This document shows positions 1 to 64,000 of a DNA stretch of 64,000 nucleotides, piece by piece. The stretch covers positions 24,112 through 88,111 of the forward strand of contig CAVPKK010000004.1 of NCBI GenBank assembly GCA_963705705.1, read 5' to 3'. Both the position numbers and the translations under genes were made by a program. How positions within the stretch are numbered: position 1 is the stretch's first letter; the number at the start of each line of letters is the position of its first letter. This stretch comes from an uncultured bacterium (lineage in GTDB: Bacteria; Babelota; Babeliae; Babelales; JABCYS01). The notes below the pieces were generated by a model. It made no database searches and had not been told where the DNA came from. It saw only the letters and a program-made list of their open reading frames with translations.

Positions 1-276
1 ATTTATCTTTCACAGGCTAATCCGCAATCTCTTTTGCGTCACTATATGGCACGCGCGCTAGGCGACTCAGTTAATGGAAGCTTAAAGAACACCAAGTGGT
101 ATATAAAATATGGCGTTTTAACCTTGATCTGCGCCGCAGCTTATGGCCTCGATATGGAAACCGGCTCTATGTTTTTATTAGGTGAGCTTGGAAGTACTTT
201 GCTTGCTCGTCCATTGACCCGAGAACTTCGAAATTTTGTAGGTGGCGACGACGGAAAAGGCAAACGGAACAGATAA
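1..276 (+). CDS. 3' end of an ORF open to the window edge; product unknown
   Basis: Frame 1 has no stop from nt 1 to the TAA at 274-276. Track ORF 34..276 is only its first internal Met. No recognisable motif. Confidence 0.3.
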   Translation: MYLSQANPQSLLRHYMARALGDSVNGSLKNTKWYIKYGVLTLICAAAYGLDMETGSMFLLGELGSTLLARPLTRELRNFVGGDDGKGKRNR

Positions 277-462
277 ATCATTGGTTCGATGACAATTTGC
301 CACTAAATGCGCCCTCTACTAGTTTACGTATACGAAGAATATGGTAGATTTTCAGCACCATAATACATACAGATATACTATCGGACCGTGGAAAAGAGGG
401 TACCGCATAAATTTATTGGGCTCCCACGCGGGGGCCCATTTTTGACCTTTATAAGGAACATC

Positions 463-897
463 ATGAATATAAGATTGATCTTTCTAACTGCGCTGGCAGA
501 TATATTATTTTCAAGCCTGATGGCAACGAGCAATGCGCCCCGATTGGCGCCATGGCCTATTGTTGCAAAAGGAATGAATAAAGAAGGTGCTACATTTCTT
601 AAAAAGCGCCTAAACATTAAATATGTACCATTACATATGCAACGATACATAGCCCAAAATTTTGAATATTTGGAAGGTGACAGCCTGGAACATACAGATG
701 CCCAACCAATATCAGCGCCAAGAAATTGCACATCACCAAGCCAGGAGAAGCTTGAGGCATTTGCAAATGCATTGGATATGGCAGTGAAAATCCAAAACCA
801 ATTATCTTCGCCTCCAGTAGATCTTTCAGAAGAAGATCAAATGTATGATGAATGGGATCGCATGCTTTACGGCGAAGAAAAAGAAAATACAAAATAA
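463..897 (+). CDS. hypothetical secreted protein
   Basis: Track ORF 388..897 starts at GTG. The internal ATG at 463 gives MNIRLIFLTALADILFSSLMATS, a signal-peptide-like N-terminus. A hairpin terminator follows the stop. Confidence 0.4.
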   Translation: MNIRLIFLTALADILFSSLMATSNAPRLAPWPIVAKGMNKEGATFLKKRLNIKYVPLHMQRYIAQNFEYLEGDSLEHTDAQPISAPRNCTSPSQEKLEAFANALDMAVKIQNQLSSPPVDLSEEDQMYDEWDRMLYGEEKENTK

Positions 898-903
898 TCA
901 GCA

Positions 904-932
904 GGGCCTCATTTTGAGGCCCTATTTTTTTG
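904..932. terminator. rho-independent-type hairpin between convergent genes
   Basis: GGGCCTCA-TTT-TGAGGCCC stem-loop followed by TATTTTTTT. It lies between the 463..897 (+) stop and the 3' end of tsaE (-). Confidence 0.6.
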
Positions 933-1353
933 CCTGCCAATCAATTGCACGCTCAAACTCTGAAATGTAATCCAAATTTATGTGGCACACATGGTGATGT
1001 ATCAGATCGCCAAGAATTTCTGGCCACTCGATGAAGGCCCATGAATTTGGCGCATATAGATATTCATCAAACCCCAATTCATAAAATTGATCGGCCGTGG
1101 TTAGACGATACAAATCGAAGTGATAAAAGCGCATATTCTCTTTTTTATAGACATTTACGTAGGTGAACGTCGGGCTTTGAACCGGTCCCTCGACGCCTGC
1201 GATATGAAGGATTTCGCGCACCAAGGTTGTCTTTCCAGCGCCTAATGAGCCAGTTAAGGTATATACCTGGCAGGTATCATGAAGTGCCCATAGCTGTTGG
1301 GCTATATGTGGCAGTTGGTCTAAGGTAAAGATCTTTCTTGATTGATTTGTCAT
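922..1353 (-). CDS. tsaE: tRNA threonylcarbamoyladenosine (t6A) biosynthesis ATPase TsaE
   Basis: 143 aa. Walker A GSLGAGKTTLVREIL, then SPTFTYVNVY and YHFDLYRL, the canonical TsaE/YjeE motifs. Confidence 0.9.
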   Translation of the reverse strand: MTNQSRKIFTLDQLPHIAQQLWALHDTCQVYTLTGSLGAGKTTLVREILHIAGVEGPVQSPTFTYVNVYKKENMRFYHFDLYRLTTADQFYELGFDEYLYAPNSWAFIEWPEILGDLIHHHVCHINLDYISEFERAIDWQAKK

Positions 1354-1443
1354 TTCATACCTGTTTCAGCAGCCTTTTTTCTTCTAACTCTTCGAAAAAT
1401 ATGTAATATTATAGCGGTTTTTTATACAGCATAAGGATACAGC

Positions 1444-1869
1444 ATGAACCGCAAGCAGCTACTTTTCCTAAGCGTAATGATTACAACCATTCCATCATTT
1501 GCCATGGATGCAGAAAATATGAGAAAGCATGAAGCTTTTATCATGAACTGCCGCACCTTAGAGCAGCGAGCGCGCATCCAAGTCAAAGAAACAGTAAATG
1601 AAATACTATGTCGTACTGACAATTCACAATGTGGTCTGCAAACAGATTGGCTCTTTTTTAAATATGTGGCACTCAACATCTTCGCAGAAAAAGCGCACGC
1701 GGGCGATTTTACTGATGTCGTGCTACGCGATTTTGTCAAAGATGAACGGGCGTGGTGGAAAGAGGCCGAAGGCGAATACTCAGCTCACTGGTTACTACCT
1801 ATCGAGCGGCGGATGCCTGAGTATTATAAAGAAATAATGACCAAGTTGGATGCGCTTAAAAGCAGCTAG
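1444..1869 (+). CDS. hypothetical secreted protein
   Basis: 141 aa. AAGGA upstream of the ATG. N-terminus MNRKQLLFLSVMITTIPSFAMD looks like a signal peptide. No known motif. Confidence 0.5.
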   Translation: MNRKQLLFLSVMITTIPSFAMDAENMRKHEAFIMNCRTLEQRARIQVKETVNEILCRTDNSQCGLQTDWLFFKYVALNIFAEKAHAGDFTDVVLRDFVKDERAWWKEAEGEYSAHWLLPIERRMPEYYKEIMTKLDALKSS

Positions 1870-2448
1870 TTACAACTTTTTCAACACCCTACTTTGCTTC
1901 TTCTCTTTTTTTGATGGCGTATGCTTCACCCTTAATTGCATTGCTACGTCCTCTTCTTTTATGGGCAGCCGCCTAGTTTCTTGTTCCATAACCGACGCCA
2001 ATTCCTGGTCAGCTGCGTGATCATGCAACCGCTTTACGTGGTCGCCGCTGATAATTTCCTTCTTGATCGCAAGTTTCTGATCAATCAAAAGGCGGGCAAA
2101 GGTTTGTGAATCTACCGCTTCAATCCCGAGCATTTTAGCATGCTTTATTAATGCGTTGTCAGACGAAATTAAAACCATATCCTTTTTTGCATCATCTAAC
2201 ACACGTTTAATGTAATCGTCCGCGGTTTCATTGTAGCCAACATGAACAATGGTCAGACCATTATGGCGCTCATGAGTAGCGATAGGCAACGGACCGCCAT
2301 CAAACACCACAACTAACTTATGGCCTTTATGCGCCGCATATTTGGTCAGTTGGGCAATAAAATATTGCTTGTCGCGTTCATCAGGCTGCTTAGACTTGGC
2401 CTTTATGACCACATGCAGTAGATTATAGGCATCGATTATTAAATACAT
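1870..2448 (-). CDS. NYN/PIN-like ribonuclease, YacP (Rae1) family
   Basis: 192 aa. MYLIIDAYNLLH..., LVVVFDGG and YNETADDYIKRV match the YacP NYN-domain pattern. Confidence 0.75.
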   Translation of the reverse strand: MYLIIDAYNLLHVVIKAKSKQPDERDKQYFIAQLTKYAAHKGHKLVVVFDGGPLPIATHERHNGLTIVHVGYNETADDYIKRVLDDAKKDMVLISSDNALIKHAKMLGIEAVDSQTFARLLIDQKLAIKKEIISGDHVKRLHDHAADQELASVMEQETRRLPIKEEDVAMQLRVKHTPSKKEKKQSRVLKKL

Positions 2449-2485
2449 CGGTCAATCTCCAAAATATTTTGCCAAGTACAACAAA

Positions 2486-3403
2486 ATGACGCAATTAATT
2501 CAAATGCGTTCGCGCATTAAGGCTATTAATACGATTGCAAAAATTACACATGCCATGCAATTAATTGCCATGGCAGACCACATCCGGCTACGCGAGCGCA
2601 AATCAAATTTTGAACGTTATCAGCACGCCATTGGTGATCTGCTTCGTCAATTAACTATGATGCGCAAAAAAACTGAGCAAGACGAACATTATCTGGCGAC
2701 GTCTAAAAAGGCGGAAAAAGTTCTTCTAATTATTATTGGTTCACAAAAAGGTTTGTGCGGTTCATTCAACAGCAACGTATTATACGAAGTTGGCAAAATG
2801 CTAAGCACGGAAACTTATGAGCAAGCGGATCTCGTTATCATTGGGAAAAAGGTAAAGGATTACTTCAAGCCGTTTCGCCAGAATCTACCATTCCAAACAA
2901 GAATTGTCGCTGAATACAATGATTTTGTTTGGGCAAACATGGGCACGATCGGCAAATCAATTTTAGCTCAGGCGCTTGACCCAGAACTTGGCTACACCAA
3001 AGTTGTATTATACGGTAATCGGCCAGAAGGTTTTTTTTCGCAGCGAATTATTGCCACGCAACTCTTTCCGATTGTGCCAGTTACTGAGTTAACCACCATG
3101 GTCGCGGAATTATCACCCGATGAATCAGCGCTCGATCTTAGGGCATTAGCGGCTGAACAAAAAGAAGGAGTTATGCAGGATCCAGAAGTTATTTTTGTTG
3201 CCGTAGAACAACTATATCTTTTATCAACCGTTGAATTTGTACTCTTACAATCGCTCTTGGCTGAGCAGGCATCACGATTTGTTTCCATGGATGCCGCGAC
3301 GCGTAATACTAAAAAACTTCGTGAGACCATGCAGATACAATTTAATAAATTGCGTCAGGGTAAAATAACCAAGGAACTCACTGAGCTGGCGAGTAATGTC
3401 TGA
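2486..3403 (+). CDS. atpG: F-type ATP synthase gamma subunit
   Basis: 305 aa. N-terminus MRSRIKAINTIAKITHAMQLIAMA and C-terminus FNKLRQGKITKELTELASN are the conserved gamma-subunit terminal helices. No other atp genes are adjacent. Confidence 0.8.
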   Translation: MTQLIQMRSRIKAINTIAKITHAMQLIAMADHIRLRERKSNFERYQHAIGDLLRQLTMMRKKTEQDEHYLATSKKAEKVLLIIIGSQKGLCGSFNSNVLYEVGKMLSTETYEQADLVIIGKKVKDYFKPFRQNLPFQTRIVAEYNDFVWANMGTIGKSILAQALDPELGYTKVVLYGNRPEGFFSQRIIATQLFPIVPVTELTTMVAELSPDESALDLRALAAEQKEGVMQDPEVIFVAVEQLYLLSTVEFVLLQSLLAEQASRFVSMDAATRNTKKLRETMQIQFNKLRQGKITKELTELASNV

Positions 3404-3454
3404 GATTAGGAATCTATTAAGCTTAGTTATTATCCGACGCGGTCGTAGAAAGCT

Positions 3455-3585
3455 CCGCTCGTCCTGAGCCTGTCGACCCTTCGATACATTTTTGCCTAAG
3501 CAAAAACACTCAGGGCAATCGGGATGGGGTCCCCAAACCTCGGGTTCCCTTACAGGGTGAGTTTGGGGTAAAAGGATACGAGTGG
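3455..3585. repeat. dispersed palindromic repeat, approx 130-bp class (copy 1)
   Basis: Its reverse complement aligns by eye at roughly 85-90 percent identity with 52519..52646. Termini are imperfect inverted repeats (CCGCTCGTCCTGAG / AGGATACGAGTGG). Confidence 0.8.
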
Positions 3586-3671
3586 CACGGCGAACCCAAA
3601 CGTTCAGACCTGCTTCATATTTTTCAAATGTATAATTTATAATTTTGCCAAACCCGCCAAAACCATTTTTT

Positions 3672-3781
3672 GCGCTACGATCCTTCGATCCTTCGAGGGG
3701 CCTCAGGAGTAAACCCTTCGACAGTCGTTGGAGCATCGAAGGCCTTTAGGTCTGAGCTTGTCGAAGACTCAGGATGAGCGC
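3672..3781. repeat. dispersed palindromic repeat, approx 110-bp class
   Basis: Its reverse complement aligns with 13193..13294 (GCGCTCATCCTGAG..TTCGAC..GCTCAG..TCGAAG..TTTACTCCTGAG..TCGAAGGATC..GCGC). Confidence 0.7.
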
Positions 3782-3815
3782 ATCTGGCCCAATCAGATTA
3801 TAAAGCGATCCAATA

Positions 3816-5129
3816 TCACTGCTTTAGTGAGATCCTGGCACCGAGGGCGGCCAGCTTCTGCTCAAATGCTTGGTAACCACGTTTGAAGTGATGCACGCCA
3901 GTCATAATTGTTTTGCCCTCAGCAGCAAGTCCAGCTAAAACAAGCGCGCATGATGCACGAATGTCAGTTGCAATAACGTGTGCGCCATAAAGCTTTTCGA
4001 CACCAATAATTTTGGCGCGACTGCCTTCAATGGTAATGTTTGCACCCATTTTTTGCAGTTCACGCACGTGCAAGAATCTATTCTCGTAAACTGTTTCATG
4101 AACCGTGCTTGTACCTTCCGCTAAACAAAGGGCCGCCATCATTACCGGTTGTAAATCGGTTGGAAACCCAGGATATGGCATGGTGGTAAAAGAAACAGCG
4201 CGTGGTGTTTTGGTTGCTTTGAAAAAGATGCCCTGTTCAGTAGAAATGCGATGCCCCATTTCCTGTAATTTAAGTAGGAAGACATCCAACACCGTTGGAT
4301 CGGCTTGCGGTAAGTGAACTTGTCCGCCGGTAATTGCAGCAGCCAGAAGCAGAGAACCTACTTCAAGACGATCATACATAATGGTGTGTTCGATAGGCTT
4401 TAAATTCATCGTGCCGGTGATGACGATATTCATCGGCGGTTCAATAGTTATTTGCGCACCCATTTTTTTGAGTACCGCAATAAGATCCAATACTTCGGGC
4501 TCTAAAGCCGCATTAATGATGCGCGTAGTTCCTGGCGTTGCAGCGGCTGCCATGAGAAGGTTTTCAGTCGCACCAACGCTTGGATAATCAAGCGTTAATG
4601 TTTTTGCTTCTAAATTTGTTGCATTCGCATAGAGCATTTCACCATCAGCAGTCACCTGCGCTCCCATGCGAATTAAATTTTTAAGATGGATATCAATTGG
4701 TCGTACGCCAATTTGATCGCCGCCTGGCATAGCAATTTCTGCGCGACCGAAGCGAGCAAGAAGTGGGCCGAGCACCAACACCGATGCACGCATTTTTTTC
4801 ATGACTTCTGCGCTAATACGATATTTATTTACCGTAGAAGTATTTACCAGCAATAGATTTTTTTCAGGATAAAAAGAAATTTGTGCGCCCAACTCTTCGA
4901 GTAATTTCATCATTTGGTGCACGTCTTCAGAATCTGGGACATTTGAAAGTTCAGATGTGCCGTCAGTCAGCAAGAGTGAAGTCATAATAACGAGCACCGC
5001 ATTTTTTGCGCCAACGATGTTTGCTTGGCCGGCCAGTGATGGCGATTGTTCAATTGCTATATATGATTCTGATGGTAAAACGTCTTCATGAAACTGATTA
5101 GTACGATGTGATTGTAATTGATCGAGCAT
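3816..5129 (-). CDS. murA: UDP-N-acetylglucosamine 1-carboxyvinyltransferase
   Basis: 437 aa. GAKNAVLVIMTSLLL near the N-terminus and full-length EPSP-synthase/MurA-like repeat pattern. GAAGGAA RBS. Confidence 0.93.
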   Translation of the reverse strand: MLDQLQSHRTNQFHEDVLPSESYIAIEQSPSLAGQANIVGAKNAVLVIMTSLLLTDGTSELSNVPDSEDVHQMMKLLEELGAQISFYPEKNLLLVNTSTVNKYRISAEVMKKMRASVLVLGPLLARFGRAEIAMPGGDQIGVRPIDIHLKNLIRMGAQVTADGEMLYANATNLEAKTLTLDYPSVGATENLLMAAAATPGTTRIINAALEPEVLDLIAVLKKMGAQITIEPPMNIVITGTMNLKPIEHTIMYDRLEVGSLLLAAAITGGQVHLPQADPTVLDVFLLKLQEMGHRISTEQGIFFKATKTPRAVSFTTMPYPGFPTDLQPVMMAALCLAEGTSTVHETVYENRFLHVRELQKMGANITIEGSRAKIIGVEKLYGAHVIATDIRASCALVLAGLAAEGKTIMTGVHHFKRGYQAFEQKLAALGARISLKQ

Positions 5130-5241
5130 TGTTGTTCCTTCTCAAGATGATGGCGCGTAGTCTACAGTGTTGTTGGGCAAAGAAAAACCTGTATGCTAGG
5201 GCTCCGTATCTAACAACACTAATTGTGGCAAGGAGCATCAT

Positions 5242-5868
5242 ATGTCAATCCGTCAGCCAGATTTTAAAGGTCGCCTTGAAGTTGTCTGTGGCTCAATGTT
5301 TTCAGGTAAATCAGAAGAACTTATTCGTCGCGTAAAACGCGCGCAGCTCGCCAAGCGTGAGGTGATTATGTTCAAGCATAGCCTGGATGATCGTATAGCA
5401 AACGCGTACGTTGCGAGCCATGATGGTAATAAATTCGAAGCAATCCCTATTGAACAACCTTCAACCATCTTGGCTGTTGTCGATGAAGACGTAGAAGTTG
5501 TTGGCATCGATGAAACACAATTTTTCCCGCCGGAAATTATCTCCGTAATTTGTGAATTAGTTGCGCAGGGGAAACGGGTCATCGCTGCCGGGCTTGATAC
5601 TGATTTCCGCACAATACCATTCGGCCCGATGCCAGCCCTGCTTGCGTTAGCTGATGAAGCAGTAAAACTCAAAGCAATCTGCATGGTCTGCGGAAATGAA
5701 GCGCAGTTTACGCAACGTATTGTGAATGGAAAACCAGCCGGCTTTTATGATCCATTAATTTTAGTAGGTGCTCAAGAAAGTTACCAAGCTCGTTGCCGCA
5801 GATGCCACGCGATTGATAAAAGTGACGTTGTGGTGGATGCTGCTTCGTATATTGAAATGCAGGCGTAA
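5242..5868 (+). CDS. tdk: thymidine kinase
   Basis: 208 aa. P-loop GSMFSGKSEELIRR, IDETQFF, and C-terminal zinc ribbon CMVCG...CRRCH. AAGGAG RBS. Confidence 0.9.
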   Translation: MSIRQPDFKGRLEVVCGSMFSGKSEELIRRVKRAQLAKREVIMFKHSLDDRIANAYVASHDGNKFEAIPIEQPSTILAVVDEDVEVVGIDETQFFPPEIISVICELVAQGKRVIAAGLDTDFRTIPFGPMPALLALADEAVKLKAICMVCGNEAQFTQRIVNGKPAGFYDPLILVGAQESYQARCRRCHAIDKSDVVVDAASYIEMQA

Positions 5869-5918
5869 TTCAATTGGCTGAACAGAACTAATTAATTTTT
5901 ACAGACAAAAGTCGTAGT

Positions 5919-5955
5919 CGCGCTCTGATTCTTCGATTAACTCAGAATGAGCGCG
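5919..5955. repeat. dispersed palindromic repeat, approx 37-bp class
   Basis: CGCGCTCTGATTCTTCGATTAACTCAGAATGAGCGCG. Near-identical to 57613..57650 and the reverse complement of 33091..33127 and 34753..34791. Confidence 0.7.
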
Positions 5956-6025
5956 GCTAGCGTAAATGTCTAATAGGTATTTTTTCATTGATCATATAAG
6001 TGGTTAATCTAAAAATAACTCAATC

Positions 6026-7387
6026 GTGAAACAAAAAATAAAGTATCAATGCAAAGCCTGCACCTACCAGCCAGTTAAATGGTTAGGATGTTGCCCCGAA
6101 TGCAAACAATGGGAAACCATTGAGGAGATTGCGCCGAGCGTTGTAATCAGCAAATTTGCCGGCGCAGCACAAAGTTCGGGCTACAGGCTCGTACCGTTGA
6201 GCAATATCTCAACCAATTCCCAAGAACGGTTTCGCGCCGGCATACACGAATGGGACCGCGTTCTTGGTGGCGGCATAATGCCAGGCTCACTATTGCTTCT
6301 GGCAGGCGACCCAGGGATCGGGAAATCAACATTACTGCTGCAAATCGCCAATCGATTGGCAGACAATGCAAGCGTCCTATATTTCTCGTCAGAGGAATCA
6401 CTCGAACAAGTAAAGCTTCGGGCCGAGCGCACTGGGTGTAACACCAGCAAAGTGCTATTCACCGATCAAGCCCAGGTGGAATCTATTATCGCCACCATCG
6501 CCCAACACAAACCAGATATTGTTATCATCGATTCAATACAAAATTGTTATTCAACCAATTCAAATGCGGCCACCGGTAGCATTGCGCAATTGCGCGAACG
6601 AGTATTTGCTTTCATGCGAGTGGCCAAAGATGAGCGGGTAGCAATTTTAATGTCGGGCCATATTACCAAAGAAGGTGATATTGCCGGGCCAAAGTTACTT
6701 GAGCATATGGTTGATGGTGTATTTTATTTGCATGGCGAAGATCGCTGGCAAACCAGAATCTTGCGCGCAGTAAAAAATAGATTTGGTGCAATTAATGAAC
6801 TCGGCTTTTTTGAGATGGCGGAACAAGGGATGGTAGAAGTTCCCAATATCAACCAAGAATTGTTAGATGCAATTACAACCGCGCCTGGCTCAGTGCTTAT
6901 TAGCTCATTGGAAGGCTCAAGACCTTTGTTGTTGGAGTTACAGGCATTAACTATCCCAGCCAAATTCGGGATACCGCAGCGGGTTATTACCGGTCTTGAC
7001 CATAAACGCGTGGTACTGATTGCCGCCATCTTGGAAAAATATTTGCATGTAAAATTAAGTGAGCACGATATTTTCTTCAAAGTAAGCGGCTCATTTAAGC
7101 TCAAAGAGTCAGCCGTTGACCTCGGAATTGCTTTGGCATTACTCTCGAGTTATTTCCAGCAGCCGTTGACCGAAAAATCAATTGCGCTTGGCGAACTGAG
7201 CCTCACCGGCCAGATTAAGCCCATTAACCAAATCGGCATGCATTTAAGCGAAGCCAATAATTTCCGCATCAACAAAATATATGTATCACATCAACAAAAA
7301 GTTGAGCAAACCGACGCGCCGGTTGTTCGGCTCAAGAATGTGTACGATCTATTAACGCTATTTAGCGCTCGTACCGAGCAAGAATAA
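6026..7387 (+). CDS. radA: DNA repair protein RadA/Sms
   Basis: 453 aa, GTG start. N-terminal zinc finger YQCKACTY...CPECKQW, Walker A GDPGIGKSTLLLQ, KNRFG motif, and a C-terminal Lon-like domain. Confidence 0.92.
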   Translation: MKQKIKYQCKACTYQPVKWLGCCPECKQWETIEEIAPSVVISKFAGAAQSSGYRLVPLSNISTNSQERFRAGIHEWDRVLGGGIMPGSLLLLAGDPGIGKSTLLLQIANRLADNASVLYFSSEESLEQVKLRAERTGCNTSKVLFTDQAQVESIIATIAQHKPDIVIIDSIQNCYSTNSNAATGSIAQLRERVFAFMRVAKDERVAILMSGHITKEGDIAGPKLLEHMVDGVFYLHGEDRWQTRILRAVKNRFGAINELGFFEMAEQGMVEVPNINQELLDAITTAPGSVLISSLEGSRPLLLELQALTIPAKFGIPQRVITGLDHKRVVLIAAILEKYLHVKLSEHDIFFKVSGSFKLKESAVDLGIALALLSSYFQQPLTEKSIALGELSLTGQIKPINQIGMHLSEANNFRINKIYVSHQQKVEQTDAPVVRLKNVYDLLTLFSARTEQE

Positions 7388-7401
7388 AGCAAAATATTTT
7401 T

Positions 7402-7866
7402 TCATTGGCTGGTTTGTGATGCAAAAAAGGCATCACGCTCGCGTAGCGCATCGTGATATACGGGGCCACCAATAAGAGATGCTTCGTATACCTTTGCATT
7501 TAATTCAGCAAGTTTTTTTTGCACCTCGTTCAGATGATCCGCTTCTGCAATCGCTGCCCGCGCTTTTTTTCGCGGAACGTATAGGCGATTTGCTAGCTGT
7601 ATTTCGTTTTGGCGTTCCTTTACTTGCTTATCATATTGTTCGCTCGGCGCGAGCACGGCAACTTCCTTTTTTTCTTTCAAGCCTGGGTCGCTTGGTTCAG
7701 GCGGTTTTTCTTCAGGATGAAAAGTAAAAATCGGTTGCTGATCCATGGGCGTTTTTGCCATCTGCCGCGCAGGAGTCATTTCTGGATAAATTGAATCTGC
7801 AGAAAATGCTGCATTAGGCAAAATAAATAATATGATGAACACGCTGCTTTTTTGTGCGTAATACAT
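7402..7866 (-). CDS. hypothetical secreted protein
   Basis: 154 aa. N-terminus MYYAQKSSVFIILFILPNAAFSA looks like a signal peptide. Charged, coiled-coil-like remainder. Confidence 0.5.
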   Translation of the reverse strand: MYYAQKSSVFIILFILPNAAFSADSIYPEMTPARQMAKTPMDQQPIFTFHPEEKPPEPSDPGLKEKKEVAVLAPSEQYDKQVKERQNEIQLANRLYVPRKKARAAIAEADHLNEVQKKLAELNAKVYEASLIGGPVYHDALRERDAFFASQTSQ

Positions 7867-8006
7867 AGCAATCCTTTTTCTTCTTAGTTTAGCCCAAAAT
7901 AGCCCTTCATCGTCAAGAGTTTTGGTTTGTTTTTTGTTGCATGCCTTCCTGAATTACGTAGAATACATTTCTAATTCATTACTTAATCTGAAAAATAGGA
8001 GATCAG

Positions 8007-11000
8007 ATGACCGGGATTTTATCTACCCGCAAACCACTATTTTGGTTTATTGCCGTATCATTTTCAGTCGCAGGCATTTGGTTTGCTATCAAAAATTACA
8101 GTGTTGCCTTTCCCATCGCACAAGTTGATATCAAATTTTCGCGCAAAGAAGCAATCGAAGAAGCAAAAAAGATTTGTGAAAAGTTTCATCTCGGGCCACA
8201 AGAGAAGCACCGGCATGCAGCATCCTTTGAAACTGATTCTGCAACACAGTTGTATGTAGAACTCGAAGCCGGTGGCAGTACAGCCTTTAACCAAATAGTA
8301 ACCGGCACACTCTTTTCGCCTTATACATGGCAAGTTCGCCATTTCGTTGAAAATGATCCGCATGAAGTTACTGTATTATTAAAACCGGATGGCGCGCATT
8401 ATGGTTTTATTGAGAAAGTTTCTGAGAATATGCCAGGGCCTGCGTTGCCGGTCGAAGAGGCTAAGGAATTGGCTGAAGCGGCGACTAAACAATGGCTGGT
8501 AGGCGAAGCTTACCACCTTGTCGAATCATCAAAAGAGCAGCGGCCCAATGGGCGCGTAGATCATACCTTCACCTATGAATTGCCAGAGAAAATTGGTGAA
8601 GGAAGGTATCGTTATCAAATCGTAGTCAGTGGCGATAAAGTCACAACCGTTAAACCATCCGTCAAAGTACCCGAAAGTTTTTTCAAGCATTACAGTGCAT
8701 TACGATCGGGCAATCTTACAATTCGCCAGATTGCCGTTGTTTTGGTACTGCTCCTCTACTTAATCATCGGCTGTTATGGTGGCTTATTCTTTTTGCTGCG
8801 GCGCAGAGAAGTAATTTGGAAACAGCCAATTTTCTGGGCATTTATCATCGCTGGGGTTTGTGCGCTTGATGAGCTTAATGGGCTGCCGCTTGCATGGATG
8901 AAATATGATACTGCTACCTCAGTAAATAACTTCTTATTCATACAATTCACCAGCATAGTTTCATCATTTATTCAAACCTTCTTAGTTACCTTGCTCGTGG
9001 CAATTATAGTCGCTGAAGGATTCACACGGCTTGCATTCGGTGACAAGGTTCAGCTGTGGCGCGTCTGGTCGAAAAATGTTGCCGCAAGTCCGACAATCTT
9101 AGGCCAAACCATTGGTGGCTATCTATTAACCGGTACCGAAGTTGGATTCTCGATGGTTTTGTTTTACATCATCGCCCGGAATTATTTTGGTTGGTGGGTA
9201 CCATCGCAAACATTGGCAGACCCCAACGTGCTTGCCCGTTATGTACCGTGGTTACACCCTATTGCTGCGTCGCTGCATGCTGGTTTTTGGGAAGAATGTT
9301 TGTTCCGTGCAGTCCCATTAGGTGGCGCTGCATTATTAGGTGAACGGTTCGGTAAACGGAATCTATTCATTGCCATTGGCATGGTTGTACAAATACTAAT
9401 TTTTGGCGCCGGCCATGCCCATTATCCTGCCGAACCAGCAATTGCGCGTGTTATTGAGTTGATCATTCCTTCATTCATTTTCGGCGTACTATATTTACTA
9501 TATGGGCTCTTGCCAATTATCATTGCCCACTACACCTATGATGCCGCATTAATCGGCCTACCTATATTTATTTCGCATGCGCATGGCGGGATGATAGACA
9601 AGGTGATGGTTGTAATCGTCAGCTTAATTCCGCTCTGGATTATTTTATATCGTCTTATACAACAAGGCGGTTGGCGCACTGTGCCTTCCAATGCATACAA
9701 TAAGGCGTATGTACCATCCGAACACGAAGCAAAACAAGCGCACATCCCGTTATCCACGCATTCAGCATTATTGGATCGACTCGGCGCAAAAAAAGTTATC
9801 GCTTCAACTACTATCTGCTTTATTGGTGCTGTGGCTGCCTGGGGCTTCCTGACCAGATTTAATCATGATGAAACGCGCTTGCATCTGGACAGAGAAAAAG
9901 CAATTGCAATTGCGCAACAAGAGCTTGCCAAGCATAACGTTGATATTCAACAATGGCATGCTCTTTCGAACGTCAGTGGCGAACCCAAGCAACAAGATCG
10001 CTATATATGGCAAGAATTCTGCCGGCCATTGTACCGTGAGTTAATGCATGACTTTTATTTGCAACCACCGTGTTGGGAAATACGTTTTGCTACATGGCAG
10101 GGAAAATTAGCCGATCGTGCAGAAGAATATCATGTAAACATTGCACGAGATGGTACGGTTGTGCGGTACGAGCATAAGCTGCCGCAGCACAAGCCAGGTT
10201 TGTCATTAACAGAACATGAAGCGAGGGATGTTGCACATAAGGCTCTTTCGGCGGATGGATTTGATGTCGCAACCCTTAACGAAATGGGAGCTGTTGCCGA
10301 AAAGCAACCGGAACGCACCGATTGGAAACTCACCTTTGAGTTAAAGCCTGAAGCACTATCGATGCCTTCATGCAAATCTACTCCACCAGATAATAAACCA
10401 ACAAACCCAAGATTACGCATCGATGTCAAAATAAGCGGCGATAAAGTAACTGAAATTAAACGCTATGTGTATGTGCCGGAACAATGGTCGCGCGCAGATA
10501 AAGATAACAAGCAACTGCGGAAGGGCATCAAACATCTTATTACCTTATTTGGCTATGTTCTTATTGGCCTCGCTGCTTTATACGCGTTCATTACATTCCA
10601 ATGGACTGGCAAAGTTTTATTGTTAACGGTCTTAGGACTTCTTGCACTCGGATTATTTAGCGTCGTCAACATATATGACATGTTGGCATTTAAGCTAGAA
10701 ACGAGCCAATCCATTGCAGCACAACTGTTCCGGATGTTTAGCTTACTAACAGTGTTGACCATGTTCTTGGTTGGCATGCAGGCATTAGTCGCTGCTTGGT
10801 TGTATAAAATGACACATCTAAAAGAGAAAATCCGATTGTCAGCACTATCTTTGTCGATTGCCTTAGGCGCTACATGCGCGGCACTTCTTTCATGGATGGA
10901 CCGTATTTCTAGCTGCTGCGCTCCCGCATGGGCTCACTATCAAACCGCAGGGCTTGTTTTCCCGTTGCTTGGTACTGCAGTTTCTGTAATTGATCTATTT

Positions 11001-11402
11001 ATTAGTATCCTCATCAAACTCCTGGCTTGGGGATTGATGTGCAATGCAATCTGGTATTATGTTGGTGGACATAAACGTACTGTTTGGGCAAACACAGCAA
11101 TTATCTTACTCACTATGCTTACCGCACACATTATCGCGGAGCCGGCCTTAGAGCATGATATTCATGGTTGGGTGATTGGCAGCATCGGATTTAGCATTAT
11201 TCTAATCGTTGGTTATTACCTACTATATAGATTTGACCTGCGATTATTGATACCAACCGCAACAACCTATGTTATTATTTCGCAACTCAAGCAATTGATA
11301 CTGCATGCCTTCCCTGGCGCTTGGTTGGGAGCAGCGGCTGGATTGGTTATGGTAGCACTTCTAGCTTGGGGCTGTGTTTACCTCCTGCGAAAAAGAGAGT
11401 AA
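8007..11402 (+). CDS. large polytopic membrane protein with a central CPBP (CAAX/Abi) intramembrane glutamic protease domain and PepSY-like extracytoplasmic repeats
   Basis: 1131 aa, AGGAG RBS. CPBP motifs FWEECLFRAVPL (EExxxR), IFGAGHAHY (FxxxH) and IIAHYTYDAAL (HxxxD). Two soluble regions look like PepSY (FSRKEAIEEAKKI..., LDREKAIAIAQQEL...). Many TM helices on both sides. Confidence 0.7.
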   Translation: MTGILSTRKPLFWFIAVSFSVAGIWFAIKNYSVAFPIAQVDIKFSRKEAIEEAKKICEKFHLGPQEKHRHAASFETDSATQLYVELEAGGSTAFNQIVTGTLFSPYTWQVRHFVENDPHEVTVLLKPDGAHYGFIEKVSENMPGPALPVEEAKELAEAATKQWLVGEAYHLVESSKEQRPNGRVDHTFTYELPEKIGEGRYRYQIVVSGDKVTTVKPSVKVPESFFKHYSALRSGNLTIRQIAVVLVLLLYLIIGCYGGLFFLLRRREVIWKQPIFWAFIIAGVCALDELNGLPLAWMKYDTATSVNNFLFIQFTSIVSSFIQTFLVTLLVAIIVAEGFTRLAFGDKVQLWRVWSKNVAASPTILGQTIGGYLLTGTEVGFSMVLFYIIARNYFGWWVPSQTLADPNVLARYVPWLHPIAASLHAGFWEECLFRAVPLGGAALLGERFGKRNLFIAIGMVVQILIFGAGHAHYPAEPAIARVIELIIPSFIFGVLYLLYGLLPIIIAHYTYDAALIGLPIFISHAHGGMIDKVMVVIVSLIPLWIILYRLIQQGGWRTVPSNAYNKAYVPSEHEAKQAHIPLSTHSALLDRLGAKKVIASTTICFIGAVAAWGFLTRFNHDETRLHLDREKAIAIAQQELAKHNVDIQQWHALSNVSGEPKQQDRYIWQEFCRPLYRELMHDFYLQPPCWEIRFATWQGKLADRAEEYHVNIARDGTVVRYEHKLPQHKPGLSLTEHEARDVAHKALSADGFDVATLNEMGAVAEKQPERTDWKLTFELKPEALSMPSCKSTPPDNKPTNPRLRIDVKISGDKVTEIKRYVYVPEQWSRADKDNKQLRKGIKHLITLFGYVLIGLAALYAFITFQWTGKVLLLTVLGLLALGLFSVVNIYDMLAFKLETSQSIAAQLFRMFSLLTVLTMFLVGMQALVAAWLYKMTHLKEKIRLSALSLSIALGATCAALLSWMDRISSCCAPAWAHYQTAGLVFPLLGTAVSVIDLFISILIKLLAWGLMCNAIWYYVGGHKRTVWANTAIILLTMLTAHIIAEPALEHDIHGWVIGSIGFSIILIVGYYLLYRFDLRLLIPTATTYVIISQLKQLILHAFPGAWLGAAAGLVMVALLAWGCVYLLRKRE

Positions 11403-11502
11403 TATCTTGGCGATTTGGTGGCTGCGCCACCTAAACTTTGCGTCGCTTGCTTGGTGCTTTAGCCCAACCTCGCGCCGCTGAGTTGTATACGAAGTCAAAG
11501 CA

Positions 11503-11530
11503 GGGAAGCACTCGCTTCCTTGTTTGTTCT
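11503..11530 (+). terminator. candidate intrinsic terminator after the CPBP gene
   Basis: GGAAGC-ACTC-GCTTCC hairpin followed by TTGTTTGTTCT. Confidence 0.45.
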
Positions 11531-11561
11531 CTACCAACCAATTCCTTGAGGGCCGTTTTTT

Positions 11562-12959
11562 ATGGTTATTTCGTTTTTCCAGATGATCACCCGTCCCATG
11601 TTTGGCTCGTTCGAACGCGAAGAGTACAAAAAGTTTTTACGGATGGGATTAATCTTTACCACCCTCATTGGTTCATACTGGACCATGCGCCCGCTCAAAG
11701 ATGCAATTTTTTCCGAGCTCGTTGGTGCTGCAGCAATTCCCTGGGCTAAAACGGCATCTCTCATAATCCTCATCCCAACCGTAATGTTTTATACCCGGTT
11801 ATTGGATAAATATTCCCGCGAAAAAATGTTCTATATCCTCTCAGCATTTTACGGGATCACCCTGCTACTTTTTGCACTCGTATTTATTTCACCAATCGGT
11901 CTTGGCAGTGCTGAAGAAATAGCAGCACGTTCAGGCGCTGTAGCTATTCTTGATGATGCACTTGGCTATTTGTGGTATGTCTACGTAGAAAGCTTTGGTT
12001 CTCTGATCATTGCGCTTTTCTGGGCAATCGCATCTGACACAACAATGCCAGAATCAGCTAAAAAAGGGTTTCCTTTTGTAGTCTGCTTAGGCCAAATCGG
12101 CGGTATTGTTGGACCACGTTATCTTTCTCGCCTACCTCGTTATCTAAACTTTGAGACTAGTGCATTAACAGTTGCCATTGTTGGCTGCTTTGTACTTTTG
12201 GTAAGCGCATTCTTTACCTATTTCCTTAAAGCAACTCCTGCGCATCTACTTACCTCTTTCCATGGTAAAAACGAAGCTACAGAGAAAAAAGAACAAGAAC
12301 CTGGCTTCCTTGAAGGTCTCAAGTTAGTGCTCGCACACAACTATTTGATCAGCATGTTTGCTGTTTACTTCTTCTACGAGTTCATCGTTACCATTTTTGA
12401 CTTGCACTTTAAATTTGCAGCTGCATCACAATACAAAGGTCTTGCACTTGCAGAGTATCTTTCACACTACGGCTCAATGGTAAACACCGTAGCACTCCTT
12501 TGCTTATTGCTTGGTGTAAGTAACATTACTCGTTATCTTGGCATCACAATCGCATTGGTCATTCTGCCTATCATCATCTTCGGTGCACTGATTGGCTTTA
12601 ACATTATCAGCCACTTGGAATTCTTATTCTGGCTCATGGTAGGCTCTAAGGCTATCAACTATGCACTTAATGGTCCGACCATGAAGCAACTATACATTCC
12701 AACTACGCATGATGTTCGCTTCAAGTCATCTGCTTGGATCGAAACATTCGGCTCTCGCGCTTCTAAAGAAGGCGGATCACTATTCAACATGCTGCTTGGT
12801 CCATTGACCACCAAGTATGGCGTAGTTGCCGGCCGTGCGATGCACGCGATGTGGGCATCATATGTAGGCTACGCAATGGTTGCCGTTTGGGTATTCATTG
12901 CCGCATTCTTGGGCAAAACTTACAACCGCGCTATCGAAGAGAAACGCGTAGTCTGCTAA
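11562..12959 (+). CDS. nucleotide transporter, Tlc/NTT (ATP:ADP antiporter) family, paralog 1
   Basis: 465 aa, polytopic. YWTMRPLKDAIF and WYVYVESFGSLIIALFWAIASDTTMPESAKKGFPF match the Tlc/NTT signature (E.WGS...LFW.FAN.IT..EAKRFYP). The start could instead be the ATG at 11583. Confidence 0.8.
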   Translation: MVISFFQMITRPMFGSFEREEYKKFLRMGLIFTTLIGSYWTMRPLKDAIFSELVGAAAIPWAKTASLIILIPTVMFYTRLLDKYSREKMFYILSAFYGITLLLFALVFISPIGLGSAEEIAARSGAVAILDDALGYLWYVYVESFGSLIIALFWAIASDTTMPESAKKGFPFVVCLGQIGGIVGPRYLSRLPRYLNFETSALTVAIVGCFVLLVSAFFTYFLKATPAHLLTSFHGKNEATEKKEQEPGFLEGLKLVLAHNYLISMFAVYFFYEFIVTIFDLHFKFAAASQYKGLALAEYLSHYGSMVNTVALLCLLLGVSNITRYLGITIALVILPIIIFGALIGFNIISHLEFLFWLMVGSKAINYALNGPTMKQLYIPTTHDVRFKSSAWIETFGSRASKEGGSLFNMLLGPLTTKYGVVAGRAMHAMWASYVGYAMVAVWVFIAAFLGKTYNRAIEEKRVVC

Positions 12960-13020
12960 CCAGGGCTTGCCCTGGACCCGTGGAGCAATTATTCTCTACG
13001 TAGGCAGTTTTACAGATTAG

Positions 13021-13050
13021 GCCGGGAGAACATCCCGGCCTTCTTCTTTG
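13021..13050 (+). terminator. intrinsic terminator after NTT paralog 1
   Basis: GCCGGGA-GAACA-TCCCGGC hairpin followed by CTTCTTCTTT. Confidence 0.55.
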
Positions 13051-13192
13051 ATCAAATTTTTTGTTTCACAGTTATTTTTATATATTCATCTCATTATCTT
13101 CACGTGAATGATAACGCGCTCATCCTGCATGTCCGCCAAAGCTCATGGATGTTGTAGAAATTATTATTAGATGCAAGAGGATCGCGCTCATT

Positions 13193-13294
13193 CTGAGGCT
13201 TCGACGAGGCTCAGCCTGTAGTCCTTCGAATAAATTTCCTCGAGTCGAAGAGTTTACTCCTGAGTTTATCGAAGGATCGAAGAATCAAGCGCGC
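13193..13294. repeat. dispersed palindromic repeat, approx 110-bp class
   Basis: CGCGCTCATTCTGAGG...TCGAAGGATCGAAGAATCAAGCGCGC. Homologous to the reverse complement of 3672..3781. Partial extra copies at about 13115-13135 and 13311-13338. Confidence 0.7.
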
Positions 13295-13402
13295 AAAACA
13301 ACGGCATCGGCGGAAGTTGATCGAAGGATCAGAGCGCGAAGCTGGCCCTATCAAATCAGCGACTAAGAAAAAAATAAATAATCATACCTTAAAGGATAAA
13401 TC

Positions 13403-13825
13403 ATGATTTGGATTTTATATGGCTTACTTTCCGCCTTCGCCGCCGCGCTCGTAGCCCTATTCGGCAAATTGGGATTAAAAGGATTTGATTCAGTACTTGC
13501 GACCACCCTTCGTTCGGGCATTCAGCTACTCAGCATGCTTTTTTTTAGCGGTATTCTGCATCGGTTTGATCTTACAAAAATTATGGCTCTATCTGGCCGG
13601 GATTGGTTCTGGATCGCAGCCTCAGGTTTTGCAGGGGCATTATCCTGGCTGTTTTATTTTAGTGGTCTTGCAATCGGGCCGATGAATAAGATGGTGGCAC
13701 TTGATCGTTTGAGTTTGGTATTCGCCATTATCTTAAGCGCAGTTGTACTTGGTGAGAAAATCACCGCATGGACAATAATAGGAACTGCATTAATGGTCGT
13801 CGGTTCGTTCTTAATTGTTAAATAA
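13403..13825 (+). CDS. small DMT-superfamily (EamA-like) membrane transporter
   Basis: 140 aa with 4-5 TM helices. FGKLGLKGFDSVLATTLRS and the C-terminal VLGEKITAWTIIGTALMVVG are typical of single EamA-domain proteins. Confidence 0.6.
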   Translation: MIWILYGLLSAFAAALVALFGKLGLKGFDSVLATTLRSGIQLLSMLFFSGILHRFDLTKIMALSGRDWFWIAASGFAGALSWLFYFSGLAIGPMNKMVALDRLSLVFAIILSAVVLGEKITAWTIIGTALMVVGSFLIVK

Positions 13826-13829
13826 AAAA

Positions 13830-13867
13830 GCATGGTCTTTGAACCAAATTTGATTCAAAGACCATGC
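13830..13867. terminator. bidirectional hairpin terminator between convergent genes
   Basis: Perfect 14-bp stem GCATGGTCTTTGAA / TTCAAAGACCATGC, flanked by an A-run upstream (a T-run on the opposite strand). Confidence 0.65.
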
Positions 13868-13891
13868 TTACTATTAAAAAACTAATTAGTC

Positions 13892-15103
13892 CTATATTGC
13901 AGGGGCACTTGTATTCGTAGTATCAGCTATTGGGGCGAAGATCGGTGGCTTAGTTCCACCATAATTGTTTAATAAACCATACGGTGAACCATTATTAAAG
14001 GCAATGTTATTGGCAAAAAGCGCAGTTGCAGCAGGCGAAATATAAGCAGCATAGTTTTCGAATCCATAGCCAGCGTTATAATATGCATTACAATTTTGTA
14101 TCACAGCATTCGCATCTGGAGCGTCTGCTGTACCAATCAGGAAACCACTATTTGCGTTGAAGATTGCAGAACAGTTATTTATAAAACTCGATGAGCCTTC
14201 AGCACACACAAAACCATAAGAATTATTATTTGCTGAACAATGATCAATATAAACACCCGGAGCATCAATAAATATTCCAGCGTTCGCACAGTTTGTTACA
14301 ACAACATCTCGAATTGATATTTGTGCCGTTGACCCTTCGATAAGAATGCCAAATGCCGGGGCATTTTGAACAATACCATTCTTTACTGTCACATCATTCG
14401 CACTAAATACAACGATTCCATCGTTACCGCCGGCCACGGTCAGAGTGTTACCATTCAGATTAAACAAAACTTGGTTGCTTGAAATAGTAATTGGAGCCGT
14501 AATAGTTGCATTTCCACACAATATATAGGTACCCGGTACAGTAATCAGGTATCCACCTGCAACATCGGCCGGCGTAAGATAGAAAATATCGCAGCTTGGA
14601 ACGCAAGAAGAACAAGCTAGAAGATTTCCTAGCACAGAGAACGTGCCATTAAAGTCTTGAACTAGCTCAGTTTTGATATCTATAAGTTCACTGAATGTGC
14701 CGTTGAAGTCATCAATAATTAGTGCTTCGAGGTCTGCTAAAACTGAGAATGTGCCATTAAAATCTGCAACGAGTGTTGCCTCAATAGCAGCAAGCATCGT
14801 GTAAGCACCACTAAGATCACAAGATCCGGAAGCACATGGGCAAGCTAAAAGGGCCTCAAGCATTGAGAATGTGCCATTGAAATCATTAACAACAAGAACT
14901 TCAAGACTATCCAAATCAGATTGGATTGATTCTAGCATTGAGAAAGTACCATTGAAATCCGCTTCGAGTTCTGCACAACAATTAGGACGCAGACAACTTC
15001 TTTCAGCCATATCCCCGCTCATATCCATTGCGGATACATATTCCGGTGCGGCCAGCGCGCCAATACACAGAGCGGCCATTAGGGTTTGTTTAAACGACAT
15101 CAT
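13892..15103 (-). CDS. secreted DFNGTFS-repeat protein with C-terminal right-handed parallel beta-helix domain (paralog A)
   Basis: The start is moved to ATGATG at 15103 (AGGAG RBS; matches the paralog N-terminus MMSFKQTL). Signal peptide, 5 canonical DFNGTFS repeats, Cys clusters (ACPCASGSCD), then PbH1-like repeats (NCANAGIFID, HCSANNNSYGF, NNCSAIFNANSGF, NCNAYYNAGYGF). Confidence 0.75.
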   Translation of the reverse strand: MMSFKQTLMAALCIGALAAPEYVSAMDMSGDMAERSCLRPNCCAELEADFNGTFSMLESIQSDLDSLEVLVVNDFNGTFSMLEALLACPCASGSCDLSGAYTMLAAIEATLVADFNGTFSVLADLEALIIDDFNGTFSELIDIKTELVQDFNGTFSVLGNLLACSSCVPSCDIFYLTPADVAGGYLITVPGTYILCGNATITAPITISSNQVLFNLNGNTLTVAGGNDGIVVFSANDVTVKNGIVQNAPAFGILIEGSTAQISIRDVVVTNCANAGIFIDAPGVYIDHCSANNNSYGFVCAEGSSSFINNCSAIFNANSGFLIGTADAPDANAVIQNCNAYYNAGYGFENYAAYISPAATALFANNIAFNNGSPYGLLNNYGGTKPPIFAPIADTTNTSAPAI

Positions 15104-15310
15104 TAGAAACTCCTTTTTCCCGATTGATACAAACAACAAGCGCTATCCCGAGTATCAATCACTTCTCGAGATGGCACATACCTTTCAGCGATACAAGTTA
15201 AGATTAACTATGGCTCAGAATGAATGGCAAGCGATGATATCAAAATGAGACGATACCGCTTTACACAAAAAGCTTTTTGGCGACACTCAGTCTAATCTTG
15301 TTTTGAGACA

Positions 15311-15355
15311 AAAAACGAGAGGGACAGTGGCGTTAACCAAGTCCCTCTGTTTTTA
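15311..15355 (-). terminator. intrinsic terminator of paralog B
   Basis: GAGAGGGAC ... GTCCCTCT stem. On the minus strand it is followed by a T-run (complement of AAAAAC at 15311-15316). Confidence 0.6.
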
Positions 15356-15372
15356 AGAATATGAATTTAGGA

Positions 15373-17397
15373 TTAAGGCAATGTTGGTACTGCCACATTA
15401 GTGAATGGGTTGACGGTGGCAGTGGTCAACAGCGTAGTGTATGAAGTCTCCATAAAGGTACCGGTTAGATTAGGTATAGAGAAATTTGCGACATCGTTAT
15501 TTTGAGCCCAGTTATTGTGATATCTGTTCAAGCCAGCAGTCAATTCAGCTCCTCCAGTTGAATCATCAAATATGCCATAACCCTTGTTATTATCGAACTG
15601 TGAATTGCTTACAGCAAGATTAATCGTGCTTCCATCAACGTTCAAGCCATAAGCATTTGTACCAACCGAAAATTCCTGAGCATTATTTGCAATACAAGCA
15701 TCAACATATCCGAGTTGCAAGTTATATACCCTAAAACCAGCTGCACCAATTGCATTTGGTCCCGTAGTAATTGTGCTTCCTATAATGGTTTGTACGGTGC
15801 AATGATCAAATACAATATTAAATTGAGTATCTTCTATTTGATCATTTCTGGTCGTAGAAAAACCTGATGCTTCGCCGCCACTAAAATTTTCAATGACGTC
15901 AGCTTGAGAATCTCGACAGACAATGCTGGAGCAAAAGTTAATAAAATGGCCGCCATCTGCAAAACCATTTCCTACAGATAAATTAGCGATCGCATGCGCG
16001 TTAAAGCGTTCCACTATCCCGCCTAGAATACTGGACCAGCTGAATCCTGCAGCGCCAGCAGAAGGCAAAGCGCCTCCAGAGACTATTGATGATGCCGAGC
16101 AATCGGTCATGATAATATTTTTAGAATCCGAAGCCTCGAAACCAGCGGCCATACCAATTTTTGCTATAAGATTATTGGCAACACAAGAACGTAGTATTAC
16201 ATCAAAAGTACCAATAGTAGTAAAACCAGCAATAATTGCTGCGAGCCCAGAGCCACCATCTGTATGCGCATTTGATTGGCAATTCAGGTATGTAATAGTC
16301 TCAGAATTATTGTCACAGAAGCCAGCAAGCCGTGATGCATTTGGTGCGATTATATTGCTGCTCTGACAGTTTTCATACAATACATCTGTTGAATTCTGTA
16401 TATAAGCACCTGCAGCAGCAACCGCAAATCCATAGTCGGAAGTTACCGCAACTGTTTGTCCAAATGAAAACTGACAATTGGTGACAAGCAAATCGCGGAC
16501 ACTGTCTCCAACTAAAGCTATTGAATCTGATGCGGCTACTGTTGCATCAAGTGAAAACCCTGTTTGGAGAATGTTTACATGATCAATGGCTATTGAAAAT
16601 GAGGAACGGTTCAATTGAATGCCGAACTGAGAGAAGTTTCTGATATACCCGTTTACAATCGCGATGTTACTGTTGTTGCTGGTCAATGAAATAGCAGTAC
16701 ATAAAGCGGTATTGTTAACCTGCTGAATTGTGTGCTCGCTCAGATCTAAGTAAACATTACGCGCAGCAATAGTAATAGCCGTCGTCCCAGGAGCAATAGG
16801 AGCAAATGCAATATCCTCCGCAAGACAATAAACTCCCGGTGCACTAATAACATACCCGGCCGGACCAACATCTGCTTGAGTAATAGATATTGGTGTACCG
16901 CAAGGTGCCAATGCCCCAATATCGATAAGAATCTCTTCCAGCATGCTAAAGGTGCCATTAAAGTCTTGAACTAGCTCAGTTTTGATATCTATAAGTTCAC
17001 TGAATGTGCCGTTGAAGTCATCAATAATTAGTGCTTCAAGGTCTGCTAAGACTGAGAATGTGCCATTAAAGTCTGCAACGAGTGTTGTCTCAATCGCGAC
17101 AAGCATTGTAAAAGCACCATTAAGATCACATGACCCGGCAGCGCACGGGCAAGCTAAGAGAGCCTCAAGCATTGAGAATGTGCCATTAAAGTCAGCAACT
17201 AGCTCAGCTTTAATATCAATCAATTCGCTGAATGTACCATTGAAATCTGCTTCGAGTTCTGCACAGCAATTCATCTTAGGGCGCAAACAGCTTCTTGTTA
17301 TTGCATCCTCGCTCATATCCATAGCGGATACATATTCCGGGACGAACAGCGCGCCAACACACAGAGCGGTTAATAGGGTTTGTTTAAACGACATCAT
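15373..17397 (-). CDS. secreted DFNGTFS-repeat protein with large C-terminal parallel beta-helix domain (paralog B)
   Basis: 674 aa, GGAG RBS. Signal peptide MMSFKQTLLTALCVGALFVPEYVSA, 5 DFNGTFS repeats, then a long region of beta-helix-type repeats rich in N/G/S/A (NCQSS, NCQSNAH, DCSASS, FDHCTVQ). Confidence 0.8.
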   Translation of the reverse strand: MMSFKQTLLTALCVGALFVPEYVSAMDMSEDAITRSCLRPKMNCCAELEADFNGTFSELIDIKAELVADFNGTFSMLEALLACPCAAGSCDLNGAFTMLVAIETTLVADFNGTFSVLADLEALIIDDFNGTFSELIDIKTELVQDFNGTFSMLEEILIDIGALAPCGTPISITQADVGPAGYVISAPGVYCLAEDIAFAPIAPGTTAITIAARNVYLDLSEHTIQQVNNTALCTAISLTSNNSNIAIVNGYIRNFSQFGIQLNRSSFSIAIDHVNILQTGFSLDATVAASDSIALVGDSVRDLLVTNCQFSFGQTVAVTSDYGFAVAAAGAYIQNSTDVLYENCQSSNIIAPNASRLAGFCDNNSETITYLNCQSNAHTDGGSGLAAIIAGFTTIGTFDVILRSCVANNLIAKIGMAAGFEASDSKNIIMTDCSASSIVSGGALPSAGAAGFSWSSILGGIVERFNAHAIANLSVGNGFADGGHFINFCSSIVCRDSQADVIENFSGGEASGFSTTRNDQIEDTQFNIVFDHCTVQTIIGSTITTGPNAIGAAGFRVYNLQLGYVDACIANNAQEFSVGTNAYGLNVDGSTINLAVSNSQFDNNKGYGIFDDSTGGAELTAGLNRYHNNWAQNNDVANFSIPNLTGTFMETSYTTLLTTATVNPFTNVAVPTLP

Positions 17398-17699
17398 TAG
17401 GAACTCCTTCTTCCATGATTAATAAAAAAAGTGCAATCTCGAGCATCAATCGCATCTCGAAATCTCACTGAACTACTTTTTGGCCAATACAATTTAAGAG
17501 TACCTGCGGCAGGAAAATCCCGTCAAGCGATAGTAGCCAAATGAAGCAATAGAGCATCCGAGAAAGCATTTTCTGATTAAGACGTGAAAATACGGCTAAT
17601 TTGCAGGCCCTGTAGGCTAAAATCTGACGATCCGGTACAATATATCATTGCAAAATGGATGTTAACTGAATATACCTGCTCCCATACCTCATTACCTTT

Positions 17700-19580
17700 A
17701 TGATTCAATTACAAAACCTCACATTCGACCTCAATACCAACCTCATTTTTGAGGACATTAACTGCACGATCCAAGATAATGATCGTGTAGGAATAATTGG
17801 CCGCAATGGTGCCGGCAAATCCACCCTGCTTAAAATGATTGCCGGCAAACTCACACCGACATCAGGAAGCGTGCATATTCAGCGTGATTCGCGAATCGCA
17901 TACTTACCACAAGAAGAGATTCTAAATTCCCCCTTAACCGTTTTTGATGAAGCATTTTCTGCCTTCAGTGAAATGGTGGTGACTGAGCAAAAAATTCATG
18001 AAATCGATGAGGCAATCGGCAATGGTACATGCACAGACGAGCAGTTGGAAGAGTATGCAGCACTCCATGAGATCATGCGGCAATGGAATAAGGAAGAATC
18101 TATTCAACAAACTAAAGATGTACTTGCCGGATTGGGCTTCACGCCAGCAACAATCCAAAAGAATGTAAGCGAGTTGAGTACTGGTTGGAAAATGCGCCTT
18201 GCATTAGCCAAGTTATTATTAACCGATGCAGATATGTATTTATTTGATGAGCCGACCAACCACTTGGATATTGTTACTCAGCAATGGTTTTTGGAGAAAC
18301 TGCAGTCGATGAAGCAAGGATTCATGTTGGTGAGCCATGATCAAGTATATTTGGAAAAAGTATGTACCAGCATCTTGGAAATTGAACGGGGCGAAGGCAC
18401 CTATTACCGCGGCAATTTACAGTCTTATTTACGTGCAAAAGAAGAACGAATAGAACTTGCAAAACGAACACGTGCACGGCAAGAACGAGACATTGCGCAT
18501 AAGCAAACGATTATTGAAAAATTCCGGGCAAGCGCGACTAAGGCACGGCAGGCGCAAAGCTTGATGAAGAAGATTGACCGTATTGAACTGGTTGAGGTTG
18601 AGCCCCCATTGCCGACCATTAAGTTTCAGTTCCCAAGCCCGCCCAAGCCGGGCAATATTATTCTTACATTCCATAATTTGAGCTATGCCTTTGGGCAACA
18701 GCCGCCGGTGTTCCAAAATGCATCGGGCGAAATACAGCGAGGCGAACGAGTTGCGATTGTAGCTGCCAATGGGGTGGGCAAAAGTACCTTACTTAATTGC
18801 ATCATGGGTACTTACACGCCAACGTCTGGCTATGCAAAGTTTGGGCACAACGTGCAAACGGCCTTCTTTGCGCAGGATCAAGCAAGAACATTGCATCCAG
18901 ATAAAACAGTATTTAATGAAGTATCAGATGCATGTCCGAAAATAAGCACGTCGGAAATACGAGCAGTCCTTGGTGCCTTCCAATTTAGTGGTGACGACGT
19001 TGATAAAAAAATTAATGTACTGAGCGGCGGTGAGAAAAATCGTGTTGCAATGGCCAAAGTGTTGTTGCAGCGGGCAAATTTTTTGATACTCGATGAACCA
19101 ACCAACCATTTGGACCTATATGCCAAGGATGTGTTGCGTCAGGCACTCGCATCCTACGAAGGCACGATATTATTTGTTACCCACGACCTTACATTCATAA
19201 ATAAACTAGCAACGCGCATCATTGAACTAACGCCAAACGATGCACATAGTTATCCTGGCACGTATGAAGAGTTTTGTGTTGCAAAAAAATTGGCACACGT
19301 TGCAAACTCCAAGGTCACTACACCCATACAAGTGAATTCGAAAAAGAAAGAGAAAAATCCAGAGCATCGGGAATTATATAAAGAGATCCAATCTTTGGAA
19401 CGATCTATTAATAAGCTCGAACATGAAGAGAAAAGGGAAGTTGAACTTTTAGGCCGCTGTGAGTATGGTTCTAATGAATACAGTAAATCTCTGAAAAAAC
19501 TGACCGAAACTCAGGAAAAGTTGAAGAAAGTTCAGATGGAATGGGAAGAAAAAATGGATGATGCGGGTCGAAATCCATGA
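17700..19580 (+). CDS. ABC-F family ATPase (two ABC domains plus C-terminal coiled coil; Uup/YheS-like translation factor type)
   Basis: 626 aa. Two Walker A sites (GRNGAGKSTLLK, AANGVGKSTLLN), two signature motifs (LSTGWKMRL, LSGGEKNRV) and two Walker B (LFDEPTNHLD, ILDEPTNHLD). No TM domain. Confidence 0.9.
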   Translation: MIQLQNLTFDLNTNLIFEDINCTIQDNDRVGIIGRNGAGKSTLLKMIAGKLTPTSGSVHIQRDSRIAYLPQEEILNSPLTVFDEAFSAFSEMVVTEQKIHEIDEAIGNGTCTDEQLEEYAALHEIMRQWNKEESIQQTKDVLAGLGFTPATIQKNVSELSTGWKMRLALAKLLLTDADMYLFDEPTNHLDIVTQQWFLEKLQSMKQGFMLVSHDQVYLEKVCTSILEIERGEGTYYRGNLQSYLRAKEERIELAKRTRARQERDIAHKQTIIEKFRASATKARQAQSLMKKIDRIELVEVEPPLPTIKFQFPSPPKPGNIILTFHNLSYAFGQQPPVFQNASGEIQRGERVAIVAANGVGKSTLLNCIMGTYTPTSGYAKFGHNVQTAFFAQDQARTLHPDKTVFNEVSDACPKISTSEIRAVLGAFQFSGDDVDKKINVLSGGEKNRVAMAKVLLQRANFLILDEPTNHLDLYAKDVLRQALASYEGTILFVTHDLTFINKLATRIIELTPNDAHSYPGTYEEFCVAKKLAHVANSKVTTPIQVNSKKKEKNPEHRELYKEIQSLERSINKLEHEEKREVELLGRCEYGSNEYSKSLKKLTETQEKLKKVQMEWEEKMDDAGRNP

Positions 19581-20413
19581 AGGGATTTTTGATGAAGAAA
19601 ATTATCGGCTTGGTAATATGCATGACACATTTCGCCTTCGGAAGCCCATGTCACCTGACCAAAGAGCAGGCGCAACAGTTGCAACAAAAAGGCTACGTTG
19701 TGCTCGAGGGAATTTTAGACAAAGAAGAAGTTGAGCTTGTCAGAACAATAGTTGATGGTATTGTTGCCGCGTATCAGATAAAAGAATGGGATAATGCATT
19801 TGCCAAGGGCTCTCACGGCAAAGATTATTACAACATCCGTACGGCACTCGATTATACCTCAGGCCTTGATTATCTCATCGATCATCCGAAATTATATGAT
19901 GTAATCACTTCGCTTATGGGGCATAACATTCATATAACAACCTTCAATCTGTTTGTGCGTAAGCCGTGCACGCAATCAACTGATAACAAACTTGGATTAT
20001 TTCACGTTGATGTGGGGGCTACCAGCAAAAAAACTGCTGCTAACTTCCCCATGCAAATAAATGTACAATTTTTTTTAACTGATCTACCTGACGAAAATGC
20101 CGGCAATTTTATGGTAGTCCCTGGTACCCACTTCAATCATTTATCTGATGGCTACCACCAAATAGCTGAATGCAATAAATATCTTGAAAAAGATCTTTTA
20201 CCACCAGGAACGGTTCAGATAAAGGCAAAGGCCGGCGATGTTTTAATTCATTTTTTGGAAGTCTGGCATGCCGTCGCTCCAAATTATTCAAACAATACAC
20301 GCAAAAGCATTGGGCTGCGCTATGGGCAAAAGTCAGTTCGAAATGAAAATTTTAAGATAAATCCCGATATTCTAGGCCGCATGACAACTAGACAGCGTGG
20401 CCTATTAAGTTAG
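19577..20413 (+). CDS. phytanoyl-CoA dioxygenase (PhyH) family Fe(II)/2-oxoglutarate oxygenase with signal-peptide-like N-terminus
   Basis: 278 aa. ATGA overlap with the ABC-F stop. LQQKGYVVLEGILDKEEV, FHVDVG (HxD), and WHAVAPNYSNNTRKSIGLRY (distal His and Arg). Confidence 0.6.
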   Translation: MKGFLMKKIIGLVICMTHFAFGSPCHLTKEQAQQLQQKGYVVLEGILDKEEVELVRTIVDGIVAAYQIKEWDNAFAKGSHGKDYYNIRTALDYTSGLDYLIDHPKLYDVITSLMGHNIHITTFNLFVRKPCTQSTDNKLGLFHVDVGATSKKTAANFPMQINVQFFLTDLPDENAGNFMVVPGTHFNHLSDGYHQIAECNKYLEKDLLPPGTVQIKAKAGDVLIHFLEVWHAVAPNYSNNTRKSIGLRYGQKSVRNENFKINPDILGRMTTRQRGLLS

Positions 20414-20458
20414 GGGGCACTTTGACTTCATAGTGCGGCTGGCTAGACTTTTGTCATT

Positions 20459-22126
20459 ATGATTACAAAAAAACTACACCTAGCACTCGCATTATTTACA
20501 GCCGTTGCACCCGTTATTGCAAATCCTCAACACAACGATTCGTGGGAGTTTGGCAATCTTGTGCAGCATTCACTTAATAACACATCGCAACGCAACCGCC
20601 TTAAGCAGGCCTGGACCGACATCTGCAATGTCTTTGGTCTGGTAGGTGCGGAGTTTGCAAATCGGATAACCTTAAGTAACAGAGAAGCCGATGTTATTAC
20701 GCGGTTTGTAAGACAAAATAAAGAACTGTATGCCGCTTATGCCGCGACGGGGAATATTGATGATATTTTACCGCAAGTAAGCCAATCAGAAGTTAATGCC
20801 ATCTTTACATCCAATCTCTATTTACGGGCTACCGATACGTTAAAAGATATGTGCCGAAATGAAGATCTTCTCTCACGCTGCTCAAATGCTATTAGATCAG
20901 CGGGCACCCAGATCATCCAATTTCTTGATGCATTGCAACCAAGATCAGACACAGAACGAGCCGACGTAGCGACCATCCGCGAAGAGGTGCGAACGTTTGT
21001 AAATTCAGCTGAACCGAATGCCCGAGATTTAGCGGCTGCATTTACCGACTGGCTATCATCCTATCGCGCCGGGCTTAAACGAGGCATCATAAAAGCACCT
21101 CAATTTATACTACCTACCTCGTGGGCACGCTTACAACATTATGCGGAAGCGGCCCTCCGTGCTTGCGAAGTCGGTGATGGGTTTGTATTCAATCCAATTG
21201 TTTCTCTGCTTGAATCGATGGGAAAGGTGCTGGAAAAACGCTTTGCACCGCCCGCAGCTCCGGCTGATCATGCCACTTATGCGCCCGCTCCAGATAATGG
21301 TGATTCCGGGTTCGTTGATCACTTAAAAAATTATGGTTTGATGTATGCCGGCATTACCGTTGGTGGTATTGCCATTTGGTATTATTGGTATCGTTCTGCT
21401 GCGCAACCGCGACGAGAACCGGATTTAGATCCGCGGCCGCGACGACCAGAACCGAATCCAAATCCAAATCGTGGCCAAGGCGCCGTACCGCCACCGCCGC
21501 CGTATCAAGAAAATCCACCGCCTATTAACCCTGAGTATGCACCAGGGAACCAAGCTCCGGTTTATCCTCGGCTTAATCCACTACCGCAGCCGCCGAATCC
21601 GCATCAGGCGCCGCCAGTTGTTCAGGCACCACCGGTAGTAAATATTATTAATCAGATGCCAGCTAACCCGCCACAGCCAGCTCCTCAACCGCCAATGGCT
21701 GGTTTTATTCCTAATGTAATGGCTTCCATGCTTAGGTGCGCTTTTTGCGATCGCCAGCCGTGTTTATGTTGCAGAAGTTGTCATCGCTATCAATGCTCGT
21801 GTTGTATGTGGTGCAACCAAACTCCATGCTTGGGCACTTACGCATTCTGTCTAAATCGACCCCGGCCACAGGCAGTACATGTTCACCATTATCATGAACG
21901 ACCAGTTTCTCCGGTTGTTGTAGTTCAACCTGCACCGGTATCACTGCCAACATATATACCGCCAACAAATGTACGGCCAGCGGTATCATTACCACCAGTT
22001 AGCAGCCCAGCAAGTTTGGGCGGTTTTGGCGGCGGGACTTTCCAGTCATTTGGCAGCTCAGCTAGCAGTGCAAATTCACTATCGCGGGGTAAAGGTTTTG
22101 CAACAATGCCTGGGTTTGGCAAATAA
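20459..22126 (+). CDS. hypothetical membrane protein: signal peptide, TM helix, proline-rich region with PPPY, Cys-rich cluster
   Basis: 555 aa. MITKKLHLALALFTAVAPVIANP, TM GLMYAGITVGGIAIWYYWY, VPPPPPYQENPPPINPEY..., CAFCDRQPCLCCRSCHRYQCSCCMWCNQTPC. Confidence 0.6.
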   Translation: MITKKLHLALALFTAVAPVIANPQHNDSWEFGNLVQHSLNNTSQRNRLKQAWTDICNVFGLVGAEFANRITLSNREADVITRFVRQNKELYAAYAATGNIDDILPQVSQSEVNAIFTSNLYLRATDTLKDMCRNEDLLSRCSNAIRSAGTQIIQFLDALQPRSDTERADVATIREEVRTFVNSAEPNARDLAAAFTDWLSSYRAGLKRGIIKAPQFILPTSWARLQHYAEAALRACEVGDGFVFNPIVSLLESMGKVLEKRFAPPAAPADHATYAPAPDNGDSGFVDHLKNYGLMYAGITVGGIAIWYYWYRSAAQPRREPDLDPRPRRPEPNPNPNRGQGAVPPPPPYQENPPPINPEYAPGNQAPVYPRLNPLPQPPNPHQAPPVVQAPPVVNIINQMPANPPQPAPQPPMAGFIPNVMASMLRCAFCDRQPCLCCRSCHRYQCSCCMWCNQTPCLGTYAFCLNRPRPQAVHVHHYHERPVSPVVVVQPAPVSLPTYIPPTNVRPAVSLPPVSSPASLGGFGGGTFQSFGSSASSANSLSRGKGFATMPGFGK

Positions 22127-22208
22127 AATCCTGCGTCTCTACCAATTTCCTCATATAGTATGTTAGCCTTAACATGAATGGCAGCTCAGGCATACATAAA
22201 GGATTTTT

Positions 22209-23612
22209 ATGACTACTGCACAAAAAGTTATTCGCTACTTTTATCCTGACTTAAAACAGGAAGAGATAAGAAAATTTGGCATATTATCGGTTATTTTTTT
22301 TCTTATCATCGGAACTTATTGGTTACTTCGTCTGCTTAAGTACACCATTTTCCTTAAGATCGCTTTTCCGGAATGCCATGGTTGGGCATCTGAACAGGGC
22401 CGTTTGTTTCAGCCAACGGCAAAGAAATTATCACCCTGGATAGTGTTGATCATGGTGCTCATCTACTCCAAATTGGTAGATAAGGTAAAAAAGCACCAGC
22501 TCTTTTATATAATCTGTACTTTCTATGCCATATTGTTTTGCGGATTCGCTGGCATCCTTTTGCTAAAAGATCTCTACGGAACCCAAATGATAGGCAAATT
22601 AGCGTTGGCCACACTTGGCTGGGTAAGCTATTTTGCCATTGAAAGCTTTGGTTCATTAGTTGTTTCTTTATTTTGGGCATTCACTAATAGCACTACCGAT
22701 TCCGATTCTGCCAAACGCGGGTTTCCATTCATTGTGGCTATGGCACAACTAGCAGCCATTTTTGGATCTGGCACATTATTCTTTTCTGGTTCTCTTGGAA
22801 CACTGTGGCCTATTTTGCTATTGGCCTCTATCTTGGTTTTGGCCGTTATTCCTTGCGTGCGTTATTTCGAGCAACACGTTCCCGCATCAATGATGGTTGG
22901 TAACGTTGCTGCGGCGGCAACTGAGAAAAGGAAGGAAGGCTTCATTGAAGGATTTGTTTCAGGAATTGTATTACTATTTTCTCGCTCCTATTTACTTGGC
23001 GTGCTTGTAATTTCAACCTTCTACGAAGCGGTATCACAAATTGTGGAATATCAGATGCAAGCATATGCCTGCATGGCACCAGCGTATAAAAGCGAAATCG
23101 CTTTTGCCCAGTTTATGAGCCTGTATGGCATCGCGACCAATGTTGTTTCATTCTTGGTTGCATTGCTTGGCACCGGCTACATTCTTAAACGATTTGGTGC
23201 CCGCATTAGTTTGTTAGTTTACCCTATCACCTTTGGCCTCACCCTGTTAGGGCTATATACCTATTTCAAATTCCACCCTTCCCCGGCGTTACTATTATGG
23301 GCAACCTTTGTTGCAGTGGTAATCTTAAAGGGAGTTGGTTATGCGGTGAATTCGCCAACCAAGGAAATGATGTATATCCCGACCAGCAAGGATGCCAAAT
23401 TCAAATCTAAAGGTTGGATCGATACCTTCGGTAGCCGCTTTTCTAAATCCGGCGGCGCCCAAGTTAATGACATGTTTAAAACCAACCTTCCCGATCTTAT
23501 GTTTTATGGTTCTATGATCGGCTTTGGCGTGGTCGGCATCTGGATTGTTGCGGCCATCTATGTTGGCACCAGGAACAAACAACTCGTTGAATCTCGCCAA
23601 ATCATTGAATAG
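22209..23612 (+). CDS. nucleotide transporter, Tlc/NTT family, paralog 2
   Basis: 467 aa, AAAGGA RBS. YWLLRLLKYTIF and YFAIESFGSLVVSLFWAFTNSTTDSDSAKRGFPF are collinear with 11562..12959. Confidence 0.8.
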   Translation: MTTAQKVIRYFYPDLKQEEIRKFGILSVIFFLIIGTYWLLRLLKYTIFLKIAFPECHGWASEQGRLFQPTAKKLSPWIVLIMVLIYSKLVDKVKKHQLFYIICTFYAILFCGFAGILLLKDLYGTQMIGKLALATLGWVSYFAIESFGSLVVSLFWAFTNSTTDSDSAKRGFPFIVAMAQLAAIFGSGTLFFSGSLGTLWPILLLASILVLAVIPCVRYFEQHVPASMMVGNVAAAATEKRKEGFIEGFVSGIVLLFSRSYLLGVLVISTFYEAVSQIVEYQMQAYACMAPAYKSEIAFAQFMSLYGIATNVVSFLVALLGTGYILKRFGARISLLVYPITFGLTLLGLYTYFKFHPSPALLLWATFVAVVILKGVGYAVNSPTKEMMYIPTSKDAKFKSKGWIDTFGSRFSKSGGAQVNDMFKTNLPDLMFYGSMIGFGVVGIWIVAAIYVGTRNKQLVESRQIIE

Positions 23613-23730
23613 ATTTGGAATTACAAATAGCGATAATTAAGCGCTTTCTGCCTTTGACAGGCAAATCAGACGTATTAACCTGTACCCTACCCAAAAATAT
23701 CACCATCGATTTTACTCACGAGTATTAACA

Positions 23731-41362: not shown

Positions 41363-41440
41363 GGCCTTAATGCCAGTTGGCCAAAATCAATTCAAGAGTT
41401 AAATTTGTGAGCTATTGGATATAGAAACTAAAGGAGAAAA

Positions 41441-41962
41441 ATGAAGCCAAAACGAATTATGATCTTCGGCCGGCCAGGAAGTGGCAAAACAACCTTTGCG
41501 CTTGAACTTGGCAAACGTTTACATCTGCCGGTGTTCCATCTTGATAAATATGCGTGGCAGGCCAACTGGGTTGAACGGCCAAATGCCGAATTCATGGAAT
41601 TACAATATGAACTGGTCCAGAAACCGGAATGGATTATTGATGGCAATCATCCCTGGAGTTTTGATGTTCGTTATAGCAAAGCTGATATAGCCATCTATTT
41701 TGATTACTCGCGCTCTGTTTGCCTATTGCGTTTGCTCAAGCGCTATTTATCTAAAAATCGAACCATTGACGATCGGGCTGAAGGCTGCGGTGAAAAAATC
41801 AGTATGATGCTTTTGCGCTATATGTGGCATTTCCAGAAATATGTAGATGCGCGAATCCCTACGCTCGAGACCTTGTTTCCCCAAGTGAAATATTACGTTG
41901 TGCATAATGACCGGGAAGCAGATGCATTACTTAAAAAGCTTACCGTCGAAGATGAAAATTAA
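41441..41962 (+). CDS. adenylate-kinase-fold P-loop NTPase (topology modulation protein FlaR-like)
   Basis: 173 aa, AGGAG RBS. IMIFGRPGSGKTTFALELGKRLHLPVFHLDKY and EWIIDGN. Confidence 0.75.
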   Translation: MKPKRIMIFGRPGSGKTTFALELGKRLHLPVFHLDKYAWQANWVERPNAEFMELQYELVQKPEWIIDGNHPWSFDVRYSKADIAIYFDYSRSVCLLRLLKRYLSKNRTIDDRAEGCGEKISMMLLRYMWHFQKYVDARIPTLETLFPQVKYYVVHNDREADALLKKLTVEDEN

Positions 41963-42293
41963 TAAAAAATAATTATTTCTCAGCAGTGCCATAAAAAAAG
42001 GCCCTCAGAAATCGAATTCAATTGATTTTCGCAAATAAGGTAATAGCTTTATTCATGGAAATACCTATTTTTCAACCAATTCGATGGTAGATATATTGCT
42101 GCTGAATCGCTCTTTTTTTTAATTCTTCGCTTTATTAAAAATTGCTCTGCCTGTAACATTTTGGACAGCAATAGGCGCATCCATTGGACAAAGAGAGCCA
42201 ATTTCATGTATTTTTAACTAAAATTACATAGGCGAGCCCAAAATTCTGCAAAATCGCTGGACTCTTTTTTTGAATGAACAGCCAAGAAATTTA

Positions 42294-42872
42294 ATGATAC
42301 ATATGAGCCAAAGAACAATCCTCTCCCCATCAATTCCCATCGAAGATTTCCGCAGCTTCTATTGGCTCAAAAAAGAGCTTCAGAATTTTTGTAGCAAGCA
42401 GGGATTATCAACGTCTGGCAGTAAGCACGAACTACAGAACGGAATTGAGCAATTTTTGAATAGCGGCACGATAGAAAAATCGAACCATAAAGTGCGTCAA
42501 TCTATATCTTCGGAAGAAGAGTTGTCACTTGATACTACTGTACCTCAAGGTTTTACTTGCACACGCAAAGCTCGCGACTTTTTAATTGAACATGCCGGCA
42601 GAAAATTTAAATATACTGTAGCCCTGCAACGCTATATTAAAACAAACCCAGGAATAACATTTCGGCAGCTCATTGATGAATGGAAGCGCCAAGCTAATCT
42701 AAAAAAAGCGGGATTAAAAACTAAAATAGGCAGCCAGTTCGAATATAATCAGTTCACCCGCGATTTTTTTGCCGATCACCGCAATAAAGGCAAATCTCGG
42801 GAAGAATATATTGCGGCATGGTATGCTGTGCGCAGCTCCCGCGGGCCACGAAAACATCTGCCAAAAGATTGA
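42294..42872 (+). CDS. SAP-domain-containing protein
   Basis: WLKKELQNFCSKQGLSTSGSKHELQNGIEQFL matches the SAP helix-extended-helix motif. The start is uncertain (TTG 42270, ATG 42294 or 42303). Confidence 0.55.
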   Translation: MIHMSQRTILSPSIPIEDFRSFYWLKKELQNFCSKQGLSTSGSKHELQNGIEQFLNSGTIEKSNHKVRQSISSEEELSLDTTVPQGFTCTRKARDFLIEHAGRKFKYTVALQRYIKTNPGITFRQLIDEWKRQANLKKAGLKTKIGSQFEYNQFTRDFFADHRNKGKSREEYIAAWYAVRSSRGPRKHLPKD

Positions 42873-42965
42873 GTGGTATGCACCCAAACATGCCGTACTA
42901 TCCGGTGCGCAATGATAATGAAGCCGATAATTTGATAAAACAATTTTACGATCTAAAGAAACATA

Positions 42966-43367
42966 ATGAAAAAGATACGATTTAAAGCTGAAAAATTAAT
43001 ACGCGATAAAATGCCTAACAACCTGCGTAACAAAGGCATCATCGCAGGCACGAAAGATTTATCGCACCAAGAATATTTGGCGCTGCTCAAAGAAAAACTG
43101 GTTGAAGAGGCCAAGGAAGTATACGAAAGCAAGGACAGCGCCGAGCTCATTGAGGAAATAGCTGACGTATTGGAAGTCATTTATACCCTCGCAAAAGCGC
43201 ACACGATTGATATGGAACAAATCGAAGGAGTCCGTTTGCAAAAATATGCAAAACGCGGCGGTTTTGAAAACAAAACTTATTGCACAATATTTGAAATGGA
43301 TGAATCTCATCCTGATATTGGCTATTATTTGGGCAAGCCGGAAATATATCCTCAGATAAGCGAATAA
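42966..43367 (+). CDS. MazG-like nucleotide pyrophosphohydrolase superfamily protein
   Basis: 133 aa. LIRDKMP...LKEKLVEEAKEV...ELIEEIADVLEVIYTLA (EExxE/D helix pair). Confidence 0.6.
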   Translation: MKKIRFKAEKLIRDKMPNNLRNKGIIAGTKDLSHQEYLALLKEKLVEEAKEVYESKDSAELIEEIADVLEVIYTLAKAHTIDMEQIEGVRLQKYAKRGGFENKTYCTIFEMDESHPDIGYYLGKPEIYPQISE

Positions 43368-43507
43368 TGGTAGACAAATCATGCAACATCAATCGCAAAG
43401 CATTCTCTCTCATCCAATTTCAGTCTGGTCAAAAGTTTGCTGGAGTCGCTGCATGCAAGCTGTTTAAAGTTTTTTACGGCGCCTAGCCGACATTGAGAAA
43501 ATAAGGA

Positions 43508-45496
43508 ATGAAAAATTTTACCTTTTTAGCATTAGCTACAACCACAGTCGTACTAATGGTAGTGATCAAACATATGGAAATAAAAAAAGACCAACCCTAC
43601 GGCTCTTGGCAATCGCCAATTACAGCCGATAACGTTGCCCAGGATGTAATAGCTTTTAAAGAAGCTTACCTTGCTAATGGCATTATCTATTGGTTAGAAA
43701 GCCGGCCACTAGAAAATGGGCGTACCGTTTTAATGTCATTCGACAAAGAAAAAGGAACGCATGAGCTTTTACCCAAAGATTACGGCGTGCGAAGCGGCGT
43801 TCATGGTTATGGCGGAGGTGCACTTCTTATAGTGAAGATTGATCGCGAAAATCAGATTTATTTTGTTCGCGATTCAGATCAGCAAATATATTTGCTAGAT
43901 AATAAACATGAGATACGCAAAATCACCTCATATCCTCAAGCGCGCTTTGCAGATGGATGTATACACCCAGACAAAAAATCTCTTTTTTATGTGATGGAAG
44001 AGCATATAAATAATAAGGTGCTTAACTCAATAGTTAAAACAGATATCGCGACCGGATCCGTCGATAAAATTGCGGACGGGAATGATTTTTATGCTCAACC
44101 GCGCATAAACCCCAATGGGTCGAAGCTCGTTTATACTACCTGGAACCACCCCAATATGTCGTGGGATGGCTGCGAACTTTGGGAAATTGATCTTGCTACC
44201 GGCGCCAAGAAATTACTCGGCGGAAATGAACAATCCGTGGTAGATCCGCAATGGTCGGCAGATGGGAAGCTCCACTTCGTTTCCGATAAAACAGGTTGGT
44301 GGAATATCTATCGCAACGCGGATGAAAAACCGCTCTTAGGCCAAGAAGCTGAGTATGCATTGCCTGGCTTTTTCTTTGGCAGATCGCTCTATGGATTTTC
44401 AGGAGACAGTATTGTCGCAAGCAATATCATCAAGGGTGTACATTATTTTGTAAGGATCCTTGGCAATGGCTCAATTGAAAAAATCGATTTGCCATTTACC
44501 AGCGTACGAACCCTGTCGGTTGAAGATAACCATATGGTACTCATTGCGGGCTCACCACATCAGCCAATGGGCATAATGTTGGTCAATCTCCAAGACCAAT
44601 CGCATCGCGTTATTGCTTCATCTTGTAAGTTATCGCTGGACCCACAACTCATATCTGAACCACAGCTTCTTGAATTTTCGACTTCAGATAATCAGCAAGC
44701 TTATGCATTCTATTACGCACCCAAAAACCCGAAATATCAGGGAATAAGTGGCGAAAAACCGCCGCTTTTAGTTCGCGCACATGGTGGCCCGACGGCGCAA
44801 TTTCCTCTTTGCTTGTCTCTGGATATTGCTTATTGGACTTCGCGCGGCTTTGCCTTAGTTGATGTGAATTATCGCGGAAGCACCGGATATGGCCGGGCTT
44901 ATCGCAATAGCTTGCGCGAAAAATGGGGGTTGTATGATGTAGATGATTGCGTCAATGCAGCAAATTATTGTGTTGAACAAGGTTTAGCCGATAAAAATCG
45001 CTTAGCCATTGAAGGCGGCAGTGCCGGCGGTTTCACCACCTTAGCCGCTTTAGCAACTCGAAATGTCTTTCAAGTTGGTGCTAACTATTATGGTGTGAGC
45101 AACCTTGAAAAGCTCGTGTTGGAAACTCATAAATTTCAGTCGCATTATCTATTCGGCCTTATTGGCAAATATCCAAATGCACGCCATGTGTATTTAGAAC
45201 GATCGCCCCTTTTTCAGGTAGATGCCATCAAGAAACCAGTAATCATCTTCCAAGGCGAAAAAGATACTATTGTGCCACCTTCGCAATCGGATGTGATTTA
45301 CCATAGCCTTGTTGAAAGAGGGATACCTACTGCATATATCCTCTATAAAGATGAAGGGCATGTATTTAGCAAAGCACCGAATATTAAAAATGCGTTGGAA
45401 GCGCAACGGTACTTCTTTTCGACAATTTTAAAGATACCAATTCAAGAAAATATACCGCACATTGATATAACTAATTTTGATAAAATGGCTCAGTAG
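43508..45496 (+). CDS. S9 family serine peptidase (prolyl oligopeptidase / acylaminoacyl-peptidase type)
   Basis: 662 aa. N-terminal TM or signal, a beta-propeller-like region, and a catalytic domain with IEGGSAGGFTT (GxSxGG), a downstream GEKDTIVP and DEGH. Confidence 0.85.
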   Translation: MKNFTFLALATTTVVLMVVIKHMEIKKDQPYGSWQSPITADNVAQDVIAFKEAYLANGIIYWLESRPLENGRTVLMSFDKEKGTHELLPKDYGVRSGVHGYGGGALLIVKIDRENQIYFVRDSDQQIYLLDNKHEIRKITSYPQARFADGCIHPDKKSLFYVMEEHINNKVLNSIVKTDIATGSVDKIADGNDFYAQPRINPNGSKLVYTTWNHPNMSWDGCELWEIDLATGAKKLLGGNEQSVVDPQWSADGKLHFVSDKTGWWNIYRNADEKPLLGQEAEYALPGFFFGRSLYGFSGDSIVASNIIKGVHYFVRILGNGSIEKIDLPFTSVRTLSVEDNHMVLIAGSPHQPMGIMLVNLQDQSHRVIASSCKLSLDPQLISEPQLLEFSTSDNQQAYAFYYAPKNPKYQGISGEKPPLLVRAHGGPTAQFPLCLSLDIAYWTSRGFALVDVNYRGSTGYGRAYRNSLREKWGLYDVDDCVNAANYCVEQGLADKNRLAIEGGSAGGFTTLAALATRNVFQVGANYYGVSNLEKLVLETHKFQSHYLFGLIGKYPNARHVYLERSPLFQVDAIKKPVIIFQGEKDTIVPPSQSDVIYHSLVERGIPTAYILYKDEGHVFSKAPNIKNALEAQRYFFSTILKIPIQENIPHIDITNFDKMAQ

Positions 45497-45562
45497 CATG
45501 AGATTTCGAAACTTTCTTCTAAGAAGATCTAGCTGCAGCCCGATACCAAAATAGGAACATTT

Positions 45563-46105
45563 GTGAACGAGCAATTGGAATATACCATTCGAAAAGGCAC
45601 ATCCGAGGATTTTCTTCCACTTAAAGAACTTTACCAAAAAGTGGCGGCGATACCTGGCGGCTTAGCAAGAAGCCGTGATGAAATTACCGATACTTATATC
45701 CATACAAATTTAACAAATGCATTACATACCGGCCTCATTTTTGTAGCCGAATATCACGGGAAACTTATCGGCTCAATATTGGCTTGGAAGCTTGAACAAA
45801 AAGTGTTTGCTCATGTGCTTTCACAAACCAGCATCCTGGTAGATCCTGATTTTCAAGGCAAAGGCATTGGTTCAAAACTTATTGCTACAATGTTGGATGA
45901 GATCAAACAACACAAGCCAGATATTTTGCGTGTTGAATTAATGGCTCGTGAATCCAATCCAGCAATCAAACTCTATGAGCGAATGGGCTTCAGGCACGAG
46001 GGCGCCTTTGAGAAAAGAATTCTTGGCATCACTGGCACCTTCGAAGCCGATATACCCATGGCGTGGTTCAATCCAAACTTCGATGCAACAGCTATCCGAA
46101 AGTAG
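45563..46105 (+). CDS. GNAT N-acetyltransferase
   Basis: 180 aa, GTG start. VDPDFQGKGIGSKLI (motif A) and YERMGFRHEG. Confidence 0.8.
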   Translation: MNEQLEYTIRKGTSEDFLPLKELYQKVAAIPGGLARSRDEITDTYIHTNLTNALHTGLIFVAEYHGKLIGSILAWKLEQKVFAHVLSQTSILVDPDFQGKGIGSKLIATMLDEIKQHKPDILRVELMARESNPAIKLYERMGFRHEGAFEKRILGITGTFEADIPMAWFNPNFDATAIRK

Positions 46106-46114
46106 AGAATTTCC

Positions 46115-46609
46115 ATGATGCCAATTCGCAATGCGGTACGTGTACTGCTATTAAATGGTGATAAATTACTTTTAATGTGCATCGAAGATTTTGATATTAG
46201 CGCTCCAAATAGCAAACCAAACAAACGATTTTGGTGCACAATCGGCGGCGGTATTGAATCAGGCGAATCGATTCAAGAAGCGGCTATGCGCGAAATTTAT
46301 GAGGAAACTAGCCTAAGCTCCGAGAACATAGAACTTGGGCCTATTGTATGGCAAAGCGATCTCAATCTAATGCTTCGCGGCACATTAACGCGTTTTAAAG
46401 AAGTATACGTTGTGGCCAAAACCAGCACCCATAATGTAAGCCTCCATCAGCCAACGCAGGCCGAACTAGACATCGTCAAAGAGCTGAAGTGGTTCACACT
46501 GGAAGAGATTAAACAATGCCCGGATGTCATTTTCCCAACTTCACTGCCGCAGCATTTACCTGATATATTGGCCGGAATTTATTCCGAAGAACCAATTCTA
46601 ATTAAATAA
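46115..46609 (+). CDS. NUDIX hydrolase
   Basis: 164 aa. Nudix box GGGIESGESIQEAAMREIYEETSL. Confidence 0.85.
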   Translation: MMPIRNAVRVLLLNGDKLLLMCIEDFDISAPNSKPNKRFWCTIGGGIESGESIQEAAMREIYEETSLSSENIELGPIVWQSDLNLMLRGTLTRFKEVYVVAKTSTHNVSLHQPTQAELDIVKELKWFTLEEIKQCPDVIFPTSLPQHLPDILAGIYSEEPILIK

Positions 46610-46805
46610 GTATGGTGCATCGAAATCAGACTTATCGATGATTCGGCATCGCCTGCCATGAGACAACCTGAAATCTTTATACAATAATGCTTGATTCTGT
46701 CATTGGGTATTTGCGCGGTTACCCATATGTTGCTACCATCGATATAATCATCTAGTAACTCCACTGAATAAACCTACCTCAGCATCTTGTTTAAAGGATT
46801 AACAT

Positions 46806-47273
46806 ATGGCCAATAAGCACCAAAACGAAAAAAATATTCCTCTCAATCAAATACAAGAAGTGCCAACCGAAGAGCTACAAATTGACGCTGAGTATGCGGC
46901 ATTTGAGGAAGCGCTTAAAGAGGAAGCTCGCCGAATAGCTCGTGAAAATCCTGAAATGTCCATGGATGAGGATACACTCGATTCAGTAACGAATGCCGTC
47001 ATGTTAGAAATCATGCTCACAGAAAATCCAGAATTAACAGTGGCAGACATTCCGGAATTACACTATTTAGCAACTGAATGGATTAACGATCCGCTGGAGG
47101 AACTTGGAGGGCTTACGCCACTTGAGGCAGTAAAAAATGATGAGTATCGTGATACGGTAGATATGCTATTGGTCGAAATGGACAATAGCCCAAGCGAGAA
47201 AGTCCAAAAGCTAATGGATCCCATCGTAGCAGATCTACGCACTCAGCTTGGCTTACTTAATACAGAAGAGTAA
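46806..47273 (+). CDS. hypothetical acidic protein
   Basis: 155 aa, AAGGA RBS. Strongly acidic with no signal peptide. GGLTPLEAV resembles the helical motif of YecA/SEC-C-associated domains (weak). Confidence 0.45.
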   Translation: MANKHQNEKNIPLNQIQEVPTEELQIDAEYAAFEEALKEEARRIARENPEMSMDEDTLDSVTNAVMLEIMLTENPELTVADIPELHYLATEWINDPLEELGGLTPLEAVKNDEYRDTVDMLLVEMDNSPSEKVQKLMDPIVADLRTQLGLLNTEE

Positions 47274-47337
47274 CCAACCCGAGGCAGAGTAGTAAGAGAC
47301 ATGATTTGTTGCAGAAAGTACAGAGTAACAAAATTGT

Positions 47338-47892
47338 ATGAATATTATCACCATTGACCAACATCTAACCCTCGAGCCTCTAACAATGCATTATGCGCCT
47401 GCTATCTTTAATCTGGTTGAAAAAAATCGCTCATATCTGAGAGCATGGCTTCCCTGGCTGGATCATTCAAAAACTGTCCAGGACACCGAATTCTTCATTC
47501 GACAAGATTTGGAACAGCGTGCAAAGAACCAATCAATGACATTCGTTGTTTGCCTTGATAGAAACCCATTAGGCATGGTTGGGTTTAAAGATATCAGCAT
47601 GGAAAATCGTCGTGCCAAAATTGGCTATTGGCTTACTGAAGATTCTCAGGGCAAAGGCATCATGACCGTAGCCGTACGAGCCTTACTGAATTATGGCTTC
47701 GAAGACCTTAAGCTCAATAAAATTGAGATCGAGGCCGCCGTTGGCAACAACAAAAGTAATGCTATTCCCGAACGTCTTGGCTTCTTAAAAGAAGGTGTAA
47801 TCCGAGATGGCGAATGGCTCTATGATCATTTTGTTGATTTAGCTGTATACGGCATGCGGGCGGCAGAATGGGAACGCACAACTAAGAATTAA
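47338..47892 (+). CDS. GNAT N-acetyltransferase, RimJ/RimL (ribosomal-protein acetyltransferase) type
   Basis: 184 aa. LTLEPL...YLRAWLPW, IGYWLTEDSQGKGIMT, and NKSNAIPERLGF. Confidence 0.85.
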   Translation: MNIITIDQHLTLEPLTMHYAPAIFNLVEKNRSYLRAWLPWLDHSKTVQDTEFFIRQDLEQRAKNQSMTFVVCLDRNPLGMVGFKDISMENRRAKIGYWLTEDSQGKGIMTVAVRALLNYGFEDLKLNKIEIEAAVGNNKSNAIPERLGFLKEGVIRDGEWLYDHFVDLAVYGMRAAEWERTTKN

Positions 47893-48153
47893 GTGGAGAC
47901 CAGCTTTCTACAATTCTTTTAACTGCCCACTGGATGCCCTTGAACAAGGTAAAGCAGCGCGTGGCACATCGCCAAAGGGCCATGCACGTAGCCACTATCC
48001 CACGGTATATGGCAATAATAAATATGATCTACGGGTAAACTCAGATCGCAGTACCGCACAAGAAATAGCGCAACAGTTACAAGCTTTGGTTAAATGAAAT
48101 TAAGATTTTGTTAAAATGGATGCCTAATATATCAACTAAGGGAGACCCTAATA

Positions 48154-49125
48154 ATGTTTAAGTTTATCATTGCACTATCTGCACTCACCCTACTCACCAC
48201 CATACAAGCTTCGCAGCTATCAAGCTCAATAAGCTCATCTCGAGGCATTGGTTATAAAGCATATGTAGATCAACAGGCCATTCGGCCAGGCCAAGTGCGC
48301 ATAGCAAAAGCAGGCGTTAAACAAAAAATTGAGGAGGCCGTTGAAAAAGGGTATGTGCGAAGCAACGATCAAAGTTTTAGTGATATCCAGTTCGATAATG
48401 GATCAAGTATAATCCCGGAATCTAATGCCCTGCCTGTCGTACTCGTTAACATTGATGGTAAAGATTGGATGATATTACTAGACGGTCACCATGATTTTTT
48501 GGCCAACAAAGCAGTCGGTGGCAAAACGGTACCTATTGAAATTAAGGATAGAATACGCAACGAACATGATGTCTGGAGTTTTTTGAAAACAAAAGGCTAT
48601 GTTTATACCCAATCTCTTGATGGCAAGGATGCCAAACAATTACCAGCATCATTCGATCAGTTAGAAGATGATCCATATCGCTACTTTGTGAAGTTAGCTA
48701 TGTGGGAGGCCAAAACTCCACAGACACCATTTGAGCAGTCCAAGCCAGGAACTAAAGGTTTAACCAATCCACTGGCCGTCAAATGGAAAGATAAAAAATT
48801 TAATGGCTGGCATGTTGAATACGAAAAATCAAAATATGCGACCATTAATCTGCCTTTTGTAGAATTTGCCGTTGCTGATTTGTTATATAAATACGCCAAG
48901 CAATTTGGTTTCGATTACAAAGCAGGCGACGAAAAAGATCTTAAGACCTTCCAAGAAATGGTAGAAAAAGCACGTGCCATTATTGTACGACATGGTCATG
49001 AAGATTATAGGATCTGCAGTTTTAATGTGATACAAAGTCGGCAGATTGCGGAAACTTTAATAAAAGAAAAAACAATCTGCAGCTATGTTGCGCCGTACAT
49101 TTCCGCCGAAATTTCTAAGTCTTAA
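48154..49125 (+). CDS. secreted ParB-like nuclease domain protein (ParBc_2-like)
   Basis: 323 aa, AGGGAG RBS, signal peptide. IRPGQVRIAKAGVKQKIEE and ILLDGHHDFLA resemble the ParB/Srx-fold motifs (xRPTQ..., DGHHR). Confidence 0.45.
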   Translation: MFKFIIALSALTLLTTIQASQLSSSISSSRGIGYKAYVDQQAIRPGQVRIAKAGVKQKIEEAVEKGYVRSNDQSFSDIQFDNGSSIIPESNALPVVLVNIDGKDWMILLDGHHDFLANKAVGGKTVPIEIKDRIRNEHDVWSFLKTKGYVYTQSLDGKDAKQLPASFDQLEDDPYRYFVKLAMWEAKTPQTPFEQSKPGTKGLTNPLAVKWKDKKFNGWHVEYEKSKYATINLPFVEFAVADLLYKYAKQFGFDYKAGDEKDLKTFQEMVEKARAIIVRHGHEDYRICSFNVIQSRQIAETLIKEKTICSYVAPYISAEISKS

Positions 49126-49153
49126 TGCCACGATACTGTGTGTATAAAATAGG

Positions 49154-49681
49154 TTAATCTGCCTTACAGGCATCACCATGATGGCAACATTTGTCGCCAC
49201 AGGTTTCGCATTCTTCTTCTTTTTGGCCTCTGGTCCAAATATGCTCATCTGGCATCTCATGGAAAAGTTCCAAATATTTTTCTGCGAAATCATCGTAGGC
49301 AATCTTTGCCTGCTCAGGATCTAATTTTTTATTTACATGATCACGTGGATCGTGATGAATGAATCGGCCGGCAAAATGCTCGCAAAAACTTTGATACTCT
49401 TGGGTAAAGAGCAAAAATGTGTGCCAAAAATCATCTACTTCCTTACTAAACATGGGGAATTTACTTGCGGGATAAAGAGCACACAAGGTTAGATATCGCC
49501 TTAATTCTTGTTCATGCTTTTTTGCCGTTTGGCATGGTACATTATAATCCTTTTTATAACGCTCAATTACACGATCCATTGAAAAGCCTTGAACAGCTTT
49601 TACAACAGCCATGGGTTGTCGGTGAGCAGCCGCATGCATTGATGTAATCACCAGAAAAGATGCAAGAATTGATTTCTTCAT
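49154..49681 (-). CDS. secreted protein, glycine-rich-domain-protein (GRDP)-like core with Cys/His-rich tail
   Basis: 175 aa, signal peptide. VDDFWHTFLLFTQEYQSFCEHFAGRFIHHDP resembles the W-H-x-H/F...Y..FC...HH motif of GRDP-like proteins. C-terminus CETCGDKCCHHGDACK. Confidence 0.4.
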   Translation of the reverse strand: MKKSILASFLVITSMHAAAHRQPMAVVKAVQGFSMDRVIERYKKDYNVPCQTAKKHEQELRRYLTLCALYPASKFPMFSKEVDDFWHTFLLFTQEYQSFCEHFAGRFIHHDPRDHVNKKLDPEQAKIAYDDFAEKYLELFHEMPDEHIWTRGQKEEECETCGDKCCHHGDACKAD

Positions 49682-49840
49682 ACCTAAACCCTTCGATTCG
49701 AATATTTAATTAAATTAAACAGACTAAATCAATCTATAAGAAGGTATTGCCTTGTCAATGCGCCTGGAATCTCACCCCTGCATCAAGCATCTAAAACAAA
49801 CCCCTCGATTTTAACCATGGAACCATTGCTAAAATCTTTT

Positions 49841-50899
49841 TCAATAAGCTTGGTGGTGTACTGGTTTTGGTGCTGGATTATGCTGTGGTTTTGGCGGCGG
49901 ATTATGTGCTGGTGCATGTGATTTTGGAGGTGCTGGACTATGTGTTTGATGGTGTACTTCCGGTGCACGTACGGCAGACGCCTTTGGAGGTGCGCCGGCC
50001 AGTGGGGCCGCGTGATGTACTTCTGCTGCATGTGCGACAGGTGGCTTTGGTTGTGCGCCTGTTTTCAGAACCGTCCCGCCAGTTTTACCAGGAACTGATA
50101 CAGCAGGTGCTCCAGTTTTGCCCGAACTTGTTGCAGTTGGCTTTGTCGTTGCTGTGACCGCCTTCTGAGCTTCCCCAGCCTTAACAACTGATGGTGCTGC
50201 TGCTTCCTTCTTTCCAGCTTTACTAGCTGGCGATGCAGCTACTTTCGAATGCGCAAGTGATGCCTCATATGCCTTTCTTCCAGTTGTATTAGGTTTTAAT
50301 GCTTGTGGTGCTTTTTTCGATATTTGTTCAGCCGCAGCCATCGCTTGCTTGGCATTTGGTATCTGTTTTTCTAGAGTTGCCAAGTTCTTTGCATAGGACT
50401 CGGTATTTTTTTTCTCATGCACAGCCATTTCCTCTAATGCCTTTTTTTGAGCCGGATTTTTTGCTGCCTTAGCTGCTTGCTCTAGTTGTGATGCATATAG
50501 TTTATGGTTGTTATATTCATTTCTTGCAAGTAGTGCGTCATAAGGCTTTAACTCTGCAGGAGTAGGTTGCCTCCCAAATTTAACTGGTAATGCTGCTATC
50601 TCTGCCTTAGTCGGTTGCCTACCTAATTTAGTCGCAAGTGCTTTTATCTCTGCTTTAGTCGGGGGCCTAGGTAATGTTGCTGATAATGCAGCTTCCGCGT
50701 TTATCTTAGCTGTATACTCGGCCACGGAATTATCATAATGCAACTCATGCATCTGATCTGGAGTCATAGCTAGAAGCTCAGCAATTGAAACTGATTTTGG
50801 TACTATTGCTCCCTGTGCCGGAGGTGGATTTGGTTGTGTGCGGCTAGCTTCAAGTGCCAGGCCAAATACCGTTGCAAATATTATCAGTAGATTTTTCAT
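49841..50899 (-). CDS. secreted repeat protein with Ala/Lys-rich middle and His/Pro-rich C-terminus
   Basis: 352 aa, signal peptide. Three 15-aa tandem units (PRPPTKAEIKALATKL / GRQPTKAEIAALPVKF / GRQPTPAELKPY). C-terminal tail HHQTHSPAPPKSHAPAHNPPPKPQHNPAPKPVHH. Confidence 0.6.
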   Translation of the reverse strand: MKNLLIIFATVFGLALEASRTQPNPPPAQGAIVPKSVSIAELLAMTPDQMHELHYDNSVAEYTAKINAEAALSATLPRPPTKAEIKALATKLGRQPTKAEIAALPVKFGRQPTPAELKPYDALLARNEYNNHKLYASQLEQAAKAAKNPAQKKALEEMAVHEKKNTESYAKNLATLEKQIPNAKQAMAAAEQISKKAPQALKPNTTGRKAYEASLAHSKVAASPASKAGKKEAAAPSVVKAGEAQKAVTATTKPTATSSGKTGAPAVSVPGKTGGTVLKTGAQPKPPVAHAAEVHHAAPLAGAPPKASAVRAPEVHHQTHSPAPPKSHAPAHNPPPKPQHNPAPKPVHHQAY

Positions 50900-51267
50900 A
50901 AGCTGTCCTTGACCAAAGGGTTCCCATAGTATCTATCATTACTAACGTACTTGATGCAACTTAAAAATTTCAACAGTTGGCCTAAAGCTAACCATAAACC
51001 CCGAGGACAAGGGCTACACTATTGGTTGCGAAAAGTTGATCGTCCTCTGCCGTATGTTTAATGTTAATTACCAACCATGCTCTGAATAATGATTATTCTG
51101 CTGAATTTGTTGTATGGCATGCAAATGAGCCGAAATTATATTTTGAGGAAGATCAGATAGCGGAAACCAGTGCAGACATTATAGGTCGCCTGTCGCTTTG
51201 ACAGGTGGCTGATGACCTATAAACTGATTTATAGTACCAAATATGTCTCTGAATATCCGCTTAGTTA

Positions 51268-51933
51268 ATGATTCAACGAACAATGACACAACGATATAAA
51301 TTTTATCGAGCGCACAAATACGTCAGCACTGCATTAAATGACGTAGAACGCAAATTGGCACAAACAGATTTTAGTTCTATGGATGAAACAACAAAGGTTT
51401 GCCAAGAGCTAAACAATCTGCTCACGATGCTGCAACATCATGCAGAGTATGAAGACAAGATGTTGCATCCACTATTGGCTCAAAAAGGTTCTAAGGTACT
51501 CGTTGCCGTTGAAGCCGATCATGAAAAACTTGAGCTAGAAATAGAAAATCTCCAAAAGCTCTGCCATGCAATAACGCATGAGTCTGATGCACATGAACGG
51601 TTAGCCAAAGGCTACACACTCTATCTGACCTACAGAAAATTTGTGGGCGATAACCTCGTACATTTGCATGAAGAAGAAACGGTTATTTTACCTGAGCTGC
51701 AGCGCTTATATTCCGATGAAGAACTCAAAGCAGTAGGCGCAAGAAGCTATTCATTCATGACCCCAGATGACATAGTTGGTATGGTCCAAGAACTATTCCC
51801 GCATATGAGCCCTGAAGATCACCAAGCGTTCTTATCAGAGATTAAAGAAGCAGAACCGGCCAAATTTGCTCTAATTTGGGAGAGAATTAAGTCACTGGCC
51901 AGGCCAATGAGTCACGATATGAAACAACAATAA
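51268..51933 (+). CDS. hemerythrin-like (HHE cation-binding) domain protein
   Basis: 221 aa. HHAEYEDKMLHPLL, ADHEKLE, and HLHEEETVILPEL are His/Glu ligand-type motifs. Confidence 0.65.
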   Translation: MIQRTMTQRYKFYRAHKYVSTALNDVERKLAQTDFSSMDETTKVCQELNNLLTMLQHHAEYEDKMLHPLLAQKGSKVLVAVEADHEKLELEIENLQKLCHAITHESDAHERLAKGYTLYLTYRKFVGDNLVHLHEEETVILPELQRLYSDEELKAVGARSYSFMTPDDIVGMVQELFPHMSPEDHQAFLSEIKEAEPAKFALIWERIKSLARPMSHDMKQQ

Positions 51934-51942
51934 GGAAAAATC

Positions 51943-52428
51943 ATGGAACAAAACAAATCATTAAGTAAAAGTGCACAAAGCGTCCAAGACATTTTGTGCC
52001 ATAAAGGATTACCGCTCACGGTTATTGAACTAGCTGCGAGTACGCGAACCGCACAAGACGCAGCACAGGCCATCGGCTGCAATGTTGCCCAGATTGTAAA
52101 GTCTCTTATCTTTCGCACCAAAGAAACTCACCGGCCAATTCTGGTTCTAGCCAGCGGGCCTAATCGTGTAGATGAGAAAATCATTGAACAACAGGTTGGT
52201 GAAAAAATAACCAAGGCTGATGCAGATTTTACGCGAGAGGTTACGGGCTTTGCCATAGGTGGTATACCGCCTATTGGCCATAAGCAGCATATTGACACCT
52301 ACATCGATGAAGATCTTTTAAAATACGATGAAGTATGGGCAGCAGCCGGAACACCGAATGCAGTATTTAGTTTGCCGTCAAAAGAATTAGCCGCATTAAC
52401 AGGCGGGAAGATTATTAAAATCAATTAG
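51943..52428 (+). CDS. YbaK/EbsC-type aminoacyl-tRNA trans-editing deacylase
   Basis: 161 aa, AAGGA RBS. VKSLIFRTK...PILVLASGPNRVDEK...GFAIGGIPPIGH. Confidence 0.8.
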   Translation: MEQNKSLSKSAQSVQDILCHKGLPLTVIELAASTRTAQDAAQAIGCNVAQIVKSLIFRTKETHRPILVLASGPNRVDEKIIEQQVGEKITKADADFTREVTGFAIGGIPPIGHKQHIDTYIDEDLLKYDEVWAAAGTPNAVFSLPSKELAALTGGKIIKIN

Positions 52429-52430
52429 GA

Positions 52431-53522
52431 ATGAAGCGAATGCAACTCATAAAACGCCTCTCGCCAGCAATTCCAATATTGCTGTCTTTAACAGTCACAA
52501 CTTCAGGTAGTCACTCAGCCGCTCGTATCCTTTTACCCCAAACTCACCCTGAAAGGGAACCCGAGTTTCGGGGACCCCAGTCCGATCGCCCTGAGTATTT
52601 TGCGCAGCAAAATGTATCGAAGGGTCGACAGGCACAGGACGAGCGGACATCTCTATCACGCGAACATAAAGCAACGGATGCCATCCAATTAAAACAACAA
52701 TCAGCTAATGAAAAAGCTGCCGTTTTTGATATTGGTGGCGTTCTTGTAGAAGTTAATAATAACCAGCAGATTCTTAGTAAGATTGGTTGGTGGAATATCC
52801 TAAATTACACCCTTCATTTTAATAACCCGTTTAAGCTTCGTGATCATCTACTCAAAATTGCATTCGATATCCTGTACAAAATGCGTGGCGAAAAACCTGA
52901 TCCTGCGTCATTCCCTCCCGGGCATCCAATGGCCGCGGGCTTTCCAATGCCCAGCATTATGGTTGATTGGCAGCTCGGGAAAATAAGTTCAGCTGCGGTT
53001 TTAGCAGAGGCGAAAACTTTCATCAAACGGTTGGCAAAACAAGGTTACTTTAAAAATTCACTCGACGAAGAAATGACACACATTTATTTTGGGTGCATTT
53101 TTGATGCGAGCCAACGAGTTCCATTCACCGAGCCAATTAAAGAAGGCTGGGATTTAGTAAAGAAATACAAAGATGATGGCTATAGGATTTACCTGCTCTC
53201 CAACATGGACCCTGATACCATGCCACTCACCAAGGCCAAGCTTCCAAAGCTTTTTGCGATGGTTGATGGCATCGTCTACTCGAGTGCAGAACATATCATG
53301 AAACCGCAGCCAGAATTCTTTAAGATATTATTGGATAGGTACCATCTACAACCTGAGCAATGTATCTTCTTTGATGATCAGAAGGAGAATATTGCTGCGG
53401 CACAAAAATTGGGCTTTGAAACCTTCCTATGCTCACGTGAAAGTATGAAGACTTTGCTTACGCAGCTTGAAGAAAAGCCAGATCAAGCATCGACCGTTGT
53501 CGTTGCTGCAACTTATGTATAA
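52431..53522 (+). CDS. HAD-superfamily hydrolase with signal peptide and repeat-encoded N-terminal linker
   Basis: 363 aa. Motif I AAVFDIGGVL, motif III/IV region LLSNMD...FFDDQKENIAAAQKLGF. There is no in-frame start codon between the repeat (52519-52646) and motif I. Confidence 0.7.
   Translation: MKRMQLIKRLSPAIPILLSLTVTTSGSHSAARILLPQTHPEREPEFRGPQSDRPEYFAQQNVSKGRQAQDERTSLSREHKATDAIQLKQQSANEKAAVFDIGGVLVEVNNNQQILSKIGWWNILNYTLHFNNPFKLRDHLLKIAFDILYKMRGEKPDPASFPPGHPMAAGFPMPSIMVDWQLGKISSAAVLAEAKTFIKRLAKQGYFKNSLDEEMTHIYFGCIFDASQRVPFTEPIKEGWDLVKKYKDDGYRIYLLSNMDPDTMPLTKAKLPKLFAMVDGIVYSSAEHIMKPQPEFFKILLDRYHLQPEQCIFFDDQKENIAAAQKLGFETFLCSRESMKTLLTQLEEKPDQASTVVVAATYV
52519..52646. repeat. dispersed palindromic repeat, approx 130-bp class (copy 2), inside a CDS
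   Basis: Aligns with the reverse complement of 3455..3585. Translated as ARILLPQTHPEREPEFRGPQSDRPEYFAQQNVSKGRQAQDER. Confidence 0.8.
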
Positions 53523-53598
53523 TTATTCGTTTCGGGCATTGAGGAGAGGTGCAATAATTCTATTGCGCTTAAGCACTTGAGCCGGTCCTGAGGCCGGC

Positions 53599-54096
53599 CT
53601 AATCAAAATCACCAAAATCAACCATCAAATTTTTATTGCCGACAAGCTCAATAAATTTAGAAATGTCTTTTGTGGCTATGACGGTTGTGGCTGTGTTTAC
53701 CAATGGATGGAAGCCGGCTTGTTCATGTTTGAAGAGATTGCTATCCAATATAACAGTGACCTTGCGCTGCACATCATTAATGAGCGCGAAGAGCGTAACC
53801 GAACCTGGTTCAACGCCGAGGGTTTCCCGCAATAGTTCAGGACTGGCAAAACGAAGTTCGGGCGCATGTAGATATTTGGATAATTTCTTCAGGGCTATGG
53901 CCGTGTCATATACGGCAACCACCAAATAAAGATTGCCCTTGCTATCCTTCAAAAATAGGTTCTTAACCCAGGCTCCTGGGATTGGAATTGCGGATGCCAC
54001 CTTAACTGCTTGCTCGGCAGTAAATAATGGCTCATGCTGGTAGGTGGTATAAGGAATTGATAGCTCATCTAATTTCTTGAATACGTTTGCTGACAT
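53599..54096 (-). CDS. ProX/PrdX-type prolyl-tRNA synthetase-associated trans-editing domain protein
   Basis: 165 aa. LDELSIPYTTYQHEPLFTAEQA, KNLFLKDSKGNLYLVV, and GFHPL. Confidence 0.75.
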   Translation of the reverse strand: MSANVFKKLDELSIPYTTYQHEPLFTAEQAVKVASAIPIPGAWVKNLFLKDSKGNLYLVVAVYDTAIALKKLSKYLHAPELRFASPELLRETLGVEPGSVTLFALINDVQRKVTVILDSNLFKHEQAGFHPLVNTATTVIATKDISKFIELVGNKNLMVDFGDFD

Positions 54097-54147
54097 GTGA
54101 ATCCTTGGAATTTTTAGCGGTCAAAATAATATCACATTAACCAGCTC

Positions 54148-54178
54148 TTGACTTTCACGTTGCGTCATACTTTATAGT
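54148..54178 (+). promoter_or_regulatory. MerR-type promoter with 19-bp spacer upstream of the MerR/TipA gene
   Basis: TTGACT (54148-54153), a 19-nt spacer containing the dyad ACGTTGCGT inside TGAC...GTCA, then TATAGT (54173-54178). AGGAG RBS at 54186 and ATG at 54199. Confidence 0.5.
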
Positions 54179-54198
54179 TACCTACAGGAGACAAAACT

Positions 54199-54930
54199 AT
54201 GCAGTGGAAACCAAATGAATTTAGCAAGCTTACCAAGGTATCGGTGCGCACACTCCATCATTATGATGATATCAGCTTGCTCAAACCTTCAGCTCGGTTA
54301 GCCAACGGCTATAGGTTGTACTCCGAAACTGATTTGCAAAAGCTGGAACGAATAGTTGCTCTTAAATTTTTCGGCTTCGGCTTAAAGCAGATCAAGGTAT
54401 TGGTTAACAACGATCAAGATGTTGTCAGCTCGCTCAAAGATCAGCAACGGTGTTTGGACGGGCAGATTGAACAGCTTAATCAGGCGAGAGAAGCCATCAA
54501 CCAGATTCTGGCCACTTCAAAGGCCAGTCGAGAAGTTGAATGGCAAAGTATCGCTAAACTTATTGAGGTATTTCGTATGACGAAGAAACTACAAGAAAGC
54601 TGGGCTGGCAAGGTATACACCCAAGAACAGCTACAAAAATTCGCCGAATTCGGGCAGGAATTCCCCGAGAAAGAGCGAATTGGTATAGAAAACCGCTGGA
54701 AAGCTTTGTATGCAGAAGTTGAAAAGCATTTGCATGAAGACCCAGCCGGGCCTGCTGGCAAAAAGCTAGCCAAAGTGTATAACGAACTCATGCAAGAGAT
54801 GAAGAAGGCATGGGCACCGCAACCTGAACTTTGGAAGGCTATCGGCAAGGCATATGATAAAGGCAAAATGCCTGAAGAGGCGTTCCCAAAGAAAATTCGG
54901 GAATGGCTCGAGAAGGCAGCCAAGGCATAA
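54199..54930 (+). CDS. MerR family transcriptional regulator with TipAS-like C-terminal domain
   Basis: 243 aa. HTH FSKLTKVSVRTLHHYDDISLLKPS...GYRLYSETDL, a coiled-coil dimerisation helix, and a C-terminal helical domain similar to the TipAS antibiotic-recognition domain. Confidence 0.85.
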   Translation: MQWKPNEFSKLTKVSVRTLHHYDDISLLKPSARLANGYRLYSETDLQKLERIVALKFFGFGLKQIKVLVNNDQDVVSSLKDQQRCLDGQIEQLNQAREAINQILATSKASREVEWQSIAKLIEVFRMTKKLQESWAGKVYTQEQLQKFAEFGQEFPEKERIGIENRWKALYAEVEKHLHEDPAGPAGKKLAKVYNELMQEMKKAWAPQPELWKAIGKAYDKGKMPEEAFPKKIREWLEKAAKA

Positions 54931-54984
54931 TAACCGCAGCACTCTTGTCCATTTGGATGAGAGTGCTTTTTTCTTCGTAAAAAT

Positions 54985-55551
54985 ATGAATGAAACCAATT
55001 CAAAGCTCCTCGAATGCTGGGGATGTAAAACAAAATTCCCGCCGACCGATGTTTCCATGCTCGGACCAAATGATGCCTTTCTTAGGTATGGTGTTGCATC
55101 ACCCGAATGTGCAAAGATCTTCTTTGAGCTATTGGCCTTTGGGATGGAACAATTTGGCCAGTCGACACACCAACTTATTGTTGATGCATATGCGGTACAA
55201 CATCCAAGACATGCTGACATTCAAAAAAAACTTGGCATTTCGCCACGATTTATTGCCGCTTCTATTCAATCACCCGTTGTGCATTTACTTGGCCTTTATG
55301 CAGCGATCAATAATATTCCTTCTTCAGATGTGATCGGTAAAAAGGTGCTTGATCATATTCTTTCTAAGGGCGCAGAATTTGAAGAACTCATGCCACCAGA
55401 TAATCTTGGTAAGATGATGGCACCGGATTTGTTGAAAGCAAAGAATTTGGATGAATATACCACTTTGACCTGGCAATGGGCGCGTGAGGCATGGAGTGCA
55501 TGGTCACCGCATCATGCCTCAATAAAGGTATGGTATGAAAAGTATAAGTAA
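54985..55551 (+). CDS. hypothetical protein (DUF5946-like)
   Basis: 188 aa. CWGC...SPECAKIF...HQLIVDAYAVQHP resembles my recollection of the DUF5946 pattern. Confidence 0.4.
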   Translation: MNETNSKLLECWGCKTKFPPTDVSMLGPNDAFLRYGVASPECAKIFFELLAFGMEQFGQSTHQLIVDAYAVQHPRHADIQKKLGISPRFIAASIQSPVVHLLGLYAAINNIPSSDVIGKKVLDHILSKGAEFEELMPPDNLGKMMAPDLLKAKNLDEYTTLTWQWAREAWSAWSPHHASIKVWYEKYK

Positions 55552-56437
55552 GATTGCGCTTATCATTTTTTCTATTTTAGGATTCATTTTGGTCAAAAAA
55601 TTGCTCATACCCAATAAATACGGACGTATCATTTTACTCAACGGCACCTCTTCAGCTGGTAAATCGGCAATTCTTGAAGAGCTTAATAAGATAGATTCAT
55701 CTTTTTACATTCTCAAAGTAGATGATTGGTGGCCGCCGGTAATGAAGGCTAAGGCAAAAGAATTAGGGTGGGACGAAAATTCTCAAATGGATCCATGGAT
55801 GTATCTGTATCATTATATGGCCAAAAAGACGGGCATATGGTATTTCGCAACCGAGATGCGTGAAATTTTATTTCGCGATTCAGCAAGCTTTTACCAGCTA
55901 GCTTGTGATGTTGCGCTACGAGGCCAGGATGTGATCATCGATACTGTATTGGAATACGAGCGCGAGTATAAAGAATTTGATACTTTCTTTGCTAACAAAG
56001 ATATGGTTGTTAAAAAAATACTGGTTTACTGCCCGCTCGACATATTGCTCCATCGCGTAGAGCAACGAAATGCATCTGGCAATCCTGAAGAACAGCGCAC
56101 TGTTTTCCAGTCATTTGAGCAATTCCCGGCTATATTTAAGGTACAAGAACATGCTGATGAACAAGTCGTTGATACCGTGCAGAGCTCAGTAATTAAACAG
56201 ACGCTTGATGAGGCAATTGCTCAGTTAAAGAAACACGGTATCCCAGATCCTTCCCTGCCTCGGCTGGAAGAGTTTAGGGAAAAGTTCATCGCGCGATTTA
56301 AGCTCGACGAACAAAAAGAGATAAAATTGGTACCAATACATTCCTATCAGCTTATATTAAATAGTAGGACAGAGACGCCGGCAAAAATGGCTCAAGATAT
56401 TGTGCGGTATATCGCTTCGCTAATTACTCAAAAATAG
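55535..56437 (+). CDS. chloramphenicol-phosphotransferase-like (CPT family) P-loop kinase with N-terminal TM
   Basis: 300 aa. RIILLNGTSSAGKSAILEEL matches the CPT P-loop (IILNGGSSAGKS). VIIDTV is Walker-B-like. Confidence 0.55.
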   Translation: MKSISKIALIIFSILGFILVKKLLIPNKYGRIILLNGTSSAGKSAILEELNKIDSSFYILKVDDWWPPVMKAKAKELGWDENSQMDPWMYLYHYMAKKTGIWYFATEMREILFRDSASFYQLACDVALRGQDVIIDTVLEYEREYKEFDTFFANKDMVVKKILVYCPLDILLHRVEQRNASGNPEEQRTVFQSFEQFPAIFKVQEHADEQVVDTVQSSVIKQTLDEAIAQLKKHGIPDPSLPRLEEFREKFIARFKLDEQKEIKLVPIHSYQLILNSRTETPAKMAQDIVRYIASLITQK

Positions 56438-56446
56438 ATAAAGAAA

Positions 56447-56479
56447 GGGCCACTCGTTATGAGTGGCCCTGTTGTTTTC
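56447..56479. terminator. bidirectional hairpin terminator between convergent genes
   Basis: GGGCCACTC-GTTAT-GAGTGGCCC, followed by TGTTGTTTTC and preceded by AAAGAAA. Confidence 0.65.
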
Positions 56480-56483
56480 GCCT

Positions 56484-57452
56484 TTATTTCCCTTTCTCCG
56501 CGAGAGCTTTTTGCAAAGCTCTATCTGCATAGCTCATACCCAGAACTGCTAATACAACGCGCAGGCCACGGAATTCAAGGCCATCCCGCAATGACTTGAG
56601 GCCTTGATTCTTAACCAATGCACATAAGGTTTGCCAGGTTGATGGGAATTCGCGCAGTAAATCATCTTGCATGCATTTCCTGAGTCGGGCAGCGGGATGT
56701 GTCATCACCGCTGCAGCAACACCTGCCGTTAATGTCGCCGCAAGTTTACGCGCCTGCTCATTATCAAGATACGGTTTATAAACTCTCTCGACCAATGGCG
56801 GAAGAGCTTTAAACCCAGCTACGAAGCCGGCATCTCGGAATGCGACTGGCCAGAATCCTCGGTATAAACCACGGAGACCGTTGGTTGCATACACCTCATT
56901 GAATGCTTGGCGAGTCGACAACAATACATTGCGATTTTCATTCGCATACTGTTGACGCTGCGCCAATAGTTCCTGCGGGCAGCTTACTAATGCGCCAAGT
57001 CCTCCTGCGGCAGTTGCTGTTGCCAATCGTTGGCCATCAGTTAATGGTTGATGGTTCACAGCCATAACTGCCTGGTTCAAGCCTTCCGCACAGCCATTCT
57101 GCACAGCGGTGATTGGGGCCATACCTGCAACCATGGTTCCGAAACTCGAATACCAAACGCGCGGACTAAGTGATAAGTTGCGCAAGCGCTGCGACCAGCT
57201 CTTGGCGACCTGACCAGCCGTTGGCTGCATGGCATTGGAGAAATAGAAGCACGGTGTACCCGTGATTGGCTCTAGACTTCCAAGCGCAGCGCCAACGACG
57301 GTATTTCTCGCTAATGTTGCAAGCGCCGATTTCGGCGGCGTGCTTTTGTTTTCTTCTGCATTATCCATGGCAAACATGGAGACGCAGAATGTTACGCTGA
57401 CCATTAATAGGTTCAGCACCTTATTGATGTAATGCATCGCATTACCTTTCAT
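56484..57452 (-). CDS. mitochondrial carrier family (MCF)-like protein with degenerate signatures
   Basis: 322 aa. Three repeats of about 95 aa. Each has a G/A-rich helix followed by a P-x-x-x-x-x-x-x-Q-like motif (TPCFYFSNAMQ, CPQELLAQRQQ, HPAARLRKCMQ) and a G-x-x-x-Y/L-R-G-type second motif (GLRGLYRGFWPVAFRDAGF, GLKSLRDGLEFRGLRV). Confidence 0.5.
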   Translation of the reverse strand: MKGNAMHYINKVLNLLMVSVTFCVSMFAMDNAEENKSTPPKSALATLARNTVVGAALGSLEPITGTPCFYFSNAMQPTAGQVAKSWSQRLRNLSLSPRVWYSSFGTMVAGMAPITAVQNGCAEGLNQAVMAVNHQPLTDGQRLATATAAGGLGALVSCPQELLAQRQQYANENRNVLLSTRQAFNEVYATNGLRGLYRGFWPVAFRDAGFVAGFKALPPLVERVYKPYLDNEQARKLAATLTAGVAAAVMTHPAARLRKCMQDDLLREFPSTWQTLCALVKNQGLKSLRDGLEFRGLRVVLAVLGMSYADRALQKALAEKGK

Positions 57453-57612
57453 TAAAATGGGTTAAAAAAATAATTACGCAACTGCGCAATTACCTCTTGA
57501 AGAAAAGACGCAATCATGCCCTGCAGTGCAAAATTGGCGCTATGTGTCCAATAGATTTTTTGAGATGGTCGTTGATTTACTCGTCCTGCGAAGTCTCAAC
57601 CTTAGCTCATAT

Positions 57613-57650
57613 TCGCGCTTTGATTCTTCGATAAACTCAGAATGAGCGCG
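57613..57650. repeat. dispersed palindromic repeat, approx 37-bp class
   Basis: TCGCGCTTTGATTCTTCGATAAACTCAGAATGAGCGCG. An adjacent fragment at 57670-57715 (GTGTTTTGCGCAGCAAAACGTATCAAGG) matches the centre of the 130-bp class. Confidence 0.75.
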
Positions 57651-58044
57651 TTCAAGTCAATCCGGACTAGCAGCGTCGTCGGAAGTGTTTTGCGCAGCAA
57701 AACGTATCAAGGAATATGAGCAACAATAGTCAGTCAACGACCGATCTAATTTTTGAAATCGAAAATGTTGGGTTAAAAAAGAATGTATTGGGCGCTTACG
57801 CCACAATAAATCGAATGAGGTTTGAAATCAGCAGAATGCTGAGGAAGAAAGAGAAAGAAGAAATAGTAGAAAAATGAGAATATGAATGTGACGGCCGACT
57901 GGTCTGTCGCGGAGTCGTCATGATCGTTCCTTTTGGTTAAAATGATACATATAATACCCAATACCCTACCAGCTCTTCTTATAAGATCAACCGGTAGGTT
58001 TCGGTTGCATCCATCAAATCTCGAAAATAAAAGAGTTAAGCCCT

Positions 58045-58293
58045 ATGGACACATTAAAGCCATTCTCAGAAAAAGCGCGAAACCTCAAACTCGGTATGTA
58101 TGAGCATTATAGTGGCAAACGGTACACCGTCATTTCTGTTGCACGGCATAGTGAATCATTGGAAGAGCACGTAGTATACCAAGCACATTATGGCGATCGC
58201 GATGTCTGGGTTCGACCATTCAGCATGTTTTGTGAGCAGGTAGAAATAAACAAATTAATGGTTCCTCGGTTCCGCCACATTGAAGACGTTTAG
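58045..58293 (+). CDS. DUF1653 family protein
   Basis: 82 aa. YEHYSGKRYTVISVARHSESLEEHVVYQ...WVRPFSMF. Confidence 0.7.
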   Translation: MDTLKPFSEKARNLKLGMYEHYSGKRYTVISVARHSESLEEHVVYQAHYGDRDVWVRPFSMFCEQVEINKLMVPRFRHIEDV

Positions 58294-58402
58294 CGGCACT
58301 GAACGGCAATAGGCCATAAAGGCTCCTGCCTTTTGACAATAGGCAATAGGATCCTTAGGTTTAAGTTTCTTATTCTTTTTTTAAAACACCTTAGGAGAAC
58401 CT

Positions 58403-59095
58403 ATGAACCTATCATTTAAAAGCCTTAGTCTTCTTTTGACCTTGGCTAGCCTTCCCCTATTGGCTACTTCATCAATCGGTGAAAATAAGCAAAATAGCGG
58501 ATTATCCGATTTGCCTTTCATGAAGTCAGTAAATTTCTGCCTCCTAGCTTGTACTGATGCGCCCGTGGATATGGTCACCGAGTTTACGAATAAGCTCATC
58601 GCATTTCGACAGGCTGAGACCAAAATTCCTGCTATGAAAGATCAGAAAAAAGCGCGACGCGATTTTACAAAAACGGTTGAATATACCTTATTCAAAGATA
58701 AAGCTCAGTTTAATCTCGCTTATCAAGAAATTGTTAAAGCAACAAACGAGAGAACCGCCAACCCAATGAAGGATTTGTTGCGCGATTCCAGAATTACTTT
58801 TAAGCCAGAAGCTAAGAAAGTAATAACGGTTAAGGCCGATGGCACTATTAGAAGATCATTAGCATATGATTTAATTAAGAAAGCTGCCATGGAATATTTC
58901 AAACAGCGTGAACTTGTCGGCAAAGATCCAAATTTTAAGGCATGGGACGATGCAAGGGTTACCCTAGAAATATCAATGAAGAAGTTTTTGAAAGCACAAT
59001 TTGAAGATTTAGCAGAACTCAACGCATTCTACACCAAGAAGTCCGAGAATCTTAAAGCATTTCTTATTGGCCAGCTGAATGGTCCAAACGAATAA
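58403..59095 (+). CDS. hypothetical secreted protein
   Basis: 230 aa, AGGAG RBS. Signal peptide MNLSFKSLSLLLTLASLPLLATSS. Lys-rich and helical. Confidence 0.55.
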   Translation: MNLSFKSLSLLLTLASLPLLATSSIGENKQNSGLSDLPFMKSVNFCLLACTDAPVDMVTEFTNKLIAFRQAETKIPAMKDQKKARRDFTKTVEYTLFKDKAQFNLAYQEIVKATNERTANPMKDLLRDSRITFKPEAKKVITVKADGTIRRSLAYDLIKKAAMEYFKQRELVGKDPNFKAWDDARVTLEISMKKFLKAQFEDLAELNAFYTKKSENLKAFLIGQLNGPNE

Positions 59096-59156
59096 CCGTT
59101 AGACTCAAATGATTATGATTAACTAAATTGCCATCTTACATACAGACGTTTAATAT

Positions 59157-59193
59157 TCCTCTCATGGATTTTATGCCATGGGAGGATTTTTTT
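59157..59193 (+). terminator. intrinsic terminator
   Basis: TCCTCTCATGG-ATTTTATG-CCATGGGAGGA hairpin followed by a T7 run. Confidence 0.6.
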
Positions 59194-59342
59194 ATGTTGC
59201 ACAGGCCAAGCTTGGGAAAATTATTTCCATTATTTTGGTTTAGTCGCAGCCCATGGGCGCGGACTCTAATCCCACATTGCAGCCTTTTCATTTAGCTACT
59301 ATGATGCTTAGCCCCCTCAGCGGAATATCAAGGATCATAAAA

Positions 59343-60587
59343 ATGTTAATCAATCTTTCATTTCTAAAAACACACCGCGATTACCGATACCTATTCCTGG
59401 GCCAAGCGATTTCGGCCGTAGGCAGTATGATGACCTATATCGCCCTGCCGTATCAGATGTATGAACTCACAAAGTCATCATTTTCCGTTGGCATGATCAG
59501 CATCGCGGAACTTTGCCCACTGCTCATTACAGCATTTTTAGGCGGGGCATACGCCGATCGGCTTGATCGCAGAAAGTTATTACTACGCTCAGAGTTTGCA
59601 CTTGCCGCTGCAACTGCATTACTTGCGTGGTATACCTGGTATACCACCCCGAGCCAATGGGTGCTTTATATTGCGGCGGCTGTCATATCGGCCATTAACG
59701 GATTTCATCGGCCGGCACTGGAAGCGTTGACGCAACAATTAGGACGACCTGAAGATTTTGCGGATATTAGCGCATTGAATTCTCTGAAAAGCATTTTAGG
59801 ATCAGTAGGTGGACCATCACTCGCCGGTTTTTGCATTGCGGTTTTTGGATTACCAGTGGCTTACCTCATTGATGCGGCAAGTTTCGCATTGAGCCTACTG
59901 GCCATCATGCAAATAAAACAAATCACATTCGTGAGATCTGAAGCGCCCGTTGATTCGCCACTTACCGACATAAAGGAAGGGATACACTATGCCTGGCAGC
60001 GGCAGGAACTGATTGGATCATATGCCGTCGATTTCTGCGCCATGATCTTTGGCATGCCAACCGCATTATTCCCGGCAGTTGCTGCTTCATTTGCCGATTC
60101 TTCAATAACTAGCGCACAGGCTGTTGGATATTTATATTCAGCGCCGGCGGCGGGCGCATTGATTGCCACCATATTTAGTGGCTGGACACATCGGATACGA
60201 TCATTTGGCAAGGCAATATCATTATCTGCACTAATTTGGGGCATCGGGATTATTGGCTTCGGCTTTGCCACTAATTTTTGGCTGGCAGTTGCATTTCTCA
60301 TGCTTGCTGGAGCGGCTGATGCCAAGAGCGGAATTTTCCGGATGACACTTTGGAATATGACTATACCTAAACATCTGCGCGGCCGTTTGGCTGGCATTGA
60401 AATGATTAGTTATATGAGTGGTCCTATGCTTGGTAACGCCGAATCTGGTTTGGTGGCTGCTGCATTCGGCACCAGCTTTTCAATTATTTCTGGCGGTTTT
60501 ATGTGTGTCTTGAGTGTTGGCCTGTGCGCACTCGCCCTGCCAAAGTATTGGCAATTTAGGTGGACGGGTTCAATCGAGCAGAGTTAG
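59343..60587 (+). CDS. MFS transporter (EntS/MFS_3-like)
   Basis: The track ORF is trimmed to ATG 59343 (MLINLSFLKTHRDYRYLFLGQAISAVGS, a typical MFS_3 N-terminus). About 12 TM helices and a GGAYADRLDRRK loop motif. Confidence 0.8.
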   Translation: MLINLSFLKTHRDYRYLFLGQAISAVGSMMTYIALPYQMYELTKSSFSVGMISIAELCPLLITAFLGGAYADRLDRRKLLLRSEFALAAATALLAWYTWYTTPSQWVLYIAAAVISAINGFHRPALEALTQQLGRPEDFADISALNSLKSILGSVGGPSLAGFCIAVFGLPVAYLIDAASFALSLLAIMQIKQITFVRSEAPVDSPLTDIKEGIHYAWQRQELIGSYAVDFCAMIFGMPTALFPAVAASFADSSITSAQAVGYLYSAPAAGALIATIFSGWTHRIRSFGKAISLSALIWGIGIIGFGFATNFWLAVAFLMLAGAADAKSGIFRMTLWNMTIPKHLRGRLAGIEMISYMSGPMLGNAESGLVAAAFGTSFSIISGGFMCVLSVGLCALALPKYWQFRWTGSIEQS

Positions 60588-60607
60588 ATTATTTTTGAGA
60601 TAAATTA

Positions 60608-61042
60608 ATGAACTGTTTTACCATCGCACTCGCTTCGCAAACTGCTTTCGTCATCTGGTTTCTCATCACCCATTTCATTTCGCTGCCGCCTTTGAATGAT
60701 CTTTCCAAAGAAGCATTTGCTGGTGAGCATAGAGTTAACTTTTTCTTACTTTGCTTGTGGGCTCTGGGAGTATACGGATTCTATAGCCGAGTACCATGGC
60801 ATATGTGGGTTGCGGCAATCTTCTGCTGGACCATAACTATGATAGGCCATATCATGTCGTGGTGGCTTCCTTATTTTTTCGGTTGGCCTGCAGTCTTTCT
60901 CGAGGATGCCGTCGAAGATAATAAACGCACCTATCATTTCTTACCTGCCCGCGGGAATCACCCTATTCCAGATCTCAATCACTGCATCATTGGCATATTG
61001 CTCACCACAGCCTTTATCTCAACCTGGTGCACGTTGCTATAA
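60608..61042 (+). CDS. hypothetical membrane protein
   Basis: 144 aa with 4 predicted TM helices, Trp-rich. No known motif. Confidence 0.45.
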   Translation: MNCFTIALASQTAFVIWFLITHFISLPPLNDLSKEAFAGEHRVNFFLLCLWALGVYGFYSRVPWHMWVAAIFCWTITMIGHIMSWWLPYFFGWPAVFLEDAVEDNKRTYHFLPARGNHPIPDLNHCIIGILLTTAFISTWCTLL

Positions 61043-61067
61043 AAATAAGATACGAAAGTCATTTAAC

Positions 61068-61952
61068 ATGCATCTTAATCTCGATATTGATTCAACGATT
61101 TCAGTTACCATTCGCGATAAGGAATATCCGGTTGCAGTTGCAGGAAATGGTATTCCATGTCTAAGTATCGGACAAGGAACATTTGGTCAGCTCACGCTAT
61201 CAAAACATTTTAAGCACTATTTTAAGATCTATTCTTCAAATTTATATTTCGATAAGGAATATGCTTTAGATAACCCTTCGACCCTAACCATGGATCGAAT
61301 GATTGACGATATTAAAGAGCTTGGAGATCAGCTTGGGCTAACACAATATGTGCTCTTCGGCTTTTCGGCTTTTGGCATCATCACGCTGGAATTTGCTAAG
61401 AAATATCCCGATCTTGTTGCCGGCATTATCATGGTAGGAACCCCGCCAAATTCCAATCAATACGTAGCTGCTCGCAATAATGCCTATTTTGAATCCCATG
61501 CAGAACCAGAACGCAAGGCATTATATGCCTATCGGCGGGCAGAGGTCGCCAAAGAAGATCTCAGCAAGCTTGATTACTCAGCCAAAATTTTACGAACCTA
61601 TGTATATCGCGATGCGCCGTTATATTGGCATAATCCAGATTTTGATTGCTCAGAAATTTGGCACCATATCCAGTTGGATGAAGCGACGAACATCCATCTG
61701 TTTACGGATGTTCTTCCGAAGATAGATGTCATGAAAGGCCTCGAAAAGATACAATGCCCGATATTTCTTGCAGCTGGCCTGAGTGATTATAATTGTTGCC
61801 CGTTCATATGGAAGGAAGTAAAGAATCTCCCCCCACATATGACGATTGTTGAATTTAATAAGAGTGGGCATTGGCCGATGTACGAAGAGCCGGCAGAATT
61901 TGATAAAGCTATAATCAACTGGATGAAAGATAATCCAAAGGCAAACATATGA
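61068..61952 (+). CDS. alpha/beta hydrolase (proline iminopeptidase-like)
   Basis: The track ORF is trimmed to ATG 61068, which removes the overlap with the upstream gene. Nucleophile elbow GFSAFG. C-terminal [10 protein letters not shown] (catalytic His region). Confidence 0.7.
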
Positions 61953-62302
61953 ATCAACAAACCGCGCCAAATCTAATTTCATGGCAAGACTTTGAAAAAG
62001 TAGACATTCGCATCGGCACTATTGTACGAGCTGAAGATTTTCCCGAGGCACGCAAACCAGCCTTCAAACTCTGGATTGATTTGGGAGATCTGGGCATTAA
62101 ACCATCTAGCGCACAGATCACGGCGCATTACACCAAAGATAATTTAGTCGGCAAACAGGTTATCTGCGTTTGCAATTTTCCACCCAAGCAGATCGGCCCA
62201 TTTACCTCAGAAGTTTTGACCACCGGCTTCCCAGATAAAGATGGTGCGGTAGTTCTTGCAACGGCAACACAAGTAGTACCGAACGGAAGCAGATTGTTTT
62301 AA
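61949..62302 (+). CDS. csaA: tRNA-binding protein CsaA (EMAP/Trbp111-type OB fold)
   Basis: 117 aa, ATGA overlap. [33 protein letters not shown]...SSAQIT...[18 protein letters not shown]. Confidence 0.85.
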
Positions 62303-62314
62303 GCCAGGATATTG

Positions 62315-63151
62315 ATGAAGAAACAACTATTAATTTTATGGGTCGGCATTATGAGCGCTACAATCACAAAAGCTAAATTATCGCCATTGCTACATGAAAA
62401 CCCTTTCGCTTACAATCTTGGCGTGAAAATAATCCCGAGCAAGAAAGATAGTGCCGGCGTCATGATCTGTTGCCATGGCTACGGGCATAGTAATGATCTG
62501 GTGAATTCACTCCACTCATATCCAATTTCGGACCATTTAGTTGGATTCAACTTTCCCGACTACGGCATTACCAGTGCAATTGATCACACCAAAAGTAAAT
62601 TTGGAACCATCGATGAGCTATTACCGTTGCTCTATATGCTCAAGCGATGCGTGATTGATTTGAAACTTTCTGCCATAAAGCTGTACGGCTTTTCAGCCGG
62701 TGGCGGCGCGGTCGTTAATGCATTAGCGGTGTTAAATGAATCAACGTACGATAAACAGTTGCATAGTATTGGTATTTCTCCTACTGCTAAGAAAGCAATT
62801 TTAGGAGCGATAGGAAAGGGTCTAGTAATTCTTGATTGCCCGCTTAAATCGGTCGAAGAAATAATCACCTTGCGCGGGCTGAGCAAAGGATTTGCTGCGC
62901 TGGCATCAAGCTACAAACGCAATAATATGCGGCCAATAGATTCCGCAGCGAGGATTGCCGGTGAATCGCTGAATATCCTTTTGTATTTCGAACAGCCCGA
63001 CGACATTTTAGGCAACCAGGATGATCAATTATTCATTGATCGTTTAACCAAAGCAAACAAAGGGAAAACCACGGTTGTTCTTGGCTCTGATGGCGGGCAT
63101 AATGGCTATCATGCAGCCTTATGGCAGGCATACACAAAACGTCGAAAGTAA
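62315..63151 (+). CDS. secreted alpha/beta hydrolase
   Basis: Signal-like N-terminus. CHGYGHS and nucleophile elbow LYGFSAGGG. ATG 62315 is preferred over TTG 62312. Confidence 0.6.
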   Translation: MKKQLLILWVGIMSATITKAKLSPLLHENPFAYNLGVKIIPSKKDSAGVMICCHGYGHSNDLVNSLHSYPISDHLVGFNFPDYGITSAIDHTKSKFGTIDELLPLLYMLKRCVIDLKLSAIKLYGFSAGGGAVVNALAVLNESTYDKQLHSIGISPTAKKAILGAIGKGLVILDCPLKSVEEIITLRGLSKGFAALASSYKRNNMRPIDSAARIAGESLNILLYFEQPDDILGNQDDQLFIDRLTKANKGKTTVVLGSDGGHNGYHAALWQAYTKRRK

Positions 63152-63178
63152 TACATCACATGAAAAAGATTATCCAAT

Positions 63179-63607
63179 ATGATCAACTGTAACGGCAATA
63201 ATTGCAATGGCACAAAAAGGCCACGCATTGGCATTGGCATCATGGTTGTAAAAGATAATAAGATTTTGATGGGAAAGAGAAAAAGCAGTCATGGCGCAGG
63301 ATCCTGGGCGCCACCTGGCGGGCACCTAGAATTTGGCGAAACACCAGAAGCTTGTGCTGCACGAGAATTGTTGGAAGAAACGGGAATACGGGCAATATCG
63401 TTACGTCCAGGCCCTTGGGTGAATACCATCATGGAACACGACAAACACTATGTGACGATTTATGTAATAGTCGACCAATTTGTTGGTGAGCCACAGCTTA
63501 TGGAACCAGACAAATGTGAAGGATGGGATTGGTTTGCAATGAACCAATTACCATCACCGATTTTTATGCCAATGCAAAGTTTGATTGCCAAGGGTTGGCA
63601 AAACTAA
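63179..63607 (+). CDS. NUDIX hydrolase
   Basis: 142 aa. Nudix box GGHLEFGETPEACAARELLEETG. Confidence 0.85.
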   Translation: MINCNGNNCNGTKRPRIGIGIMVVKDNKILMGKRKSSHGAGSWAPPGGHLEFGETPEACAARELLEETGIRAISLRPGPWVNTIMEHDKHYVTIYVIVDQFVGEPQLMEPDKCEGWDWFAMNQLPSPIFMPMQSLIAKGWQN

Positions 63608-63633
63608 TCTAAATTAAGTTGAAGAGGCTCATC

Positions 63634-64000
63634 ATGATGGAATACATCAATTTACTTGCGCTACCATTCGTAGCCATCGATTTGACGCATACAATCAAAC
63701 CAATAATACCGACTTGGGATGGCTCGTGCGGTTTCTCAATGGTAAAGAAAGTTGATTACGATCAATGTAGCGGAGTAGATAAATTTCGCGTACAGCAATT
63801 TTCTATGGCTGCCGGCATCGGTACACATATGGATGCGCCTGCACATTGTATTGAGGGCTCTCCAACAATTGATATGCTGAATCTTGGCCAATTAATTGTA
63901 CCGTGCGTGGTAATTGATGTTTCTGCCCAAGCCGATGCTCAGTTCAGTTTGAACACAGCGAACATTATGGCCTTTGAACAACAATATGGCCCTATTAAAT
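63634..64000 (+). CDS. cyclase family protein (arylformamidase / kynurenine formamidase-like), 5' part, runs off the window
   Basis: My own translation from ATG 63634 (GAAGAGG upstream): MMEYINLL...IDLTHTI...AAGIGTHMDAPAHCIEG...CVVIDV, which is the HxGTHxDAPxH cyclase motif. No stop before nt 64000. Confidence 0.7.
   Translation, partial: MMEYINLLALPFVAIDLTHTIKPIIPTWDGSCGFSMVKKVDYDQCSGVDKFRVQQFSMAAGIGTHMDAPAHCIEGSPTIDMLNLGQLIVPCVVIDVSAQADAQFSLNTANIMAFEQQYGPIK

Follow-up and report, generated by a model that had tools for sequence, protein, structure and literature searches.

A family of small palindromic repeats is dispersed through the window, which is the whole 64-kb stretch of DNA that we analysed. 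The repeats are best explained (probability about 0.7) as non-autonomous palindromic DNA of the REP, BIME and RPE kind, copied to new genome sites and mobilised in trans. The REP/RPE-like nature suggested in the original prediction was borne out. Palindromes of this kind are a fairly ordinary feature; what is new is their occurrence in a lineage for which we found no earlier report.

Three nested length classes form one repeat family

We observed eight matches to the 5' terminus GCGCTCATCCTGAG in the 64-kb window, allowing up to two mismatches, where 0.42 were expected (0 of 100 dinucleotide-preserving shuffles gave eight). All three length classes aligned significantly in blastn searches against the window. 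The four short copies were 92-95% identical (E 1e-9 to 1e-10), the 110-nt pair at 3672-3781 and 13184-13296 was 75% identical over 114 columns (E 1e-14), and the 130-140-nt pair at 3446-3588 and 52516-52655 was 87% identical over 141 columns (E 4e-38). A repeat finder grouped the short copies, and likewise the 130-nt pair, into families of direct and inverted repeats. Closed hairpin units of the form stem-TGAG-N3-7-CGAA-stem occurred eight times in the window, compared to 0.115 expected; none of the 200 first-order Markov simulations behind this expectation gave more than one. The G+C content was 49-56% in the repeats and 43% across the window. All copy counts refer to the 64-kb window.

These data agree with the predicted dispersed palindromic family, its nested length classes and its occurrence in both orientations. 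Every copy listed beforehand was recovered by the repeat finder and blastn, and the coordinates proved good to about 10 nt. The second 110-nt-class copy was present, with a true start at 13184 rather than 13193 (9 nt late); both 130-nt-class copies were also present, each running a few nucleotides past the limits given for it. The two ORFs that had been called spurious products of the repeats exist as well (3272..3736 on the minus strand and 13145..13366 on the plus strand).

Most copies lie shortly after stop codons

The main placement of the copies was about 35-160 nt after stop codons. The first 130-nt-class copy (3446..3588, plus strand) lay 43 nt past the atpG stop, between the convergent genes atpG and murA, and the first 110-nt-class copy (3672..3781, minus strand) lay 35 nt past the murA stop. 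Short copies were found between tdk and radA (5918..5955, minus strand, stem ATTC/GAAT) and 36 nt past the stop of an ABC ATPase gene at 32300-33055 (33091..33128, plus strand, stem ATCC/GGAT). Copies started 35-51 nt past the stops of atpG, murA, tdk and the ABC ATPase gene. One cluster, starting 157 nt past the stop of an NTT/TLC transporter gene, held a 5'-terminus fragment of the outer element (13116..13129, plus strand), the second 110-nt-class copy (13184..13296, plus strand) and a 3'-terminus fragment, TGATCGAAGGATCAGAGCGCG (13315..13339, plus strand; blastn E 1e-4), the partner of the 5' fragment. Another short copy (57613..57650, minus strand, stem ATTC/GAAT) occupied a long spacer upstream of a mitochondrial-carrier-like gene, between its start at 57452 and the next genes. 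A lone fragment of the inner module of the 130-nt class, TACRTTTTGCTGCGCAAAAYAC, was found at 57684..57712 (minus strand; E 4e-4). The predicted intergenic placement held for most copies but not for those at 34753-34791 and 52516-52655, which lie in frame within protein-coding genes.

The copies had also been proposed to act as terminators, and this role found no support. No T run followed the hairpin at any copy, all eight outer hairpins being followed by A instead, and a terminator scan of 3380-6040 gave no terminator-like site at the copies there. The base 3' of every outer hairpin was A, usually the start of an A-rich run (3671, 5917, 13297, 13340, 33129, 34792 and 57612 in the window, and position 9495 of locus L129 from a related organism). 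This A may belong to the element as an unpaired tail, or it may reflect a target preference.

As predicted, the window contained no recognisable transposase: Pfam and NCBIfam searches of its approximately 57 ORFs found neither a transposase nor an insertion sequence (IS). No direct repeat or target-site duplication was visible in the flanks of the eight outer copies. Rfam gave no match at the gathering score across the whole window and, in 3400-3820, none at E<=10.

Named homologues of the ABC ATPase come from Candidatus Babeliales MAGs. The window encodes genes related to parasitism or resembling those of eukaryotes, namely two TLC/NTT nucleotide transporters, two RING-finger proteins, a SAP-domain protein and a mitochondrial-carrier-family protein; such genes lie at 11562-12959, 22209-23612, 27942-30017, 42270-42872 and 56484-57452. 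This gene content fits an intracellular bacterium, probably of the Babeliales (Dependentiae/TM6).

Hairpins are nested in loops and stems change in a compensatory manner

The short element reads CGCGCTC-ATYC-TGAGTTWATCGAA-GRAT-CARAGCGCG and folds into an outer GCGC clamp with an inner stem of 4-5 bp around a loop of 11-13 nt. Its basic module has a 5' tag of the GCTC type, a stem that opens with A-T, the loop TGAG-N-TCGAA and the GCGC clamp outside. The longer classes are short-type hairpins that carry 70-100 nt of extra hairpin units in the loop, in either orientation. In the 110-nt class, the outer arms are those of the short class and about 70 nt sit in the loop, namely one reversed and one forward unit together with an extra CCTTCGA/TCGAAGG hairpin. 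Because this forward unit abuts the outer 3' arm, TCGAAGGATCGAAGG appears in duplicate. The first copy of this class has the outer hairpin GCGCTCATCC...GGATCGTAGCGC and an inner reversed unit with the pan-bacterial loop TGAGCTTGTCGAA. The 130-nt class is a CCGCTCGTCCT...AGGATACGAGCGG hairpin that holds a reversed unit, with a 24-nt hairpin in that unit's own loop, and then a further hairpin. Its first copy has the outer hairpin CCGCTCGTCCT...AGGATACGAGTGG and, inside, the reversed unit and two more hairpins. At 13116-13339, two outer termini seem to bracket about 190 nt, with a complete 110-nt-class copy among them. The nested loops, the mixed units and the lone inner-module fragment indicate an architecture that is modular and mosaic, as in BIMEs.

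Long-class DNA folded more stably than its shuffles (z −2.7 to −3.4), and the short copies were modestly more stable (z −0.8 to −2.9). Stems varied between copies without loss of pairing. One stem position was C-G in four window copies, T-A in three and A-T in the copy of the related organism, and its pairing was never broken; the corresponding stem variants were ATCC/GGAT and ATTC/GAAT in the window and ATAC/GTAT in the relative. Similarly, the inner reversed unit of the 110-nt class was closed by GTC/GAC in one copy and by GGC/GCC in the other. These compensatory changes show that the hairpin is conserved, beyond the sequence alone. Template switching within a palindrome can also produce such changes without selection.

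Two copies are in-frame insertions in protein-coding genes

The fourth short copy (34753..34791, plus strand) lies in frame within the gene of an ABC-2 type transporter ATPase (33964..34950, plus strand) and translates as RAHPELIEGSDRA. The protein has 328 aa, compared to 312 aa in most homologues. We aligned it with ten homologues (72-78% identity) and observed an 11-aa (33-nt) insert that coincided exactly with the repeat and was absent from all ten, with the domains on either side of it aligned. A DNA alignment with two relatives had the same gap of about 30 nt at the repeat. Of the three forward frames of the short element, a single one has no stop codon, and this gene uses it.

The second 130-nt-class copy (52516..52655, minus strand) lies in frame within the gene of a HAD-family hydrolase (52431..53522, plus strand), for which the public annotation gives 360 aa from the ATG at 52440. 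It sits behind a signal-peptide-like N-terminus and ahead of HAD motif I (VFDIGGVL), in the orientation opposite to the gene. No in-frame ATG, GTG or TTG occurs between the copy and motif I, and the annotated 360-aa product includes the repeat-derived segment. Two homologues (65% and 51% identity) keep the hydrophobic N-terminal segment and lack the 42-47 aa of the insert. A HMMER search of 1.84 billion cluster representatives with the 130-nt-class peptide recovered only the window's own spurious ORF 3272..3736.

Judging from these alignments, both intragenic copies are insertion events of the Rickettsia palindromic element kind, with boundaries that are not base-precise given that the nearest homologues of the two genes are only 65-76% identical. 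They were tolerated thanks to a reading frame without stop codons.

An independent assembly and Babeliales relatives

Three Logan contigs, from an independent short-read assembly of run ERR10755948, were 100% identical to the window. Four of their ends fell in or beside repeats (3752 and 5947 for contig L001, 13145 for L146 and 33116 for L147). Such ends are suggestive, though not proof, of the effect that multi-copy repeats have on de Bruijn assembly.

A related organism (L129; 47% G+C) shares an ABC ATPase at 76% identity and partial synteny with the window. It carries a 75-nt version of the 110-nt-class element at a different site, upstream of its ABC gene. Five other Babeliales loci (13-21 kb, 35-41% G+C) contained no copy. 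The presence of the repeats in the window and in this relative, together with their absence from the five other loci, looks like a lineage-specific expansion. The window's own sub-type was absent from the JGI metagenome contigs searched. A degenerate pattern specific to the window had only 16 metagenome matches, which resemble chance hits in high-G+C DNA. The relative also encodes a PDDEXK_2 nuclease (Rpn/transposase_31-like; L129:13202-14131) about 4 kb from its element copy, and no counterpart of this nuclease was found in the window.

The core hairpin unit occurs across bacterial phyla

The core unit combines a GYTC tag and 4-5 covarying base pairs with the 13-nt loop TGAGCYTGTCGAA; its 5' flank is GCTC or GTTC. 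The inner units of the 110-nt class in the window (3747 and 13219) bear exactly this cross-phylum loop. A scan of one genome per species with the pattern GCTCATYCTGAG-N3-8-TCGAAGRATC returned at least 111 stretches (L002-L112). The matches listed lay in Dehalococcoidia and other Chloroflexota, Novosphingobium, Erythrobacter and relatives, Hydrogenophaga, Acidovorax, Luteimonas, Bacteroidota, Planctomycetia, Thermodesulfobacteriota and Chitinispirillaceae. Besides Chloroflexota, Bacteroidota and Thermodesulfobacteriota, they represent the Planctomycetota, the Fibrobacterota and the Alpha-, Beta- and Gammaproteobacteria, with Sphingomonadales and Burkholderiales among the orders. Among these listed matches, the units were multi-copy and often arranged in tandem or nested in each other's loops.

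Stem pairing was also observed at sites that the scan pattern had not selected. Across 826 kb of the matches listed, 61 of 204 TGAG-N-CGAA sites outside the pattern were closed by at least four contiguous Watson-Crick pairs, with 11 different stems around the loop TGAGCYTGTCGAA. In an alignment of 150 distinct sites, chosen irrespective of pairing, 75% of cells paired compared to 61% in shuffles, and the covariation score was 0.327 compared to 0.129 (0 of 500 shuffles as high). When the partner was shifted by 1-3 columns, the score was at most 0.14. Pair types were varied; one position had 48 UA, 29 CG and 23 GC.

No Rfam family matched the units in five loci of other phyla, and searching the literature for its DNA string or its peptides turned up no relevant publication. 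Among 2.9 million viral contigs, the unit occurred in only 11 stretches, a rarity which argues that it is not phage-borne. A crude survey of gene orientation counted 13 sense and 19 antisense units in tandem gene pairs, along with units in convergent and divergent spacers; this lack of strand bias favours a DNA-level element. The asymmetry between G.T and A.C pairs (5 vs 0) was considered as a sign of an RNA-level element and set aside, the counts being too few and not independent. A hammerhead-like reading of CUGA...GAA was rejected by eye, since the UGA of CUGAUGA is missing from the core. When 4208 ORFs of the 111 listed loci were clustered all against all, only ordinary enzymes and antisense ORFs emerged, and no transposase.

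In five Sphingomonadales genera (L049, L074, L075, L084 and L112), the unit loci had several orthologous genes in common. The spacer that holds the unit is perhaps orthologous, and its immediate flanks differ in each genome. This pattern could reflect long persistence or a hot spot.

Comparison with known repeat systems

Rickettsia palindromic elements (RPEs) are palindromic repeats found both between genes and in frame within genes, where otherwise conserved proteins gain a peptide (PMC10969869). The window repeats are alike in behaviour: both are palindromes of about 100-150 nt in an obligate intracellular bacterium, both occupy intergenic and in-frame intragenic sites, and here the insertions add 11 aa to the ABC ATPase and 42-47 aa to the HAD hydrolase. 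They differ from RPEs in their host, a member of the Dependentiae rather than the Alphaproteobacteria, in having a 38-nt class and in comprising only two intragenic cases. In-frame insertion of palindromes into proteins, best known from Rickettsia, is now extended to the candidate phylum Dependentiae, which suggests that reduced intracellular genomes repeatedly tolerate or recruit such elements. The consequences reach MAG annotation, where these repeats caused at least two spurious ORFs, the extra length of two proteins and several breaks in the assembly.

Di Nocera et al. (2013; PMC3733652) class RPE-4 and RPE-6 as tagged REPs and describe a CGTC-tagged REP superfamily with a CGTC, TGTC or CCTC tag, a stem of 8-9 bp that opens with two A-T pairs and a loop of 4-5 nt. 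Its members have an unpaired 5' tag ending in TC, a stem that starts with A-T, a loop and a short tail, as do the present repeats. They are often arranged head-to-head, occur in several phyla, are occasionally intragenic and have no dedicated transposase known, features which the present repeats also have (PMC3733652). The tag is GCTC in the window and GCTC or GTTC in other phyla, which is near those three tags and identical to none. The stem likewise starts with AT, but has 4-5 Watson-Crick pairs around a loop of 11-13 nt, unlike the published dimensions. The present repeats resemble the CGTC-tagged superfamily in layout and differ from it in stem and loop dimensions, and they may yet prove identical with one of its four families.

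Repeats of the E. coli REP/BIME type consist of palindromic units in alternating orientation, in a mosaic with other motifs (PMC3184786). Those in the window are likewise imperfect palindromes, rich in G+C, that lie behind genes or between convergent ones, and 3446-3781 and 13116-13339 have units on both strands together with extra hairpins. They differ in lacking a GTAG tag, in the absence of a RAYT from the window and in nesting units in each other's loops rather than only setting them side by side. The four 38-nt copies, three of them extragenic, agree with the size and placement of GTAG REPs (20-40 bp, multi-copy, mostly extragenic). Their termini do not, being CGCGCTC and GAGCGCG, with a single internal GTAG in the copy at 13184 only. 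None of the approximately 57 window ORFs encodes a RAYT (Y1 HUH transposase).

The Coxiella burnetii element QMITE2 is similar in its intracellular host, in its long form with truncated REP-like forms and in lying mostly in 3' regions or intergenic DNA; its relatives are reported in Bradyrhizobium and Rhodobacter. QMITE2 has a GTAG REP targeted by IS1111 and full-length copies with direct repeats of 7-11 nt, neither of which is found here. Similarity to CbsR16 is a further mark of QMITE2. A Coxiella origin of the window and identity with QMITE2, considered at first on the strength of G+C content and motif, were rejected: the named homologues point to Candidatus Babeliales, and the window elements lack the GTAG core and the direct repeats.

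Mobilisation and alternative explanations

No transposase was found in the window or near the 111 listed loci, and we therefore infer the mobilisation step entirely. Copies would be moved in trans by an enzyme encoded elsewhere, the likeliest candidate being a recogniser of single-stranded hairpins such as a HUH/Y1 RAYT-like transposase. New insertions would preferentially enter the loop of a unit already in place, and compensatory stem changes would arise because the hairpin must be recognised. Consequences for the host are probably secondary: hairpins downstream of genes may shield the 3' ends of mRNAs, in line with the mRNA-stabilising role named in the original prediction, and those within genes probably add surface peptides.

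Structures selected by the host, for mRNA 3'-end stabilisation, for pausing or termination, or for gyrase or IHF binding as proposed for E. coli REP/BIME, would also account for five copies that begin 35-157 nt past a stop codon, for stem pairing kept through compensatory changes, for a loop sequence conserved across phyla and for long-class folds that beat their shuffles (z −2.7 to −3.4). Such selection is nonetheless a rather unlikely origin for the family. Two copies lie in coding sequences and one in a spacer between divergent genes, the copies have no uniform orientation to transcription either in the window or in other phyla, none has a T tract behind it, copies occur at only about 8 of about 60 genes and close relatives lack copies at the same sites. 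Host selection would moreover be compatible with mobility, as it concerns events after insertion. The termini GCGCTC...GAGCGC are inverted repeats, and the size classes recall full-length and truncated copies, as in Coxiella QMITE2. Both features fit classical MITEs, that is, deletion derivatives of one IS whose terminal inverted repeats let its DDE transposase move them, with duplication of the target site. The original prediction had named MITEs among the options, and we now regard them as very unlikely: all eight outer copies lack flanking direct repeats, the 38-nt short class is essentially one hairpin, the longer classes grow by insertion into the loop and not by retaining more of an IS, and no IS is present in the window. 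Although the window is a metagenome-assembled contig, mis-assembly of the bin or chance low-complexity similarity is effectively refuted already by three independent ERR10755948 contigs, 100% identical across flanks and partial copies, by E-values down to 4e-38, by the unique flanks of each copy and by the open reading frames that two copies keep.

Trans-mobilised palindromic DNA may also be read more widely. The window repeats could, quite tentatively, be the Dependentiae branch of one bacteria-wide hairpin element that inserts into its own loop and depends on one recogniser; we found no earlier description of its sequence. Such an element would be defined by the GYTC tag, 4-5 freely covarying pairs and the nearly invariant 13-nt loop TGAGCYTGTCGAA, in which tandem G.A pairs could form. 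Its conservation from Chloroflexota through Proteobacteria to an amoeba-associated parasite would then reflect one widespread enzyme or cellular machine, and the CGTC-type REPs, which have no known transposase, could share that system. The core hairpin, with its common loop, covarying stems and lack of an Rfam family, is a handle on what moves the REP classes that have no RAYT.

Other features beside the repeats

Directly downstream of the repeat cluster at 13116-13339, we observed an ORF of 140 aa (13403-13825) with a single EamA domain. EamA transporters usually have two EamA domains, and this ORF may encode a transporter of half the usual size or be a gene that was truncated. Between its stop at 13825 and the stop of a convergent beta-helix gene at 13892 lies a near-perfect palindrome that is unrelated to the repeat family (13828-13869; 21-nt arms, no spacer, 95% complementarity). 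It may be a bidirectional terminator-like hairpin. Two adjacent minus-strand genes follow at 13892-17397, encoding proteins of 415 aa (right-handed beta-helix) and 674 aa. They have segments of 299 and 110 nt in common at 85-89% identity, about 2.3 kb apart; the genes look like tandem paralogues, and their products are perhaps surface or effector proteins.

The long spacer beside the short copy at 57613 contains an ORF of 82 aa (58045-58293; YEHYSGKRYTVISVARHSE...VVYQAHYGDRDVWVRP), which we take to resemble small DUF1653-type proteins. It is probably a real gene, which shortens the apparent 950-bp spacer.

Follow-up and report, generated by a model that had tools for sequence, protein, structure and literature searches.

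The carrier gene and its surroundings

In a 64-kb stretch of DNA (the window below), a preliminary description had reported a gene for a mitochondrial-carrier-family-like protein encoded in a bacterial genome. The corresponding open reading frame of 322 aa is present on the reverse strand exactly as reported (Table 1). The start codon used by homologues and by the NCBI gene call is the ATG of Met6 (position 57437), which is preceded by a Shine–Dalgarno-like AAGG site, and no such site was found upstream of the Met1 ATG (position 57452) when the sequence was read directly. As the homologues, the NCBI call and the AAGG site all favour Met6, the true product is probably 317 aa long. The terminator-like hairpin lies past the stop codon, between the carrier gene and a convergent gene for a CPT-like kinase. 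The GC content of the carrier gene is that of its surroundings.

Table 1. Positions of the carrier gene, its parts and the other genes of the window referred to in the text (residues counted from Met1).
Feature	Position	Strand	Basis
NTT/TLC gene	11562..12959		
NTT/TLC gene	22209..23612		
tRNA_edit-domain gene (context only)	53599..54096	-	Pfam; 58% identical to L091 neighbour
Intrinsic-terminator-like hairpin, bidirectional, 10-11 bp stem, 7 GC pairs	56446..56470	.	Terminator scan
Carrier CDS, 317 aa from Met6, stop codon included	56484..57437	-	Homologues, NCBI call, Pfam, AF2, Foldseek
Longest ORF, 322 aa, upstream ATG at 57452	56484..57452	-	ORF list
Repeat 3, residues 230-322: H5 232-263 with PAARLR (R258); matrix helices; H6 292-321 with R295, R298	56487..56765	-	AF2, hhalign, conservation
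Repeat 2, residues 137-229: H3 139-174 with PQELLA (E161); matrix helix 180-196; LYRG; H4 200-225	56766..57044	-	Pfam, AF2, hhalign
Putative contact point II, R206-D207 (amino-acid class signature R[DE])	56832..56837	-	Aligned to 'RN' of UCP2 (2lck)
Repeat 1, residues 40-136: H1 43-75 with degenerate PCFYFS; matrix helices; H2 104-133	57045..57335	-	AF2, hhalign, motif frequencies
Predicted N-terminal export signal or signal-anchor, residues 6-28: MHYINK / VLNLLMVSVTFCVSMFA, then Met29-Asp30	57369..57437	-	Hydrophobicity, insertion energy, conservation
AAGG Shine-Dalgarno-like site, 7 nt upstream of Met6 ATG	57445..57448	-	Read from sequence
MFS_3 transporter gene, conserved neighbour (context only)	59253..60587	+	Pfam; next to carrier in L001, L002, L003

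The RadA protein is 85% identical to that of one MAG, 58–68% identical to those of dozens of Babeliales/TM6 MAGs, and about 40% identical to those of other phyla. Clearly, the host is a Dependentiae/TM6 (Babelota) bacterium; a Legionella origin, which could be expected from the GC content, the NTTs and eukaryote-like domains, is ruled out by RadA. The two NTT/TLC genes mentioned in the preliminary description were found in the window, 33–45 kb from the carrier gene and unlinked to it, and a thymidine kinase gene is also present.

The neighbourhood of the carrier gene recurs in its relatives. In the three loci in which the MFS_3 gene adjoins it, the MFS_3 proteins are 82–87% identical, and the carriers 58–66%. 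A tRNA_bind/NUDIX–carrier–tRNA_edit neighbourhood is common to the window and to a more distant locus (L091), in which the carrier is 31% identical to that of the window as compared with 49–58% for its neighbours, and the carrier adjoins tRNA_bind in the loci L085, L086 and L090. The relatives' loci also hold genes for FtsZ, UvrB and ribosomal proteins, and ankyrin genes. These comparisons show that the carrier has been vertically inherited in a bacterial neighbourhood, and that it evolves faster than the genes around it; such fast divergence would also fit relaxed constraint or a role other than transport. Two carrier copies in the sample ERZ25039465 are truncated or frameshifted. As the neighbouring MFS_3 gene is also split on those contigs, this indicates assembly indels.

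One could suppose that eukaryotic host DNA had been mis-binned or mis-assembled into a bacterial contig, as MCF genes are overwhelmingly eukaryotic and the assembly is of the metagenome type. However, the gene is tightly spaced between bacterial genes, has a bacterial ribosome-binding site and terminator and a matching GC content, and occurs with the same neighbourhood on independent contigs of other samples. The synteny across independent assemblies effectively refutes contamination, and we consider the chance of such an artefact negligible.

Carrier fold and relatives

The Pfam Mito_carr profile (PF00153) matched the protein with 63.1 bits (E = 2.1e-17, gathering cutoff 22.3). Two of the three repeats passed individually, with the best Pfam stretch at residues 140–211, and repeat 1 was too degenerate to reach the cutoff alone. 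The tripartite structure claimed earlier was borne out: the repeats comprise 97, 93 and 93 aa, and a comparison of their family profiles by hhalign showed that they are mutually homologous (R1–R2, 94.9%, E 5e-8; R1–R3, 96.4%, E 1e-9; R2–R3, 99.0%, E 3e-18), far above chance. The AF2 model built from 80 sequences (pLDDT 85.4, pTM 0.80; an input of three sequences gave a pLDDT of 36) consists of six long helices and three sets of short matrix helices. When this predicted model was compared with the PDB by Foldseek, all 16 matches at E ≤ 1e-3 were mitochondrial carriers, among them UCP1 (8hbv_A, E 9e-9, TM 0.71/0.79); the best PDB match by sequence was UCP2 (2lck, E 0.006). Thus, AF2, hhalign and Foldseek agree on a six-helix carrier fold with threefold pseudo-symmetry. 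No NCBIfam family was matched by the carrier protein. Taken together, these results demonstrate that the protein is a true but highly divergent member of the SLC25 superfamily encoded by a bacterium, and neither of the two outcomes that the preliminary description had named as refuting it, lack of a significant Mito_carr match or of threefold pseudo-symmetry in a structural model, was observed.

The search for relatives depended strongly on the method. Word-indexed searches with the single protein or a three-sequence profile retrieved 3–4 sequences, and a scan of a genome collection with the carrier protein gave 57 pattern matches, none of which was confirmed, while an exhaustive HMMER search revealed a large family. 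A crude neighbour-joining tree without support values divided it into a protist-type group (93 members), a signal-bearing bacterial group (B, 84 members) and a second bacterial group (C, 20 members). The earlier view of MCF proteins as eukaryotic, with a handful of bacterial exceptions, falls short, as the bacterial clade to which this protein belongs comprises about 104 representative clusters. The window protein falls in the signal-bearing group, together with MDP3889292.1 (P0056), annotated at NCBI as 'MC/SLC25 family protein [bacterium]'. Members of group C lack a signal and occur in different genomes, with YopJ-type acetyltransferases.

The nearest relatives of the clade are orphan protist carriers of diatoms (Nitzschia, Cyclotella, Seminavis), Micromonas pusilla and Arcella intermedia, the closest eukaryotic sequences, at about 23–31% identity. 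They share with the clade of the window protein the unusual APITA[IV]Q signature of helix 2 (APITAVQ in H2 of repeat 1 in the window protein), R[DE] at contact point II, R295/R298 and E61, as well as a matrix network with two of the three pairs and a missing cytoplasmic network. They differ at the N-terminus, which is short and polar (median of 21 residues before the helix-1 glycine). No viral link was found, BFVD showing only generic carrier similarity. The Legionella protein Lpg1137, a Dot/Icm substrate of the SLC25_like family (PF18405), is likewise a highly divergent bacterial SLC25 fold with degenerate motifs, but it represents a different lineage. The SLC25_like profile scored only 13.7 bits on the window protein (cutoff 34.5), which clearly passes Mito_carr.

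Carriers of this phylum have been noted before. Pagnier et al. 2015 (PMC4378268) placed 'mitochondrial carrier family transporters' of the TM6 bacterium Babela massiliensis with the proteins that bring nutrients into the bacterium. As judged by annotation, these proteins, of uncharacterised specificity, are of the same phylum and superfamily as the window protein. These and the NCBI records are one-line annotations, and the searchable literature yielded no study of the signal peptides, the topology, the residues of the binding site, the size of the clade or its eukaryotic sister group. It appears that bacterial carriers, those of TM6 included, have already been annotated, and that the signal-fused clade is undescribed.

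N-terminal signal and binding-site residues

The extra N-terminal hydrophobic helix noted in the preliminary description is present (residues 12–30, mean Kyte–Doolittle hydropathy 1.82), but its reading has to be revised, as it resembles the export signals of the organism itself. By the best 19-mer, its hydropathy of 1.82 compares with 0.95–1.32 for the six carrier helices, and a negative crude insertion energy was obtained for this segment alone. According to simple hydrophobicity, charge and motif criteria, on which the signal call is based, it would consist of an n-region of charge +1 (MHYINK), a 17-residue h-region (VLNLLMVSVTFCVSMFA) and Ala28 preceding Met29-Asp30, with a non-canonical Met at -3. 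In the AF2 model, it is a low-confidence helix outside the bundle. The signal is conserved in close homologues, and signal-like N-termini characterise group B (73/84) as opposed to the protist-type group (1/93) and group C (0/20). The n-region charge of the group B signals is at least 0 in 73/73 and at least +1 in 55/73.

About half of the window genes encode signal-like N-termini, and 7 of these 32 end, like that of the carrier, with a small residue, Met and D, E or H (1.0 in shuffles, with 7 reached in 1/1000). The possibility that the Met after the signal is a relic of the ancestral eukaryotic start fitted the distance statistics, but was weakened by the occurrence of the same ending on unrelated exported proteins of the window. 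Alternative initiation at Met29 is possible. The protein does not appear to be a lipoprotein: Cys23 is invariant in close homologues, but a lipobox needs a small residue at -1, and the residues preceding Cys23 (V-T-F, A-T-I, V-L-I) are unlike it.

Secreted soluble effectors of Dependentiae, such as ankyrin proteins, also bear signal peptides (PMC4378268, PMC6561590). In view of that, and of the signals on about half of the window genes, the signal of the carrier is a sign that the protein leaves the cytoplasm, but no evidence that it stays in the inner membrane. Moreover, the carrier helices are only moderately hydrophobic, so that Sec might translocate some of them rather than integrate them. 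The distribution of Lys and Arg is uneven, with 4, 3 and 4 residues in the matrix-side loops and 2, 0 and 1 in those of the other side.

The sequence motifs quoted in the preliminary description are present, namely TPCFYFSNAMQ (66–76), CPQELLAQRQQ (158–168) and HPAARLRKCMQ (252–262), and the second motif GLRGLYRGFWPVAFRDAGF at residues 192–210. However, they do not make up the complete three-pair matrix network of Px[DE]xx[KR] on H1, H3 and H5: Pro and the Gln brace are kept in 3/3 repeats, but of the charges only E161 and R258 remain. The window protein thus keeps 1/3 of the matrix salt bridges (E161–R258), as compared with 2/3 in the clade consensus, and its H5–H1 pair is lost on both sides (K72 to S, D255 to A). 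This degeneration concerns the mechanism, not homology. The [FY][DE]xx[KR] network of the cytoplasmic side, a motif less conserved across the carrier family (PMC6769469), was found on H2, H4 and H6 neither in the window protein nor as a conserved feature in any of the three groups. As one matrix-gate bridge is left and the cytoplasmic-gate network is absent, the sequence suggests a low-barrier, uniport-like mode rather than strict exchange.

In contrast to the gates, the putative binding site is strongly conserved. Among about 200 diverse members, R206 is found in 96–100%, R[DE] in 93%, R295 in 97–100%, R298 in 88–95%, E61 in 91–95% and the Gln braces in 74–100%. Contact point II reads R[DE] in 85/93, 78/84 and 20/20 members of the protist-type group, group B and group C, respectively (183/197 in total). 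According to the contact point II rule, R[DE] marks the amino-acid class and G[IVLM] nucleotide carriers, with known exceptions (PMC6769469). Contact point I is uncharged and without Arg (G110-M111), and contact point III is R298. Together with the invariant R295 and E61, these residues point to an amino acid or a similar small zwitterion as a probable substrate, rather than a nucleotide; since the rule has exceptions, R[DE] together with Arg at III is a pointer to the class and not proof of it. The glycine carriers SLC25A38/Hem25p likewise have RD at II, an uncharged I and Arg at III (PMC6769469), a likeness confined to these three binding-site positions, as the window protein has no specific sequence affinity to them or to other amino-acid carriers. 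In one relative's locus (L087), a Trp/Tyr permease gene follows the carrier gene by 78 bp on the same strand.

Possible location and role of the carrier

We favour, at a probability of roughly 55%, the explanation that a eukaryote-derived carrier is inserted by Sec into the inner membrane of the bacterium, an obligate intracellular parasite of protists, in a mitochondria-like orientation, and imports a host metabolite. As to location and topology, we infer that the strongly hydrophobic signal would engage SRP/Sec, which would put the N-terminus of the carrier in the periplasm. The six moderately hydrophobic helices would then integrate into the inner membrane and the 'matrix' loops, rich in Lys and Arg, would face the cytoplasm, so that orientation, membrane polarity and lipid setting would be as in mitochondria. 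There, the protein could serve as an importer or exchanger of a host-derived solute, beside the NTTs and other transporters of a biosynthetically poor organism. Bacterial membranes accept mitochondrial carriers in functional form, and do so better when a bacterial signal peptide has been added (PMC8961550). In addition, TM6 genomes lack amino-acid biosynthesis and depend on few transporters (PMC4776705). A wider scenario, which we hold to have slightly less than an even chance, is that Dependentiae domesticated a eukaryotic carrier for their own membrane by placing a native Sec signal in front of it. The result would be a family that spans the phylum and evolves fast, with at least 80 clusters (at 50% identity) whose members import host amino acids or similar compounds, and the signal-less group C, nested within it, would be a secondary injected effector.

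The preliminary description had compared the protein with LncP of Legionella pneumophila, a carrier that is translocated by Dot/Icm, inserts in host mitochondria and transports ATP (PMC3252375). Accordingly, the protein could be exported to the host cytosol and imported by TOM/TIM22 into the inner membrane of host mitochondria, where it would leak or exchange a metabolite, possibly ATP. Several observations fit this besides the precedent itself. Chromulinavorax destructans (Dependentiae) replicates wrapped by a host mitochondrion and sheds outer-membrane vesicles (PMC6561590), many presumed effectors of Dependentiae have signal peptides, and the signal of the carrier is of the same type as those of other exported proteins. 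The moderate hydrophobicity of the carrier helices would suit a protein that is guided by chaperones through an aqueous compartment. Proteins that interact with the host typically evolve fast, as the carrier does in comparison with its neighbours, and the two NTTs of the window would profit from a release of ATP.

However, the resemblance to LncP (Lpw_31961/Llo1924) does not go far. Both are SLC25-fold proteins of intracellular parasites of protists, presumably acquired from eukaryotes. As judged from its published description, LncP belongs to Legionellales, is translocated by a type IVB system, transports ATP and has no Sec signal described in the paper (PMC3252375). The window carrier, in contrast, is from Dependentiae, as RadA shows, and has a native export signal, a contact point II of the amino-acid type and degenerate gate networks. 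[quoted passage not shown] A scan of 60 genes in the window, which covers 64 kb of the genome, found none for a secretion system of type IV or any other type. The substrates of type II systems are soluble proteins that have folded in the periplasm, and not membrane proteins with six helices. A strong N-terminal hydrophobic segment favours co-translational targeting to the inner membrane, and membrane effectors of type IV systems mostly avoid segments of such SRP-grade hydrophobicity (PMC12981334). Members of group C, signal-less and accompanied by YopJ-type acetyltransferases, are better candidates for injected effectors. On these grounds, we regard a host-directed role of the window carrier as unlikely.

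Transport of nucleotides across the bacterial membrane itself, in parallel to the NTTs, appears more doubtful still. The two TLC/NTT genes and the thymidine kinase gene in the window would suit it, and nucleotide transport has been described for LncP (PMC3252375) and for the mimivirus carrier (reference 100 in PMC8961550). However, contact point II is R206-D207 and not G[IVLM], as it is R[DE] in 183/197 clade members, contact point I lacks Arg, and the NTT genes are unlinked to the carrier gene. The suggestion that the protein helps to tap host nucleotide pools was not supported. A somewhat less remote, though still improbable, explanation is that the protein keeps the SLC25 fold without alternating access, as a channel-like leak, as a membrane scaffold or insertase-type protein (proposed for MTCH2, discussed for Lpg1137), or as the product of a gene drifting to loss. 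It is supported by the precedent of Lpg1137 (PMC5621508), the single matrix pair left after the K72 to S and D255 to A changes, the absence of the cytoplasmic network in all groups, and the degenerate repeat 1, with only two Pfam stretches passing. The much faster divergence than that of the flanking genes and the defective copies in ERZ25039465 fit it as well. On the other hand, the strong conservation of putative binding-site residues in about 200 members speaks for a pore in which the handling of a ligand has been conserved. Since the whole clade, eukaryotic members included, has the reduced networks, they do not signal recent decay; the open reading frame is unbroken and has both a ribosome-binding site and a terminator, and the defective copies look like products of assembly indels.

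SLC25 carriers are regarded as an invention of eukaryotes that is bound up with the machinery for import into mitochondria, and the few bacterial examples studied are host-directed effectors. If the carrier indeed works in the membrane of the bacterium, the large clade with Sec signals would demonstrate that a bacterium is able to insert this fold and to use it for its own purposes. The protein would then be the first natural SLC25 carrier working in a bacterial membrane, a reverse mirror of the laboratory signal-peptide fusions made for expression in Lactococcus. It would also represent a second class of eukaryote-derived transporters, beside the NTTs, for energy or metabolite parasitism, and would help to explain how Dependentiae, lacking amino-acid biosynthesis, feed. 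In practical terms, such carriers, naturally adapted to bacteria, could be of use in expression and structural work. Conversely, if the carrier arrives in the mitochondria of the host and no type IV system is involved, this would imply a new export route for polytopic membrane proteins.

The binding-site residues also bear on the orphan protist SLC25 subfamily, which gains a testable substrate class. Its members have been automatically annotated by JGI as 'SLC25A21 2-oxodicarboxylate transporter', a label that conflicts with their R[DE], because carboxylate carriers have R[QHNT] at this contact point (PMC6769469).

Identity and fold of the carrier

The minus-strand open reading frame 56484..57452, encoding 322 aa, is present as first described, and the motifs quoted in the preliminary description and the extra N-terminal hydrophobic helix were found at the expected positions of its product. 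Most likely, the product is a putative 317-aa protein translated from Met6, because this residue is the start in three close homologues and in the NCBI gene call, and because AAGG lies 7 nt upstream of its ATG (57437), with none before the first ATG. The GC content of the gene is that of its surroundings, and no paralogue of the carrier was found within the 64-kb window.

The protein is a mitochondrial carrier. Its match to the Pfam Mito_carr profile reached 63.1 bits (E 2e-17; curated cutoff 22.3), even though only two individual repeats exceeded the cutoff. When the family alignment was cut by repeat and the three repeats were compared as profiles, the probabilities were 94.9%, 96.4% and 99.0%. 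AlphaFold gave pLDDT 36 with a 3-sequence alignment, and pLDDT 85.4 and pTM 0.80 with an 80-sequence alignment; the latter model shows six long helices plus three groups of short matrix helices, while the N-terminal helix (5-31) and the following linker (32-42) are of low confidence and lie outside the bundle. All PDB matches found by Foldseek at E<=1e-3 (16/16) were carriers, including UCP1 (TM 0.71/0.79), ADP/ATP carriers and Tetrahymena complex IV carrier subunits, and the first unrelated match appeared only at E of about 0.07. Thus, the assignment to the carrier family stands on both grounds on which it was initially proposed to challenge it, namely the profile match and the threefold pseudo-symmetry, the latter seen in the repeat profiles and the predicted six-helix fold. 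As the single-sequence match to solved structures was weak (UCP2 at E 0.006), the protein is a very divergent member of the family.

Features of the window
Feature	Position	Strand	Remarks
Gene with small-Met-[D/E/H] ending	1444..1869	+	
ATP synthase gamma-subunit gene	2486..3403	+	Pfam ATP-synt, 180 bits
NTT, TLC family	11562..12959	+	best TLC stretch: residues 11-346 of 465, 95 bits
Gene with small-Met-[D/E/H] ending	13892..15139	-	pair a
Gene with small-Met-[D/E/H] ending	15373..17397	-	pair a
NTT, TLC family	22209..23612		TLC match end to end
Gene with small-Met-[D/E/H] ending	23731..25221	+	pair b
MutS-family gene	25223..27232		signal-like N-terminus
Gene with small-Met-[D/E/H] ending	27229..27942	+	pair b
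C3HC4 RING finger, eukaryote-like	28857..30017	+	25.4 bits, slightly below 27-bit cutoff; signal-like N-terminus
DnaJ domain in 386-aa protein, eukaryote-like	35792..36952	-	
SAP plus DUF6434, eukaryote-like	42270..42872	+	
Gene with small-Met-[D/E/H] ending	49154..49681	-	
Strong hairpin terminator	56446..56470		3' of carrier stop codon
Carrier gene from Met6, with small-Met-[D/E/H] ending	56484..57437	-	

Host lineage, inheritance and relatives

The organism is not Legionella. The window's RadA shares 85% identity with that of one MAG and 58-68% with those of dozens of MAGs assigned to Babeliales, Babeliaceae, Dependentiae or candidate division TM6, and identity to other phyla reaches about 40%, which places the window among Dependentiae/TM6. 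The gene content fits this placement: besides housekeeping genes (TsaE, AroA, TK, RadA, ABC-F), there are many transporters, GNAT and NUDIX enzymes, and eukaryote-like RING, DnaJ and SAP domains. Biosynthesis of amino acids, nucleotides and lipids is missing from published Dependentiae genomes (PMC4378268, PMC4776705, PMC6561590). The ATP synthase gamma-subunit gene is solitary: its neighbours are a YacP-like gene and AroA, each on the other strand, and the usual flanking genes for the alpha and beta subunits are not there. DUF6434 recurs beside a distant carrier locus, L084.

Three loci in other assemblies (L001-L003) are syntenic with the window; their adjacent MFS_3 genes are 82-87% identical to that of the window, the carriers only 58-66%. 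At the distant locus L091, the order tRNA_bind/NUDIX, carrier, tRNA_edit is as in the window, with the tRNA_bind, tRNA_edit and NUDIX neighbours 49-58% identical and the carrier 31%. The adjacency of carrier and tRNA_bind is kept in L085, L086 and L090, and a Glyoxalase-EVE-MarR trio is common to L089 and L003. Because the neighbourhoods are conserved and the carrier identity is lower, the gene is an old one in this bacterial lineage, passed on vertically, and it evolves faster than its neighbours. Eukaryotic contamination as its source is excluded by the synteny with independent loci. L002 and L003 (ENA sample ERZ25039465, contigs 83571 and 83570) are near-identical; the carrier gene is truncated or frameshifted in both, and the neighbouring MFS_3 gene of L003 is split too, so that the broken copies look like assembly indel errors rather than pseudogenes.

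A word-indexed search yielded no more than three close relatives, at 58-66% identity, of which two are truncated. Exhaustive searching with HMMER gave 1464 representatives at E<=1e-3, 385 of them at E<=1e-10. In a crude neighbour-joining tree of 197 full-length members, calculated without support values, we distinguished a protist-type set A (about 90 sequences plus outgroups) and a bacterial clade of 104 leaves. The latter comprises group B (84 leaves), into which the window protein falls, and a monophyletic group C (20 leaves), which is nested inside B in this unsupported tree. The named members of group A are all eukaryotic (the diatoms Nitzschia, Cyclotella, Seminavis and Trieres, plus Micromonas and Arcella). 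The contexts of group B were dense bacterial loci in 7/7 cases examined, with UvrB, FtsA/FtsZ, PheT, L21, L34, EF-Ts, RRF and trigger factor, and ankyrin-repeat genes nearby. NCBI annotates one group B member as 'MC/SLC25 family protein [bacterium]'.

The predicted N-terminal export signal

The N-terminal segment exceeds every other part of the carrier in hydrophobicity, with a 19-mer Kyte-Doolittle mean of 1.82, compared with 0.95-1.32 for the carrier helices, and it alone has a negative value in a crude Hessa-scale sum; its n-region is basic. Signal-like N-termini, called by simple heuristics throughout, were found in 73/84 members of group B, 1/93 of the protist-type and 0/20 of group C, and N-termini in group B are about 17-20 residues longer. 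The carrier signal ends in a small residue, Met and an acidic residue (MFA-MD), an ending enriched in group B (31/73, against 11.9 +/- 2.9 in shuffles).

By a simple hydrophobicity criterion, signal- or anchor-like N-termini are carried by 32/60 window genes (53%), similar to the 44% reported for signal-type N-termini in Chromulinavorax destructans (PMC6561590), and they occur also on unexpected proteins (MutS-family and RING-finger). A small-Met-[Asp/Glu/His] ending directly after the hydrophobic stretch was present in 7/32 of them (SFA-MD, VSA-MD, LHG-MH, LHT-MH and MFA-MD), while shuffles gave 1.0 +/- 1.0 and reached 7 in 1/1000. We had considered the Met of the carrier signal a relic of an ancestral start codon, which suited its distance to the helix-1 glycine (median 20 residues; 21 in protist relatives), but this reading is weakened by the same ending on unrelated exported proteins of the window. 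The ending is better seen as a feature of the export signals of this lineage and may be a cleavage or sorting motif specific to Dependentiae; some signals were termed 'atypical' in the Babela paper (PMC4378268). The shared ending therefore leads us to predict that the carrier bears a native bacterial export signal, absent from its eukaryotic relatives.

Near-identical N-terminal signals were seen in two gene pairs of the window, MMSFKQTL..ALC.GAL..PEYVSAMDMS in pair a and ...PLH[GT]MH in pair b, which suggests that genes for exported proteins have multiplied locally as paralogues. One of these four genes has a right-handed beta-helix domain, and the others had no Pfam match.

Predicted substrate and membrane location

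As a rule, contact point II of SLC25 carriers is G[IVLM] in nucleotide, R[QHNT] in carboxylate and R[DE] in amino-acid carriers, and glycine carriers combine RD with an uncharged contact point I (PMC6769469). In the window protein, R206-D207 aligned with the 'RN' contact point II of UCP2 (phmmer), with G110-M111 at contact point I and R298 at contact point III; R295 and E61 are also nearly invariant. R[DE] occupies contact point II in 183/197 clade members. Taken together, these residues suggest, at modest confidence, an amino acid or a similar zwitterion as the substrate. This argues against the earlier idea that the carrier taps host nucleotide pools together with two NTTs, even though both NTT genes are genuine. 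The one matching TLC in two stretches also has a weak MFS_1 match, and may be a divergent or specialised paralogue.

Group A proteins (e.g. P0157, P0161, P0170, P0193) carry the automatic JGI label 'SLC25A21 2-oxodicarboxylate transporter'; as their contact point II is R-E in 88%, an amino-acid and not a carboxylate signature, this name probably does not fit the orphan protist subfamily. At the group B locus L087, a Trp_Tyr_perm aromatic amino-acid permease gene (11026..12225) lies 78 bp after the carrier (10001..10948) on the same strand; this association, found in one case, is weak, and a possible operon would tie the carrier to amino-acid uptake.

Of the three salt bridges of the matrix gate, two persist in the clade consensus; the window protein retains E161-R258 alone, having lost both partners of another pair to K72->S and D255->A. 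The cytoplasmic network is conserved in none of groups A, B and C. Since network strength in SLC25 is linked to the strictness of exchange, the reduced gate and missing network suggest a uniport-like mode. The same two features would also suit a carrier in a non-canonical role, which we regard as quite improbable.

With a Sec/SRP signal in the usual N-in/C-out orientation, the N-terminus of the carrier would end up on the periplasmic side. The 'matrix' loops, which are rich in Lys and Arg (4, 3 and 4 K+R, against 2, 0 and 1 on the other side), would then lie toward the bacterial cytoplasm, in line with the positive-inside rule, so that the carrier would be oriented as in mitochondria, across a membrane whose polarity is the same. 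To our knowledge, no Dependentiae system is able to export a polytopic membrane protein. Mitochondrial carriers function in bacterial membranes, with better expression when bacterial signal peptides are added (PMC8961550), and T4SS membrane effectors mostly avoid SRP-grade hydrophobic segments (PMC12981334). On these grounds, we favour, at a probability of roughly 55%, residence of the carrier in the bacterium's own inner membrane. An exported, host-targeted protein, such as the LncP-like mitochondrial effector proposed initially, gains some room from the signal peptides of soluble Dependentiae effectors and the only moderate hydrophobicity of the carrier helices, but appears unlikely: an injected carrier would differ from T4SS membrane effectors in its N-terminal segment, and published genomes of other Dependentiae encode components of Sec, type II secretion and type IV pili and no injection system (PMC4378268, PMC4776705, PMC6561590), nor were secretion-system genes, injection systems included, found within the 64-kb window.

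A carrier gene in a bacterium is not new, since SLC25 homologues are known from Legionella (LncP, Lpg1137), Neorickettsia, and some Chlamydiales and Rickettsiales, and TM6 carriers were noted once in the literature (PMC4378268) and are annotated by NCBI. The searchable literature appears to contain no description of how large the bacterial clade is, of its systematic fusion to a native export signal that the protist sister group lacks, of the putative amino-acid-type binding site, or of the implied use in a bacterial membrane.

The two group C contexts examined were likewise bacterial, though they differ in kind from those of group B. L092 (carrier 10001..10843) has two YopJ-type Acetyltransf_14 genes and ankyrins, and L093 (carrier 10001..10966) has full metabolic genes (ETF-QO, aldehyde and alcohol dehydrogenases) and an OMP beta-barrel. 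Group C carriers have a polar N-terminus and an 'NHPLWxxKTR' helix-1 motif; they may be injected effectors of another lineage.
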